A stretch of 64,000 nucleotides of DNA. Origin: Bacillota bacterium. GTDB taxonomy: Bacteria; Bacillota; JAAYKD01. Numbering within the stretch: the first letter of the stretch is position 1; each line of letters opens with the position of its first letter. The stretch is taken from assembly GCA_963666425.2 (NCBI GenBank), contig OY762825.2, forward strand, positions 1,856,001-1,920,000, written 5' to 3'. The notes beneath the pieces were generated by a model that worked only from the letters and a program-made list of their open reading frames with translations, was not told where the DNA came from and did not search any database. Both the position numbers and the translations under genes were made by a program. Positions 1-64,000 of the stretch are shown here, piece by piece.

Positions 1-3000
1 GGCGCAGTCAACCGCACTTCGATGTCGGAAGCAATTCCCAATTTTGCCTGGGATACCACAAATACGACCGGCAACAAAAATACAGATGTCCGCTTAAAAG
101 CAATCTTAACCGATTTCACCAGTCTAAAAAGTGCAGTTTCGGTTGCGGAGGTTACAGATGCCTACGCCTATTCCTTTACCATAGACAATGCGCCGACTCC
201 TGTTCCGACAGATTTTACGGTCTCTGCCGGTCCGGGCAAGATTACCCTGAATTGGACTGCTGCAGCCTATCAGTATGCCAATGTCTATCGTTCCACTACC
301 TTAGCGGGTCTTTCTGCTGCTGTGGAACCGTTTTATCATGGTTATTTCTATTCTGCTGAGAGAAGTTATCTCGATTACTTTTATGCGGCAGCAGATACGG
401 CATTGGTCTATTATTATGCCGTGACAACGATCGACAGCAGAGGAATCGAAAGCAGCAAGGTTGTTTGCAGTTCACCTGTTTCTCCGCTTGCCGACACCAT
501 TGCACCCGATTTATATCTCTCGGGTGCAGGCAGTTATGTCAGCCTTGCCAGTGATTTTTATTATAATGCCACGGATAATATTGCGCTGGCTGCTCTGGAA
601 GCGACGCTGACAGCCGAGAACACTGCGGTGACAACCATTGTCGATCTTGATTTTACCGATCATCGAACGACTGCTTATGGTTATATTACCAATGACCGGA
701 TGGCGGAATTGGGCTTATCCGGTGGCGCTTACACAGTTACTCTGACAGCGACAGACAGCTATGGCAACCAGTACAGCGAAAGCAGCAGTTTCATCTATGA
801 TATTACACCGCCGCTATTGCCGGCTACGCTGACCGCCGTTTCGCTGGCCGGTAAGGTCCGCTTAGCCTGGACTGCTTCAGTGTCAACGGATGTGCAGTCT
901 ATCAATATTTACCGCAGCACCGCAGCGGAGGGATCTTTCGATTATTATACTTCGGTTGCCGGTGATCAAATCAAATTTGATAATTATGACGCGGGCAATG
1001 TCGGAGTCACCTTCTATTATAAAATCAAACTGTTGGATCATGCTTATAACGAGAGCGTTTTCAGTGAGATGGTCTCGGCCGCCGTGGGTGATTTCACACC
1101 CAGCATGCGAATTGCCGCTCAGCCGGTAATCGGTCGGACCACAACGATTTATTTCAGCGGATTCCAGCCCTATGAGACCATTGATTTCTATCTGGATCAG
1201 TCCGCCACGGCATTTGATACCGGTTACAGCAGTTATGAGACCGATACAGAACAGGAAGCGCAGCTGGCGGTTCCATATGACATGACCGGCACGCATACAG
1301 TAAAAGCAATCGGCCGCACTTCGGAAAAAATTGCGCTGCTCCGCTTTACGGTCGGCTCCTATGCGCCGAGTTTTACTTTATCAGCCGGCAGTGTCGCTGT
1401 TGGCGGTAGTTTAAACTATTCGATTGTCGGCTATGCCGATTACAAATATGTTTATTTCTATCTGCAGCCGGATGATGCGGGTACGGAGTATGGTCACTAC
1501 CTTACCTATCAATATTATAGTCAAACAGAGATCAGCAATTCTTTCCAAATTCCAGCCGATACGTTACCCGGGATTTACACGATTCGTGCCGTTCAAATCG
1601 ACAGCGGCTTAACTGCCTATGCCACGGTGACGATTACTGCGCCGCAGGTCAGTCTGGTCATCAATGACTCGTCTCCCACGCTGGGACAATATGTCTACTT
1701 TACCGCCTCCGGATTCCTGCCCTATGAAACGGTTCGCTTTTATCTGGCCGATTTGCCTGGATATGCACAGCAAAGCGGTTATACCGGTCAGGCGAGTTAT
1801 TCTGTGCAATTACCTGGTTCGATCACGGGCGGCAGCTTTGTCACTTTGGCGGTGGGACAGACAAGCGGCTTGGCGGCTGAACTGACGGTTCCAATCAGCA
1901 GTGCGATTCCCGGCATTACCTTACCGGCCATAGTCCAGCCAGGCAGTGTCTTTACCGTTTCCGGCAGCGATTTCACCCCTTACTCCAATGTCAAATTGTT
2001 GGTGGACGGAGTTGAAAAAACGACTGTCTATTCCTACGAAGGCAATGTCAGCATCAATTATTCTTTCGCGGATACCGCTGCGGAAGGACGCCATGCCATT
2101 GAATTACTGGACACCAGCGGCAGCAAAGCAGGCGGCAGTGTCGTTTTGCTGCGGCCAAGTCTGACGTTGACACTTTCGGCAGAACCTACCTTAGGCGAAG
2201 ATTTGACGCTGATTGCCACCGGTTTCAGAAACAATGAAACCGTTGCCTTTACGATGAACGGGGTAGCACAGGGGAATGCGGTCGCGGATGCCTCCGGGAT
2301 AGCAGCACTGACCATTCACGCTCTGGATGTGACTTCCTCCTCTTATTTCTTTACGGCCGCGGCGGTTTCCGGCAGCGTCACCAAAGGCTGGCGCAGCAAT
2401 GGCCCGGACAATGAACTGAGCATTGCCTATACCGGTGCGATGCAGCCCGATGTCTTATTCCACTTTACGGTTGCTCAATTAGCGGAAGGGGAAGCCATCC
2501 GTGTTTATCTCAATCATCAGCTCTATGCGCTGAATCCCGCTGTAACAGCGGCTGCTGACGGCACGGCTTCCTTCTCGGTCACACTGCCTGCCGGTTACTC
2601 AAGCGACAGCTTGAATCTCACTGTCATGGGTGAAACGAATTCTCTCTGGCAGACGGCGACGGTTCCGGTTCATCAGACAACACCGGTGCTGACTGTGACG
2701 CCGAGCAGCCCGACCGCCGGCAGCGTCCTCGATTTTTCTGTCAGCGGTTTTGCTCCGGGAGAAACGGCAGCGCTCTGGTTTAACGCAAAACCCGTCGCGA
2801 GTGCTGCAGCCGATGGTAGCGGCGCAGCGGTGCTGAGTTATACACCCGATATCGCAGCGATTGCGGGAGATTATCCGGTCGTCGTTGCGGGCTCGCGCAG
2901 TAATCATTATCTGAAAAAAACGATAACCCTGAATAGCTATGTCTTTACGGTCAATGCGCCTGCCACAGCGGATCCGGGCAGCAGAGTCACGCTCGCTGCC

Positions 3001-6000
3001 AGCGGTTTAGTAGAAGGTGAGACCCTGCATTTGCTGTTTGATCAGACTTGTATCAGCGGCAGTGGTATCATTGCCGCTGCCGGCTCGGCGGCGCTTGATT
3101 ATACGATTCCGCCTTATCTGGCTGCCGGCAATCATAGTATTCGCTTTGTGCTTGCCAAGAGCGCTGTGCTGATTGAAAAGAGTATTTATATTACCGATCT
3201 TACACCGCAGCTTGCCGCCAGCCAATCCGGAACAGAAACGAAAGCCAGCTTAAATTTGAGTGGTTTTCTGCCGGGTGAAGGTGTGCTGGTTTATTTCGAT
3301 CAGCGCGATGTGACGGCAAATACGACCACAGCAGAGGGCAGTTCTTCCTTCGTGATCAGCGAGACGGGAGCCCTGACGCTGATTTATAATTTCCCTGCCA
3401 GCATTACCTCCGGTGATCACAGTTTCGCGGTGATCGGCAAAGCCAGCCAACGGGCTGCTTACAGTACGCTGGCGGTTGAGGTGACCGGACAACGTCTGAC
3501 CGTTGCCAACAGCGAGGGCAGAGCCGAAGGGAAGCCGGGTGATCTGCTCACCTTACACGCCGATGGTTTCACAGCCAGCGTTGATGTCAGCGTGTTGTTT
3601 GGTGAAATTAATCTGACGCCGGCAAACCATACAACCGATGCAATCGGGGCTTACTCAGCGACCATCGTTCTTCCGCTCGGAACAGCAGAAGGTCTGCATG
3701 CAATTCAAATTGTAGCGGCTTCTGTCAGCGAATTGGCGCAAACCACGCTGCGGGTGGATACCACCGCTCCAGCCGTGCCGGAATTGCGGGCGACTCCTGC
3801 CAAACGTCAGATTACCCTGGCTTGGGATAAATCCGCCGATGTGGATACCACTTCCTATCTGATTTACCGCAAATTGAGCACAGAGAATGCCGACAGTTAC
3901 GTCTTGACCGATACACTGGATGCAGCCGTCAACACCGTCACTCATTCCCTGACTGAAGGCAGCCATCCTTTGGCAGTCGATGTCAATTATCACTACATCA
4001 TCAAAGCCAGGGATCGTTTGGGCAATCTCAGCGTCGCTTCCGCTGCTTTGACCGCTGCCCTGCTGCCCGATACCGCGGCTCCGGTTCTCGAGTATATGGG
4101 TAATCCTTATGCTGGCTATCGTAATGGTTTTTATGTATTGCAGGGTTCGGCTCATTTCACTCCGACCATCAGCGATGACCGTCAGGCTTCGACGGTGCTG
4201 CTGGAGTACAGCAAGACTGGTACGAATTATACCGCGCTCCCAGCCGTCAGTTTGACTTATCAAGGTCAAAGCTATTACAGCGGTCTGTTTACTTTCCGCG
4301 GGGATATCACGCTCGATACGCTGGCGATTACGAACCAGCCAAATTTCGGTGATGGGCTTTATACGATTCGCTTAAGTGTAACCGACGCGGCCGGTAAAAC
4401 AGCAGTCCGTACGCAGCAGTATTATATTGATAACACGAAACCGGCAGCGCCAACCAATTTGGCTGCCGCTGCGGGTCCCAAGATGGTCAAGCTGACCTGG
4501 AATTACGGCGAGATCAGTGATGTGAATTATTTCCTGCTTCAATTCGGTCCCGATTTGGAACATTTGACGACATATTATCTATCCGCCTCTACCCGCAGTT
4601 ATGACCTGGTCAACCTGCTGCCGGCAACGGAATATATCATGCAGTTAGCCGCCCGAGATGATGTGAATAATATCAGTGACGCGGTAACAGTCCGTGCGAC
4701 GCCGATCATCGATACCGAAAAACCGATCCTGCCTTTGGACACGATCAGCCCGGCCGCCAACAGCCGGATCAGTAAGAATTTGAACTTGCAGCTCAAAGCA
4801 ACCGACAATGTGGGGCTGAGCCGCTTCCTGCTTTCGATCGCGCCGTTTGGCAGCACTGAATTCACGTCCATCGATCCGGCGGAGATCAACAGTTATATTT
4901 ATTCCAACATTCAGTATCTTTATCTGGAAAACCTCAGTTACCAAGGCAATTATACACTGCGCCTGATTGCCGTCGACAGTGCCGATTTACAGTCTGATCC
5001 GGTGGAAATTACCTATCAATTTGATACACAGGCGCCGCAGCTGACTGCGCTGACGGCCACAGCGATTTCCGGCGGTATCATGATCAGTTGGGCGAAGGCT
5101 GCCGATGCGGATTTGTATTTCTATTACTTGCTGCGGAAAGCGCCCGGCGAGACCGACTACAGCTATTATCGCTACATTTCACCCAGCTACTATGCGCAAA
5201 CAAGTGGCTTGATCGCTTATTTGGATTATGCGGTGACTGCCGGTGAAACCTATGCTTATAAGATTTCAGCCTACGACGATCTGAATAACAGCACAAATCC
5301 CGCGGAGGCTACAGCAGTCTCGGCTCAGCCAGGTGCCTTCAATTTGACGCTGAGCCTGACACCCACGCAGGATGTCAAACCGGGCGCCGTGCTCAGTCTG
5401 ACTGCCACGGGCTTAAGTCCCTATGAAAGTGCGGTTTTCAGCATTGACGGCTTGGAAATTTTCACCGCTTACGCCAATGAAAAAGGCAATCTGCTCTATG
5501 ATTGGAGTTACATCAAGAACACCACCAGTGGTGAACATACCCTTCAAATGCAGAGCAGTTCCAGCAATCAGCTGAAGAGCGTGAATTTTACCGCGGTAGC
5601 AACCAAACTTGCTGCGCCGGGAAACGTCAATGCGGCGGCGGGTATCATGAATATCAGCCTCAGTTGGGATGCGGTCGGCGCCGCTTATGGTTATCAGCTT
5701 TACCGTAAAGCGGACGAGGGCGATTACTTGCTGCTGGTTGATAAGATTTATGGCAGAACCTATACCGATTATGCGGTCGCCAAAGACATCGTCTATTCCT
5801 ACCAGGTAGCCGCCTTCGACCGTTATAATGCGATTGGTGAAAAGAGCATTGAGGCGATTGCCAAACCGGATCCGGATCAGATCGCACCGGAGATTGCTGT
5901 TTTTGTTTCGAATCGAGACGGCAATCTGCTGACACTGGTGGCAACCGTCAGCGATGATATTCGGCTGGCCAAAGTCGATTTTGCTTATAAACCGGCCGGT

Positions 6001-9000
6001 ACGGATGATTCTGCTTATCAGATGATTGAGTCTGTCAGCATCAGCGGCAGTAAAAAGACCGCGGCAGCCAGCTGCAGTTTCGATACATCCGCTTTGACTC
6101 AGGGCAATTATACGCTGCGGGCGATCGTTTGGGATGGCGCCAACAATCAGTCGACTCCCCGCACCCTCTCCACAACGATCTCCACCTCATTACCGCATGC
6201 CCCTCAGAATTTAACCGCTGTGGCGGGCCAGATGCGCATTGCCCTGCGCTGGGAGGCGCCGGGAGTGATAGAGGAACCGATCGCCCGCTACAATATCTAT
6301 CGCAAAGTGGGTGAAGCCGATTTTGTCTTGCTTTCCACCACGACTCTAACCAATTATACCGATTTGGCCGTCGGGCTGGCAACAGCTTATACCTATCAGG
6401 TCAAAGCAGTCAACGTCTTTGGTTACGAAGGTCCGGAAGTGAGAATGACGACGCCGGTCACAGCGCTGGCCGACACCAGCGTGCCGGTGATCAGCGGCTT
6501 TGCGCCCGCTGCCAATAGCCGCTTGGGCGGGCAAATCAACATGAGTGTAATCGCCAGCGATAATGTAGCGGTTAAGCAAATTGATTTCTTTGTCGTCACT
6601 GCCAACGGTCTGCTCACTCTGGGCCGCAGTGAGACGGGATCAATCAGTTTCAATAGTGTCAATTATCAAACCGAAGGGGATCTGGTCATCAAAGCTAGGG
6701 TCCGTGATGCTGCCGGTAATCAAGCGGAGCAAACGGTAACTTACAAAGTGGATAATGTCGCGCCGACAGCACCGTTGGCGACGGCTGCCTCAGGTGAGCT
6801 TTCCATTCAGCTGACCTGGAGCCTGCCATTGATGCCAACCGATCTCTCCTATTATAACGTTTATGTTTTAGCTAACAACACCACACCGGAGCAGAATACC
6901 ACGCCGCCTGTTGCGAAAGTCACGACGCTGTTCTATAACTACAAAGTCGGTACCACTGCCAGTTTTTATATCACAGCGGTGGATAGCTTGGACAATGAAA
7001 GTATCGCCTCCAATATCGTAACAGCCACACCCGGCACCGATCGGACCGCGCCGGTGATTTTAAGCCTGACACCTAACAATCAGGCCATCGTCAGAGCCGA
7101 TACGAATGTGCGGGCAGACGCGACCGATAATGTGGCGGTCAACAGCTACCTGTTTGAAGTCATCCCGATGTTGCAGGATACGGATACCGGCAGCTTAAAG
7201 ATCATGCCTGCCGCTGCCTGGACAGAATTGAGTTTGCAGCCAACCACCCCAACAATAAAAACCGGCAGTTTTGTTTGGAATACGCAGGACAGCATCATTA
7301 CAGCGGAAGGACTGCAGGCCAGATATCCCGATGGTTATTACACCTTGCGGGTAACAGCCAAAGATATGATCGGTAATGCCAGCCTAAAAACCGAAGTGGT
7401 GAAAGTCGCCAATCATCCGCCGATCGCTCCCGACGGTTTGCGTGTCGATGCGGGAGAATGGCGTCTGATGGTCAGCTGGAAACCGATGAGCGGCAGTGAT
7501 GTAGCCGGTTATAAGGTGGAACGTCAAATCGAAGGCGAGTCAGGCTTTACTGAAGTGGCTGAAACAACTTCTAATGTCTATATCGAAACCGGAGTCAGCC
7601 CGCTTAGCCTCTACAGTTATCGGGTAGCCATGATCAATGATCTGGGCAACCTTGGGCCTTGGGCAGCGATCAGCAATCAGCGTGCTTTGGAAGAGACGTC
7701 AACCCCATCCATTCTCAGTATGAGCCCGCTGCAGGACCAACGTTTCAATAGTGCACTTAACTTAAAAATTCTGGCACAGGACGAAGTGGCGATCGAGCAG
7801 ATTAAGCTTTCTTATTACCGCATCGGTGATCAATCTTCAGGAGAAATTCCTGCTGAAGCGGTCTATACGGAAATCGCTGTCTTAAGCGGTGCGTCAATCG
7901 TTTATGGCAATGTGGAAACCTCAGAGAACGACGTCTTTGGTACGGATTGTTATACCGCCGCATATCGTTGGACGACCGAAGCCCTTGCAGAAGGACTCTA
8001 TGCGCTAAAAGCGGTCGCCTATAACAAGGGCAATCAAACTGCTTTCATCGTCAAGAAATACTATAAAGATACCCAGCCGCCAGCCGCTCCCGGCGGCGTG
8101 ACGCTGACCGATCCGGGCATCGGACAGACACTGAACCTGACCTGGACGTCAGGTGCGGATGTTTTACGTTATGAAATCTATCGCAGTACGAATGCGGAGG
8201 CGGTCTTCACTTATGCTGAACCGGCCGGGTATCTGAAATTGCCTGCTACACTCAGCCCGACCTTTTCCGATACCGGGTTGACGGATGGTATGACCTATTA
8301 CTATCACATCGTAACCGTCGATGCTGCCGGAAATGTCAGTAATCCTTCCTCCCGGGTCAGCGGCACGCCCACAGCCAAGAGTGATCTCGGTATTCAAGCC
8401 ATTTACACCGATCCGGCAGTGCTCATTCTTGGGCGCAATAATAGCTTAAAAGCGTCTATGCGTAATGATGGCACCGCTAGGGCAACCGGCGTGGTTACGT
8501 TTTATTACTTTGACGGAACCAGCGATATCGCGGTAGGAAGTGTCAATGTCGACTATGCTGCCAATACAGGCGGTGAAACCAGCCTGGTTTGGCTCGCTCC
8601 ACTGACGCTGTCGGCGTCCGTTACCGTCAAAGCAACGGTCACGACCAATCCCGGCAGCGATGATATCAGCGCCGAGAACAATCAGTTTACACGGTCCAGC
8701 ATCGCAACCAATCAGCCACCCACGGCGGTGATTACGCTGCCTGCAGAACCTTACGAATCCGGTTTCCTTTTAAGCTTCAATGCAAATGCTTCAAGCGATG
8801 TTGGCGGCCGTATCGTTTCCTATGCCTGGGATTTTGGCAACAGTAAGAAAGCCGAAGGAGCGGCAGCGACCAGCCAATACACCTTACCGGGTGAATATAC
8901 GATTCGCTTAACCGTCAAGGACAACAACGGAGCAGAAACGACGGCTGTACAGACGATTATCGTTGGAGATAAGCGTCCTGACCTCTATGTTGATTCGATT

Positions 9001-12000
9001 CGCTGGACTCCAAGCGAAACCAAAGAAGGCGACGTGGTCACCATCACGGCAGTCATTGGCAACAAAGGCTTCGGCAACGCTGCTTTGGGTTTCCTGACCG
9101 GCTTCTATATCGACAATCAGTATATGGGTTACAGCAAATGCGATGTGAATCTGAACAATATCAGTCTTGCCAGAGGGGAAACACGGGAAGTCAGTTTCAA
9201 TTATGTCGCTGCAGCCGGTGTGCATGTGGTAAAAGTAGTGGCCAACGACATCCTCGATACCCTGAAAGAAACAGATAAGGGCAATAATAACCGCAGCGCA
9301 GTGCTGAGCAATCAGCAAATCTCTTTTGCTGATGTCGGAGTGGAGAGCATTGTCTGGGTGCCGGACGGAACGGTTTTTGATACGCAGCAGGCGTTTGCTT
9401 ATCGCACCGTGATCAAGAATCACGGCAGCGCAAGCGCAGCTAATTTTGGAGTTTCACTCTATATTGACGACGAATACCGCGGCCGACAGATGGTTCCCAA
9501 TTTGGCGGTCGGAGCGGAGATGACCTTAAATTACTACGTCGCTCCGGCAGTTGGCATTCACAAAGTCGAAATCAAAGTGGATGACCTCAATCCGGTCCTG
9601 ATCGAAGAAAATACGACCAACAATAATGCCAATCTCATCACTGAGGATTTCACCGTCATTTATCCTGAAATCACGGTCGGAAATATTATTTGGAAACCGA
9701 CCGAAACGACCCTGACCGAAGGTACCTCCATCACGTTTGAAGCGAAGCTGATCAATAACAGCACCATCAATATCACAAAGAATTTCCTGGTGCACGTGGC
9801 GATGGATGGCAGAGTCTTTAAAACGATCACAGTCTATGGTTTGAAGGCCGGCGAAGTCAAGGATGTGCTGACGAAATGGTCGGCTTCCAGCGGTGAACAC
9901 AGCTTTAAAGTGATCGTCGATGCCAAGAAGGCCGTCATTGATCCGGATACCACGGTAGAAAAGAGTATCACCATTCCCAAACTTTCTATCCTTTATCCGA
10001 ATCTGCACATCAGTAATGTATCCTATTCTCCATTGTCGGTAGAAACCAATAAGATGGTCAGTTTCTTAGTCAGTATCAACAATCAAAGTGTGGCGACCGC
10101 ATTCAAACGTTTCAATATCGGTTTGTATGTGGATGGCAAAGCGGTGGCCGGTTCCACCATCGACGGTATTCGCGGCTACAGCACGGTTCCGGTTGTGATC
10201 AATTGGACACCGGAAACTGCGGGACTGCACACAATCCAAATCCTGGCGGACAGCTTTGGTGAGTTGACCATGAGCGCCGCGACCGAAGGGATACGCCGCA
10301 GCTGGACGACCAGTTTGCAAGTCAGCGAAGCACTTGTCCTGAAAACCAATCCGAACAAAGAGGCGCAGGACGAAGATTTCATGGCGGTGCTCTATACCAG
10401 CGGAGATGGTTTTATCCCGCTCTCGGCCAGCCTGCGTCATGCCAGCATCAGCAGCCAGAATTTAGGACCGGATGAGGATGCATCGGTCAGTTATACCTTG
10501 AAGAAAGGCAGCGTGCTGGTATCCGGCTTTGAAGGACAGATGGCGTTCAATTCCAGCAACCGTCAATTCGAATATCAATTGCCGATCACGACGGAACTGA
10601 CAACCGGGACCTATACGCTGGAATTTTTGGGCAGCTGCGGCACAGAGATTTTAAGCAGCATCTGCAACATCATGATTGTCAAGGAAACGACAGTCACGTT
10701 GGAAACCAATAAGGACACTTATTTGTTGGGTGAAACGATTCGGGTCAGCGGCCGCATGACGGTCGGCGGGCAGCCGGTCGCCAACGAACGGGTTGTCTTG
10801 GACTTCCAGCTGCAGCCGCGGCTGACCGATCCGCTGCGGGGTTATGACGCCAAGGGGAATGAGATCATGATGATCTGGCAGGCGGAAGAAATTGTCTTCG
10901 CCGTGACTGATCTGAATGGCAATTACGAGTATAAATTTACGCCCTTTACCGGTGAAGCAGGCGATTGGACGATCTTAGCGTTTGCCTATCAGAATGCCTT
11001 AGGCGGCGGCGCTCCGCCTAAAGAAGTAAAGGTTTGGGGCATGGCTGCCTCACCGGCCAGCCTGACGCTGGTTGCGACGAAAAATTCCCAATTCTCCAAA
11101 GAAATTAAATTCCGTCACGCGGCACCGAATTACGCAGAAGGTGACCCGCTTACTTCAGTAAGCGCAATTTTAGTGGCTACTGCTCTGAATAACGGGGTAT
11201 CGGCGACCATTGATACGTCCGCTATGGCCCGCAGCCTGGCTCCCGGTGCAGAAACCGGTGTGATCTTAAATGTCAGTGCCGGATTGAACTGTGATGACAC
11301 AGCAACCTATGAAATTGTCTTCAGTTCAGCCCAGGGAGCAACCTGCAAGACACGAGTCACAATCAATCTGCGGCCGGCAACACCGATTCCGGTGACCGAT
11401 GTCAAGAGCATCTCGATTGGCGTCAATCCGGCAGACAGTGTCAGCCGCATCGTCACCGTCACCAATAAGGGCAAAGGCTACTTGGACGGCCTAAAAATCA
11501 CACTGCCCGGCAGCATTCCCTGGGTGACGGCAGGCAGTATCGGCAGCACGCGTCTGGCACCCAATGAAAGCACCACCTTTACGGTCGAATTTTCACCGGG
11601 AGTCGGTGTCGCCTTGGGACAATATCAGGATAAGCTGGTGGTCAGCGATGCGACCGGTAAGTTCTATGCTAATGTCGCTTTGAGTGCCGAAATCAGTTCA
11701 GCCAAAACAGGCGGTATTTCCTTCCGTGTCACCGATGATGTCGGTACGAAAGTCGGCAATGCGGATATTACCATCATCTCCAAAGAACCCTATACCAGCA
11801 TGGCTGGCGGGGTGGAAACACAGTATTATCCCAACTTCACCACCAGGACGGATGCAAACGGTGTGGCTCAATTCTATGAAAAACCGTTAGGTGATTACGA
11901 TTTGGTCGTCATGGCTGCCGGTCGCAAGAAATTTGTCAGCCAGTGCAGTGTGATGCCTTCGACTGGCGCGCCATTTATGGATATCCTGCTGCAAAACGAA

Positions 12001-15000
12001 CCGATCAGCATTGAGTGGACCGTTGTCCCCACCACCATCGTGGATGAATATGAAATCAAATTGGAATTGACCTTCGGCGCCCATATTCCGGTGCCTGCCT
12101 TTGGTTTCAATCCTCCTTGGGTGAATATTCCCAAAGAGGTCAATGAACCGATTGTCGTTGAAGCGAATGTGGTCAATACCGGTTTGATCGCCATTACAGA
12201 TGTGGTGGCCTCGGTCGTGCGTGCCAACAAATCGGAAACCGGCATCAGCATCATCGGCGGCGGTTATCTCGGAGAAATCGGCGCTCACAGCAGCGCGAAG
12301 ATTCGCCTGCAGGTGCAGCCCGGTGTGTATCAACTGCTGTTCAGCAAGAACGCAGCCGGCAATCCGCTGAATTACATCAAATTTGAAGGTACTTATGTTT
12401 CTTTCGATTCGGATACCGGACTGCCGATCGATCCGGCGCCGGTGATTACAGGTGTCCTGCCGCTCTATAATCCGAGTGAAACGTCTGTTACACTGCAGGT
12501 GCGTCTGCCGGAAGAAAATGCCAAAGTTGTGGAAGAAGAAGTGAAATTGCCGGAAGGGCAGATGGAAGAACTGCGCTATATCGCTCCTGCCGGCGGCAAC
12601 CGTGACGATTTGCTCAAACCGGGAGCCGATTCCGCTTACGAAATCGTGCAGCTGACTTTAAGTCAGAAAGCCACCCTGGAACGACAGGCGTTTGATGCCA
12701 CTTTAAAAATCACCAATGGTTACCCGGAATATGCTCTGCAAAATCTGCGTGTCGATGTTACGGTAACGGATGCGGATGGGAAAGATGTAACGAACAAGAA
12801 CTTTGTGATTGCTACCGGTATCAATGGCCTGACGGATTTGGATGGCAATGACAGTTTAGCTGCCGGTAAGAATATGACGGCAACCTGGCAGATCATCCCC
12901 GGCAGTGATTTGGGCGGTACATCGGTAACCGGCAAGCTCTATTACGCCAAGGCACTGATTTCCTACTATGTTAACGGCCGCCTGGTGCAAACGCAGACGG
13001 AAGGTGTGGAAATCACCATTGTGCCGCAGCCGAAACTGACACTCAATTACTATGTGCCGCATACGGTGCTTTCCAATACGCCGTTTAAACTGGCGGTCAA
13101 GGTATCGAACAGCGGCTATGGTGAAGCGAAGAATCTGATCATCGACTCCGGTAAACTGGAGATCAGCTCCAATCAAAGCGGTTTGCTGACGGACTTTGAA
13201 ATTCTGGGCAGTTCCTTTGGCAGCACGACCGGCAGCAACTTCAGACTGGAATTCGGTAACATCGGACCGGCTGTTTACAGTGAAACAACAGATTTAATCA
13301 CGAACCAAGTCACCGGCAGCTGGACACCGACCGAAGTATCCGGTTATTGGCTGGTGCGCTGGAATTTGCCGGTGGAAGCCGAAGAAAATCCTTACGAAGG
13401 CGAATTCCGTGATTTTAAAGCCACCCTGACCCACAAAGACTATAAGGGCGTGCAATTGAACCCCTTGATTGTCGGTGTGACCACCAGCATTATCGGCAAA
13501 GAAGATGTCCTGGCAGATCTCAATGCGGATGGCGCTTTGGCGGTTGTCAATGAAGGCAATACCGGCTTCCCGGATTTCCTGATGAATTTGGTTAGCGGTT
13601 TAAGGATTCCCATCTTTGTGCCTGATTCGGTCGAAACCAGCGTGAGTTATGAGACCGGCGGCAACTATCTGCAGCTGAAATCCGCCAAGCCAACGGCAGC
13701 GCTCGATTATAATTCGGTGCGTTATCAGATCATCATGCTGCCTGCTCCGGAAGGCTGCGGTAATATTTCTGCGGTCAAACGCAGCCTCAGCGCCGACGGC
13801 AGCAATCCAAGCAGCCTCTCTTTCTCCAACTACTGGAAGGACTTTGGCAATATTTACATCGTCGATCAAATCCCGGTCAGTTATGATGCCAGCGGCAGCC
13901 GGGTCTTCCTCGATTCTTGGTATACCATTGAATTTGGCAGCGGCGTCATCCTCGGCGATCTGGGTTACTCCCGTTTTGTCTACACCCTGGCGGCGCCGGG
14001 AGAAGAAGGCGGCATCCCAATTGGCGTGGAAGGCACCGGCAGCTATATCAAAGATGCAGTTTATTACGATACCGGGATTTATCCTGATCAGGGAGAGAAC
14101 GATCTCACCCTGCGCGTTCTGCTGGATAACCGTTCCAAGAACGTAGAAAACGGCAGCATCCGCTTCAGTGTGATCGATACGACTATCCCCTTGGGTGAAA
14201 ACCAGACCATCTTCAATGCGGAAGTTGCTTTTGTTAATCTGCAGCCTTATATCACCCAATATGTCTCCTGCAGCAGTTGGGTACCGGTCAAAGGCGGCGT
14301 TTATCAGATCAAAGCAGAGCTGCTGAGCGGAGGCGAGGCCACCGGACGTTTTGTCACATCGGAAGCGGTCGTCAACAGCCTGCCGTACGGCAATGCCGGC
14401 GCCGATATCGCCAATGCGGTTGTTTTGCAACCGGTCCGCTTTGATGCCAGCCGGTCTTATGACCGGGATGGCTACATCACTTCTTTCGTCTGGGATTTTG
14501 GTGACGGTGAAAGCGGTTATGGTTTGACTCCGACGCATACCTACTTGAAATCCGGTTCTTACAAAGTAAAACTCTACGTGATGGATAATAATCTTTCCAC
14601 CACCTGGCCGCCGAAGCTGGTCGGTAGTGCATTGGGCGGTGAACCCGATCCTGCGACAGTGACCGAGCAAAATGAATTCTCCGTCATGCAAATCACGGTC
14701 TTGGAAAACCGGCCGGATTTATTTGTGCAAACCATCGAATTCTCTGAATCAACACCGGCCGAGAACAGCGTCTTTACCGTGACAGCCACACTGCAGAACG
14801 GCACCTCTGAAGGAACTGCCGGCGGCTTAACTGCCACTCCGGCACCTTTCCTGGTGGGCTTCTACCTTGATGATGTCTACCGAGGCTATGTGCGCGTCGA
14901 AGATGCGATTACAGTCAACAACACCAAGGAAGTCAGTTTTGATCTGACCATGCCAGCCGGCGGCACTGCTCATAAGGTTTCTGTCATCGCCAATGACATC

Positions 15001-18000
15001 GGAAAATACATTGAAGAGGCGGATTTTGACAACAACCGGCTCGACCAGGTGATCAATGGAACGCAGACTGATTTTGCTGATTTGGCTGTAGAAAACCTAC
15101 AAGTCAGTGCAATCAGTGGGGACACGGTGCAGTGGCATGCCGGAATAACCGTGCAGGCCAAGGTGAAGAACCTCGGCAGCGCAGCGGCGGGAGCATTTAA
15201 GATCGTCGCTTACGCTAACGATACACTGATCTATTCCGCATTGGTCGATGAGCTGGCGGTAAGCGGAGAAGAAAACATTAGTTTCCCGTGGCTGCCGGAA
15301 ACGAGTGGAGATTATCAGCTGCGTCTGTTGGCTGACGGACCGTTATCTACTGTTGTAGAAATGGTGGAAGACAATAACAGTCAAACACAGACGATCAAAA
15401 ACTTAAATGTCACCTATGCCGATTTGACGGTGCAGAATGTGCGCACCAGCCTCAGCGGCAGTATTGTGCCGCAGGGGACGAATGTCGTGCTCTTTGCCAA
15501 TATTCTCAATCAGGGTAGTGCCGCCAACCGGACCGCCAGCAAAGCCTACTTCTATGTCAATAACCGCTTTATTGGTGCGGCTGAGTTTGGCAAAACAGAG
15601 GCACTTGCTGCGGGTGCTTCCACCACAATCAGTTACATTTGGAAGAACCCCGACATCGCCGCTGAGGAAATCTTAGTCATCGTCGACCCGGAAAATAAGG
15701 TCTTGGAAAGCAATGAAGCCAATAACACGGGCAGCTATTACTTCAGTTCTCCTTTAACCGTGACAGCGGCGCAGCTGCATCTGGTGGATCTGGTGACCAA
15801 TACCACTGCCGTTCAGTATGGCGACAGCGTAACCACACTGGTCAAAGTCAAAAACAGCGGTGATCGGGCAATTACGACGCCGTTTGCCACCGCCCTTTAC
15901 GTCAACAATCGCAAAGTTGGTATGGTAACCACCGATGCGATCGGTATCGGCAGTCAGGTTGAGCTGTCCTTTACCTGGAAAGCAGACCAATTGCCGACCG
16001 GGAGTTATCTGCTGCGGGCCTATACCGACAGTGAAGCCAAGCTCAACCTGACCGACCGCAGCCAAACCTACAAGAGTGCAGTTCTGAGTGTCGGGCATAG
16101 CTTAGTGCTGACACCTGTGTCCAGTGCTGCAGCTTATTCCTTAGGAGAAGCCAGCCATGTCAGTTTAGGCGTTGCCTCTTCCGCCGCTTCCTGGTCGCCT
16201 CTCGGTGATGCTGCCGTCAGCGTACAGCTTTACAGTGTCAGTGAAGGTGCTGAGCCGGTATTGACCGCAGTCGGGGAGCCGATCAATCTGGTTTATGATC
16301 CGGCAGCCGGAACCTATCAAGGAGTGGTTACCTCACCCGCCGCGGCAGGTAGTTACCGCTTACGTTTTAATGCCGTAAAAGATCTGCTGACTGCCACAAC
16401 CGAAACTGATATTGTCTACACCAATGCGTTCCAAATTAGTTTGAGCAATGCAACTGAACAGAGTTATACAATTGGGCAGAGTATCACAGCTGCAGGCACA
16501 GTGACAGATGCGAATGGCGCTGCTATTCCGGATGCAGCCGTAACAATCAGCGTGATCGGTGAAGAAACCTGGCAATTCAGCGGCAGAACCGACGCGAATG
16601 GAACTTACTCGATTGCAGTGAACCTTCCAACAGACTGCGGCGGCGCTTATACGATGAAGGCATCTGCCAGCATCGCCGGCGTGAAAAAGCAAACCGCTTC
16701 GATTGTCTTCTTTATCGACGGACTCTATCTTGCCTTGAACAGTAAAGTAACCATTGTGCAAGGCTACGATCAGATGTTGGCAGGATTTGTCACGAATCTT
16801 GGTGTGACAGCAGCAGACAATATCAGTCTTGTTGTCAGCGGATTGCCAGCAGGATTAACTATCGAACCGCTTCTCACTTTAAACGCTACTAATATTGCCG
16901 CAGAAAGCAGCCAGGAAATTCAGCTGAAGCTGAGCGCTGCCGAAACGCTGGCGGCCGGGGTCTATGAGATCACCCTAACAGCAGGGAATGCCAGCCACGT
17001 TCTGACGGTGTCGGTAGTGGCAGCCGAAGCGAAGTACTCCATCAACATCATTGGTGAAGTGGAATCGGGCGGTGATGGCTTACGCAAAGAAGCGCTGACG
17101 ATGTCGCTGCGGCAGGGAGAAATGAAAACTTCTGTGATTCAGGTCACGAACAGCGGCACCGCCAATCTAACCGGACTGACGGTCGACTGCGATCTGCCTT
17201 TTGTGCGCTTCTCGGCTACACCGGTGGACGGCTATCTGATCAAACCGGTCAACAAAGGTTACACGATCCGTGACGCGGAAGGCCGCGCTTCCATCGTCGT
17301 AGCGGTTTCTCCTTCTAACTTTACACAAACCGGTCTCTATGAAGGCAGCATCACCCTAACATCGAATGCCGGTGTTCGAAAGATTCCCATCGTGATATCC
17401 GTTGGCAGTGAACAAGTGGCCAGCTTAACCTATGAAGTGCGCAACGACAGCAATACGCCGCTGCAAGATGCAACGGTAGAACTCAGCGGTGTAGTGCAGC
17501 AAAAAGATCCGGTCAATTTCAGCGGTAAAACCGATGTCGATGGACGCATTACGTTCAGCAATATCCCTGCAGGTGCCTATCAATTAACCGCGACAGCGGA
17601 TTTGCATTCGACCCTCTCGGCAGCAGTTGATCTCCCGGCGCTGAACGATCGGCTGCCGCAAATCATAACCTTAACAAAACAACCGATGGTCTTTGGCTTT
17701 GAAGCCGCTGCGGAGGACAGTATGCGCAGCAGTTCAACCAAGAGTGTTGGCTATGACAGCGTCGTTTACAAAGCGGAACAATTGGCTGCCAGCACAGAAC
17801 CTCAGCTGCAGCCCAATCTCCCCGCGGACGAACAACAATTCTGGTATATCTCCGGCAAGATTCTCAATCGACTCTCCATCCGCAATCCGGCCGCACCAAT
17901 CACATTAACTGATCTGTCAGCGAGCGATTCTAAGCTGAAAGATGTCACTTTAGAAGTGGTATCCACCAGTAAAAACCTGCCGCTCAATGCTTTCTTGCTG

Positions 18001-21000
18001 AAGGGTGAAAGTGGCTACACACCGGTTCGCTATATTGGAGATTTGGCAGCCGGTCAAGTCATTGATTTGATCTGGAGTCTGGATATTGACCGACTCTTTG
18101 TGATGGCCAAAGTGGCAGCAGTCGGCAGCACGGGCGAATTCCAACTCACTTTCGATGGAACGAAAGTCAGCCAAGCTATGGTGGACGCGTATGTCAAGGC
18201 CAATGATCCGCTGGGAGAAGGTTCACTGCAGTTGGTCGCCGGCAGTTATACGGCAGGTGGAAACAGCTTCAATGTGAAGGTCACTGCCGGTTCAGATCAA
18301 ACCTATCGCACACCGACGGACCGGATTCCTCTCTATTTTGGCAACCAAGTCTATCTCTTTGATGCTACCATTAAGGCAAGCGGAACCAGAAGCGATAACG
18401 GAGCTACCGTTGAAACCTTGATTCCTGTGCGTGTTCGTTACCTTGCGCCTGATTATGAAATTTGGGGTTCCGGCAAACAGAACGCCAATCAGGAGGACAG
18501 TGGCTCTCAAACCACGGCTACGGATGCTTATGATGAGAATCCCGGCTTGAAACAGGAGATTCAGTTGGAAGCCGCCTTCCCGTCTGTTAACGGTCAGACA
18601 GCAAAGGGTAATTATAGTCAGAATTTCCTGAAAGAAATGGGTTATGGACTGCCGGAAGTACCGGAAGAAGCGACGAAGAATGCTGATTTGGATTTCGGTT
18701 TCTCTTCGGGAGCCGGCTTTGCGGAACAGGTTGTGGGATTGAAACTGAACTTGACCAACACATCCTCGACCTCACCGATGACCGATTTGAGTATTCGTCT
18801 ATTGCTCACCGATAACAGTTACGATGCCGAAGGCAATTTAATCAAAGGCGGTTCTCCGGTGTATCCTGCTGTCAATCTGATAGCCTCTGCCACGGGCGAA
18901 AACGCACCGGTGGTGGATGGTTATGGCATCACCCTGAGTGAATTGAATCTGGGTGAGACCTTAAAGCTGAATTATCAATTGAAGCTGGATGAGGTGCAGG
19001 ACATCTACTCTGCTATAGCGGAATTTGATCCCTCCATTGCCAAATTACTGCAGAATAAATCTTCGGGTAAGATTTACGCCCGCTTCCTCTACGAATATAC
19101 GCAGGACGGTAAGCAGCAAAGCGTGATGAGCAGCGTGCGGGAATTTGAAGTCAAGGCGAAACCAAAAGTTTACATCAGCTATGATCTGGAAGCGTATCAA
19201 AGCGATCCGAATCGGTTTACGCTGACGGCCTATGTGACCAATTTGGGCGAAGGTGCCGCCGAAGGTGTTTATGTCAGCGCACCGATCATGCCGGAAACCG
19301 AATACAAGTTCGTTGTAACGAGTGGAAATTCAACCAAAGGAACCAATTTAGGAGATGGCAAAGTCCAGCTGGGGACGATCCAGCCGGGAGAAACCGAAAA
19401 AGTTTACTTCAACCTCATAAGAATTGAAGTGACTGCCGCTCAAAAAGGAACCAAGTTGTCCTTGGGCAAACTGGCCGAATTGCCGGCGATGCCGGTCAAG
19501 AGCGAGATTGCCGGTAATCTAATCGTAGCGCCGATGAAAATGGAAGCCATGAACACCCTCAGAGCGCACGAAAACTTCCTGTCTATGCAAACCGAGTTGG
19601 ACAACCTGCAAGTCAATTTAGAAAAAGTAGTCGATAAAACGGTATCCGAGCTGGCTCGTTCGATCCTGGATCAATACGATTATGCCAGAATCCTGACCGG
19701 CGCGGTTGGGATCACCAAGGTTTATGAAATGACCAGCGGTGTCGCCAACTTAATCGGTTGGATTAAGTCGATCGCTGAACTGCCGGCGAAATTGAAAGGT
19801 GCCTTCACTTCGGCAGACGATGAGCTGAAAGAAGTGCTCAACGGCAAAGTCTTAACACCGGATGAATACAAACTTTTCGCCGCCACGCAGCAAGCTTATC
19901 AGGGCTATGGCACAAAATTACTAAATCTTTATACATCGGGAATCAGCTGGTTCAACAATTGGATCGGCAACACGCTTGATGATTATATCAATACCGCGAA
20001 AGATGTCTGGAATACTTACTCCGATGCCAAGAAGGGCAAAGCCGGCGTGGAAGCGATGGCGGATTATGAAGTCAAAGCCAATCAGGCGCTGGATACCCTA
20101 GGTAAAGCGGCCAAATTCATTTCGGATGCGGTCAATACGAAGAGCAAGAGCGAACGCACCTCCCTGACGACGCAAGGCAAGGCGGCTTTGGAAGCAGCTC
20201 AAAGCTTAATTCAGGCAGCCAGCGAGATTAAGACGAAGAATATGGCGGTTTTTGAATCGATCGCCAGCGGTTCCACCAATGGTTGGATCGGCGGAGAAGT
20301 CGATCGCTATTATCTCTCGGCAGCCAATGCTTATGTCAACGAAGTTGAATTTGCCGTGCAGGAAACCCTAAAAATCATTGCGGCGCAGATGCAGGCGATC
20401 GTTGCGGTCAATGCGTTCGAAGATGCAGCCGAGGGAATGAAAGCTTCAGCGGAAAATATGACCAAGGTCACGAAGGAAGCGCAGCAGGTGCTGGATGCAA
20501 CCAACAACATGCTGAACAATGTCGGTTATCAGCCGAACCAGTCGGTGATGGATCAGGTCAAGAACTTCCGCAGCTCCAGCACCGTCGTTGATTTTGCCAA
20601 GAGCTGGCTGACCAGTAAACTGACGATTGTGGACATGGCGGCGCTGCAGAATATTTCCAAGACTACACCGACGCTGGTCAAAAACCTGGGCAATCTGGCC
20701 ATTGCAGTCAAGACTGCCCCTGAGGAGGGATTCAGTAACGCGGAAGTAGCAGATTTGATTTTCGAATGCATCTTCCCCAATTCCACTGAGGTTGCCAAGG
20801 AAAAATACGCCTACTTCTATGATGAATTTGACGCATATGCTCCGGCCGGCGGCTCCAAAACGGCAGAATATTCTATCTATACGCTAACCCAGGCGATTAA
20901 GTTGAGCAGCACGAATGTCATCGATTTGGATGCTTATGAGAAAGCAATCAACCAATTGGCTACCAGTAAGACAACAAACAGCCAAGCGGTAATGAATGCT

Positions 21001-24000
21001 GCGGTATCATCGGCAACCCGTAAGAGCAATGTCTTTAACATGCTGGAGCAAACACGGGCTGATCTTGCGCTGATAGGGGAGATGATTCAAGGCTATCTTG
21101 ACAATGACCTTACCGCAACAGCCTACTATCCTTCCGGTCAAGTCCTGGATTACCTGAAATCCCTGAATACGCAGTTAAAGTCGATGTATGCGAACCCCAA
21201 CGGCAGCCCTATCCCGATTACGCGGGTCGGGCGCTACCGCAACCTCTGGGTTTATACTGCCGATGGCATGGATCTGGTGCCGGATCAGATCACGCTCTTT
21301 GAAGTTTATCAGCTGCAGCAGGAAGTCGACGCTTCCATTGCGGAAGGATTCGATGCCATTTATCAGCGTCACATTGTGAACATGATGAAAGATATTGAGA
21401 CGAGGTTAACCTTGGCCAGCACAGCCTTTGCCTTTATGGGCAGTGTTTCGGGTGCCTCCGGTTCCCTTTCCGCCATCGCAGCCACGGCCGCTCAGATGAT
21501 CAATACTTCTTCCTACGTCACAGCGCTGGATTCGCTCGATGCGACCATCCTAACCAAACTCTCCAAACAAATCGGCGAATTGGCTGTTAACACAACTCTG
21601 ATGGTCAATAAAGAAACATCCATTGCTTCAAATTTACTGGATGTTTTCAATACGCTGGAGAACTGGCGTAAAGTCGATCCGGAATTACCGTTGACCGTCC
21701 TGTCACAGCAAGCCACGGATGTGGCGCTGCAGGAGGGTTACACCGAAGGTCAAACCACTGTCGCAATTTCCATCCGCAACGAGCATACCGGTTCGGTAAC
21801 CATCGCTCCCACTGTGGAAATTTACGATAGCTATGGCTTGGTGAATTCCGTTACTTTGGCCAGCCAAACGCTGCTGCCGGGTCAGACCGGTCAATTCAGC
21901 GGTTTGGTTGCAGTGCCGCACAATGCTTTAAGAGATGCCGGCGGCTACATTGCGGTCTTTACCTTCGAAGCTTCTGAAGCTGAGACCATGACCATTTCCC
22001 CGACTTACGGGCCTTACACGGCTGCCTTCAATGCCCACAGGGCGGCAGCTTTAGCCCAGATGAAGAGTGAGACGGCAGATGCCGTGCAAACCTCACAACC
22101 GCTGGGTGGTTATCTGGCTGGCAAAATTGAGGCGGTTATGAACGGTCAAGTGGTGGAAGTCGCTGAGGTCGTGGACAGTCAAACAGTCACGATCAGTAAA
22201 TCAGCCGGCACGATCCTGCGTATTTTCTGCGCCGCTATCAGCGGCAGCGGGGTCAGCCTGAGCGTCAGCGACAGCCAAGGGCAGCCTGTGAGTGCTTTTG
22301 CCGATCTGATCAATCCAGCGGATTTCGTTTTAATCAGCGATCCGGCAGCCGGAATTTATACGGTGACGGTGAGCAACGGTGCGGCAAGCGAACAGGGCTT
22401 TGCGCTGCAGGTGGTGGAACATCCGAATTACGGCACGGTTGCCGGTATCTATACGCAGTATACCAACGTTCAGGCAGCACAAAACTCAAGCGGCGAATGG
22501 CAGGCAACCATTCCGATCAACCTATATGAAACCGGTTTGCTGCATGATCTGACTGGAATTACCTTCACGGTCAGCGAATTAAGCCTTCAGAGCGATGCGG
22601 CGATAAAAATCGTCGGCAGCGAGATGACGATTCAGAATGCGAAAAATGAAGTGCAGAGTCAGCCGTTTACCATTCCGGCCGGGACTGGCAAACAGCTCGC
22701 ATTGGTGATCAAACCGAACCCGGACCATGCCGACGGCATCTATACCGGCAGCTTAAGTATTCATTTGACGGCGGAAGCGTTTAATACCGGTTATTCAACA
22801 CACAGTGGCTGGACTGCAAACGGGGATGGAAGTGATACTTTAATCATTCCGCTTGCTTTGAAACTGGATACCGCTGTGCCGAATGCGCCCAGCTTTACGG
22901 CAGAAGTGAATGCCGCTGCCGCCAACACCGTTACGATCAGCGGCACGGCAATTCCGGGAGAAAGAATCTATATTTATACAACAGAACCGGGCAGTGAGCT
23001 GGTAGATGCAGCCGATCAGGTTTATGCTGTGCTCACGGCGGATGCCAATGGCAGCTATACCATGGATTTGGTCTTGGAAATGACGGAAGAATTCTTATCA
23101 GCAACCAGCGGCAGCCTGACCCTGTATGCCAAAGCGGCAGCAGTCAACGGCGTGCTGAGCGAGGCCAGTGCAGCGGTAAGCGTCAACATCGATTATTATG
23201 ATACCACCGCCCCGCAGATCACCCTATTATCCCCCTATGCCGGTGTGGAACTAAGCAACCCGGTCAGCCAAATTCGCTTTGAAGTTTTCGATGGTGAAAG
23301 CGCAGTCGTTGAGGAAAGCATTCAAGTGGATGTCAATGGCAGCGGTATGAACGCTGCCTGGAACCGCACGGAGAAACTCTACGAAGTGAATCTGGCGACA
23401 CCGCTGACCGGCGGCACCAATAATCTGCGCATCAGCGCGGAGAATGAAGTAGGTTTGCTCGCAACGGAGACGTATGATGTAATCCTTGGCGATGTCATTA
23501 CGGCTGTGTTCACAGTAATGGAAGCTTCCACGCCGATCGCAGGAGCTACCGTGAGCATTAACGGAGTAGATTTGACAACCGATCTCAACGGAACCGTTTC
23601 CACCGAGCTTGCGGCAGGAAATTATACGTATACAGTCAGCAAGACCGGTTATCTCAGCGTGAATGATTCGAAAAATATTCAGGCGGATGACCGCAGCATC
23701 ACAGTTCTCTTACAGAAATCTGCTAACATTACCTATACCATCAGCAGTGCTGCGAATGCCGTAGCCAATGCCAAAGTGGAAATCAAAACCAAAGCGGCAG
23801 TGTTGGTGACCTCGGGTTATACCAACGCCGCCGGTCAACTGACACTGCAGCTGCCGCTGGCAACCTATGACTGCACCATCAGCAAGGTGGGCTACCTCAG
23901 TCAAACCGCCGAAATTGCAGTGACCCAGGATGCCGCAAAGGCAGTCAGTTTGGCGAATGATACGACGGCCAACTTCCTGGTGACCATCAAGCTGCAAAAT

Positions 24001-24933
24001 CAGCTCAATACGGTGGTAGAAAAAACGGAAGACAGCAATCACCTGAAAGTCATGCTGGGAGCAGCAGAGTGGATCGTGACTGGTAATCAAACCGCACAAT
24101 TGCTCAGCAATGGCGACTACAGCCTGATCATCAGCGCGGATGGCTATCAAGCGGTCACCCTGCCGGTCACGGTAGCGGGTGCCGCGGTAACCGAGACAGT
24201 TGTTTTAATGTCTGCCGGTGCTGCGATTAATTACACAGCAGAAACGCTCAACTTAGCGGCAGGTTATCAAGCCAATACCGCAGCGGATTTCAGCGGAGTT
24301 GCGGTAGCCAGCGGGGCGAATTTTGCTCCCGGCTCGCTTCTCTATATCAAACAAGAAGCAACCGGCGCAATTGTTCCTCTCAAGTCGCAGGAACGGCCGA
24401 GTGCGCCGGCCAGTCTGGCTGTCAGTCAAACAGCTGACAATACGGCAACGGTTACCCCAATCGCCGGCGCAGAATATCGTATCGACGAGGACAGCTGGCA
24501 GGATACGAATGTCTTCTCTGCGGTCAGCAATTTCACAAGCCATTCCTTTGCCGCTCGAATCAAGGCAACCGGAACTTCCTACGCCTCCTTAGCAACAGCA
24601 GCCGACGCGCTGATTCTCTATCCGCAGACGATTTATACGCGGGCACTGGAGCTTGATCCAACCGCCCTGACCACGCAGGTGACGCTGGGCAACCACTCCG
24701 GAGCAGATGCCAATCTCATGTTGGTGATTGCGATTTACAATGCCAACGGCAGAATGTTGGAAATGAAGACGGAGAGCGGTATCAATTTGGTCAATGCGAC
24801 GGAAGTGGAAAAGGTGATTACGTTCAAAGCACTGCCGCAGGGCGGACGCTGCAAAGTCTTCCTGATCGATACGCTCAGCAGTTTACAGCCGCTGGCCGAC
24901 AGCAGCGAAGGCAGTATCAGTTTGGTTGGATAA
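1..24933 (+). CDS. Giant multidomain surface protein (>8,300 aa; Fn3, Ig-like/Big, CARDB, PKD, carboxypeptidase-regulatory-like domains), 5'-partial
   Basis: Frame is open from base 1 (GGC GCA GTC AAC CGC ACT TCG ATG) and there is no signal peptide at the ATG at 22, so the true start is upstream of the window. Fn3 signatures (xLxW...YxIYR...YxD...YxYxVxAxD), DxxxP linkers, two PKD motifs (YAWDFGN, FVWDFGDG) and CARDB motifs (PDLxV...NxG...ExxExNN). Confidence 0.9.
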   Translation, partial: GAVNRTSMSEAIPNFAWDTTNTTGNKNTDVRLKAILTDFTSLKSAVSVAEVTDAYAYSFTIDNAPTPVPTDFTVSAGPGKITLNWTAAAYQYANVYRSTTLAGLSAAVEPFYHGYFYSAERSYLDYFYAAADTALVYYYAVTTIDSRGIESSKVVCSSPVSPLADTIAPDLYLSGAGSYVSLASDFYYNATDNIALAALEATLTAENTAVTTIVDLDFTDHRTTAYGYITNDRMAELGLSGGAYTVTLTATDSYGNQYSESSSFIYDITPPLLPATLTAVSLAGKVRLAWTASVSTDVQSINIYRSTAAEGSFDYYTSVAGDQIKFDNYDAGNVGVTFYYKIKLLDHAYNESVFSEMVSAAVGDFTPSMRIAAQPVIGRTTTIYFSGFQPYETIDFYLDQSATAFDTGYSSYETDTEQEAQLAVPYDMTGTHTVKAIGRTSEKIALLRFTVGSYAPSFTLSAGSVAVGGSLNYSIVGYADYKYVYFYLQPDDAGTEYGHYLTYQYYSQTEISNSFQIPADTLPGIYTIRAVQIDSGLTAYATVTITAPQVSLVINDSSPTLGQYVYFTASGFLPYETVRFYLADLPGYAQQSGYTGQASYSVQLPGSITGGSFVTLAVGQTSGLAAELTVPISSAIPGITLPAIVQPGSVFTVSGSDFTPYSNVKLLVDGVEKTTVYSYEGNVSINYSFADTAAEGRHAIELLDTSGSKAGGSVVLLRPSLTLTLSAEPTLGEDLTLIATGFRNNETVAFTMNGVAQGNAVADASGIAALTIHALDVTSSSYFFTAAAVSGSVTKGWRSNGPDNELSIAYTGAMQPDVLFHFTVAQLAEGEAIRVYLNHQLYALNPAVTAAADGTASFSVTLPAGYSSDSLNLTVMGETNSLWQTATVPVHQTTPVLTVTPSSPTAGSVLDFSVSGFAPGETAALWFNAKPVASAAADGSGAAVLSYTPDIAAIAGDYPVVVAGSRSNHYLKKTITLNSYVFTVNAPATADPGSRVTLAASGLVEGETLHLLFDQTCISGSGIIAAAGSAALDYTIPPYLAAGNHSIRFVLAKSAVLIEKSIYITDLTPQLAASQSGTETKASLNLSGFLPGEGVLVYFDQRDVTANTTTAEGSSSFVISETGALTLIYNFPASITSGDHSFAVIGKASQRAAYSTLAVEVTGQRLTVANSEGRAEGKPGDLLTLHADGFTASVDVSVLFGEINLTPANHTTDAIGAYSATIVLPLGTAEGLHAIQIVAASVSELAQTTLRVDTTAPAVPELRATPAKRQITLAWDKSADVDTTSYLIYRKLSTENADSYVLTDTLDAAVNTVTHSLTEGSHPLAVDVNYHYIIKARDRLGNLSVASAALTAALLPDTAAPVLEYMGNPYAGYRNGFYVLQGSAHFTPTISDDRQASTVLLEYSKTGTNYTALPAVSLTYQGQSYYSGLFTFRGDITLDTLAITNQPNFGDGLYTIRLSVTDAAGKTAVRTQQYYIDNTKPAAPTNLAAAAGPKMVKLTWNYGEISDVNYFLLQFGPDLEHLTTYYLSASTRSYDLVNLLPATEYIMQLAARDDVNNISDAVTVRATPIIDTEKPILPLDTISPAANSRISKNLNLQLKATDNVGLSRFLLSIAPFGSTEFTSIDPAEINSYIYSNIQYLYLENLSYQGNYTLRLIAVDSADLQSDPVEITYQFDTQAPQLTALTATAISGGIMISWAKAADADLYFYYLLRKAPGETDYSYYRYISPSYYAQTSGLIAYLDYAVTAGETYAYKISAYDDLNNSTNPAEATAVSAQPGAFNLTLSLTPTQDVKPGAVLSLTATGLSPYESAVFSIDGLEIFTAYANEKGNLLYDWSYIKNTTSGEHTLQMQSSSSNQLKSVNFTAVATKLAAPGNVNAAAGIMNISLSWDAVGAAYGYQLYRKADEGDYLLLVDKIYGRTYTDYAVAKDIVYSYQVAAFDRYNAIGEKSIEAIAKPDPDQIAPEIAVFVSNRDGNLLTLVATVSDDIRLAKVDFAYKPAGTDDSAYQMIESVSISGSKKTAAASCSFDTSALTQGNYTLRAIVWDGANNQSTPRTLSTTISTSLPHAPQNLTAVAGQMRIALRWEAPGVIEEPIARYNIYRKVGEADFVLLSTTTLTNYTDLAVGLATAYTYQVKAVNVFGYEGPEVRMTTPVTALADTSVPVISGFAPAANSRLGGQINMSVIASDNVAVKQIDFFVVTANGLLTLGRSETGSISFNSVNYQTEGDLVIKARVRDAAGNQAEQTVTYKVDNVAPTAPLATAASGELSIQLTWSLPLMPTDLSYYNVYVLANNTTPEQNTTPPVAKVTTLFYNYKVGTTASFYITAVDSLDNESIASNIVTATPGTDRTAPVILSLTPNNQAIVRADTNVRADATDNVAVNSYLFEVIPMLQDTDTGSLKIMPAAAWTELSLQPTTPTIKTGSFVWNTQDSIITAEGLQARYPDGYYTLRVTAKDMIGNASLKTEVVKVANHPPIAPDGLRVDAGEWRLMVSWKPMSGSDVAGYKVERQIEGESGFTEVAETTSNVYIETGVSPLSLYSYRVAMINDLGNLGPWAAISNQRALEETSTPSILSMSPLQDQRFNSALNLKILAQDEVAIEQIKLSYYRIGDQSSGEIPAEAVYTEIAVLSGASIVYGNVETSENDVFGTDCYTAAYRWTTEALAEGLYALKAVAYNKGNQTAFIVKKYYKDTQPPAAPGGVTLTDPGIGQTLNLTWTSGADVLRYEIYRSTNAEAVFTYAEPAGYLKLPATLSPTFSDTGLTDGMTYYYHIVTVDAAGNVSNPSSRVSGTPTAKSDLGIQAIYTDPAVLILGRNNSLKASMRNDGTARATGVVTFYYFDGTSDIAVGSVNVDYAANTGGETSLVWLAPLTLSASVTVKATVTTNPGSDDISAENNQFTRSSIATNQPPTAVITLPAEPYESGFLLSFNANASSDVGGRIVSYAWDFGNSKKAEGAAATSQYTLPGEYTIRLTVKDNNGAETTAVQTIIVGDKRPDLYVDSIRWTPSETKEGDVVTITAVIGNKGFGNAALGFLTGFYIDNQYMGYSKCDVNLNNISLARGETREVSFNYVAAAGVHVVKVVANDILDTLKETDKGNNNRSAVLSNQQISFADVGVESIVWVPDGTVFDTQQAFAYRTVIKNHGSASAANFGVSLYIDDEYRGRQMVPNLAVGAEMTLNYYVAPAVGIHKVEIKVDDLNPVLIEENTTNNNANLITEDFTVIYPEITVGNIIWKPTETTLTEGTSITFEAKLINNSTINITKNFLVHVAMDGRVFKTITVYGLKAGEVKDVLTKWSASSGEHSFKVIVDAKKAVIDPDTTVEKSITIPKLSILYPNLHISNVSYSPLSVETNKMVSFLVSINNQSVATAFKRFNIGLYVDGKAVAGSTIDGIRGYSTVPVVINWTPETAGLHTIQILADSFGELTMSAATEGIRRSWTTSLQVSEALVLKTNPNKEAQDEDFMAVLYTSGDGFIPLSASLRHASISSQNLGPDEDASVSYTLKKGSVLVSGFEGQMAFNSSNRQFEYQLPITTELTTGTYTLEFLGSCGTEILSSICNIMIVKETTVTLETNKDTYLLGETIRVSGRMTVGGQPVANERVVLDFQLQPRLTDPLRGYDAKGNEIMMIWQAEEIVFAVTDLNGNYEYKFTPFTGEAGDWTILAFAYQNALGGGAPPKEVKVWGMAASPASLTLVATKNSQFSKEIKFRHAAPNYAEGDPLTSVSAILVATALNNGVSATIDTSAMARSLAPGAETGVILNVSAGLNCDDTATYEIVFSSAQGATCKTRVTINLRPATPIPVTDVKSISIGVNPADSVSRIVTVTNKGKGYLDGLKITLPGSIPWVTAGSIGSTRLAPNESTTFTVEFSPGVGVALGQYQDKLVVSDATGKFYANVALSAEISSAKTGGISFRVTDDVGTKVGNADITIISKEPYTSMAGGVETQYYPNFTTRTDANGVAQFYEKPLGDYDLVVMAAGRKKFVSQCSVMPSTGAPFMDILLQNEPISIEWTVVPTTIVDEYEIKLELTFGAHIPVPAFGFNPPWVNIPKEVNEPIVVEANVVNTGLIAITDVVASVVRANKSETGISIIGGGYLGEIGAHSSAKIRLQVQPGVYQLLFSKNAAGNPLNYIKFEGTYVSFDSDTGLPIDPAPVITGVLPLYNPSETSVTLQVRLPEENAKVVEEEVKLPEGQMEELRYIAPAGGNRDDLLKPGADSAYEIVQLTLSQKATLERQAFDATLKITNGYPEYALQNLRVDVTVTDADGKDVTNKNFVIATGINGLTDLDGNDSLAAGKNMTATWQIIPGSDLGGTSVTGKLYYAKALISYYVNGRLVQTQTEGVEITIVPQPKLTLNYYVPHTVLSNTPFKLAVKVSNSGYGEAKNLIIDSGKLEISSNQSGLLTDFEILGSSFGSTTGSNFRLEFGNIGPAVYSETTDLITNQVTGSWTPTEVSGYWLVRWNLPVEAEENPYEGEFRDFKATLTHKDYKGVQLNPLIVGVTTSIIGKEDVLADLNADGALAVVNEGNTGFPDFLMNLVSGLRIPIFVPDSVETSVSYETGGNYLQLKSAKPTAALDYNSVRYQIIMLPAPEGCGNISAVKRSLSADGSNPSSLSFSNYWKDFGNIYIVDQIPVSYDASGSRVFLDSWYTIEFGSGVILGDLGYSRFVYTLAAPGEEGGIPIGVEGTGSYIKDAVYYDTGIYPDQGENDLTLRVLLDNRSKNVENGSIRFSVIDTTIPLGENQTIFNAEVAFVNLQPYITQYVSCSSWVPVKGGVYQIKAELLSGGEATGRFVTSEAVVNSLPYGNAGADIANAVVLQPVRFDASRSYDRDGYITSFVWDFGDGESGYGLTPTHTYLKSGSYKVKLYVMDNNLSTTWPPKLVGSALGGEPDPATVTEQNEFSVMQITVLENRPDLFVQTIEFSESTPAENSVFTVTATLQNGTSEGTAGGLTATPAPFLVGFYLDDVYRGYVRVEDAITVNNTKEVSFDLTMPAGGTAHKVSVIANDIGKYIEEADFDNNRLDQVINGTQTDFADLAVENLQVSAISGDTVQWHAGITVQAKVKNLGSAAAGAFKIVAYANDTLIYSALVDELAVSGEENISFPWLPETSGDYQLRLLADGPLSTVVEMVEDNNSQTQTIKNLNVTYADLTVQNVRTSLSGSIVPQGTNVVLFANILNQGSAANRTASKAYFYVNNRFIGAAEFGKTEALAAGASTTISYIWKNPDIAAEEILVIVDPENKVLESNEANNTGSYYFSSPLTVTAAQLHLVDLVTNTTAVQYGDSVTTLVKVKNSGDRAITTPFATALYVNNRKVGMVTTDAIGIGSQVELSFTWKADQLPTGSYLLRAYTDSEAKLNLTDRSQTYKSAVLSVGHSLVLTPVSSAAAYSLGEASHVSLGVASSAASWSPLGDAAVSVQLYSVSEGAEPVLTAVGEPINLVYDPAAGTYQGVVTSPAAAGSYRLRFNAVKDLLTATTETDIVYTNAFQISLSNATEQSYTIGQSITAAGTVTDANGAAIPDAAVTISVIGEETWQFSGRTDANGTYSIAVNLPTDCGGAYTMKASASIAGVKKQTASIVFFIDGLYLALNSKVTIVQGYDQMLAGFVTNLGVTAADNISLVVSGLPAGLTIEPLLTLNATNIAAESSQEIQLKLSAAETLAAGVYEITLTAGNASHVLTVSVVAAEAKYSINIIGEVESGGDGLRKEALTMSLRQGEMKTSVIQVTNSGTANLTGLTVDCDLPFVRFSATPVDGYLIKPVNKGYTIRDAEGRASIVVAVSPSNFTQTGLYEGSITLTSNAGVRKIPIVISVGSEQVASLTYEVRNDSNTPLQDATVELSGVVQQKDPVNFSGKTDVDGRITFSNIPAGAYQLTATADLHSTLSAAVDLPALNDRLPQIITLTKQPMVFGFEAAAEDSMRSSSTKSVGYDSVVYKAEQLAASTEPQLQPNLPADEQQFWYISGKILNRLSIRNPAAPITLTDLSASDSKLKDVTLEVVSTSKNLPLNAFLLKGESGYTPVRYIGDLAAGQVIDLIWSLDIDRLFVMAKVAAVGSTGEFQLTFDGTKVSQAMVDAYVKANDPLGEGSLQLVAGSYTAGGNSFNVKVTAGSDQTYRTPTDRIPLYFGNQVYLFDATIKASGTRSDNGATVETLIPVRVRYLAPDYEIWGSGKQNANQEDSGSQTTATDAYDENPGLKQEIQLEAAFPSVNGQTAKGNYSQNFLKEMGYGLPEVPEEATKNADLDFGFSSGAGFAEQVVGLKLNLTNTSSTSPMTDLSIRLLLTDNSYDAEGNLIKGGSPVYPAVNLIASATGENAPVVDGYGITLSELNLGETLKLNYQLKLDEVQDIYSAIAEFDPSIAKLLQNKSSGKIYARFLYEYTQDGKQQSVMSSVREFEVKAKPKVYISYDLEAYQSDPNRFTLTAYVTNLGEGAAEGVYVSAPIMPETEYKFVVTSGNSTKGTNLGDGKVQLGTIQPGETEKVYFNLIRIEVTAAQKGTKLSLGKLAELPAMPVKSEIAGNLIVAPMKMEAMNTLRAHENFLSMQTELDNLQVNLEKVVDKTVSELARSILDQYDYARILTGAVGITKVYEMTSGVANLIGWIKSIAELPAKLKGAFTSADDELKEVLNGKVLTPDEYKLFAATQQAYQGYGTKLLNLYTSGISWFNNWIGNTLDDYINTAKDVWNTYSDAKKGKAGVEAMADYEVKANQALDTLGKAAKFISDAVNTKSKSERTSLTTQGKAALEAAQSLIQAASEIKTKNMAVFESIASGSTNGWIGGEVDRYYLSAANAYVNEVEFAVQETLKIIAAQMQAIVAVNAFEDAAEGMKASAENMTKVTKEAQQVLDATNNMLNNVGYQPNQSVMDQVKNFRSSSTVVDFAKSWLTSKLTIVDMAALQNISKTTPTLVKNLGNLAIAVKTAPEEGFSNAEVADLIFECIFPNSTEVAKEKYAYFYDEFDAYAPAGGSKTAEYSIYTLTQAIKLSSTNVIDLDAYEKAINQLATSKTTNSQAVMNAAVSSATRKSNVFNMLEQTRADLALIGEMIQGYLDNDLTATAYYPSGQVLDYLKSLNTQLKSMYANPNGSPIPITRVGRYRNLWVYTADGMDLVPDQITLFEVYQLQQEVDASIAEGFDAIYQRHIVNMMKDIETRLTLASTAFAFMGSVSGASGSLSAIAATAAQMINTSSYVTALDSLDATILTKLSKQIGELAVNTTLMVNKETSIASNLLDVFNTLENWRKVDPELPLTVLSQQATDVALQEGYTEGQTTVAISIRNEHTGSVTIAPTVEIYDSYGLVNSVTLASQTLLPGQTGQFSGLVAVPHNALRDAGGYIAVFTFEASEAETMTISPTYGPYTAAFNAHRAAALAQMKSETADAVQTSQPLGGYLAGKIEAVMNGQVVEVAEVVDSQTVTISKSAGTILRIFCAAISGSGVSLSVSDSQGQPVSAFADLINPADFVLISDPAAGIYTVTVSNGAASEQGFALQVVEHPNYGTVAGIYTQYTNVQAAQNSSGEWQATIPINLYETGLLHDLTGITFTVSELSLQSDAAIKIVGSEMTIQNAKNEVQSQPFTIPAGTGKQLALVIKPNPDHADGIYTGSLSIHLTAEAFNTGYSTHSGWTANGDGSDTLIIPLALKLDTAVPNAPSFTAEVNAAAANTVTISGTAIPGERIYIYTTEPGSELVDAADQVYAVLTADANGSYTMDLVLEMTEEFLSATSGSLTLYAKAAAVNGVLSEASAAVSVNIDYYDTTAPQITLLSPYAGVELSNPVSQIRFEVFDGESAVVEESIQVDVNGSGMNAAWNRTEKLYEVNLATPLTGGTNNLRISAENEVGLLATETYDVILGDVITAVFTVMEASTPIAGATVSINGVDLTTDLNGTVSTELAAGNYTYTVSKTGYLSVNDSKNIQADDRSITVLLQKSANITYTISSAANAVANAKVEIKTKAAVLVTSGYTNAAGQLTLQLPLATYDCTISKVGYLSQTAEIAVTQDAAKAVSLANDTTANFLVTIKLQNQLNTVVEKTEDSNHLKVMLGAAEWIVTGNQTAQLLSNGDYSLIISADGYQAVTLPVTVAGAAVTETVVLMSAGAAINYTAETLNLAAGYQANTAADFSGVAVASGANFAPGSLLYIKQEATGAIVPLKSQERPSAPASLAVSQTADNTATVTPIAGAEYRIDEDSWQDTNVFSAVSNFTSHSFAARIKATGTSYASLATAADALILYPQTIYTRALELDPTALTTQVTLGNHSGADANLMLVIAIYNANGRMLEMKTESGINLVNATEVEKVITFKALPQGGRCKVFLIDTLSSLQPLADSSEGSISLVG

Positions 24934-24956
24934 ACAGCATAAGGCAAGGAACAACA

Positions 24957-24994
24957 ACAACAGGCAGGTTCTGCATGCAGAACCTGCCTGTTGT
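24957..24994. terminator. Perfect 38-bp palindrome, probable bidirectional terminator between convergent genes
   Basis: ACAACAGGCAGGTTCTGCA|TGCAGAACCTGCCTGTTGT followed by ATTTTG, 23 bp after the giant gene stop. Confidence 0.8.
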
Positions 24995-25092
24995 ATTTTG
25001 AACGTGAAAATTGCTGGAATCAGGTCGACCTGTTCCTGGCGTGTCACCGGAAAACGATCTATGATGCAAGGTATGGCGGCAAGGGTTGACCG

Positions 25093-26241
25093 TTAATTGC
25101 AATCCTTGTCTGACGGCGTTTGTCTTTCTTCGTACCAATGCATGATAAATCCGCAGAGATCCTGGGTAGCGTTCCTTTTCCCTAAAAGCTGAATGGTGTC
25201 TCGCAGAATGCTTACCCTCAATTGATTGGAGAATAAATTGTAGACGGCTTCTTCCAAAGGGAAAGTGGGAGTAACATAGAGTGCCAGGCCATTGTTCAGC
25301 ATGAATTCAACGTTGCGGACTTCCTGACCTGGAATCGGATTGATCATAATCATCGGCAGCCCTTTGGCTAAGGCCTCTGAGGAGGTTAAGCCGCCTGGTT
25401 TCGTGATAATACAATCGGCGGCATCCATCATCAAGTCCACATTGTCGACAAAACCGTAAATACGGAAATCTTTTTTTATCCGAATTGTTTTTAGCAAATT
25501 GTACATGCGTTTATTGTTGCCGCAGACGACCAAAGCCTGATAATCGAGTGGCAGTAGATCCAGTTTCTCAATGGTTTCATCCAGATGCCCGAAACCCATG
25601 GATCCGCTCATGATCAATACCGTCTTTTTTTCTGGATCTAAATCCAATTGGCGGCGGGCTTCTTTTTGCTCGATACGTTGAGAAAATTTTGGATGGATCG
25701 GGATACCAAAGGGAAGCATCTTACTGATGGGAATACCTTTTCGTTTTACTTCGTAGGCTAAGAGTTCGCTGGCGACGATATAGTAATCCATGTTACTGCA
25801 TTCCTGCCAGAGTGGGTGAACCGTAAAATCCGTGATGATATTCAGGGTCAGGGTGTCAGGCAGCAATCCCCGCTTTTTCATCAAATCGAGCATACAAGAG
25901 GCAAAGACATGCGAGCTGATGATCACATCTGCATGAAAATTGAGGATATAGTCCTGGATTTCGTGAGTCAGCAGGCGGGTGACCAATTGAGTCGGCGAGT
26001 AAGGAGAAGCAGGTTTGGTTACCCGATCCATGATTTGATAGATTTTTCGATAAGCAGGTTTCGCATAGGAAGCACTGAACAAATAGCCGCGGGAAACAGT
26101 TTCGTTCAACAAAGGAGCAATTTGCTCATAGACATCGAGTAATTCACAAGTGGCACCTTGCTCCTGCAGATAATCAGCCAATGCTTTGGAGGTAGCATAA
26201 TGTCCCTGTCCGGTTGGTAGGTATAAAAATAAGACTTTCAT
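25093..26241 (-). CDS. MGDG-synthase/UgtP-like diacylglycerol glycosyltransferase (GT28 family)
   Basis: TGQGH N-terminal motif, ITDFxxHxxW, ITKPGGLTSSEA, PIPGQExxN. RBS GAAAGGA precedes the ATG at 26241 (ORF track starts at 26259). Confidence 0.88.
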   Translation of the reverse strand: MKVLFLYLPTGQGHYATSKALADYLQEQGATCELLDVYEQIAPLLNETVSRGYLFSASYAKPAYRKIYQIMDRVTKPASPYSPTQLVTRLLTHEIQDYILNFHADVIISSHVFASCMLDLMKKRGLLPDTLTLNIITDFTVHPLWQECSNMDYYIVASELLAYEVKRKGIPISKMLPFGIPIHPKFSQRIEQKEARRQLDLDPEKKTVLIMSGSMGFGHLDETIEKLDLLPLDYQALVVCGNNKRMYNLLKTIRIKKDFRIYGFVDNVDLMMDAADCIITKPGGLTSSEALAKGLPMIMINPIPGQEVRNVEFMLNNGLALYVTPTFPLEEAVYNLFSNQLRVSILRDTIQLLGKRNATQDLCGFIMHWYEERQTPSDKDCN

Positions 26242-26297
26242 AGAATTATCCTTTCTCACAATTTGGAAATTGCAGCCGGTATAACATCAGAGGATTT

Positions 26298-27176
26298 TCA
26301 GTAGATTTCTTTGGCGTCACGGGGCAGTTCGTGAATATGACGGACATAAGACCGACTGTTGCGCGCTAATTTTTGATCATAAGTAAAATGCAGCCGTGCC
26401 GCCACTTCTTGGGCGGTTTCCTCGAACAAGTCCATCATCGTAAATAATGCCTGCCAAAGTGCGGCTTCCTCTCCGCTGGGGTAGGTTGCCAGCAATTTTT
26501 GCCAGGTTTGCGGCGGTAAGTAATTCTTCAGATATTTACCGGATTTACCGGTCGAAACCGCGAAATCGGTTTCTGTACCGACCAGCCAGTTCAGCATGGT
26601 GATCAATTTGAACTTCGGATATTGAAAACAATCCAGGGCATAAAGCAATTCATTGCGCCAAAGCCCTTTGGCGATATAAGGCGCCACCCAATAAAAATCG
26701 ATACAACGGCAATCAAAAATTGCCTGCGTTGGCCGCTGCACGAGATAATCGCCGTCATTGGCAGCCGGGATTTTCGGCAGCAGCGCATCTTTATCGAGCA
26801 GGACAACGGTCAGACTGTCGCTGCCGAATTCTTTTCGCATCGCCGCTTTGGTCAGGATAGAAAGATCGATGCGGTTGCCGTCGGTAAATTGCATCAGCCA
26901 AGCATAACGCTGTGAGAAATCGATGGCTTTTCCCAATATTTGATCCAATTGATCCGGTTCTTCCATGATCAGGATCTCGCCAAAACGGTCGAGCCAAGCA
27001 GGATCGGCTAAAAAGGAAGCGGTCTCCGTTACCACATAAACGATATCAAAATCCTGAAAGATATCTTTCGGAACCTTGACATTCGCCCGGGAGCCGTTGA
27101 GATAAACCGCACGAATTCTTTCATCGTTTCTGGCTGTGCTGAGAAGCAAATCCAGCATTTTCTGTTCATTGCGCAT
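26298..27176 (-). CDS. aadE: Aminoglycoside 6-adenylyltransferase (ANT(6)/AadE/AadK family)
   Basis: MRxExxM...DERIRAVxLNGSRAN...KDxFQDFDI, GNRIDL, YIAKGLWRxE and SxGKxGKY are family motifs. RBS TAAGGAG precedes the ATG at 27176. Confidence 0.88.
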   Translation of the reverse strand: MRNEQKMLDLLLSTARNDERIRAVYLNGSRANVKVPKDIFQDFDIVYVVTETASFLADPAWLDRFGEILIMEEPDQLDQILGKAIDFSQRYAWLMQFTDGNRIDLSILTKAAMRKEFGSDSLTVVLLDKDALLPKIPAANDGDYLVQRPTQAIFDCRCIDFYWVAPYIAKGLWRNELLYALDCFQYPKFKLITMLNWLVGTETDFAVSTGKSGKYLKNYLPPQTWQKLLATYPSGEEAALWQALFTMMDLFEETAQEVAARLHFTYDQKLARNSRSYVRHIHELPRDAKEIY

Positions 27177-27304
27177 TGGTTTACTCCTTATTTTGAACTG
27201 GATATCACTCATTGATTATTCGTGCCGTTTGCTGCGGGTTCCTTCTCTCGGACGCTGCCACAGCCGGAATCAGCTTGATGACAAGCGGCAGCGTCAGCGA
27301 TGAA

Positions 27305-27979
27305 TCAGTTTTTAGAGCTGCACGAAAAATTTAACCATTGAGCAGGGCAATCTGCCTTCTCTTGGATTTCGTTAAGCAAACGAGCAGTATGAAAACCATC
27401 GCAGACCGCATGATGTGCACGGATCGAAAAAGGCAGCAGCATTCGTTTACCTTGAGCAAAATACTTACCGGTTGTGAAAATAGGCAGCAGATAAGCCATA
27501 CTCTGGGGCAGATGCAGGTTGAATTCGCTGAAACTGATCCAGGGTAGAGCAGAAAAAGGAAAAACATTCGCCGGGGTGTTCTCTTGGGCTGTTAATTTGT
27601 GCACATTTCCGAACTGCGCTGTATTCTCCAAATAAGATTGATAAAATTGAGCAAAATCTCTCTGAAAAGGGGTCCAGATACTGGTAAAGGTTTCACTTTC
27701 CGGTTGGAACCAGGTATAAGAGGGGTGAAGTATATCCCAATAACCCAGAACACCATTTTCGTCGAGACATGTGCGAAATTCACTATGATTGTTGACCGCA
27801 CAGGCTGTGAGGTAGATGCTGACAGGGTAAAATTTGATTTGCTTTTGCTGACAGGTTGTCAGTAAAGTGGTGATGTCCAAATTGACCGTGATATTATAAG
27901 TGCAAGCCACTTCCTGCAGATAATGCTGATAATAGGGTGTCCGCGGCCAGCCATTGCAATCGATTGGATGGAATGTCAT
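27305..27979 (-). CDS. cat: Type A chloramphenicol O-acetyltransferase family protein
   Basis: Catalytic HHAVCDGFH motif, SALPWISF, PIFTTGKY; 224 aa. Confidence 0.9.
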   Translation of the reverse strand: MTFHPIDCNGWPRTPYYQHYLQEVACTYNITVNLDITTLLTTCQQKQIKFYPVSIYLTACAVNNHSEFRTCLDENGVLGYWDILHPSYTWFQPESETFTSIWTPFQRDFAQFYQSYLENTAQFGNVHKLTAQENTPANVFPFSALPWISFSEFNLHLPQSMAYLLPIFTTGKYFAQGKRMLLPFSIRAHHAVCDGFHTARLLNEIQEKADCPAQWLNFSCSSKN

Positions 27980-28013
27980 TTCTTTTCTCCTTTTCTTTCG
28001 GGAGCCTCTTTGC

Positions 28014-31000
28014 TTAGCAGAGCAGCGGCCGCTGCCGATGCAGCTGCAGCGTTAGGGTGTCATCATCTTCGATACTGAAATCAATGAAAATACTGCGGCT
28101 GCGGCAGAGCATTTGGATGACAGCCAGATCATGCAGCAGGTGGGTCCTGGCGCAGAGATAGAGATAATCTCCCTGTGCAGTTTCGTCGGCCACTTCCGAG
28201 GTATAGGAGACGGCAGTGATCCAGGGGCAGCGGATTGCGGCATAGTGATGTTTATAATTGAGCGTGTAAGGGATCCAGTAATTGATCATGTTCTGAACAT
28301 AATCGGCGGGGAACAGCCGCGGCAGCCAGGCATGCGCATACTTTTCAAAACGCTCGCGCCATTCACTGTTCCAGGTGGAAATTTCCGGATCCCGGTTGAT
28401 GGTCTCGGCAATGACCTCCGCAATCTTTTGATTGACCGCTAAATTGGAAGTAAAGTCGGCATGGTCTACCGTCCAGAAATAACCGTAGAGCAGCGCGCGC
28501 GGCAGCCAGAAGCCTTTAAACCCCGGCGAAGTATAACCGGAATACTGTTGATCCCATTCATGGCTGGGTACGCCATGATTATCAATCACCACATCAGGCA
28601 GGTTGCCGAGCCAGAGTTTACTGAAAGCCAATGCTTCGCTGTGAATCGTATCGGGATGGAAATATTCTGAGGTGAAATCGCGTCCGAGCGCGTTGAAACG
28701 AGCGACATGCAGTTTCCAATTGGGATGTTCCAGCTGCAATTCATGATGCAGTGCAGCACCATCGGGGTTTTCCAGGGGAATGATGGCAAGACTGATTTGC
28801 TCCGCCAGATTCTGGTAGAGGGGATTGCTCAGGAGTTCTTTCAGCAGCAGAAAAGCCGCATTTGTGCTGGAGACTTCATTGGCATGATGCCGACAGAGGA
28901 TGATTTCGGAAGGCAGCAAGCTCAGTCGCTTGACCCGAGAAAGATAACCTTTGGCTTGTGGCAGCAGTTCGATGCCATAAATCACTCTGCCCAAAACACT
29001 CTTGGCAAGCGGCAGAACACGCAGACCCGGCACCAATTTCAGCTGCTTCATGATGGCGAGATATTCCTCATAACCAATCACGCTGTGTTCCTGTAAATCA
29101 ATTTGCTGGATCGACAGTGGCGGACGCAGCAATTGCTTTTGCGGCAGATCGAGCAGATAGGCGGTTGGCTGCGGGTCATTGGCCAACGTAAAGACCAATT
29201 GGCGGACGGGAAAGTAGGAGAGTTCTTCCTGCGCTGTTTTTTTGCCGATCAATTCCGTGTAAAAATGCAGCAAACGATGAAAATCGAATTCATCTCTTTG
29301 GCTGCGCCAATCTTCCACAGCAATCTGAGCCCGGAAATGATCCTGCTGCCAATCCAATTGCTGCAGGCTGGTTTTCACAGAACCTTTGTTCAAAGCGCGA
29401 TACTGCCGGCCGCTTTGCGTGAGCAGCAGAGGCTTTTTCTCCATTTGTTCCAATAGGGTGACACGCAGGGTCGGTTTGCCTGATCGCTGATGGAGCAGAG
29501 GCAGGATCAAACCGGGAGCAGTGAACTGCTCTCCGCAGCGGTTTAATCCGTAAACCTTAAAGAAATCGCTGCCGGCAAAGTAAAGATCTTCATGCAAAGC
29601 GTCGAGAGAGGAAAGCAAATCCTGCCGCCAAGGCAATTTCTCATCCGGTTCGCTGGCTTCAATCTCCAAACGCAGTTGAGAGAAGAAAGGCTGATCGGCA
29701 ATACTGGCCTGCTGTGGCAGCTTTTCTTCGATAAAATTGCGGCAGTCGGGCAGTATTTCCTGCTGATAAAGATTCCAAATCGTGGTCAGATCGGTATCGA
29801 TCTTCTGCTCGAATAAAAGCGTTCCATTACGGTGAACCTTCAGGTAACCGCAGGCGGGATGCACGAGCCCGAGAGCAGGATAGGCATCGAGATAAGGTCG
29901 GTTCTGCCAGGCGGCCAGATAGTGTTCCTGCAGCAAGGGGGTATTGTTTTGATCAAAGGCTGTCACTTCGTAGGTCAGATTCGCCTTGCCTTTGTATTCA
30001 AGGAATTGAATCGCACTGCGCGGCAGCGCGAGCCGGCTGCTCAAAAGATCATCGGCGGGATAAAGCTCCTGCAGATAGCGCAGCGGCAGGTCATGCCATT
30101 GCTCCGCTGTGGCCGTAGTCAGATGGTTGCGGATGGGGGTAGCTCCATCCTGATCCAGCCATTCTGTTTTCCCTTCCGGTAAAAAAGCCTTGAAAGCAAT
30201 TTCTATGTGGTGCAGCGAACCAAATTGCTGCAGCTGCGGCAGGATGACTTCTTCCAGCCAACTGTAACCTTGTTTATAAGCGCAAAGAAAGTGAAACCGA
30301 TCGGTCTGCAAGCCCCGCTGCTGCAATTGGTTCAGAATTTCAGCGGCAAGCTGTTGGCGGCAGGCAGCATCTTCGCTCAGGGCAGCCTCAATTTCGATGT
30401 GATCACCGGCCTGCAGCAACGGATAGACCGTCTCAGAAAGCAGTCGGCGCAGCACATCCGCTTCCCAGGGCAGATCATAGGCTTTACTGTAAACCGTACG
30501 GGACGCTTTGTGGTTGAAGAATTCCACTTCCGGGTACTCTCGCTGCAAAGCGGCCAATTCCGTCGGATCGGCAGGAGAGGTATAACAGAGTAAGGGATCA
30601 TCATCCGCTTCGATCAGCATTTGCAGCGCTGCTGTCTGACCATTCAGTGTTTGCAGACAGAGCCCGTCTTCCGTTTGTTGTAAAAAATCCTGCCAGGTCT
30701 GGTCTTCCCGCAGAGCCGGGAAATGCGTGCAGAATTCTGCCGAGAAAGCTTCCAATTCGGCTCCGCTGCCGCTGATCACGAGGCGGCTGCTTTCCGGCGC
30801 AGAAAGTAGTTTGATGCTGCAGCAGGCTTGTGTTTGGAAAGTAAGCAAATTACCGGGGACGGGCTGGCTGACTGCAATCGGCAGCGTATAAGAGGTCGTT
30901 TCCATGCCGAAACGGACAGCAAAGTTACAGGCAGCGATCAGCGTGCTGTCGTCACAGTTTGCCGGCAGCAGAAAATGCAAATCCAGCTGGTCCGGGAGGC

Positions 31001-31457
31001 CATTATGATCGCTGTCTTTTAAAAAAACTCCCAAAGAGAATAAATCGGCCAGACCGCGCTGCGGCTGCAGCGTGCCGACAGGACGGTAATCTTCCGGTGC
31101 TTTACTTGCTTTAAATCCACTCGGCCGCTGCTCGGCCGCATGCGGTAAACGCATGTGCAGCAACGCTTCCGCTTTGCTGTTCAAATCGGCCAGAGCCGCC
31201 GGCAGATCCTGCAAACCCCGAATGGCAACGATGACTTTATTTTGTTGCTGCACGATGCTGAATGCATCGTGCGTTTGCTCATCGGCCTGCAGATAGAGCA
31301 TATTCTCCTCCGTGCGCGCCGTCTGTCTGACAGCGACGGGAAATTCCAGGGAAATGCTGTGAAAACCCAGCCAAAGCGCCAATTCCAGAGTCAGTGTTTT
31401 CTGCAGGTCAGTCATGGCAGGGGTAAGCAGTATTTTGATGGTATGGGGATGATACAT
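28014..31457 (-). CDS. Large M14-family zinc carboxypeptidase with long N-terminal extension
   Basis: C-terminal ~350 aa carries RHHANE (HxxE), NPDG, RFN, DNHG and a distal Glu (SEVADE). Confidence 0.8.
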   Translation of the reverse strand: MYHPHTIKILLTPAMTDLQKTLTLELALWLGFHSISLEFPVAVRQTARTEENMLYLQADEQTHDAFSIVQQQNKVIVAIRGLQDLPAALADLNSKAEALLHMRLPHAAEQRPSGFKASKAPEDYRPVGTLQPQRGLADLFSLGVFLKDSDHNGLPDQLDLHFLLPANCDDSTLIAACNFAVRFGMETTSYTLPIAVSQPVPGNLLTFQTQACCSIKLLSAPESSRLVISGSGAELEAFSAEFCTHFPALREDQTWQDFLQQTEDGLCLQTLNGQTAALQMLIEADDDPLLCYTSPADPTELAALQREYPEVEFFNHKASRTVYSKAYDLPWEADVLRRLLSETVYPLLQAGDHIEIEAALSEDAACRQQLAAEILNQLQQRGLQTDRFHFLCAYKQGYSWLEEVILPQLQQFGSLHHIEIAFKAFLPEGKTEWLDQDGATPIRNHLTTATAEQWHDLPLRYLQELYPADDLLSSRLALPRSAIQFLEYKGKANLTYEVTAFDQNNTPLLQEHYLAAWQNRPYLDAYPALGLVHPACGYLKVHRNGTLLFEQKIDTDLTTIWNLYQQEILPDCRNFIEEKLPQQASIADQPFFSQLRLEIEASEPDEKLPWRQDLLSSLDALHEDLYFAGSDFFKVYGLNRCGEQFTAPGLILPLLHQRSGKPTLRVTLLEQMEKKPLLLTQSGRQYRALNKGSVKTSLQQLDWQQDHFRAQIAVEDWRSQRDEFDFHRLLHFYTELIGKKTAQEELSYFPVRQLVFTLANDPQPTAYLLDLPQKQLLRPPLSIQQIDLQEHSVIGYEEYLAIMKQLKLVPGLRVLPLAKSVLGRVIYGIELLPQAKGYLSRVKRLSLLPSEIILCRHHANEVSSTNAAFLLLKELLSNPLYQNLAEQISLAIIPLENPDGAALHHELQLEHPNWKLHVARFNALGRDFTSEYFHPDTIHSEALAFSKLWLGNLPDVVIDNHGVPSHEWDQQYSGYTSPGFKGFWLPRALLYGYFWTVDHADFTSNLAVNQKIAEVIAETINRDPEISTWNSEWRERFEKYAHAWLPRLFPADYVQNMINYWIPYTLNYKHHYAAIRCPWITAVSYTSEVADETAQGDYLYLCARTHLLHDLAVIQMLCRSRSIFIDFSIEDDDTLTLQLHRQRPLLC

Positions 31458-31493
31458 CAGGACCTGCCTTCTTTCTGTGCTCTTTGTATTGCT

Positions 31494-31524
31494 AAATTCG
31501 CTGAAGGACAGTGCTTTTTCCTGC
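31494..31524 (-). promoter_or_regulatory. sigmaH-like promoter for the M14 peptidase
   Basis: Minus strand GCAGGAAAA-N13-AGCGAATTT versus the B. subtilis sigmaH consensus RNAGGAWWW-N11/12-RNNGAAT. Confidence 0.45.
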
Positions 31525-31655
31525 TTGATAAGAGAGAAAAATTGAAAAAACTACCTTAAGGCAAAGATGAGATAGAGGTAAGAACTGTTTTTCTGTTTTG
31601 GGCGGCGAGCATTGTCCAGAAGAATCGCACAGTTTTGGCAGGATTGCAGCCAATC

Positions 31656-31688
31656 AAAAAGGCACGGTTTTAATACCGCGCCTTTTTT
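31656..31688 (-). terminator. Intrinsic terminator of the ABC/SLH operon
   Basis: AAAAAGGCACGGT-TTTAAT-ACCGCGCCTTTTTT hairpin flanked by A and T tracts, just past the SLH gene stop. Confidence 0.75.
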
Positions 31689-31704
31689 GAAATAATATGG
31701 AATC

Positions 31705-33588
31705 TTATTTGACAGTCGCTATAATGACTCTGATGCGGTCACCGGCCACAAAGATGCTGCTGTCATAATAGCCGCGCAAATGATAGAGATTCAAATCGGA
31801 AACAGCGGCTAAATTGGTGGTATAGATTGCCTCATCGGTCTTGAGATAAACTTGCAGATCGGCTGCCAATTGATATTCCTGATGATTGCCGACCACAGCA
31901 GAATTGCTCAGGGTATCAATATCCAATTCAGCCAATTTGAGTATATTGCTGACCGTATGATTGCTGTAAACCAGCATAACACCGCCGGACAGGTTATAAC
32001 TGAGAGAGGAAAAGACTCCTTTGCTGCTGCTGTTTTGGTAACTGAAGCTATAGCGGGTCACATCGACGCTGCCGCCGGCACCATTGCTGACCGCTGTGGT
32101 GGTTTCTGTTACATCGGAGATGACAGCATAAGTATGTAAATCACCGGTGACATCGTTGAGAATCAAATGGCTGATTTCACGCTGACTATTCAGCACGAAA
32201 TAGCGGATGTCCTCAGAATCCAGCTTGGTATTAGCTAACCGTGTGCTGCGGACCGTACAGGATTGACCGTTGCTGTCGGTATCGAGAATCTGAACATCGG
32301 CGGCAAAAGTATAATCTCCCAGTTCGGTAGCGGCAGCATTGACTGTGCCGGAAATCCGTTTTAAAGCTAATTTTGTCAGATGGACATTGCCATTGACGAT
32401 ACCGACCGCAACAAGATCGCCGGCATTGACAACAGCATCACTATTATATTGACGGGTCGAACCGTCGGTGCAGGCGACTGTGATCACATTGACAACCTGA
32501 CTGCCGCTGGTATTGGTCAGGTATGTTTCTACCCCTTTGCTGACAACGACACCATATTGGATGGCAGAAGATTCCTGAGGTGTCAGGACATCCACAACAC
32601 TGCCGTTCATACCTAAAAGCAGCGTTACAGTATCGCCGGGAACATAGTCACCCATGGCGGAAAGTTTGTAAGCAGCGGCGGAGGACGCAAGCGTATAGGT
32701 ATTGCCCGCTACAACAATACTGCTGGGGGCGACTGTATTGGGTGAAGCGGATGTGTACATCCCTACGACCTGATTACTGTAAGCCCAGATTGTCTTCAGA
32801 CTGCTATGATAATACAGAACATCGTTCGCCACAAGCGCGGAAACATTGGCGGGCTTGCCATTGCGGTAAACCGTAGCGTCGGTCAGCTCAAATGGAATCA
32901 AATTGCTGAAATCGGTATTGTCCAGTACAAAAGGTCCCTGCATCTTTTTGGCTATCAGAGCGGCATAATCAATTTCTCCCGCAGAATTCACACTATAACC
33001 AAGGCTGCTGGCGTATACTGTACCAGTTTTTGTCTTCGCTTTCATCATATTGTAAACCAATTGCCAGGCATTTGCTGTGGTTAGGGTTTCCCCCTTCCGC
33101 GTATTGATTCCCTCGGCTAAGCCCAAGGCGTTATACTTTGCTAATTGAGCTGTGGGATAACTGCCCTGCATGTCTTCTGCTGTATAGCCGAGCAGACGTA
33201 AAACAGCAGTTGCTGCTTCTTCCAATTTCATGGATTGATCCGGTCGGAAGCTGCCGTCAAGATACCCAAGCATCCAACCGGCATCAACAGCGGTCTTGAT
33301 AGCAGCAGCATAGGGGTGGTTATATTTTACATCCCGGAACGGTGAAATACTGGAGGTGTTATCGAGGGTATCCTGATATTGCGAACCGGCTGCCAACAAA
33401 GCAGCGAATTCTCCGCGGGTGATTGTACTGGCACCACTTGCATCAGTCAATTGATCAGCATCAAAAAGGTCCATTGCTTCTAAAGTGAGTATGACCTGAT
33501 TGTCTGGTTCGCCGGCGGATACCGGCGGCGTCAGAAAAAGGCAGAAAATCATACTAAAAAGAAGGGGGAGAAGTATTCTTTTTTTCAT
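31705..33588 (-). CDS. Secreted S-layer homology (SLH) domain protein
   Basis: Signal peptide (MKKRILL...VSA), ITRGEFA, FRDV..YAAAI..GWMLGYLDGSFRPD; beta-rich C-terminal part. Last gene of the ABC operon. Confidence 0.85.
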   Translation of the reverse strand: MKKRILLPLLFSMIFCLFLTPPVSAGEPDNQVILTLEAMDLFDADQLTDASGASTITRGEFAALLAAGSQYQDTLDNTSSISPFRDVKYNHPYAAAIKTAVDAGWMLGYLDGSFRPDQSMKLEEAATAVLRLLGYTAEDMQGSYPTAQLAKYNALGLAEGINTRKGETLTTANAWQLVYNMMKAKTKTGTVYASSLGYSVNSAGEIDYAALIAKKMQGPFVLDNTDFSNLIPFELTDATVYRNGKPANVSALVANDVLYYHSSLKTIWAYSNQVVGMYTSASPNTVAPSSIVVAGNTYTLASSAAAYKLSAMGDYVPGDTVTLLLGMNGSVVDVLTPQESSAIQYGVVVSKGVETYLTNTSGSQVVNVITVACTDGSTRQYNSDAVVNAGDLVAVGIVNGNVHLTKLALKRISGTVNAAATELGDYTFAADVQILDTDSNGQSCTVRSTRLANTKLDSEDIRYFVLNSQREISHLILNDVTGDLHTYAVISDVTETTTAVSNGAGGSVDVTRYSFSYQNSSSKGVFSSLSYNLSGGVMLVYSNHTVSNILKLAELDIDTLSNSAVVGNHQEYQLAADLQVYLKTDEAIYTTNLAAVSDLNLYHLRGYYDSSIFVAGDRIRVIIATVK

Positions 33589-33607
33589 TTTATCATTCCT
33601 TCCTCTC

Positions 33608-34798
33608 TTAATCGTAACGTAAGGCTTCTATGGGATTCAGGCGCGCTGCTTTTTGGGCAGGCAAATAACCGAAGAGAATACCGATGCCGACTGAAACAGC
33701 AAAGGCGATCAGCACCGAAGAAGTGGAAGGGGCAATCGTAATATCGGTATCCAGCATGGAAGTGATTAAGGTGGTGCCTATGGTGGAAAGAGCATACCCC
33801 AAAGCAACTCCAACCAATCCGCCCAAACCGCTGGTAGTGCCGGCTTCAATGACAAATTGTTCAAGAATATTACGTTGCTTTGCTCCCAAAGCCTTGCGGA
33901 TACCGATTTCTTTCGTGCGCTCCGATACGGAAACCAGCATGATATTCATAATGCCAATCCCGCCAACCACCAAAGAGATAGCGGCAATTGCACCGAGAAT
34001 TAAAACCACAGCATCGAGCATGCTGGACATGGTTGTCAGCATTTCTGATAAGCTGATTACGGTATAAGCGCTGTCACTGCCGAATACTTTGTATAAAGCA
34101 TTTTCAATCAGCGCTTTTGCTTCCGAAACCGTTTCCTCTGTAGTAACAGAAAATGTATAAGAATTGATGCCCATCCAGGATAGTTTGGCGGCGACACTAT
34201 AAGGCAGATAGATCACATCATCGCTGCTGCTTTCTTCACTGGCGGCTTCTTCTGAAAGGATGCCGACGATCGTATAAGTATTCTGGCCGATACGCAGTGT
34301 CTCTCCCAGCGCGTTATTATTGAAATACTCTTTGGCCAGATAGCTGCCGATGACACAAACCTTGTGGCGGTTGAGAATATCAATATATTCGATGAATCGT
34401 CCCGACTGTAAGGAGTAATCCTTCATTGTTGCGTAATCTTCACCGACTCCGGAGATCGAGGTAGTGCTGATACTGTCAGAACCGATTTTAACGGTGCCGC
34501 TCACACTGACGAGGGGAGAAACGGACTGCAGAAGATCAGGATTCTCTGCTGCCAGAGTGTACATCTCATCAACGGAGATACTGCGGGAAGAACCGCGCCC
34601 TTTCACATTCACAGTCAGTAAATTCGTACCCATGCTTTGAAAGGATTCTGTCATGTAATTCTCCATTCCATTGCCCAGGCCAACGATTACTGTTACCGCT
34701 GCAACTCCAATGATAATGCCCAACATCGTCAATAGGGAACGCAATTTATTCGAGGCAATGTTTTTGATCGCCATTTGAAAAGACTGCAGTAGATTCAT
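33608..34798 (-). CDS. MacB/FtsX-family ABC transporter permease
   Basis: RSLLTMLGIIIGV, GGIGIMNIMLVSVSERTKEIGIRKALGA, PAxKAARLNPIEALRYD. Confidence 0.93.
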   Translation of the reverse strand: MNLLQSFQMAIKNIASNKLRSLLTMLGIIIGVAAVTVIVGLGNGMENYMTESFQSMGTNLLTVNVKGRGSSRSISVDEMYTLAAENPDLLQSVSPLVSVSGTVKIGSDSISTTSISGVGEDYATMKDYSLQSGRFIEYIDILNRHKVCVIGSYLAKEYFNNNALGETLRIGQNTYTIVGILSEEAASEESSSDDVIYLPYSVAAKLSWMGINSYTFSVTTEETVSEAKALIENALYKVFGSDSAYTVISLSEMLTTMSSMLDAVVLILGAIAAISLVVGGIGIMNIMLVSVSERTKEIGIRKALGAKQRNILEQFVIEAGTTSGLGGLVGVALGYALSTIGTTLITSMLDTDITIAPSTSSVLIAFAVSVGIGILFGYLPAQKAARLNPIEALRYD

Positions 34799-35523
34799 AG
34801 TTTCACCCCGCTTTCCTGGTGAAGCAAAGCGGCTTCTTCTTTCGTAGGACCATCATAGACGATTTTCCCATCGGCCAGGCGAATGGTTCGTTCCGCGTGA
34901 GCCGCAATGCCATTGTCATGCGTGATGAGGACAACGGTGTTACCTTCTTCATGCAACTGCTGCAATAAACGCAGAACATCCATGCCTGTTTTTGAATCCA
35001 GTGCGCCGGTAGGTTCATCGGCCAGGATGACAGAAGGATTGCCGGCCAATGCGCGGGCGATCGAAACACGCTGCTGCTGTCCACCGGAAAGCTGGTTGGG
35101 TAAGTTCTTTAATTTATCTGTTAAGCCAACGCGCTCCAGAACGGTACGGGAACGTTCGATCCGCTCTCGCTTGCCCATCCCCGCATAAATCAAAGAAACC
35201 TCCACATTTTCTTCCACTGATAATCTTGGCAGAAGATTATATTGTTGAAAGATGAAACCGACCATCTTATTGCGAATTTCCGCCAGTGCGTTATCAGTCA
35301 ATTCTCCAACATCCTGCCCGCCCAGCAAATACTGACCTGCATCCGGTACATCCAGACAACCAATGATATTCATACAGGTGGATTTGCCCGAACCGGATTG
35401 ACCGACGATAGCGACGAATTCGCCTTTGTAAATTTGTAGGGAAATACCGTCAATCGCACGGACAACTGTGTCTCCCATGGTGTAAACTTTATAAACACGG
35501 CGGAATTCTATGAGGGGTGTCAT
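34795..35523 (-). CDS. MacB/LolD-type ABC transporter ATP-binding protein
   Basis: Walker A GQSGSGKS, signature LSGGQQQRV, Walker B ILADEPTGALD, H-loop ITHD. Confidence 0.95.
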   Translation of the reverse strand: MTPLIEFRRVYKVYTMGDTVVRAIDGISLQIYKGEFVAIVGQSGSGKSTCMNIIGCLDVPDAGQYLLGGQDVGELTDNALAEIRNKMVGFIFQQYNLLPRLSVEENVEVSLIYAGMGKRERIERSRTVLERVGLTDKLKNLPNQLSGGQQQRVSIARALAGNPSVILADEPTGALDSKTGMDVLRLLQQLHEEGNTVVLITHDNGIAAHAERTIRLADGKIVYDGPTKEEAALLHQESGVKL

Positions 35524-35529
35524 GCTGAT

Positions 35530-37308
35530 TTAACCTCCCGTTTTTGGAATTGTGCCGGTGCCGCCGCCTTGCGGTATGCCACCTTGTCCGCCTGTCTGAC
35601 CGCCGGTTTGTCCGCCGATCTGACCGCCTTGCTGTGTGCCAAAGGGAGTAACAACACTAGTAGTGATAGTCTCATTGGCAGTGACTGCGATAATATCACC
35701 TTCACTGAGACCAGAAGTGATTTCCACATAATCATCATTGCTCAGACCGACGGTTACATCCACATAAGCAAAACCTTCCGGAATGGCTGGGTTGCTGTTT
35801 TCCTGGGTAGATACACTATCGGTTTGCCTCAATACACGGTTTCCGCGAGCCACGGCACCGATCGGAACAGCCAAAACATCTTTGACCGATTCAATGACAA
35901 TTTCAGCTTCCACATTCATGCCGGGCAATAAACCTTCTGTATCAGTAATTTGAATGGTGATCGGATAGGTTGTGACACCGCTTGCAGTGGTACCGTTGAT
36001 GCTGACCTTGGTAATGGTGCCGATATAACGATGCCCTTCCGCCGCATCAGCAGTAATGGAAGCAGTTTGTCCCACAGATACTTTGGCAATGTCCAGTTCA
36101 TCGATATTCAGTGTCAGGGACAGGTAAGAGAGATCATAAATGACACACATGCTGGAGTTGGGAGAGACTTTATCGCCGCTTTTGGCGGTCTTATCGATAA
36201 TAGTCCCAGAAATAGGCGATTTTATGATGTAGGAATCCAGATTATCATTTTGATTTTCTAAGGCTAATTCGGCATCTTTTAAGGTATTGGCGGCATTTTC
36301 TATTTCGTCCTCTAAACTCTCACTGCTTAACGTAATCAATAATTGATCTTTAGCGACATAATCGCCTTCCATAGCATTGAGAGCAACGACTTCTCCGGCA
36401 AGCGCTGCGCTGATCACAGCTTCACTCTGGTAAGTGAAGCTGCCTTTGGCATTGCAGGCGATTTCGCCGATCATGGCGGTGGCACTGTGCGAGGTGGAAA
36501 GCGCGCCGGGATTGTTCACGTCAATGGTTACTTGACGAACCAGCATATTGCCGCTCAAAATTTGATCGACAGCGCTGATTTTACTGACGCTGCCATTCAA
36601 TATCTCATAAGAACCATCCAGAATTACGCTGGCAGCTTGCCCGATAGTAAATGTCTTGGCATCAGAAGAATTGAACGGCAAAGTCAGCTGCATTACATTG
36701 CTGTTGCGCAATTTTGCAATTGTCTGTCCTGCCTTTACATCGTCACCAACGTTCACCGAGAGTTCAATGACCGTGCCGCTGCTGGTGGCTTTGATCTTCA
36801 GGTTTTCCAGATTTTCCAGTTTTCTTTCGTAACTTTTACGGCTTTGACTGACGGAAAGCTCGGCACGTTCCAGGTTGGTGCTGACATCAGAGCTGTCAAT
36901 CTGGTAAAGAATCGTATTTTTCGCAATCACGTCACCTTCGCTGAAGTTAGAGGAAAGAACCTCTCCGCTGACTAAAGTAGTGACAGTATAAGAGTCAGCC
37001 GGCTGGAGGGAACCGCTGCCGCTTAATGATGAAACAATATCCTGCTTCGCAACCGTATAATTGGTGTAATTGGCAGCTGCGTTTTGCGTTTTTTGGGCCC
37101 GGGTTTTTAAAAATACCACAGTTCCAATCGCTGCGATCAATAGAATAACAATCAAAATGAGGGGCCATTTTTTCCTTTTCTTCTTCTTGGCAATGGCAGC
37201 TGGATTAAAATCCGTGAGATCACCACCAGCCGTTGTGGGATTAGCGCCATCCATTGCAACAGAGGCATCATTGGATGAGTTTTTTTGCTTTTTGTGGAAA
37301 ATGTTCAT
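35530..37308 (-). CDS. HlyD/MacA-family membrane fusion (adaptor) protein, extended form
   Basis: Basic patch plus N-terminal TM helix, four lipoyl half-motifs, IDELDIAKVxxGQ, LLPGMNV, VTVGLSND..VEITSGLSEGD, Gly/Gln-rich tail. Confidence 0.88.
   Translation of the reverse strand: MNIFHKKQKNSSNDASVAMDGANPTTAGGDLTDFNPAAIAKKKKRKKWPLILIVILLIAAIGTVVFLKTRAQKTQNAAANYTNYTVAKQDIVSSLSGSGSLQPADSYTVTTLVSGEVLSSNFSEGDVIAKNTILYQIDSSDVSTNLERAELSVSQSRKSYERKLENLENLKIKATSSGTVIELSVNVGDDVKAGQTIAKLRNSNVMQLTLPFNSSDAKTFTIGQAASVILDGSYEILNGSVSKISAVDQILSGNMLVRQVTIDVNNPGALSTSHSATAMIGEIACNAKGSFTYQSEAVISAALAGEVVALNAMEGDYVAKDQLLITLSSESLEDEIENAANTLKDAELALENQNDNLDSYIIKSPISGTIIDKTAKSGDKVSPNSSMCVIYDLSYLSLTLNIDELDIAKVSVGQTASITADAAEGHRYIGTITKVSINGTTASGVTTYPITIQITDTEGLLPGMNVEAEIVIESVKDVLAVPIGAVARGNRVLRQTDSVSTQENSNPAIPEGFAYVDVTVGLSNDDYVEITSGLSEGDIIAVTANETITTSVVTPFGTQQGGQIGGQTGGQTGGQGGIPQGGGTGTIPKTGG
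35556..35635 (-). repeat. GGQx tetrapeptide tandem repeat in the adaptor C-terminal tail
   Basis: Encodes QQGGQIGGQTGGQTGGQGGIPQGGG; degenerate 12-bp period. Confidence 0.7.
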
Positions 37309-37500
37309 TGACCTAACGCAACCTTTCTCTTTTCATATTAATCAATATCATACCCGAAATATATGACTAATAGCTTAAAGTGAAAAAGAAAATTTCACAA
37401 ATAAAACGCTTTTTTTGTTCTTATCTTCACGAAAATGACATACTCGTAAAAAAAGTGATCGGCGAAAAAAACAGCAAGGCGGAATATTGTCAGATGAAAT

Positions 37501-37535
37501 GATCCTGCCGTCACTTTCATCATAACAGCAGGATC
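37501..37535 (-). terminator. Hairpin, probable terminator after the GNAT gene
   Basis: GATCCTGC...GCAGGATC inverted repeat just downstream of the stop at 37553. Confidence 0.5.
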
Positions 37536-37552
37536 GTTTTTACACTTTATGT

Positions 37553-38092
37553 TTAGAACCAGTAATAGAAGAAGATTGCTTTCTCCCCACGGGCGCTGGT
37601 TGCTGCATAGAGCAGGCTATCGGCGCCGCCGATGACAAAGCCAAACTTGAGATAAAAGCGGCAGGCGATTAAGTTGCAGTCCTGTGCTTCCAGAACAATT
37701 CCCGGCAGCTGCTCTGCTTTGGCCCAGGCCACCGCTGCATCCATCAGTGCCCGACCGACACCTTGATGTCGTAAATCTGCTTCGACTTCGATATCATCGA
37801 TATAGGCCAGATGGTTCCAATTTTTATGCAGGCGCAGATGACCGGCACAACGGCCTGTTTCGGTAAAGCAAAACAAAACGGTTTTATCCGCGCTGTCAAT
37901 GAATTCGGCCGGATCCAGCTTTTCATCAGGAAAACACTTGCTGCTCTTTTGCGGCAGCAGCACTTCTTTATGGCTCCAAACCGCACCATCATAGAGTGCA
38001 AGACAATGTCCGATCACCTCAAATGCTGTGTTGGGACGCAGCAGGTGCTGGTGGTTGGACCAATTGATCGGAAGCACTGTCCATTCGCTCAT
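37553..38092 (-). CDS. GNAT acetyltransferase, streptothricin acetyltransferase (SatA/Sat4-like) family
   Basis: KNWNxxAYIDDIEV...RxxGVG..LM..AxxWA...GIxLEAQDxNxxACRFY..GFVIGG.D..LY...E.AIF.Y matches the Sat family pattern. Confidence 0.78.
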   Translation of the reverse strand: MSEWTVLPINWSNHQHLLRPNTAFEVIGHCLALYDGAVWSHKEVLLPQKSSKCFPDEKLDPAEFIDSADKTVLFCFTETGRCAGHLRLHKNWNHLAYIDDIEVEADLRHQGVGRALMDAAVAWAKAEQLPGIVLEAQDCNLIACRFYLKFGFVIGGADSLLYAATSARGEKAIFFYYWF

Positions 38093-38097
38093 CTTGG

Positions 38098-38910
38098 TTA
38101 GTTTGCTAAGGCGATCATGGTGCGCAGGATACGGAAGGCTTCCAGGAAATTATTGCCGCTGCAGCGCAGCGTGCGGCCGTCAATCCGTTCTGAACCGGGG
38201 CAACGGGAGGCGTTATCGGCAAGACCGCTGTTCAGGCAGACGAGTTCCAGGTTGACCGGACGGGAGGGAATAAAAGGTTTCAATTCTCCGATGCGTCCGT
38301 AGGCACGCTTGGCAGCAGCTTCGATCAGTTGGCAGGCTTCATCGGTAGGTAAATTCAAAGCGGAATAGCGGGTGATGGCTTCTTTGACGGTGACCGTTTC
38401 GATTTTGCCTAAATCCAGTTTGACATCATTGCAGATGGTCTGATCACCGGTCAGCAGAATGACAGGGATGTTGAAATCGCCGGCAATGGCGGCATTGATT
38501 ACCGCTTCGCTGGCCGGTTTGCCGTTGATGCGAATTTCGAATACGGTCCCACCGGAGATGGTATGGCTCAAAACACCGCGGTCGCCATTCTTGGCATGAT
38601 AGCCGATGAAAGCGACGGCATCGAATTGATCGTTGATGCCTTCCATCATAGAAAGGTGTTTGGGAGAACCGCTGATCAGACGGACGTCCGGATGCAGTTC
38701 TTCAATGAGTATATTCCGCATCGAACCATGGCTGTCATTGCAGATGACTTCGCTGGCGCCGGCATTGAAGAACCCTTGAGCGGCAGCGCTGACTTCGCGG
38801 GTCATCTGTAAACGCGCTCTTTGATATTCCCCGGCACCGGTGATATTGCATTGATCGCCGTGCACGACGCCGGTAATTCCTTCGATATCAGCAGAAATGT
38901 AAATACGCAT
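38098..38910 (-). CDS. dppA: D-aminopeptidase, peptidase M55 (DppA family)
   Basis: ISADIEG, NDSHG, GYHA, LSHT motifs; 270 aa. Confidence 0.9.
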   Translation of the reverse strand: MRIYISADIEGITGVVHGDQCNITGAGEYQRARLQMTREVSAAAQGFFNAGASEVICNDSHGSMRNILIEELHPDVRLISGSPKHLSMMEGINDQFDAVAFIGYHAKNGDRGVLSHTISGGTVFEIRINGKPASEAVINAAIAGDFNIPVILLTGDQTICNDVKLDLGKIETVTVKEAITRYSALNLPTDEACQLIEAAAKRAYGRIGELKPFIPSRPVNLELVCLNSGLADNASRCPGSERIDGRTLRCSGNNFLEAFRILRTMIALAN

Positions 38911-38943
38911 TCATCAATCACTCCTTCTTTGTTTTCTGTTGTG

Positions 38944-38972
38944 ATTTTCGCCAAAGAAGGTAAAAATCCTTC
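38944..38972 (-). promoter_or_regulatory. sigmaH-like promoter for dppA
   Basis: Minus strand GAAGGATTT-N11-GGCGAAAAT. Confidence 0.5.
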
Positions 38973-39016
38973 CGATGCGGAAAAGATATGCAGATAAGGA
39001 AGCGAGGCGAAATATT

Positions 39017-39457
39017 TTGAAGCAATGCGTCATTTATACCGACGGCGCCTGCTCCGGCAATCCGGGACCGGGTGGCTGGGCTGCGGTATTATTCTATAAA
39101 ACCCAACGCAAAGAACTTTCCGGCGGAGAGAAAGAGACTACCAACAATCGTATGGAGCTGATGGCGGCGATTGCGGCGCTGGAATTGCTGCTGGAACCAT
39201 GTGAAGTAGAACTCTACAGTGATTCTGCCTATCTGGTCAATGCCTTCTTGAAGAGCTGGTTGGCCAACTGGCAGCGCAACGGTTGGCTGACCAGCAAAAA
39301 ACAGCCGGTGGAAAATCAAGACCTATGGCAGCGGCTGCTCAGGCAAGCCGAACGGCATCAAATCAGCTGGCACAAGGTAAAGGGGCATGCAGATAGTGCG
39401 GAAAATAACCGCTGTGATCAGTTGGCGAGGGAAGCAATCTTAAAATTGGAGGAATGA
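39017..39457 (+). CDS. rnhA: Ribonuclease HI
   Basis: [22 protein letters not shown], SDSxY, VKGHA, NNRCDxLA. Likely TTG start at 39017 after GCGAGG (ORF track starts at 38975). Confidence 0.95.
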
Positions 39458-39460
39458 GCC

Positions 39461-39877
39461 ATGTTGGAAGTCGCTGCCGCTTTGATCTATAATGAAATGA
39501 ATGAAATTCTGATTTGCCAGCGCCCGGAAGGCAAGAATTGCGCCTTGCTTTGGGAATTCCCGGGCGGCAAACAGGAAGCGGGAGAAACGCTGCGCGAATG
39601 CCTGCTGCGGGAATGCCGCGAAGAGCTGAATCTTGAATTGGCAATCGAAAAAGAAATCACAGACACAATTTATTCCTATCCGGAATTTACTGTGCATCTG
39701 ACTTTTTATCGTGCCCATATTCTCAGCGGTGAGCCGAAAAAGCAAGAACACAATGAAATTCGTTTTGTGCAGCCTGATGATTTAAGGCTGTATGATTTTT
39801 GTCCGGCAGATGCAGCGGTTCTGGATCTGCTGATCCAAAGCAATCGGGAGGTAGCTGATCATGAAGATGAATTTTGA
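39461..39877 (+). CDS. MutT/NudG-like Nudix hydrolase
   Basis: WEFPGGKxExGE-x7-RECREEL Nudix box. Confidence 0.9.
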   Translation: MLEVAAALIYNEMNEILICQRPEGKNCALLWEFPGGKQEAGETLRECLLRECREELNLELAIEKEITDTIYSYPEFTVHLTFYRAHILSGEPKKQEHNEIRFVQPDDLRLYDFCPADAAVLDLLIQSNREVADHEDEF

Positions 39878-40760
39878 CGGTGCGAAACTCTTTCTTGGCT
39901 GGCTGCAGGGAGACAGCGGCATGGATGAACTGCTGCAGCACCCCGCTTATCAGACGATTTTTGAACACAGCCGGCGATTTGCTGCCGGACTGACTCCGGA
40001 GGATATCAAGATGGCGCTGCGCCAGGAGCCATCCCCTTTTTTTGGCCTGCGTGGTTTACAGGATAATTTACCTGCCATCAAAGCCACACTCTGCCGCCTG
40101 GAAGCGCAGCAGGAAAGCTTACTCGGCCAAACGGCAGCAGCTCTGCAGGCTTTCTTTGTACCGGAAGATCTTGAGGAGATTACCGTATACCCTGTAATCG
40201 GTTATGATGTTGGCATTGGACTGCATCGGCAAGTTCCCATGAATCTCAACTACGCCGGTTATATGAAATATGAAAACGAATTTCTCTATATGATGATGCA
40301 TGAGTGTTTTCATGCTGCCTATGAGAAATATCAGTCTGTGCCGGATCTCAAAGCGGCCAAAACAAAGGCGCAATGGCTGCAGATGCTTTACTGGGCCTTA
40401 CAAAACGAAGGCTATGCAACTTACAGTTCCTTGCATGCCCGCTTGTCGGCAGGAATTGAGCCGGACCCGAATTGTTTTACCATCAAAGACTATCTGGTGC
40501 TGCAGGATTCCTTGCAGCTGGAACAGACAATCGATTCCTTTTTACAGAGTCTGGACAAAACAGCAGCCGGTGCTGAGCAAGCGGCGGAGGAATGGCTCGA
40601 TTTGATTTTTGGCCAGCATCGTTACGCTTATCGTGTAGGCTGCGCCTTGATCCAGCGGATCGAACAAACCTACGGCAGAGCGGCTGTGAAAGCAGCCCTC
40701 TTTCAGCAGCCGGAGGTATTTTACAGACAATATCGGGATTTGCTGGCAGAGAAAAAGTGA
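39861..40760 (+). CDS. Putative Zn-dependent protease (DUF5700/DUF2268-like)
   Basis: HECFH (HExxH), downstream QNEGYA and YRVG motifs. RBS GGGAGG. Confidence 0.65.
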   Translation: MKMNFDGAKLFLGWLQGDSGMDELLQHPAYQTIFEHSRRFAAGLTPEDIKMALRQEPSPFFGLRGLQDNLPAIKATLCRLEAQQESLLGQTAAALQAFFVPEDLEEITVYPVIGYDVGIGLHRQVPMNLNYAGYMKYENEFLYMMMHECFHAAYEKYQSVPDLKAAKTKAQWLQMLYWALQNEGYATYSSLHARLSAGIEPDPNCFTIKDYLVLQDSLQLEQTIDSFLQSLDKTAAGAEQAAEEWLDLIFGQHRYAYRVGCALIQRIEQTYGRAAVKAALFQQPEVFYRQYRDLLAEKK

Positions 40761-40834
40761 ATTTCTCAAGATCCCATAAGACGAGATAAACGTTCCAACA
40801 AGCAGGTATCAAATATTATAATAGATGTTTTTAG

Positions 40835-40862
40835 GTCCGTGATTTTCACGGACTTTTTATTT
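40835..40862 (+). terminator. Intrinsic terminator after the rnhA-Nudix-protease operon
   Basis: GTCCGTGA-TTT-TCACGGAC followed by TTTTTATTT. Confidence 0.75.
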
Positions 40863-41027
40863 TGAAAAGATTAAAATCCTTCTAATAAAAGAAGGAAACC
40901 TGCCGATACAGGAGAAATATTTACAGCAATAATTGGTAACCGCTCCTGATAAAAAAGCGAAAACCGAACACACTTTGAGAAGGATGGCTGGTTAATGATA
41001 CAGCCTGACATGGGGGGAGTAAGGAAA

Positions 41028-44000
41028 ATGAAGTGGTCAAAGCAAGTTATCGTCGCAATCTGGATGAGCTGCCTGTTGGGGGTGTTGCTGCCACTGTCAG
41101 GGGCAGTGTTTGCTGCTGTACCAACCCTGGCAATCACGGAATCAAATATCTTAAATGGTACGGTAACAGTGAGCGGAACTCTGAGCGAAGCTGGTTCAGG
41201 GCAGCTGCTGATCGCTGTTTATACGACCGACGGGAAAATGACGGATGTGAAAGATGTTACCTCGGATGCAGCTGACGGTAATTGGTCGATCACCTTGGAA
41301 TTTCCCGGTGCTTCTCTCCGCTGTGTCAAGGCGTTTCTCTTGGCAAATAGCCAGGAAGGTTATCACCCCTTACTGACTGCCGAAGAAATGATCACCTCCG
41401 GTATGCTGCTGACGATTGATACAGCCGGCAGCTATAGCGGCCAGTATGCCAATGTTACCATTACTGACGCTGTGGGAACCGCTCCCGTCACGCTGCTTGA
41501 TATGGATATCAGCGGCAATCTGACCATCGGAGGCGGTATCGCGCCTGAATCGCTAGGCTTATTGACCGCAGCGAGTCAAACGGTCTCTTTGACCGGCAGC
41601 ACGTCGGTGGCGGGAAAAGTTGTGCTGAATCGGCAGGGTGCAAGCGCACAGCCGCTGCAATTGATTCTGGAAGAACAGGCTCATATTCAATCCGCCGAGG
41701 TTTTAGGCAGCGCCGGTGCGGTGATTGCCAGTCTGACCGAAACCGAGAACACGATCAACAGCATCACTGCCGGGCAAAACCTGCAGCTGATCAATACCAA
41801 GGTTGGCCAATTGACCGCGCTGGCAGGCAATCTGCAGGCGCTGCAGGTAGGCTTATATCAGAGTGAAGTGCAGAATCTGACGGTCGCTCAAGCGGCCGGA
41901 GCGACGCCTGTTTCGGCAACGCTCGGAAAGCAGGTCAGTACTTTTGCTGCGGCGGAGGCTTTATTTGACGATTTACGTACAGCACGCATCGGTGCAGAAG
42001 AGACGCTTTACCTCAATGCTGAGAATAAAGTCAGCGTCATCGAGGGCAGTCAGGCGCTGCAGCTGCAACAAATATCAGAAGTCGGCAGTGTAACGATGAC
42101 CGCAGCATTACAGACCGATGCGGAAACCAGTGTTACTGCGTTAACGACCAATGCCGACGCCGTAATTGCGGGAAGACTGCAAAGCGCACAGATGAATGCC
42201 GCTTCGCTTGATTCGGCGCCGAATTTAACCTTGCTCGGCAGCGGCGTCACCACACTGAGCGGTAAAATTAAAAAACTGACCCTGGGCGGTGAGGCAACGG
42301 CGATCCTGACAGCCTCAACGAACGGCGAGAATGAAATTGGCAGCGTCGAAATGCAGACCAGCGAACCGGCCATGCAGTCACTAAGCCTGAACCTGCTTGC
42401 CTTATCGGCTTCGAGCGGTCCTTCTTTTACGGTCATGAGCGGTTCCGGTGTTGGCGGGATCCTGACCAGCGGCAGCGGTAATTTGGGTGGTATCTCTATT
42501 TTAAATGGCACCGGTTCCTTTGTGCCGATCCATCTTGGACCGGGAGTCTTTGCGCAGTTTGTGCAATTTGGCAACAATAGTGGTGGTCAGTTAACCTTGG
42601 GCGGGACAGATAATCAAAACGGTCAGTTGGGTGCACTGATTAATAATTCGCCGATGCCAAGTCAGCTTTTCCTGCCGGCAGGCAGCAGTCAAAGCAATTT
42701 GATCAGCAATGTTTTTGACAGCAACATTTCCTCCGGACTGCAGATGCGAATCGGGGAAACGGCTCCCGTAGTACCGGCTTCAAACAACGATCTCGCTTTT
42801 GTTGGCATGAATATTGTAGAACCACCGAGAAAAACAACCTACAAAGTCAATGAAACGATGGATTATAGCGGCATGATGGTCGAATTGATCTATCTTCCCG
42901 GTGCAAGCAGCGTAATCCGTACTCCCATCGTGCGCTATGAAGAAGTGAAGGGCAACCAAAACTTTCTGACCGATCTGCCCTTGCTGAATAGTGCAGGCAG
43001 CTATACGCTGCAGGTGACACACCGGGAAAGCCAACAGAGTGTAGATTTCCTCATCAATGTGGTCAATGCCTATGAAGTAGAGAAAATCCGAATCGTTCAA
43101 TACCCGGCGAAATTGACCTATCAAATTGGCGAGCCATTAGATCTAGGCGGTGGAGTTCTGGCTGTTACCTATCAAGGGATAACGGGAGAACAAATTGTGC
43201 CGATGATGACTGACAATCAATTGACGGACGGTCTCGTGGTAATCGGGTTCAATTCAACAAATCCATCCCCACAAAGAGTTCAGCTCATCTTTGGCAGAAG
43301 AGCGATCGTGGATCTGGATGTCGTGGTGGGGGGCAAATCCACTCTGGAAAACTATCGCACCGCTGCGTTAGCTTTCATAACAGCTTCGGAAGCAAATGCA
43401 GGGCTCTATAGCAATCCTGAATTAACAACTTATAATAATGTATTGAGTCTTATGAAGGGCTTAATCACCCAAGCGGAAACAACGGATAGTATTTCTTATG
43501 CCTGGGAGATGATTGAAAAGGTCATCCGTCCTCTGAAAACCAATGAGGAAAAATTGCAGCTGCAATTGAGCGCCGCGAGGGAGGCCGGTTACATAGAAAT
43601 AGAGGAGTACTGGCCAATCAATCCGGCTACTCAAATGCCGTACAGCAGCGCAGACTATTCCTCTGCCATGCTCTACAAAATAAGAAATATTCGCCTGATA
43701 GGGAGCCGTTCCGTCAGCGATGCTTTGACATTGGCAGAAATCAACGGTGAGCTCGGTCTGATCCGGCAAACCAAAGCAAAGATCGATGCGATTCCACGCA
43801 TCAGCAGCAGTTTGGATATTGTGTTGGCAGCGGTCAGCGACTTCAGCCTGACCATCAAAACCGGCTTAAGCTTCGATGAAAAAATACAGCTGGTCAAAGA
43901 AAATGTGTCGCGTCAAATGATCAGCGCCGGTGGAAATCCGCTCTGGAGTGTACTTGTTACCGATTTAGGCAGCGGCAGTAATACCGTGCAAATTGCAGAT

Positions 44001-47000
44001 GGCAGCGGGCATTTGAGCAGTGTGAAAACCATTACGGTATCCCTGACAGAAATCGAAACCAGAGGTTCGTTGGTGATAACACTGGCGAATCACTTGCAGG
44101 GTAAATTTAGTTTCTTGCCTTTGAATGCAGATGCTGTGATTGCGGAAACGGAGAATTTCGTCGAAACGATCAACATGACGGCGGAACAAAAGACGGCCTT
44201 TGCCTTCTTATCTTATTACCATCTCCTCAATGGCAGGGGTCAAATCGGCAATCAACAGATTATGGACCCGAATGCAACGATCAACCGAGCCGATTTCATC
44301 TTCCTGCTGACCGCCCTGGAAGAGGCTATGGGTGTGCGCTTACCGGAAACTGTGACGATTGCTGCAATCAGCGATCTGAGCGCTGAGAATCCTCTCTACC
44401 AGAAGGCACTTCATCTGGCCAGAGCCGGCGTCATCACGCTGGGAACAGGGGAAACGCTCCATCCCAATGACAGCTTGGTCAGCGCGGCGAGTGATGAGTG
44501 CCTAAGCGCAGTCGACAATTTGATCGCAGCATTATCGTCTGTCATCAGCTCAGCGGAGACTTCTGAGCAATTCCAGACCGCACTTACGGACACCTTGATT
44601 CAGAAAATCGTAACGGCAGGCAATTTTGTAATCGATACGAATGATCCTTTAAACAAACAATTATTCGTGACTGCCGGCACTACGCTGACGGTCGCAGCGG
44701 ACAGCGTTTTTACAATTGACACCGCTCAATGTACCGTCATGGGGACAATGATCAACGAGGGAGCAATTCACGTCACCGTCAACGGCAGCTTATCCTTTAT
44801 GGCCGGTTCTGTTTTGACCAACAACAACAGCGTAGATGTTTACGGTCGGGCGGATTTCCAGAGCGGCTCCACCATCAACGGCAGCAATACCCGTATCACT
44901 TATCATCATAATGCCAATCTGCTCGATGCGGCGCAGCAAATTTACGCACAACTGAAAGACGGATATCGCCTGGATCTGCCGTCACAGACAGACATCAATG
45001 CTTACGCCGCGTTTTATACCGATTGGAGCAGCATCACTGCCGAGCCTACTGAAAACATTATGGCGCTGGCCTTCTTGCTGAAGAATCAACTGATCGTTGG
45101 CGTACCCGGTTTGGGTGACGACGTTCAGAAAATATCCATCAAACCCTATGCGTCTCTCAGCCGCGCGGAGACCGCGATGCTGCTGATCAGGCTGGAGACC
45201 GTCCTGATCGAAAAGGCAACGATTACCGGCTTGGATCAAACGGTAGTTCTGAATCCTGTTTTCAATGATTTAAACGGCGAAGAGGCGTACTATGACGCTG
45301 TGCTAAGATTAGCCAAAGCCGGTGTGGTTCAGGGCGATACGCAAGGCAATTTCAACCCGAATGCTGCTATGGATGCCACCTGGTATACTTGGGGCAGTCC
45401 TTTAAGTGATCTGGTGCGTCGTTTCGTGACGGCTCTGGGCCAGATTGCTTCCGAACAGCAAAGCTTTACCGTTCTGCGCAGTGAAACACAGGTGATTGAA
45501 AACAGAAGATTCACCAACAAGGTCAGTATTGTCTGCGGCACGCCGGTCAGCACGGATGATTATGGCGGTTCGATTCGCTTCAGCAATTGCACGTTTGCTG
45601 CCGGTCTGACCGCCGAAGTAGGCTTGATCAGATATGACATCGATTTAGGCATGGCCGCTGTAGTCGGAGGGATTCAGGTCAACCGCAGCCCGGATAACAA
45701 GAAATTCCAACAGAATGTGAGTGTGAATCTGAATAATGTGGCGGTTGGAACTGAAATCAGCTCCGATGCCGTCGCTGCAGTCAACTGCGGTATCGCAGCA
45801 GGCAGCTTTGTGATCAATGGGGTCACCGTCAGCGGTGCAGCTGATTTAGGTGAGCAAGGTTCTTTCGGTGCCCATCTGAAATGGGAATGCTACGCTCCGC
45901 ATGCCGAATCGTATCAAGGCGATCACAGCGAATGCAGCGGCAACCAATTTACGGCGCTTGCTTTCTATGATGCGGTAGAGAAGGTGGAAGTGAGTGCAGG
46001 TGCAGCCTTCCAGAATTATGAAATGTGGAACAACCGTGACGATATTTCCCTGAACTTCCCGGCTGAGGGTGTGACTGTCAGCATGGATCGTTTGCGGATC
46101 AACAATCGCAATCAGGAATTTAATAAAACTCTGATCCTGAGCGGGCAAGTACTGGGAGATGTCGAGATCAGTGGTAAGGTCGATCTATCTGCTTTGCTCA
46201 ATCCAAGCCACCAAATTTATCTGGCTGCCTGGAACAACGGCAATCAGATTGCCATCGGCAGTCAGACGGTCACCGTCAGCGGCCAAAGCGATTACAAAAC
46301 GTCCGTTCAAGCGGAGAACGGCGCGACAGTCATTGTCGAACAATCCAGGCAGGATGTTGTGGTGAATGACGCAGCGGACAACGCATTTAGTCTTGGCGGT
46401 CCGCACATCTTTGGCGATGTAGGCAATTATGGGATTTACCTGATGGGTGCTCCTCTGCCGGCCGGTAGTTATTTATTGGAACAGCGCACAATGAATGCAG
46501 AACAAGAGCCGATCTGGACGACCATCAACTATAGAATGGATTCCATATTCGCAGAAAACAAGACTCATTTGATTCCGGATCCGGCAACCCCGATCACCGA
46601 TCCGTCTGCCGTGCGCTTGACTGTGCATTGGCAACCTGATGCAGATACCGAGATCACGATCGTTTGGCCGGCTCTCTATTATAAACAAGCGGCAAGCAAC
46701 CGCATTGATCTGGCGAAACGCCTCTATGCTGCGCTGGGCGAGGGATATGGTCTGGCAGCTATCACCGGTGGTACGGCTGAAGTGGAAACACTCCTGAGTG
46801 GTTTTGAAGAATGGCCGCAATTAGCGAATGAGGGTGAAGGTGCCGAAGCATTGGCCTTCCTGGTGAAGAACGGCATTCTCAACCCAACCGCTGGCACAAA
46901 TCTGCTGCCGTATAATGATCTGACGCGTTCGGAAACCGCCGTGATTCTCTATCAGGCGATCATCGCGATGAATCGATTAATCGGCTTAGATCAATCGGTC

Positions 47001-50000
47001 AATATCAGTTTCCACGATGTGATAGCCGAGCAGACGCCAAACTTTATGGCCATCATGACCTTAGCCAAAGCCGGTATCGTCAGCGGGGACAATCAAGGCA
47101 ATTTCTATCCCAATGAGAGAATGCTGTCCAATCAAATCGGCGAACTGATCACACGTTTTGTCAATGCTTTGGGTGAAGTTGCGCGTACGGACTCTGCCAT
47201 CACAAGCTTTACGGTTTCTGCTGCAGCAAGCCAACCGATCCGGAATAAGAACTTCCTGCAGACGGTTACCATTGACTGCGTATCCATTGCAGCGCAGGTG
47301 GAAAACGGTTGGGGCGGCAGGTTGACGTTTGAAAACTGTAATTTCAGCCGAGGGTTGATCCTCATTTTAAGCGAAGCCTCTTATGGTGTGGAACTGGGTG
47401 GCGCGGCGGTGGCGGAAGGCATTCAAATTGTGCCGCAAAGCAATACCGTACCCAACCGGTTCAACAACCAACTGCGTCTGAACTTATCCGGCTTAGCTGA
47501 TGCAGCGGTCGTCACATCAACCGTCGGTGCTTCGGTCAACAGCCAGGTGATGGGTGGACAATTCACACTGAACCATGTTCTCGTGCGGAGCACGGCGGAT
47601 CTGGGTGAAGCCAATTATTTTGGTGCTTATCTGAGATGGGAGTGCTACGATCAGCACATAGAGCAGTATCAAGGCGACCACAGTGAATGTGACCCCTCTT
47701 ATCAGTTCACTACGCTGGGGACGGATCGCTCGGTTGCTTCTCTGACCGTCGATAAAACAGCTGAATTCCAACGCTACGAATTCAGTAATAGTCTGAATGA
47801 TGTGCAGTTGCTTTTCGATCCTGACGGGGTCCCGGTGACCATGGATCGCATGCGCATCATAGGCTGCAATACCAACGGAGAATTAAATACTGTTTTGGTC
47901 AGCGGTCTGCTGCAGGGCAGCGTGGAAGCGGAAGGCAGAGTTGATCTGACGAATCTCGCTGTTGCATCGGGTGCTGCGCTCACCGCAGCGACTTGGTCGG
48001 AGAATACGGAGATCAATTTGGGCAGCCATGCCATTACCCTAGTCGGCAATGGTGGTAAAACTGTTGGCATTGCCGCTGTGAATGGCGCAACTGTCTGCTT
48101 CGAACAAGCGGGGCAGAAGGCAAATATCACCAACAGCGAAGCCGCGCTTTTTGAGATCAATTATGCGGAAGTGCTGGAAAGTGAAACCGGTTATTGGCTT
48201 ACGCTCAACACGGGCAACGGCTCCGATTACAGCTATCGCTTGGAACAAGGCTCCTATGATCAACAGACACAGCAAGAGAGCTGGTCTCCGCTTTCCTTTA
48301 CAACCGAAGTCTATTCCGGTTCCATTCATACCGATCTGATGCCTTCGGCAGAGACTCCCATCACGAATCCCAATCAGGTGCGGCTGATCGTCACCTGGAC
48401 GCAGGGCAGCGATACAATTACGGTTGTCTGGCAGAGAGTCTTCTATCAAATGCCAAAAGCAAAGATCAGCGATGCCGCGAAACAAATCTATCAACTCTTC
48501 CAGACCGATTACAAATTATTGACCGTCAATGATGATGACCTGGCGCGCTACGCTGCCGACTACAGTGACTGGACGATGATGAATGAGGATGGGGAGACTC
48601 GGGCAGCGGTGGCCTTCCTGCTGAAAAACGGTATCCTGAGCGGAACCGCAGCGGAAGATAACTTAACCTATTTGAACCCCTATCAGGAAATGACCCGTGC
48701 TGAGTTCGCTAAGCAGCTGTTTGCTCTGGTCAATGCGCTGAGCGGCAACGGTACTTTACCGGGTGGTTTGGCGGTGCTTTCTCCCAATCTGACCTTCAGC
48801 GATGTAGTAAACGAGGCTCCTTATTATGAGGCAGTCATGTCGATGGCCAAAGCCGGTATCCTCTCCGGTGACAATGGCAGGTTCTGCCCGGATGAACTCG
48901 TCCTTCGAGACGATCTGAACGGAATTTTAAAAGGATTGCAGACTGCGGTTGGCCCGGTGGTTTCCACACAGAATTTATTCACTGTCAATCGAAATCAAGA
49001 GCAAACAGTAGAGAATAAGATCTTCAGTCCGAATACACCGGTGGTCATTACCTCCGCAGCGCGGGAAGGCAGTGATGCCTGGGGCGGGCAGATTACCTTT
49101 GTTAACTGCCAATTCAATGGCGGCTTGCAGGCTATGCTGGGCAATGTGCACTATAATGTTAATTTCACCGGCACAACAACGGTGAAAGATAATCGTATTG
49201 ATGTCAGCGCGTCGGTTTTGAACGCCAATTACAAATTTGACGGCAGTGTCAACGTACAATTCAGCGGTCTGCCGGAATCAGTTGGAGTTGTTTCCAGCGT
49301 GGCAGCCAGTGTTGCTTCCAATCTGGGCGGAGGCAGTGTGACACTGAATGGCATTAAAACAACCGGTGCCGACCAAATCGGTACAACGGAATGGTTTACC
49401 GCCAATCTCTATTGGGAGTGCAACGGCTATCATACAGCGGATTATGCCGGCAATCATGCTGAATGTATCAAAAATCCCAGAGATGTCATCCCTGTGCCGG
49501 CAGATCATTATTTGACGTATGCCATCAATGGCAAAGTCAAGAGCGTCACCGTGCTTCCAAGCGAAACAACACCTCTGCAGACGGAAATTTGCAGCTTCAG
49601 GGTGGCGGAGGTTCTGGATGATGTGAGCTTGGCCTTAGGCTCTCTGCAGCCTTCCCTGGGTTTCTTCAATCTAAATGGAAATACAAGCGGCTTATTAACG
49701 GTGAGCGGCAATGTAATCGGAGAGACCGTTGTCTGCGGCAAAGTGGATATCACCGCGCTGACGCATCCCGGTTACGCGATCCTGATCGGTGCCTGGCAGG
49801 ATAATACTGCGGTAGTCATTGGCAGTCAAACCGTCACCGTGGCGGGTTATAACAGCAAACCGGTCATCATTGCCGCCTTGTCTGGCGCGGTAGTCAAGTT
49901 GGAGCAAGCCAGTCAGGCAGTCAAAATCAATGCCGCAGACCCGGACGGCGGTTTCCAGCCGGGGATCCCGCAGGTCTTTGACACCGACACCGGTTTTGGC

Positions 50001-53000
50001 ATTAACCTCGGTAAATTATATACCTTACCGGAATACAGCTTCGAGATATGGCAGAATTATTATGACAATGATTCGATGCAGGAGATCAGAGCGCAGGTTT
50101 CTTTCACTAGCGAGACATCTCCGGATCAGCTCAGCACCTATTTGCTGAGCAACGAAATCAGAAATCCTTATCAACTGGAACTGACGGTTCGTCGGACTGC
50201 ACCCAGCGGAACCATCTCGGTGATTTGGCAGCAATTGGATTATAAACAAGCCGCGGCGACGCTCAGCCAAGCTGCGAAGCTGCTCTGCCAGGCATTCCGG
50301 CAGGATTATCGTTTGGCCGAGCCTACTGTCGACGAGCTGACTGCCTATGCGGCTTATGCCGATTGGTCTCTGATGGCAGCGGATGCGGATGCTCAGGCCG
50401 CCATGGCTTTCCTGCTCTGCAATCACGTCATCACGGCAACAGCAGGCAGCGGTGAGGATGCGAATAAATTCTTTGTGGATCCTAACCGCAGCCTCACTCG
50501 CAGCGATGTGGCGGTTCTGGTTTACAATTTAAGCGAACAGCTGAAAGCAGTCGGGATTTTACCGAATGGCTTGCCTCAGGATGTTGCACCGAACAGTTCT
50601 TTCTCTGATGTGACTGCGGCGGATGCCTTCTATACTGCGGTGATGACCTTGGCCAAAGCCGGATTGCTCAGCGGTGATAACGGACAATTCTACCCCACCG
50701 GAGAAGTATCTGCTGACGATGTTGGGCGGCTGATTAACGCTCTGCAGTCAATCATCGGTCCGATTTCCTCAGGCCAGACGAATTTTATAGTATCGAAAAA
50801 TCAAACCCAAACGGTGCAGAGCAAAACCTTCAGCGAAGCGGTCACCGTCACTTGTGAACCGGGGCAAAGCGGGGACTGGGGCGGAGAAATTCGTTTCACC
50901 GATTGCAGCTTTAACGGTGGTATGACGGTGAAATTGGGCGATATCAGCTATGCAGTCAATTTAGATGGAGTCACGCTGCTGAATCAGACGATCCATGCCG
51001 AGCTGGATGAAAGGATTCAACCTGCACCGGTTCAGCTCAATTCACAGCTGCAGATTCAAATCAATGGTGTTGCAACGGGCACGATCATCAACTCCACCGT
51101 GAATGTCAATGTATCCGCTGCGGCCGACTGCACCGGCTTTCAGCTGAATGGCGTGGAAATGACGAAAGCCGCTGCAGCCCAGGCGAGCGATCCATTTGGC
51201 GCCCAGATCATGTGGGAGTGCAACGGGGATCATGCCGATGGTTATAACGGCAACCATGCCGATTGTATCAAGGACCGCAACAATCCAGGTTCCGGATTGG
51301 CTGAGCATTATCTTTCATTGCTGCTCTGGGGGAAGACCGGTTCTGCAACAGTAATTAATCCAGAGAACGGTCAGTATGCTATTTACCGTTATGAGATGAC
51401 GCAGGATTGCACGTGCGCATCCTTATCTTTGGGCAACATCACACCAGCAATCGGTTACCTTTTCCTGACCAGCAGCACGACAGCCAATTGTGCAGTCAGC
51501 GGAACTGTGACAGGGGATCTGGTGGTGATCGGTAACTATGATATCTTGGCCGTTATTGTTACACGTTATGTCCTGCTCAGCGCCTCCTGGGCAAGAGATA
51601 GTCTGGTCAGTATTGGTGCAAAAGAAGTTACGATCACAAATAACGGTAATACAACCATCGGAATCAACGCGAGTGATGGCGCCAGAATCAATGTAGAGCA
51701 ACCGGATCAATACTTTGTAATCAACCAGGCTGAACCGGGCAGCGGTTTTGCCATCGGCATACCGCATGTCTTTGGTGATGCAGGGAATTATGGCGTCTAT
51801 GTTGGCACTGCCAACGCTACGGAATATACTTATACGCTGGAACAGATCCTTTATGATGAGAATCATCCGGATGGCTATGGGCAACCGCTCATGGTCACAC
51901 CAGAGTATTTCGCAGACAAGACCCACCTGAATCCCAGTGTCTCGACGCCAATTACGGATCCGAATAATGTCCGGCTGACGGTGACCTGGACCAAGAACAA
52001 TCAGGTGATCATGGTCGTCTACGCCTGGCTCAATTATCTGCCTCCTACGATCGGCCGCGTCGATGCGGCAATGAAGATTTATGCAGCATTCCAAGACGGC
52101 TATGATCTGGCAGCTCCCACTTCGGGAGAAATCAGTAACTACAGCCTGAGTTACAGCGTTGATTGGGCAGCAATGTCAGCCAATGAACAAGCAGCAATGG
52201 CATTCCTCTTAAAGCATGGCTTGATCAGCGGAGCAGCGAATGAAATCAAACCCTATAATATGCTGACACGGGCGGAAATTGCGGTTATCCTGGATCAGCT
52301 CGATACACTGATCGCATATCACTTAGTTCGTACAAAGACCGCACCCGCTTTTACCGATTTAACAGGAAATGAAGCTTACTATACCGCTGTGATCAAAATG
52401 GTCGAAACAGGTGTCATCACTGATTATGAAGGAACTAGGTTCGCTCCGGATAATGGAGTCCCTGAGGAACTAATGCAAGAGTACCTGATGAATTTTGTCA
52501 GTCTAATTCCATTTGTGCAGCTCGAATCCACGCTTGGCAGTTTTGTGGCCTCGTCTGATTTTAAGCAGGTGATCAACAATAAGAACTTTATCACGCCGGT
52601 TACGATTACTTGCGATACGCTATATGATCCTGCAGTGGAATACAACTGGGGTGGGAATATCGTTTTCAACAACTGCTCTTTCTCCGAAGGTTTGACGCTG
52701 ATTCTCGACACCATCAGTTTTGACGTGGATCTGCGCGGTGCCAATGTTCCCGGTGGGATCAACCTGGTGGCAGGGTCTTCGCTCGATCCTCTGGATGGGG
52801 ATAAATCTATTACACTCTATAGTTTAGCTAACGGCACGACGGTGACTTCCGCAGTCAACTGCATGATCGAAAATTACTGTGTCGGTGATTGGTATACCTT
52901 GAATTTGGTGAAAGTGCAGAGCATCCCCCCGACAGGCAATGAGATGAATTACCATTTTGGCAGCAACATCTATTGGAATTGCGGTGCGGATCATCCTAAG

Positions 53001-53621
53001 GATTACGTGGGAGACCATAGTGAGTGCGCGACAGCAGACCGGTTTATGGCTTTCGCCATTTTTGGCAATGTCCAAACGCTGACAGTTCCTGCCACCGCTG
53101 CTTTCCAACGCTATGAAATGTGGAATAGTCCAGCCAATGTCAACTTGGTTTTCGAAACACCGGGTATTGCGGTTCCTTATTTGGTGATTATCGGTGGTGA
53201 CAATGAAAATTGCCTTAGTTCTTTTGTGCCGAGCGGTATTGTTGATTCGGATGTGATTATCATCAACAATGTCAATGCGGCCAATTTGACAGTGACAGAG
53301 GGACACATCATCTATTATCCTGATTTGGGCGGTGCAGCCGATAAGACTGCTTTGATCAGTGCGCTGGAGACAGCAGGAACGAATTTTTCTTTGGCGATGG
53401 TAAGCGAAACCGGCGCGGATATTCTAACTACTTTCTCATGGGTGACTCCATCGGCCTTTGCAGCTTATCAAATTGCGGTGCAGCAAGCTCAGTCTGTTGC
53501 CGAAAACGGCAGCGCCACGCAAGCAGAGGTCGACGCTGCGGTCAGCGCCTTGAATTTGGCAACCGATAGTTTTAATGACTCAAAACAGCAGGGCACTATG
53601 GTCATGATCCCTCCGGTCTAG
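41028..53621 (+). CDS. Giant secreted SLH-repeat surface protein (~4,200 aa) with Big_3-like Ig domains, five ~590-aa repeats and a C-terminal FIVAR-like helical domain
   Basis: Signal peptide MKWSKQ...AVFA after a GGGAG RBS; PxKxTYxxGExLDxxG Ig domains; repeated SLH motifs (LTRAE.A, F.DV...YY.AV..LAKAGI.SGD.G.F.P); DKTAL...ATQAEVDAAV..L FIVAR-like end. Confidence 0.9.
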   Translation: MKWSKQVIVAIWMSCLLGVLLPLSGAVFAAVPTLAITESNILNGTVTVSGTLSEAGSGQLLIAVYTTDGKMTDVKDVTSDAADGNWSITLEFPGASLRCVKAFLLANSQEGYHPLLTAEEMITSGMLLTIDTAGSYSGQYANVTITDAVGTAPVTLLDMDISGNLTIGGGIAPESLGLLTAASQTVSLTGSTSVAGKVVLNRQGASAQPLQLILEEQAHIQSAEVLGSAGAVIASLTETENTINSITAGQNLQLINTKVGQLTALAGNLQALQVGLYQSEVQNLTVAQAAGATPVSATLGKQVSTFAAAEALFDDLRTARIGAEETLYLNAENKVSVIEGSQALQLQQISEVGSVTMTAALQTDAETSVTALTTNADAVIAGRLQSAQMNAASLDSAPNLTLLGSGVTTLSGKIKKLTLGGEATAILTASTNGENEIGSVEMQTSEPAMQSLSLNLLALSASSGPSFTVMSGSGVGGILTSGSGNLGGISILNGTGSFVPIHLGPGVFAQFVQFGNNSGGQLTLGGTDNQNGQLGALINNSPMPSQLFLPAGSSQSNLISNVFDSNISSGLQMRIGETAPVVPASNNDLAFVGMNIVEPPRKTTYKVNETMDYSGMMVELIYLPGASSVIRTPIVRYEEVKGNQNFLTDLPLLNSAGSYTLQVTHRESQQSVDFLINVVNAYEVEKIRIVQYPAKLTYQIGEPLDLGGGVLAVTYQGITGEQIVPMMTDNQLTDGLVVIGFNSTNPSPQRVQLIFGRRAIVDLDVVVGGKSTLENYRTAALAFITASEANAGLYSNPELTTYNNVLSLMKGLITQAETTDSISYAWEMIEKVIRPLKTNEEKLQLQLSAAREAGYIEIEEYWPINPATQMPYSSADYSSAMLYKIRNIRLIGSRSVSDALTLAEINGELGLIRQTKAKIDAIPRISSSLDIVLAAVSDFSLTIKTGLSFDEKIQLVKENVSRQMISAGGNPLWSVLVTDLGSGSNTVQIADGSGHLSSVKTITVSLTEIETRGSLVITLANHLQGKFSFLPLNADAVIAETENFVETINMTAEQKTAFAFLSYYHLLNGRGQIGNQQIMDPNATINRADFIFLLTALEEAMGVRLPETVTIAAISDLSAENPLYQKALHLARAGVITLGTGETLHPNDSLVSAASDECLSAVDNLIAALSSVISSAETSEQFQTALTDTLIQKIVTAGNFVIDTNDPLNKQLFVTAGTTLTVAADSVFTIDTAQCTVMGTMINEGAIHVTVNGSLSFMAGSVLTNNNSVDVYGRADFQSGSTINGSNTRITYHHNANLLDAAQQIYAQLKDGYRLDLPSQTDINAYAAFYTDWSSITAEPTENIMALAFLLKNQLIVGVPGLGDDVQKISIKPYASLSRAETAMLLIRLETVLIEKATITGLDQTVVLNPVFNDLNGEEAYYDAVLRLAKAGVVQGDTQGNFNPNAAMDATWYTWGSPLSDLVRRFVTALGQIASEQQSFTVLRSETQVIENRRFTNKVSIVCGTPVSTDDYGGSIRFSNCTFAAGLTAEVGLIRYDIDLGMAAVVGGIQVNRSPDNKKFQQNVSVNLNNVAVGTEISSDAVAAVNCGIAAGSFVINGVTVSGAADLGEQGSFGAHLKWECYAPHAESYQGDHSECSGNQFTALAFYDAVEKVEVSAGAAFQNYEMWNNRDDISLNFPAEGVTVSMDRLRINNRNQEFNKTLILSGQVLGDVEISGKVDLSALLNPSHQIYLAAWNNGNQIAIGSQTVTVSGQSDYKTSVQAENGATVIVEQSRQDVVVNDAADNAFSLGGPHIFGDVGNYGIYLMGAPLPAGSYLLEQRTMNAEQEPIWTTINYRMDSIFAENKTHLIPDPATPITDPSAVRLTVHWQPDADTEITIVWPALYYKQAASNRIDLAKRLYAALGEGYGLAAITGGTAEVETLLSGFEEWPQLANEGEGAEALAFLVKNGILNPTAGTNLLPYNDLTRSETAVILYQAIIAMNRLIGLDQSVNISFHDVIAEQTPNFMAIMTLAKAGIVSGDNQGNFYPNERMLSNQIGELITRFVNALGEVARTDSAITSFTVSAAASQPIRNKNFLQTVTIDCVSIAAQVENGWGGRLTFENCNFSRGLILILSEASYGVELGGAAVAEGIQIVPQSNTVPNRFNNQLRLNLSGLADAAVVTSTVGASVNSQVMGGQFTLNHVLVRSTADLGEANYFGAYLRWECYDQHIEQYQGDHSECDPSYQFTTLGTDRSVASLTVDKTAEFQRYEFSNSLNDVQLLFDPDGVPVTMDRMRIIGCNTNGELNTVLVSGLLQGSVEAEGRVDLTNLAVASGAALTAATWSENTEINLGSHAITLVGNGGKTVGIAAVNGATVCFEQAGQKANITNSEAALFEINYAEVLESETGYWLTLNTGNGSDYSYRLEQGSYDQQTQQESWSPLSFTTEVYSGSIHTDLMPSAETPITNPNQVRLIVTWTQGSDTITVVWQRVFYQMPKAKISDAAKQIYQLFQTDYKLLTVNDDDLARYAADYSDWTMMNEDGETRAAVAFLLKNGILSGTAAEDNLTYLNPYQEMTRAEFAKQLFALVNALSGNGTLPGGLAVLSPNLTFSDVVNEAPYYEAVMSMAKAGILSGDNGRFCPDELVLRDDLNGILKGLQTAVGPVVSTQNLFTVNRNQEQTVENKIFSPNTPVVITSAAREGSDAWGGQITFVNCQFNGGLQAMLGNVHYNVNFTGTTTVKDNRIDVSASVLNANYKFDGSVNVQFSGLPESVGVVSSVAASVASNLGGGSVTLNGIKTTGADQIGTTEWFTANLYWECNGYHTADYAGNHAECIKNPRDVIPVPADHYLTYAINGKVKSVTVLPSETTPLQTEICSFRVAEVLDDVSLALGSLQPSLGFFNLNGNTSGLLTVSGNVIGETVVCGKVDITALTHPGYAILIGAWQDNTAVVIGSQTVTVAGYNSKPVIIAALSGAVVKLEQASQAVKINAADPDGGFQPGIPQVFDTDTGFGINLGKLYTLPEYSFEIWQNYYDNDSMQEIRAQVSFTSETSPDQLSTYLLSNEIRNPYQLELTVRRTAPSGTISVIWQQLDYKQAAATLSQAAKLLCQAFRQDYRLAEPTVDELTAYAAYADWSLMAADADAQAAMAFLLCNHVITATAGSGEDANKFFVDPNRSLTRSDVAVLVYNLSEQLKAVGILPNGLPQDVAPNSSFSDVTAADAFYTAVMTLAKAGLLSGDNGQFYPTGEVSADDVGRLINALQSIIGPISSGQTNFIVSKNQTQTVQSKTFSEAVTVTCEPGQSGDWGGEIRFTDCSFNGGMTVKLGDISYAVNLDGVTLLNQTIHAELDERIQPAPVQLNSQLQIQINGVATGTIINSTVNVNVSAAADCTGFQLNGVEMTKAAAAQASDPFGAQIMWECNGDHADGYNGNHADCIKDRNNPGSGLAEHYLSLLLWGKTGSATVINPENGQYAIYRYEMTQDCTCASLSLGNITPAIGYLFLTSSTTANCAVSGTVTGDLVVIGNYDILAVIVTRYVLLSASWARDSLVSIGAKEVTITNNGNTTIGINASDGARINVEQPDQYFVINQAEPGSGFAIGIPHVFGDAGNYGVYVGTANATEYTYTLEQILYDENHPDGYGQPLMVTPEYFADKTHLNPSVSTPITDPNNVRLTVTWTKNNQVIMVVYAWLNYLPPTIGRVDAAMKIYAAFQDGYDLAAPTSGEISNYSLSYSVDWAAMSANEQAAMAFLLKHGLISGAANEIKPYNMLTRAEIAVILDQLDTLIAYHLVRTKTAPAFTDLTGNEAYYTAVIKMVETGVITDYEGTRFAPDNGVPEELMQEYLMNFVSLIPFVQLESTLGSFVASSDFKQVINNKNFITPVTITCDTLYDPAVEYNWGGNIVFNNCSFSEGLTLILDTISFDVDLRGANVPGGINLVAGSSLDPLDGDKSITLYSLANGTTVTSAVNCMIENYCVGDWYTLNLVKVQSIPPTGNEMNYHFGSNIYWNCGADHPKDYVGDHSECATADRFMAFAIFGNVQTLTVPATAAFQRYEMWNSPANVNLVFETPGIAVPYLVIIGGDNENCLSSFVPSGIVDSDVIIINNVNAANLTVTEGHIIYYPDLGGAADKTALISALETAGTNFSLAMVSETGADILTTFSWVTPSAFAAYQIAVQQAQSVAENGSATQAEVDAAVSALNLATDSFNDSKQQGTMVMIPPV
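44910..53330 (+). repeat. Five diverged ~1.76-1.80-kb coding repeats (SLH cluster + beta domains + CHHC motif)
   Basis: Conserved W-x-C motif starts at 45882, 47637, 49413, 51213 and 52974 (spacings 1755, 1776, 1800, 1761 bp). The last copy is shortened. Confidence 0.9.
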
Positions 53622-53714
53622 CAGGAAGATTATCTGCCTGCCTGGCGGTTACTCCTGCCTCATCGTGTTATCGCGCTGCTTTTAAGATCACTTAACTGAA
53701 CTCTAATTCTTTTT

Positions 53715-53765
53715 AGCCTCTCCCCGCAGCCGGTCAACACCTGCCGCAGGGAGAGGCTTGTTTTC
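53715..53765 (+). terminator. Intrinsic terminator after the giant SLH gene
   Basis: AGCCTCTCCC...GGGAGAGGCT hairpin followed by TGTTTT. Confidence 0.7.
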
Positions 53766-53809
53766 AAAGCAGAGGTCACAAGAAGCGACCTAAGATTTTT
53801 CGACTGGCG

Positions 53810-53839
53810 AAAGGAAATCCGGTTTGTTCCGGCGAAATA
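53810..53839 (+). promoter_or_regulatory. sigmaH-like promoter for the S9 peptidase
   Basis: AAAGGAAAT-N12-GGCGAAATA, 50 bp upstream of the start codon. Confidence 0.5.
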
Positions 53840-53889
53840 TCATAGAGAAGGGTAAATAGATACCCAAATCTTGAAGGGAGTCGATTCAG

Positions 53890-55908
53890 ATGAACAAGCG
53901 TCCCATTACCATAGACGATTTTATGGGAATGAAGTTTCCCGGTGACTGCCAACTCAGCCCGGATGGTCAGCATATCGTTTATGTGCACACAACTATGGAT
54001 CTCGAGAAGAATGGTTACAAGAGTACTCTCTGGCTGCTCGACAAAACCAATGAAGGTTGGAGTGCGCCGCATCAATTCACCTATCATCAAAGCAGCGATA
54101 AATTGTTCCGCGACACCGCTCCCCGCTGGACTGCTTGCGGCAACGGCATTTACTTTATGTCCAATCGCAGCGGCAAGAATCAGCTCTGGATCATCGCTCT
54201 GGATGGCGGCGAAGCCAAACAAGTGACCACCTGGGAAGAGGGGTTAGGCGGACTCGTTTGGAATCCTGCCAACAGCAACGAAGTTGCCTTCTCATCCTTC
54301 GTTCCCGGCACCAAACCGGAACAAAAGAATAAAGATATGCGCGTGATCACCAAGCTGCGTTACAAATTCAACGGCATGGGTTTTCTCGATCCCCGCAACA
54401 AACATCTCTTTGTGATGAATCTGAAAACCGGTGAATTTAAACAGATCACCGACGGCAAATTCAGTGAAGTGTCTCCTGCCTGGAGTCCGGACGGTAAGAA
54501 ACTGGCTTTTGTCAGCTCCCGCTTGGAAGACGATGAGATCAATGAAATCAGCAACGTCTGGACCGTTGACATCGCCAGCGGCGAGATCAAAGCGGTCAGC
54601 AACAGCGAAGGCACCGCTCATGATCCGCTCTTCTCTCCGGATGGCAAATGGATTGCCTACCTCGGTCATGAAAAAGGACAAGGTAAAAACGGCGTCAACA
54701 CCAGCATTCTGGTTCGTTCCGTTGAGGGCGGCGCAGCAAAAAATCTAACGGAGCCGTTTGATTATACGGTTGGCAACAACTGCGGCGGCGATGCCAGAGC
54801 CGATGGCGGCAGCGGCGCTTATGCCTGGGTTGGCGACAGTTCAGCCATTTATGCTCTGATTACGGTAGCGGGCGAAACCAATCTCTATCGTTTCGACTTG
54901 AACGACGGCAGCCAAGCGATGGTCACCACCGGCAAACATGCAATCACCAGTTTCAGCGCGGCACCTGCTTTAACCAAAGACGGCAACATGCCGGTCGCCT
55001 ATGTTCTGGACTGCTCGGTTTGCGCCAGCAATATCTATTATAAAGCACCGGAAATGGAAAAAGGTATTCGCTTGACCGAACTCAATCAGGCTTTACTGAA
55101 TGAAGTCTATGTCGCCAAGATGGAACCGATTTCCACGATCAGCCGCGATCAGGTTGAAGTCCACGGCTGGCTGATCAAACCGATCAATTTAGACCCCAAT
55201 CAGAAATATCCTTTGATCCTGGATATTCATGGCGGCCCTTACGGTGCTTCCGGCTACGCTTATTTCTTTGAATATCAGTTAATGGCTGCCAACGGCTATG
55301 CCGTTTTAATCAGCAATCCGCGCGGCTCCGCCACCTATGGTGAGAAACATGCGCTGGGCGTAATTGGTGACTGGGGCGGCGGTGATTATGCCGATTTGAT
55401 GAATATCACCGACCAGGCCTTGAAGGACAATACTTGGCTCGATGCCAATCGCTGCGGTGTGATCGGCGGTTCTTACGGTGGTTATATGACCAACTGGATG
55501 ATCACCCAGACCAATCGTTTCAAAGCAGCTGTTTCCCTGCGTTCCATCTCCAATATCTACACAAAATATGGCGTATCCGATATTGGCTGGGTTGGCAACA
55601 AGTCCGGTATGGGCGGTGTCGATCTTTGGGATAAAGGCGGCGAAGAATTTATCATGTCGCGCAGCCCAATCCGTTATGCTCCCAATGTCAAGACCCCTGT
55701 TTTATTTATGCAGTCCGAAGAAGATTATCGCTGCACCATGGAACAAGCCGAACAGTTCTATGTCGCTTTGATGCGGCTGGGCAACAAGTGCGAATTCGTC
55801 CGCTTTGCCGGCGAAAATCATGAGCTTTCCCGCAGCGGCAAACCGATGAACCGTCAAGATCGCCTACGTCAGATTATGCGTTGGTTCGATACCTATCTGA
55901 TGAAATAA
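53890..55908 (+). CDS. S9-family serine peptidase (acylaminoacyl/dipeptidyl peptidase type)
   Basis: PD40/WD-like propeller (WSPDG, FSPDG), IHGGP, nucleophile GGSYGG, catalytic Asp (EDYRC) and His (GENH). Confidence 0.93.
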   Translation: MNKRPITIDDFMGMKFPGDCQLSPDGQHIVYVHTTMDLEKNGYKSTLWLLDKTNEGWSAPHQFTYHQSSDKLFRDTAPRWTACGNGIYFMSNRSGKNQLWIIALDGGEAKQVTTWEEGLGGLVWNPANSNEVAFSSFVPGTKPEQKNKDMRVITKLRYKFNGMGFLDPRNKHLFVMNLKTGEFKQITDGKFSEVSPAWSPDGKKLAFVSSRLEDDEINEISNVWTVDIASGEIKAVSNSEGTAHDPLFSPDGKWIAYLGHEKGQGKNGVNTSILVRSVEGGAAKNLTEPFDYTVGNNCGGDARADGGSGAYAWVGDSSAIYALITVAGETNLYRFDLNDGSQAMVTTGKHAITSFSAAPALTKDGNMPVAYVLDCSVCASNIYYKAPEMEKGIRLTELNQALLNEVYVAKMEPISTISRDQVEVHGWLIKPINLDPNQKYPLILDIHGGPYGASGYAYFFEYQLMAANGYAVLISNPRGSATYGEKHALGVIGDWGGGDYADLMNITDQALKDNTWLDANRCGVIGGSYGGYMTNWMITQTNRFKAAVSLRSISNIYTKYGVSDIGWVGNKSGMGGVDLWDKGGEEFIMSRSPIRYAPNVKTPVLFMQSEEDYRCTMEQAEQFYVALMRLGNKCEFVRFAGENHELSRSGKPMNRQDRLRQIMRWFDTYLMK

Positions 55909-55966
55909 TCGCAAAAACAAAATATCTCTGCCTTCGGGCAGGAATGTCGCTCTGAGAAGCAGAATC

Positions 55967-56006
55967 AAAAAGGCGTATTGGTATGAACTTACCAATGCGC
56001 CTTTTT
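55967..56006 (+). terminator. Intrinsic terminator after the S9 peptidase
   Basis: AAAAAGGCGTATTGGTA-TGAACT-TACCAATGCGCCTTTTTT; a C(UUCG)G hairpin also lies at 55928-55941. Confidence 0.8.
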
Positions 56007-56034
56007 TAAATAACCAATAAAGGGGGAGATCAAT

Positions 56035-56437
56035 ATGAAAAGCAAATTAATCAGTGGAACGCATCACATCGCTTTAAAAACTCAAGGGGAGGTTGAATTT
56101 CGGCAAGCAGTTGATTTTTATGCGGGTCTGCTTGGCTTGCAGGAAATCAGATCCTGGCAGAATGGCAATGACTGCGGTGTGATGCTGTCAACCGGTAATA
56201 GCATAATAGAAATCACTTCAAACGGCAAGGCGGCAGCATCTCAAGGCAGTATTCGGCACTTTCGCTTTAGCGACTCAAGACGAGGATGCCTGTATTCGGT
56301 TGGTTCGGGAAGCCGGCTACCCAATTGTGATGGAGCCAAAAGATGTAGTGATTGCTTCTGATCCGGCATATCCAATTCGAATTGGTTTTTGCCTGGGGCC
56401 GGTTGGAGAAGAAATCGAGTTTTTCTGTGAAAAATAA
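56035..56437 (+). pseudogene. VOC/glyoxalase-family protein with a +1 frameshift (real or sequencing error)
   Basis: N-terminal HHIAL...FY..LLGL...IEI. Removing one T at 56260-56262 restores HFALATQDEDACIRLVREAGY...IGFCLGPVGEEIEFFCEK-stop, the standard VOC second half. Confidence 0.8.
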
Positions 56438-56498
56438 AGTAAATTTTTAATCCGGCAGGAGTGTGCTTGTGGCAGTCTCCTACAGAGAATGATCAGAA

Positions 56499-57581
56499 AT
56501 GAGGAATGGAATGATCGATCTTATTGAATATGGCTGGCGAGCGGAGGCTGCTGAGGCGGTAACCGTAAATCAGGGCTCGCTGCCGGCCAGAGTCATTTCG
56601 GTGCAGAAAGGTATTTTCCGTGTGGTCTGTCAAGAAGGAGAATGCAGCGCCAAATTGAAAGGAAAATTTTATCAAAACATCGCCACTGCCGGAGACGTTC
56701 CGGTGGTAGGGGATTTTGTTTGGCTGCGCTATCACGCCGACGGCGAATCGCTGATTGAAGCGCTGGTGGCGCGGCGCACGAAATTTTCGCGGCCGGATTT
56801 TTCCGGACATAAAGCAAATCACTTGAAAACAATCCTGGAACAGGTGATTGCCGCCAATTTTGATTACGTGTTTATCCTGACTTCCTTGAATTCGGATTTT
56901 AAAATCGGTAGGATAGAGCGTTATTTGAGCGTGGCGCGGCAAAGCGGTGCAGAGCCGGTGGTCGTGCTGACCAAGGCTGATACAAATCCGGCTTATGCCG
57001 AGTATGTAGCACAGGTGGAGCGCTTATCGGCTTCGCTGCCTGTGTTTGCGGTCAGTGTCAAATCCGGTCTCGGTTTGGCTCAATTGCAGCCTTACTTACA
57101 GCCGGGTAAAACGATTGTCTTTTTGGGATCTTCCGGCGTCGGGAAATCCAGCTTGGTCAATTGCCTGGCCGACGAAACGCTGATGCAGGTCCGGGATGTT
57201 CGTGAAAAAGATGCCAAGGGAAGGCATACGACCTCTCATCGTCAATTGTTTCGCATGCAGCAGGGCGGGTTGGTGATCGATACGCCGGGTATGCGTGAAT
57301 TGGGACTTTGGTATGCCGAAGAAGGAGTGCAGGATTTATTTGCCGATCTCGAGCAACTAAGCCGACAATGCCGCTTTTCTGACTGCAGCCATCAAAACGA
57401 GCCGGGCTGCGCGGTACAGGCAGCCTTGCGCAGCGGCCAACTGGAAGCGGAGCGCTGGCAGCGCTACCAACAGCTGCTGCAGGAGAACGCCTGGGGTATG
57501 GCCAAATCGGGTTATACCAAGAAGGAAATACTGCGGCAGAAGATTCATGGGCGCATCCCTCCGCCGAGCAGAGGAAAATAG
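56499..57581 (+). CDS. rsgA: Ribosome small subunit-dependent GTPase A family protein
   Basis: Circularly permuted GTPase: TKxD, GSSGVGKS, GRHTT, DTPGMRE, and CRFSDCxHxxEPGC zinc site. Start may be 56511. Confidence 0.92.
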   Translation: MRNGMIDLIEYGWRAEAAEAVTVNQGSLPARVISVQKGIFRVVCQEGECSAKLKGKFYQNIATAGDVPVVGDFVWLRYHADGESLIEALVARRTKFSRPDFSGHKANHLKTILEQVIAANFDYVFILTSLNSDFKIGRIERYLSVARQSGAEPVVVLTKADTNPAYAEYVAQVERLSASLPVFAVSVKSGLGLAQLQPYLQPGKTIVFLGSSGVGKSSLVNCLADETLMQVRDVREKDAKGRHTTSHRQLFRMQQGGLVIDTPGMRELGLWYAEEGVQDLFADLEQLSRQCRFSDCSHQNEPGCAVQAALRSGQLEAERWQRYQQLLQENAWGMAKSGYTKKEILRQKIHGRIPPPSRGK

Positions 57582-57599
57582 GGCAGAAACTTAACAACA

Positions 57600-57652
57600 A
57601 AAAGGAAGCACTCCGGCAGATCTGTTTTCTGTCGGGGCGCTTCCTCTTTTTA
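57600..57652. terminator. Bidirectional terminator between rsgA and the xdh-like operon
   Basis: AAAAGGAAGC...GCTTCCTCTTTTT hairpin between convergent genes. Confidence 0.65.
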
Positions 57653-57661
57653 ATCAAATCT

Positions 57662-59963
57662 TTATTGCTGCAAGGCGCGGCGGGCCAGATAGATTTTCTC
57701 CGGTGTGATCGGCAGTTCCCGAATCCAGACGCCGGCAGCGTTGTGCACCGCGTGCGCGATGGCGGGCGGCGGTGTGGTGATCACAATCTCACCGATGGAT
57801 TTGGCGCCGAAAGGTCCGGAATGCTCATAACTGCTCTCAAAAGCGACCTGCAGTTGGCAGACATCCAGGCGGGAAGGAATCTTGTACTGCATCAGCGAGC
57901 TGTTCATAATATTCCCTTTGGCACCAAACTGCACGTCTTCATACATCGCCATGCCGATGCCCTGTACCAGACCGCCTTCAGCCTGCACGCGGGCGAGGTT
58001 GGGGTTGATCAATGTACCGCAGTCGATTACAGCCACATAATTGACCAGCTCATATTGGCAGGTTTTTTGATCCAGCTCGATCTCGGCAATGCCAACCATA
58101 TAAGGCGGCGGTGAAATTGGTGAGGCATGCGCTTCTGTAGCAAAAAGCGCGGTCTGGTTGTTGCACTGGGCGTAATAGGATAGCTCCTGCAGCGTCACGA
58201 TTTTTCCACTGGCTAAATCGCGAACCTGCCGGCCTTCGAAGACCAGCTGCTCTTCCGTGGCTGCCAGTTGTTCGGCGGCTAGTTTCAGCATGCGCTGCTT
58301 TAAGCGAATCGCAGGCTTTTACAACCGCCATGCCGGTGATGTAGGTGGTAGAAGAGGCATAGGAGCCGCTGTCGTAAGGAGAAGTATCGGTATCGACGCC
58401 GTCGACAATGATATCTTCCAGAGCGCATTCCAAAGATTCTGCCGCAATCTGAGCTAAAATGGTGTCGCAGCCGGTTCCCATATCGGTGGCGCCGATGGCC
58501 ATTGTATAAAATCCTTCGTCATTGAGCTTGATTGAGACAGTGCCGGTATCGACCGAAGCAATACCGGAGCCCTGCATGGCAAGGGAAATACCCAAAGCGC
58601 GCACTTTGCCATTGCCCAGATCACGCACGGGATATTTTGCGTCCCAACCGATCATTGTTTTGGCTTTGGCAAGGCAGCGGTCCAAGGCGCAAGAGGTGGC
58701 GGTTTCGCCGTAATAAGCCGGCATGAATTGGCCTTCGCGGACCATATTCATTTCGCGAATTTTTGCCGCATCCATGCCCAAGCGATCAGCCAGGTCGTTG
58801 ATGACCGATTCCAGAGCGAACGTGCCTTGGGTTGCGCCGTAACCACGGTAGGCGCCGGAAGCGATTTGATTGGTATAGACGACTTGATAGGTGAAACGGA
58901 AGGCTTCCAGGCTGCCGTAGAGAGAAATTGATTTATGACCGGATAAGCCGACCGTGGTGGGTCCATGTTCACCATAAGCGCCGGAGTTGGAGAGCGTATT
59001 GAGATCGATCGCCCGAATCTTGCCATCCCGATTGGCGCCAACCCGCACCTTAATTTCTGTTTCGTGCCGTGGTGAAGAAGCGATCTGCGATTCATAACGC
59101 GTGTAGACGATTTTAGCCGGCTTTTTGGTCTTCATCGTGACCAAAGCTGGGTACATTTCACAGACAGCCGATTGCTTGGCGCCAAAACCACCACCGATGC
59201 GCGGTTTGATCACCCGCAGGCGTGATTTGGCGATTTCCAGCGCTGTGGCTAAGATTCGGCGGACATGGAAGGGAATTTGGGTGGAGCTGACGACATTCAA
59301 ACGTCCGAATGCATCCAAGAAAGTGTAGCTGCGGAACGTTTCCATCATGACTTGTTGATTCTGTTTGGTGTGAAAGGTCGCTTCTGAGACCAGATCGCAG
59401 TCGGCCAAGACTGCTTCTACATCCTGCCAATCTTCAATCCCGCTGCAGACCAGGTTGCGTTTTTGATCGGCGCCGACCGGAACGAGCGTATGCCAATTCT
59501 CTTCCGGATGCACCAGCATCGCATGATCTTTGGCCAAACGGAAATCCAGAATTGGCTCCAAAACTTCGTAGTCTACTTTGATTTTCTGCATGGCGGCCAT
59601 CACCTGCTGTTCCGTATCACCGGCAACCAGAGCGACAGCATCACCGACAAAACGGACATGATCATCCAGAATACGGCGGTCATAGGGGCTGAATTCCGGA
59701 TAAGTTTGTCCTGCAATGGTGAAGCGGGTCATGGGAGCGTCTTCATGGGTTAGGACACACGCAATTCCCGGCATCGACAGCGCTTCTGCTTTGTCGACTG
59801 AGCGGATCAGAGCGTTGGCATGCGGAGAGCGCAGCACTTTCACAATCAGACAATGGCTGGGAGCCAGATCATCGGTATAGACCGGCTGACCGGTGACTAA
59901 CGCCATGGCGTCTTTTTTGATCGGTGAATGATTGACAATCTTCCAGCTCGAGGGGTCGCTCAT
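57662..59963 (-). pseudogene. Xanthine dehydrogenase family molybdopterin-binding subunit, split by a +1 frameshift
   Basis: RSPHA, IGGGFGAK, YRGYG, DMGTG, SYASST in the first ORF; QAEGG..QGIG, YKIP, GPFGAKSIGE in the second. Removing one base at 58299-58301 joins them as KACDSLKQRMLKLAAE. Confidence 0.85.
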
Positions 59964-60421
59964 TTTTTTGCCTCCTTTTTCGAAAGCAGATATCGACGAA
60001 TCGCGCGCAGATGACTCTGGTAACCGCTGCAGCGGCAGAGATTACCGGCCAGATAAGAGAGAATTTCCTGATCATCGGGATCCGTCAATTCACGTGTCAT
60101 CGCCAGGACGTTCATAATCAAACCGGGGTTGCAGAAGCCGCATTGATCGCCGCCTTCTTCCGCCAGAAAGCGGCCGAACTCGGCAGCCTCCTGCTGCAGC
60201 CCTTCCATGCTGGTGACGGTTTTGCCTTCGATGCGCAAAGCTGGTACGGAGCAGGAGAGCACAGGTGTGCCGTCCAGCCAGACTGTACAGAGACCGCAGT
60301 TCGTGGTTTCACAGCCGCACTTGACGCTGTAGCAGCCGACGGAACGAAGGTATTGATAAAGGGTTTCATCCGCTGCCGGAGATGCGGTGGTTTCCTTACC
60401 GTTCAGCCAGAATTTGATCAT
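59960..60421 (-). CDS. Xanthine dehydrogenase family (2Fe-2S) subunit
   Basis: KCGCETTNCGLCTV...SC, QCGFCNPG, GNLCRCSGY. ATGA overlap with the FAD subunit gene. Confidence 0.92.
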   Translation of the reverse strand: MIKFWLNGKETTASPAADETLYQYLRSVGCYSVKCGCETTNCGLCTVWLDGTPVLSCSVPALRIEGKTVTSMEGLQQEAAEFGRFLAEEGGDQCGFCNPGLIMNVLAMTRELTDPDDQEILSYLAGNLCRCSGYQSHLRAIRRYLLSKKEAKK

Positions 60422-61197
60422 TCTGCACACCCGCCTTTCAGCAAATCCGCTGCGCACTGCGCCAGTGCGGTTTGCGCCAGCACTTTGCGGTACTCGCTGC
60501 CGCAGCGCAGATCATCACCGTAACTGGTCTGTTCCGCTGCCCAATCGGCAAAAGCAGCCACGGACAGGTTCTCTGTATTGGCAATCAGCACGGCCCGGCC
60601 GGGTCGGGCACCGATGACTGCCTGCAGGATCGAATCTCTTTGGTTCATTGCGCAGGAAATCAGGGGGAAATCGGTTTTTGTTTTGTGAACTGCGTGATAA
60701 GAGACGAGGATCTCCTGCTTTGGAATCAGCACAGCCACCAGGAGATCGCGTCCCAAACCGTTGCCTTCCAGGAATTCCCGTAAAGCAAGACGGCCGCTCT
60801 GATAAAGCTCAACCGAAGCATCCAACGCCAACAGACAAGTCACTAAGTCAGAAAAACCATAACGCCCGGCCACGCTGCCGCCGATGGTGGCTGTATTGCG
60901 GAATTGAGTGCCGACAATGGCATAAACAGAAGCAGCAATGCAAGGACCAAAAGCGGCTTTTAAACTTTCGCTCTTTTCCCAAGTGCGCTCGCTGACCATA
61001 CAGCCAATGCGAAACTCATTTTCCTTTTCTTCAATTTGATTGAGCCCCAGCTGTTCCAGATCAATGATACTGTCGTAATGGGCACTGCCCAAACGGAGCC
61101 ACATGCCGCCGCCAAGTATCGTGTTTTTGGGATTTTGATTCAATTGCCAAGCCTCCTGCAGAGACTGGGCTTTGATAAAATGATCCGCAGTATACAT
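60418..61197 (-). CDS. Xanthine dehydrogenase family FAD-binding subunit
   Basis: ILGGGxW, IVGxQFRNTATIGG, FSDL, DxRxxxEYR. Confidence 0.9.
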   Translation of the reverse strand: MYTADHFIKAQSLQEAWQLNQNPKNTILGGGMWLRLGSAHYDSIIDLEQLGLNQIEEKENEFRIGCMVSERTWEKSESLKAAFGPCIAASVYAIVGTQFRNTATIGGSVAGRYGFSDLVTCLLALDASVELYQSGRLALREFLEGNGLGRDLLVAVLIPKQEILVSYHAVHKTKTDFPLISCAMNQRDSILQAVIGARPGRAVLIANTENLSVAAFADWAAEQTSYGDDLRCGSEYRKVLAQTALAQCAADLLKGGCAE

Positions 61198-61304
61198 AGG
61201 ACACTTCCTTTCTTGCCACGCTCGGATGCTCTGATTTTTATCGTGATACCCTGTTCTTTTGCGATGTATTTCTCTGCCGTTTCAAGCGCGTTTTGTTCTC
61301 TTTT

Positions 61305-61333
61305 ACTATAAAGGTAAGCAGAGCAAAAGTCAA
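61305..61333 (-). promoter_or_regulatory. sigmaA promoter of the xdh-like operon
   Basis: Minus strand TTGACT-N17-TATAGT. Confidence 0.7.
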
Positions 61334-61540
61334 TCAGCTGCCGAGTTCTTCCGCTTTTTGATAGCGGTAAAACTCGGTGACTTGGATCCGACTGTGCAGC
61401 GAGCTGCCGGCTGCTGCCAGATACTGAGCGACTGTGATGCTGTCATCCTTGATGGTCTGCTGTTCCAGTAGGCAGCTCTCCCGGTAGAATTTCTCCAGGC
61501 GCCCCTGCAGGATTTTTGCCAAGAATGACGGTAGGCTCGG
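61334..61540 (-). pseudogene. tsf: 3' remnant of a translation elongation factor Ts gene
   Basis: LAKILQGRLEKFYRESCLLEQQTIKDDSITVAQYL...IQVTEFYRYQKAE matches the EF-Ts C-terminus (EKMVEGRLxKFxxExCLLxQxFVKD...V..FxRYExGE). The N-terminal part is absent. Confidence 0.75.
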
Positions 61541-61592
61541 TAAGATGATTTTCTGTCGTAGTTTAATGGTTGCTTCAATATCCTTTCCAATT

Positions 61593-62300
61593 TCATTTTT
61601 TTACTGTGATCTGCGTCAAGCCTTCCGCGATGCGTAAAATATCTGATTTTGCCAGATCACTGTTTACAGAAAAGACAATTTTACCTTTTTTGTCAATCCA
61701 GATTAAGTTATTGGTGTTGGAGTCTCCAGCAGCATGATAAAAATCTGCTTCTACGCCATTAATTATCACATCTTCGCGTAAGTTTTCTGCGTTTTTAGCA
61801 AGGAGTTCGGTGTGAATGCTATCGACAACCGCATAATACTCAATCACAATTCCGCTTTTGCTGTTTTGTTTCTGGTATAAACGGCCGTGCATCGTCTCGT
61901 CGGAATATTCATAAACCTGTTCATAACCCTCCGGCAGCCAGGTTGGTTCATAATTCGGCAGTATACCAGTTTCATCTTGCCCCCAAAAATGATATATGAT
62001 ACTGTTTTCATACACTTCTCGAATCCAACTGAACACTACTCCACGGGCTTCAGCATTAAAGGTGAACCAAACACTTGAAGTGATCAGTAATATCAAGAAA
62101 GCTGAAGCAATTCGTTGTATGAATCTGTTCCTTTTATAAACATAATTTACCCTTAAGCGCATCAGGTCCATTTTACTTTGAAATTCGACTGAGAATTCAT
62201 ACTCACAGTCTGACGGGTTGGGAAGGGAATTCAACATGGCGGAACGAACAGACTGAGCTGCTTTGCTCAGTGCTTCTTCGGTAATAGTTATACTACTCAA
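61593..62300 (-). CDS. DUF4367-domain membrane protein, probable anti-sigma factor
   Basis: FSxxFxxKM N-terminus, single TM helix, PxWLPEGY, VxINGxxA, LIW...VxS.L...I.RIAE; overlaps the sigma factor stop. Confidence 0.75.
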   Translation of the reverse strand: MSSITITEEALSKAAQSVRSAMLNSLPNPSDCEYEFSVEFQSKMDLMRLRVNYVYKRNRFIQRIASAFLILLITSSVWFTFNAEARGVVFSWIREVYENSIIYHFWGQDETGILPNYEPTWLPEGYEQVYEYSDETMHGRLYQKQNSKSGIVIEYYAVVDSIHTELLAKNAENLREDVIINGVEADFYHAAGDSNTNNLIWIDKKGKIVFSVNSDLAKSDILRIAEGLTQITVKK

Positions 62301-62818
62301 TTCGAGTCATCCTCCTTTTCCATCTGCTTCTGAAGAGATTCCTTGGCACGCCAAAGTAATTTTTGTACAGAACCGAGTGGCATGTTTAGCATATTGGCAA
62401 TTTCCTTAGTGTTGAAGCCGTTATCGTAATGCAATAGTAAGACTTCACGATATCGTGCCGGAAGCATAGCCATGGCATCAGCAAGATTACTATCTCCAGG
62501 CAATGGAATTGTAATACCGGCGAGTTTATCTTCAAAGTCGATGTCTACGATTTTTGAATTGGCTCGAATAATGTCTATTGCTTTTCGTTCCACAATGATA
62601 ACTATGTAAGAACGTGTTTTCAAACACTTCACATCGGGTATTTTTTTCAAGTTTTCTATGATGGACAGAAATGCCTGATGTACAGCATCTTCAGCAGAAT
62701 GAGGGTTGTTAAGAATTTTCATTGCTATATGATACATCAGTCCTCGATACTGAGAATACAGCTGCTCAAACTTACTTCTCTCTTCTTCACTTTCAATTGC
62801 TTGTAAATAGATCAGCAT
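62297..62818 (-). CDS. ECF-type RNA polymerase sigma-70 factor
   Basis: Region 2 (AEDAVHQAF...Y...KAIDIIR) and region 4 (LPxRYREVLLL...EIA..L...GSV..LxRAK). RBS GAGGTGGAG before the ATG at 62818. Confidence 0.9.
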   Translation of the reverse strand: MLIYLQAIESEEERSKFEQLYSQYRGLMYHIAMKILNNPHSAEDAVHQAFLSIIENLKKIPDVKCLKTRSYIVIIVERKAIDIIRANSKIVDIDFEDKLAGITIPLPGDSNLADAMAMLPARYREVLLLHYDNGFNTKEIANMLNMPLGSVQKLLWRAKESLQKQMEKEDDSN

Positions 62819-62847
62819 ATTCTCCACCTCCGATTCATACTATCAAC

Positions 62848-62876
62848 AGAATAGGCTTTATCCATTATTTTGTCAA
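62848..62876 (-). promoter_or_regulatory. sigmaA promoter of the ECF sigma gene
   Basis: Minus strand TTGACA-N17-TATTCT. Confidence 0.7.
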
Positions 62877-62897
62877 TAATTTATCTTCCATTACACT

Positions 62898-62944
62898 AAA
62901 AGAACCTCAATCGTCCTATGTTGAAAGACGGAATGAGGTTCTTT
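62898..62944 (-). terminator. Hairpin terminator after the last ORF
   Basis: AAAGAACCTCA...TGAGGTTCTTT inverted repeat immediately past the stop at 62955. Confidence 0.65.
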
Positions 62945-62954
62945 GGGTACATTT

Positions 62955-64000
62955 TTACTTCTTCACTTCAATGATGTTAAGAACGGTTTCTCCTTTTGCT
63001 CCAAATCCAAAAGCATAAATTCTTTTACCGGTATCGCTGAGCGTATAGGTTGCATCGGGCCGTGTACTATCGCGGCCGCGCGCACCCATGAAAATTGCGG
63101 TATCCTCGATGGCCCAGATTTCTTTGTCCCAGCTGTCCTCCGGGTAATCATACCATGCGATGTAGAAATTGGTCACATGAGATAATTTTGAGCCGTACAA
63201 TTGAAAGGCAAGATATTGCTCATGATATCCGGGAACAAATTGCCGATTCTCACTGCTGAACTCGTAGTGTCCAAAGGTTCGGATGTTTTCCTCGGTAATA
63301 TAGTGGTTGATTCCTTCATAGTGTTCCGGTAAGGGCGGACCACCGTAGTCGGGACCAGAAAACCGATTGCCATACTGAACATCTCCCCCGCCAAGCAATA
63401 CCCCATGTTTTGTGGGGGTCAAATTCACTCCCGCATTACTTTGCGTGTGCAGCACTTGACCATTGAGCAGATTCACGACACCAAAACCGGAGAGTTGTTC
63501 ATTATCCGTGTCCGGTATAGCGCCTCCCCAGGTATAGGTGAGGGTATGCTTGGCTGAAATCTGAAGCTGCTCCAAGTGTCCCAGAGTGTCGATAGCCAAT
63601 TCTTCGCTACTCCAACTGCCTTGTTCAACAAAATCTTGACTCGGCGACCAATCTCCCCAGACGATACGGTTTTCTGCTGCATCAATATACGCCATTTCAT
63701 TAAGCGTTTCATTAATCGCTATCCCTTTTCTTGTCCATTGTCCAGCCGTTGGCAAGATGCCTGCTGAAGTGACTTTAATTTCGTTTTGCTCTATGCTGAG
63801 CAGCGAAAGCTTCTCGGCGCCTTCCTCCTTCGCCATCGCCGCCGCATAAGCGAATGTATTTTCGTTTAGTCGTTCTACATGATAATCAGCGATTAATCCT
63901 CCCTGTAAATCCAAAATGACGGTTAGCACTTCTGTCCGGCTTTTCCAGTTGTAGATCGTGGCTCGCAACTGTTGGTTTTTTTCATAAAGGATCAGCAAAT
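62955..64000 (-). CDS. Hypothetical protein, 5'-partial
   Basis: Open frame of at least 347 aa running to the window edge and followed by a terminator; no family recognised. Confidence 0.6.
   Translation of the reverse strand, partial: LLILYEKNQQLRATIYNWKSRTEVLTVILDLQGGLIADYHVERLNENTFAYAAAMAKEEGAEKLSLLSIEQNEIKVTSAGILPTAGQWTRKGIAINETLNEMAYIDAAENRIVWGDWSPSQDFVEQGSWSSEELAIDTLGHLEQLQISAKHTLTYTWGGAIPDTDNEQLSGFGVVNLLNGQVLHTQSNAGVNLTPTKHGVLLGGGDVQYGNRFSGPDYGGPPLPEHYEGINHYITEENIRTFGHYEFSSENRQFVPGYHEQYLAFQLYGSKLSHVTNFYIAWYDYPEDSWDKEIWAIEDTAIFMGARGRDSTRPDATYTLSDTGKRIYAFGFGAKGETVLNIIEVKK

Follow-up and report, generated by a model that had tools for sequence, protein, structure and literature searches.

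What a short cysteine- and histidine-bearing motif does on a protein of the cell surface, five times over and at regular intervals, is the question raised by a single open reading frame in the stretch of 64,000 nucleotides analyzed here (the window). An original prediction had picked out the translated product, P0001, for five copies of such a motif, and a regular-expression search of the translation recovered W.C...H.......H..C exactly five times, with the same peptides (starting at residues 1630, 2215, 2807, 3407 and 3994; form W-x-C-x3-H-x3-Y-x-G-[DN]-H-x2-C, n = 5), all in frame within that one open reading frame (Table 1). The looser pattern C-x3-H-x7-H-x2-C gave no further match in six frames of the whole window. 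From composition, 3.7e-5 motif matches per protein are expected by chance, and 2000 shuffles of P0001 yielded one match in total; the five copies are non-independent draws, because they lie in homologous repeats of about 590 residues, and conservation is the meaningful statistic. Seven of the 23 invariant columns in the five-core alignment fall inside the 18-residue motif (hypergeometric P = 1.5e-5), and the spacing proved as exact as had been claimed, in repeats only 24 to 36% identical pairwise. From sequence comparison with relatives, we give about an even chance to the reading in which the Cys-His-His-Cys (CHHC) loop acts structurally, as a Cys2His2 metal staple that probably holds zinc.

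Table 1. Positions in the window of the giant SLH protein P0001 and its parts.
Feature	Coordinates	Strand	Basis or remark
Giant SLH protein P0001, putatively exported, five repeats	40995..53621	+	ORF, 4208 aa
Signal-peptide-like N-terminus, aa 1-41	40995..41117	+	Basic stretch, hydrophobic core, AVFA-AV; from translation by eye
SLH domain ahead of core 1	45261..45371	+	E = 1.5e-10, 41.3 bits, cut-off 20.8
Repeat core 1, aa 1490-1896	45462..46682	+	All-beta N-subdomain and Ig-like part
F-x-N-C-x-F signature, repeat 1, third conserved Cys	45579..45596	+	Alignment
CHHC loop 1, WECYAPHAESYQGDHSEC	45882..45935	+	Regex match
SLH domain ahead of core 2	47049..47120	+	E = 4.1e-10
Repeat core 2, aa 2071-2484	47205..48446	+	Five-core alignment
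CHHC loop 2, WECYDQHIEQYQGDHSEC	47637..47690	+	Regex match
SLH domain ahead of core 3	48792..48914	+	E = 6.5e-11
Repeat core 3, aa 2661-3083	48975..50243	+	Five-core alignment
CHHC loop 3, WECNGYHTADYAGNHAEC	49413..49466	+	Regex match
SLH domain ahead of core 4	50598..50711	+	E = 2.7e-7
Repeat core 4, aa 3263-3681	50781..52037	+	Five-core alignment
CHHC loop 4, WECNGDHADGYNGNHADC	51213..51266	+	Regex match
SLH domain ahead of core 5	52350..52457	+	E = 2e-11, 2 stretches
Repeat core 5, aa 3849-4118	52539..53348	+	Ends after N-subdomain, then weak FIVAR-like tail
CHHC loop 5, WNCGADHPKDYVGDHSEC	52974..53027	+	Regex match

P0001 reads like an extracellular protein, on the basis of its SLH domains and a Sec-signal-like N-terminus (a pattern of n-, h- and c-regions). 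Its earlier description as an SLH protein was upheld by Pfam, with PF00395 matching at E = 1e-40 (137.9 bits, 6 stretches) and above the gathering score in all five linkers ahead of the repeat cores. In these domains, in the signal-peptide-like start and in its large size, the protein resembles SLH-anchored S-layer and wall proteins. In relatives such as P0005, P0007, P0008 and P0015 the SLH domains cluster near the N-terminus, as is usual (3 to 4 stretches, the best at residues 30–229), whereas P0001 has one SLH domain ahead of each of its five cores and may thus be fastened to the wall at several sites. A 4165-residue protein in ENA-derived data, P0049, is 98% identical to P0001, and this twin was the sole match in a protein homologue search with residues 2071–2484. 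The neighbors of the open reading frame encode peptidases, RNase H, RsgA and an ABC exporter, and relatives of this RsgA that share about 55% identity with it suggest that the source organism is an anaerobe. Cysteine is scarce in the exported proteins of the window (0.22% in P0002; 4 residues in the first 1330 of P0001), and most of its soluble cytoplasmic enzymes contain about 1 to 3.6%. This scarcity agrees with the exclusion of cysteine that PMC2823432 reports in Firmicutes; it implies that cysteines retained on exported proteins are under specific selection, and thiolate metal sites are uncommon on such proteins because cysteine is largely excluded from them.

Each motif lies inside a repeat core of about 415 residues. 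At the DNA level the repeats resemble one another only in short stretches (64–78% identity) at conserved protein motifs; the five repeats are therefore old duplications and no assembly artefact. The FIVAR-like tail behind core 5 (E = 3.8e-5) stays under the Pfam cut-off. A second invariant signature, GG-x3-F-x2-C-x-F-x2-G, stands about 100 residues upstream of each motif and had escaped the original prediction; it is a more widespread hallmark of the family than the CHHC motif. Its F-x-N-C-x-F portion begins at residues 1529, 2112, 2702, 3301 and 3891, the equivalents in repeats 2 to 5 starting at nucleotides 47328, 49098, 50895 and 52665. AlphaFold2 modeled the whole of core 2 with a pLDDT of 91.8 and a pTM of 0.90, and the first 231 residues of core 1 with 88.7 and 0.88. 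These confident models predict an all-beta domain and, behind it, an Ig-like part; the motif falls between two strands, in an irregular loop where pLDDT drops to 78–84 (in core 2, the loop follows strand 139–147, with pLDDT 78 at residues 151–160).

Sequence searches of Pfam, NCBIfam and the PDB with the repeat core gave no significant match (Pfam returned nothing at E ≤ 10 beyond chance-level matches, and a core profile had 0 matches at E ≤ 10 in the PDB), and Foldseek found nothing at E ≤ 0.001 against the PDB, with either the whole core or the N-subdomain, or against BFVD. The best E values were 1.6e-3 for the whole core and 0.55 for the N-subdomain (TM ≤ 0.26) against the PDB, and 0.053 in BFVD. 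As modeled, each repeat contains an undescribed all-beta, solenoid-like domain. Beta-helix and beta-solenoid surface modules are likewise all-beta, with many short strands, and occur in large SLH-bearing or secreted proteins; the weak Foldseek list is dominated by pectate-lyase-like adhesive domains, the tapirin C-terminal domain, a two-partner-secretion haemolysin domain and the CBM54 of ChiW, and Atlas scores of 0.84–0.87 towards Beta_helix, NosD and WcaM are weak leads of the same kind. However, none of these modules has a significant sequence or fold match to the core, right-handed parallel beta-helix proteins entering the N-subdomain list only at the values given above, and we know of no beta-helix or beta-solenoid surface family with a CHHC loop. 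The domain as a whole probably serves adhesion or structure in giant proteins tethered to the wall. Among the matches listed for literature on giant S-layer homology and beta-solenoid proteins, none dealt with this family in the parts of the texts that were accessible, and no paper was found that joins an SLH domain with Cys2His2.

Variation of the ligands was scored in 43 of 64 copies of the N-subdomain, after 21 that were unalignable at the anchor strand had been left out. The canonical CHHC set stands in 28 of the 43, and another 6 retain four Cys/His ligands in shifted or swapped form, giving any four ligands in 34; all four are absent in 9, and partial loss (Cys only or His only) was seen in none. 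The ligands are thus kept as a set, with substitutions only to other ligand residues, and the loss of His in homologues, which the original prediction had named as evidence against itself, did not appear: His was never lost while the Cys stayed (0/43). Variants include the replacement of the last Cys by His in P0007, a C-H-C-C set in P0016, an H-x3-C form in P0005 and P0034, and a shifted first His in P0011 and P0013. The half-sites C-x3-H and [DN]-H-x2-C persist in relatives around an intervening loop of 4 to 14 residues, each His keeping its distance from its Cys (+4 and −3) despite the changing loop length. P0003 has orthologous repeats that differ at the positions separating the ligands, but C, H, H and C are never altered. 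The loop is rich in D and E, and its mid-loop position is a conserved aromatic (Y, F or W, with F or W in many relatives). A domain tree built without the loop columns is weakly resolved, with 20 of 40 inner branches open. Copies that lack the motif are scattered over it, and parsimony counts 7 changes, at least 2 of them forced by well-supported branches; the copies being related, these counts are not of independent events.

Fixed half-sites on a loop of varying length are to be expected of ligand pairs and not of a plain disulfide loop, and the swaps in P0007 and P0016 keep metal ligands and would break a disulfide, which favors a metal. Between the metal knuckle and the disulfide-closed loop that the original prediction left side by side, comparison with relatives thus leans towards the former. 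The irregular 14-residue loop would leave the all-beta domain with its base closed by the Cys and His of C-x3-H and the His and Cys of [DN]-H-x2-C. These four side chains would bind a single metal ion tetrahedrally, most likely Zn(II) acquired extracellularly once the Sec route has exported the protein. By stapling the loop the ion would stabilize the domain, while the mid-loop aromatic would pack the loop onto the solenoid. In this Firmicute, with exported proteins that are poor in cysteine and probably meet a reducing environment, the metal would take the part that a disulfide plays elsewhere. Against a staple, the site is dispensable for the fold, since the 9 alignable copies noted above lack it, as do most of the 21 unalignable ones.

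A short loop with a Cys at each end has the classic layout of a disulfide-closed loop, which also counts against a metal staple. On such a reading, which we consider possible but unlikely, a disulfide would close the 14-residue surface loop, and its His, acidic and aromatic residues would form a surface that binds a glycan, a partner protein or a cation held weakly, or a pH sensor. The modeled position between two strands, the acidic character with a conserved aromatic and the fact that Cys losses are always paired are consistent with it. However, P0007 retains its first Cys while its last is exchanged for His, the set in P0016 includes three Cys, no copy loses its His while keeping its Cys, and each His holds its fixed distance from its Cys as the loop changes length. 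The third conserved Cys, in F-x-N-C-x-F, is moreover unpaired in every repeat, and the exported proteins of the window are depleted in cysteine; under the scheme of PMC2823432 this suggests that the organism does not routinely form disulfides outside the cytoplasm. A metal centre with a function beyond structure, holding Cu(I/II), Fe(II), Ni or Co for wall metal buffering or detoxification, for redox sensing or, in the manner of zinc-dependent adhesion modules, for metal-dependent self-association of the giant protein, seems to us unlikelier still. Two thiolates and two imidazoles would suit Cu and Ni too, the site lies exposed on a loop and recurs along a protein tethered to the wall, and acidic residues surround it. 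Yet with four protein ligands in one short loop no coordination position would stay open, a protein with five sites in 4208 residues (one per roughly 840) would make a poor metal sponge, and sites about 590 residues apart would not form an electron relay; genes for metal transport, chaperones or redox functions are absent beside the open reading frame, and many relatives have a working domain that lacks the site. Of the roles first proposed for the motif, that of a structural clasp fits these considerations, and metal capture and redox sensing do not.

We consider improbable, more so than the functional centre, that the Cys2His2 centre is a switch, in which oxidation of the thiolates or loss of the metal would loosen the loop and alter the rigidity, partner binding or wall attachment of a giant protein fixed to the wall by an SLH domain ahead of each repeat, in a core representing a new extracellular beta-solenoid family with no relative in Pfam, NCBIfam, the PDB or BFVD; if true, a structural protein of anaerobic Firmicutes would house a redox or metal sensor exposed at the surface. 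Attachment of a cofactor, haem c-like or a Rieske-type [2Fe-2S] cluster, or a covalent Cys-Tyr or Cys-His cross-link is disfavored and highly improbable. Two Cys and two His are indeed found in Rieske centres and the loop has a conserved Tyr, but the Rieske spacing, C-x-H ... C-x2-H, differs from that of the motif, and the mid-loop aromatic varies too much among relatives for a Tyr-specific cross-link to be likely. The statement that the motif is not the CxxCH of haem c holds: neither CxxCH nor CxxC occurs in the 4208 residues. No twin arginine (RR) occurs in the first 45 residues either. These absences speak against both haem c and an Fe-S cluster exported by Tat, and a c-type haem site and a Rieske-type cluster were both rejected. 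A 4208-residue Sec substrate cannot carry a pre-assembled cluster, as a Tat substrate can.

The structural staple we favor has a partial counterpart in the eukaryotic CHHC zinc finger (U11-48K/TRM13/GTSF1), with consensus C-P-x4-H-x9-H-x3-C (PMC2562017), which has been shown to bind one Zn per domain. Both have the ligand order Cys-His-His-Cys in one short stretch; the eukaryotic spacing, however, is C-x5-H-x9-H-x3-C as against C-x3-H-x7-H-x2-C in P0001, which lacks the Pro after the first Cys, and the finger is a self-folding, cytosolic or nuclear RNA-binding mini-domain, unlike a loop within a predicted extracellular all-beta bacterial domain of about 230 residues. Membership in this family (zf-U11-48K) was rejected, the consensus being absent and Pfam giving no match at E ≤ 1. 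The pairs C-x3-H of CCCH fingers and H-x2-3-C of RING fingers are zinc ligand pairs. These classical half-sites share short Cys/His spacings with the P0001 loop, but combination, order and fold context differ, and the likeness is a resemblance only. No described zinc motif spaced C-x3-H-x7-H-x2-C was found, and a 32-column motif profile had 0 matches at E ≤ 10 in the PDB.

The family is rare, a profile search of 1,835,955,588 representative proteins returning 46 matches, all of them large surface proteins; the only named carriers, with names looked up for 10 of the 46, are a Negativicutes metagenome-assembled genome (MAG) and uncultured Eubacteriales. An alignment-based homologue search favoring longer proteins returned P0003 together with two SLH proteins that lack the motif. 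Allowing for loop length, C-x3-H-x(3-14)-H-x2-C occurs 30 times in 18 of 47 proteins (the 46 matches and P0001), 27 times about 100 residues downstream of the FxNCxF signature; it was found nowhere else in 86,098 residues of family proteins and had 0 matches in 51,091 unrelated residues. A degenerate DNA pattern of the strict motif matched one stretch in 185,579 species genomes, in a Desulfobacterales MAG, where our arithmetic predicts about 2 chance matches from the 39 bits of the pattern. That stretch was rejected as chance, the site lying on the + strand and the only overlapping open reading frame of at least 80 residues on the − strand; the same collection did not return the window's own five sites, so that the window's genome is absent or masked there. 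If the staple reading holds, the all-or-none Cys2His2 loop would show how anaerobes stabilize extracellular modules without disulfides, and a new domain family would be defined by the FxNCxF signature with an optional CHHC loop. Such a family could serve to annotate large “hypothetical” surface proteins, which are common in metagenome-assembled Clostridia and Negativicutes, although the practical gain would be modest unless the CHHC site proves functional. Elsewhere in their chains, relatives bear Pectate_lyase_5, Big_2/3 and LRR_5 domains.

The SLH protein P0001 holds exactly five matches to W-x-C-x3-H-x7-H-x2-C (hereafter CHHC, two Cys and two His once per repeat core), with the peptides and positions of the original prediction, and the pattern is absent from the rest of the window in all six frames. 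Composition gives 3.7e-5 expected chance matches per protein, and 2000 shuffles yielded one match in total; the motif is a real, non-random observation. Apart from SLH (E = 1e-40, six stretches), no Pfam family scored above cut-off in P0001, whose N terminus by reading resembles a Sec signal peptide (basic stretch, hydrophobic core, AVFA/AV). The motifs lie in repeats of ~590 aa (pairwise identity 24-36%), each composed of an SLH-bearing linker (above the 20.8-bit Pfam cut-off in five of five) and a core of ~415 aa. Alignment of the cores gave 23 invariant columns, of which seven (W, C, H, Y, G, H, C) fall inside the 18-residue motif (hypergeometric P = 1.5e-5 for enrichment); a second invariant block, GG-x3-F-x2-C-x-F-x2-G, lies ~100 residues upstream. 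DNA-level likeness among repeats is confined to short stretches at conserved motifs (64-78% identity). The duplications are old, and conservation of the motif among repeats reflects selection. The placement of one SLH domain before every core suggests that P0001 is tethered to the wall at several points. In the relatives P0005, P0007, P0008 and P0015 the SLH domains are instead clustered near the N terminus, as is usual.

Table. Positions of features in the window (nucleotides unless marked aa)
Feature	Position	Strand	Basis or detail
P0001, SLH ORF of 4208 aa	40995..53621	+	ORF call and translation
Repeat cores 1-5 of P0001	aa 1490-1896, 2071-2484, 2661-3083, 3263-3681, 3849-4118		fifth truncated
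SLH domains of repeats	45261-52457	+	one ahead of each of five cores
FxNCxF signature, unpaired conserved Cys	45579-45596; equivalents start 47328, 49098, 50895, 52665	+	
CHHC motifs	start 45882, 47637, 49413, 51213, 52974	+	pattern match
P0002, second giant ORF, 8303 aa	1-24933	+	from ATG at 22; open at window's 5' end
Streptomycin adenylyltransferase family match	within 26298-27979	-	PF04439, E = 1.6e-109
Chloramphenicol acetyltransferase family match	within 26298-27979	-	PF00302, E = 1.8e-77
ORF of 1147 aa	28014-31457	-	Peptidase_M14 (zinc carboxypeptidase) match
SLH protein of 627 aa and adjoining exporter operon	31705-37308	-	MacB/FtsX-ABC-HlyD type
Molybdopterin subunit, xanthine-dehydrogenase type	57662-59963 (ORFs 58050-59963 and 57662-58291)	-	MoCoBD_2 profile positions 1-137 and 132-282

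An AlphaFold2 model of core 2 (20-row alignment; mean pLDDT 91.8, pTM 0.90) is all-beta with many short strands, and a second, independent prediction for the initial 231 residues of core 1 (15 rows) reached pLDDT 88.7 and pTM 0.88. In both models CHHC sits in an irregular loop between a long strand and the next one, with pLDDT of 78-84 at the motif loop against 95-98 in the core. Pfam searches with each core (E ≤ 10) returned chance-level matches only, NCBIfam gave no relevant match, and PDB sequences gave 0 matches at E ≤ 10 to either the core profile or a 32-column motif profile. With the whole core, the top Foldseek match in the PDB was ChiW (5gzt; E = 1.6e-3), the other rows being Ig-like with ~100-130 columns matched. 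The N-subdomain (the first ~230 aa of the core) reached only E = 0.55 (TM ≤ 0.26) against the PDB and E = 0.053 against BFVD; its weak Foldseek list held beta-helix/solenoid proteins (MinC C-terminal domain, TBCC, tapirin, PL3 pectate lyase, haemolysin A), and Beta_helix/NosD/WcaM clusters in the protein atlas (scores 0.84-0.87) are mere leads. Because of this list and the all-beta models, we describe the N-subdomain as a predicted beta-solenoid-like fold with no detectable relative, and assign it to no family. The domain is undescribed. Text searches of the open-access literature for SLH proteins bearing a Cys2His2 site came back empty and, among the matches listed in wider searches, none dealt with this domain family.

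The domain family is also rare. A profile of the five cores scored against 1,835,955,588 representative proteins gave 46 matches at E ≤ 1e-3, 40 at E ≤ 1e-10 and 12 at E ≤ 1e-30. Two of the ten looked up had informative names: P0003 (MCE5197131.1, [quoted passage not shown]) and P0010 (SBV92117.1, [quoted passage not shown]). A Pfam scan of 24 relatives found SLH in 11, Big_2/Big_3 in five, Pectate_lyase_5 in four, LRR_5 in one and nothing in nine, with no enzyme domains; the relatives are large, adhesin-like surface proteins. Among named organisms none is close to that of the window, whose RsgA is 52-56% identical to the best named matches (Sedimentibacter, Tissierella, Herbinix, Brassicibacter), which we take to be anaerobic Clostridia. 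A search of 185,579 species genomes with the strict motif pattern missed the five sites of the window itself, so the window's genome is absent from or masked in that set.

In 47 proteins (the 46 matches plus P0001, with P0002 left out; 86,098 residues), the generalized pattern C-x3-H-x(3-14)-H-x2-C occurred 30 times in 18 proteins, as against 0 matches in 51,091 unrelated residues. FxNCxF lay within 200 residues upstream in 27 of the 30, and the pattern occurred nowhere else in these proteins. This signature, which includes the third conserved, unpaired Cys of every repeat, is the family's most widespread hallmark (70 regex matches in the 47 proteins, CHHC-less copies included). Half-site spacings were constant, while the His-to-His stretch ranged from 4 residues (P0012) to 14 (P0008). 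A purpose-built HMM extracted 64 N-subdomain copies, of which 21 were unalignable at the strand before the motif and were dropped, although by regex or reading at least two of these bear the site (P0032, canonical; second P0016 copy, a C-H-C-C variant). Among the 43 kept, 28 were canonical and nine had none of the four ligands; six retained four Cys/His ligands, shifted or substituted (H-x3-C in P0005 and P0034; first His shifted in P0011 and P0013; C-x3-H-x7-H-x2-H, with His for the last Cys, in P0007; C-x3-H-x6-C-x-C in P0016). No copy kept the Cys pair alone or the His pair alone. On a domain tree built from columns outside the CHHC loop, motif-less copies were scattered (7 parsimony changes, at least two forced by well-supported branches), the tree being poorly resolved (20 of 40 inner branches open, many long branches). 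In P0003, four repeats orthologous to the window's differed between the ligands, never at C, H, H or C.

Because the Cys-to-His (+4) and His-to-Cys (+3) steps are fixed despite varying loop length, loss is all-or-none and substitutions only exchange Cys and His, the ligand pattern points to a cooperative four-ligand unit, which is how metal sites behave in evolution. Of the two options originally proposed, a metal knuckle or a disulfide-closed loop presenting the His, the relatives thus best support the former, which is unproven. A disulfide loop retains a low probability in our view, because such loops typically have a Cys at each end and model confidence (pLDDT) falls there. A plain disulfide loop should tolerate loss of the His and could not withstand loss of a single Cys. 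The Cys-poor setting agrees with a metal site: the window's exported proteins are poor in Cys (0.22% in P0002; four Cys in P0001 aa 1-1330), most of its soluble cytoplasmic enzymes contain ~1-3.6%, and cysteine exclusion in Firmicutes, as described in PMC2823432, is in agreement.

We infer both a bound metal and its identity; a putative structural site, most likely for Zn(II), seems to us an even call. Its role is taken as structural since a short loop that supplies four protein ligands has no coordination site to spare, and Zn(II) is the favored ion for a Sec-exported protein, which must pick up its metal outside. Among the suggested roles of metal capture, redox sensing and structural clasp, the clasp is the most plausible. 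A functional Cu, Fe or Ni site is chemically possible but unlikely, slightly more so than a disulfide; it is disfavored in that coordination is saturated, site density is low, no metal or redox genes lie nearby and the site is dispensable in relatives. Haem c or a Rieske-type cofactor is very improbable and was rejected: P0001 lacks both CxxCH and CxxC, its start has no twin arginine, and the spacing is wrong. In the available part of its description (PMC2562017), the eukaryotic CHHC zinc finger (C-P-x4-H-x9-H-x3-C, binding one zinc) is the nearest named motif and shares the ligand order, but spacing, fold context, compartment and kingdom differ; given these differences and no Pfam match, membership was rejected. 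What emerges is an unproven candidate for a structural Cys2His2-type site in a rare, undescribed extracellular domain of beta-solenoid-like fold.

Elsewhere in the window, P0002 shows by eye a long helical region and numerous repeated segments that resemble Ig/FN3 and CARDB domains, and is presumably another surface protein. The two genes matching antibiotic-modifying enzyme families adjoin each other, and the Peptidase_M14 ORF is unusually rich in His (3.66%). The molybdopterin subunit is apparently split; division of MoCoBD_2 over two overlapping ORFs suggests a frameshift or sequencing error.
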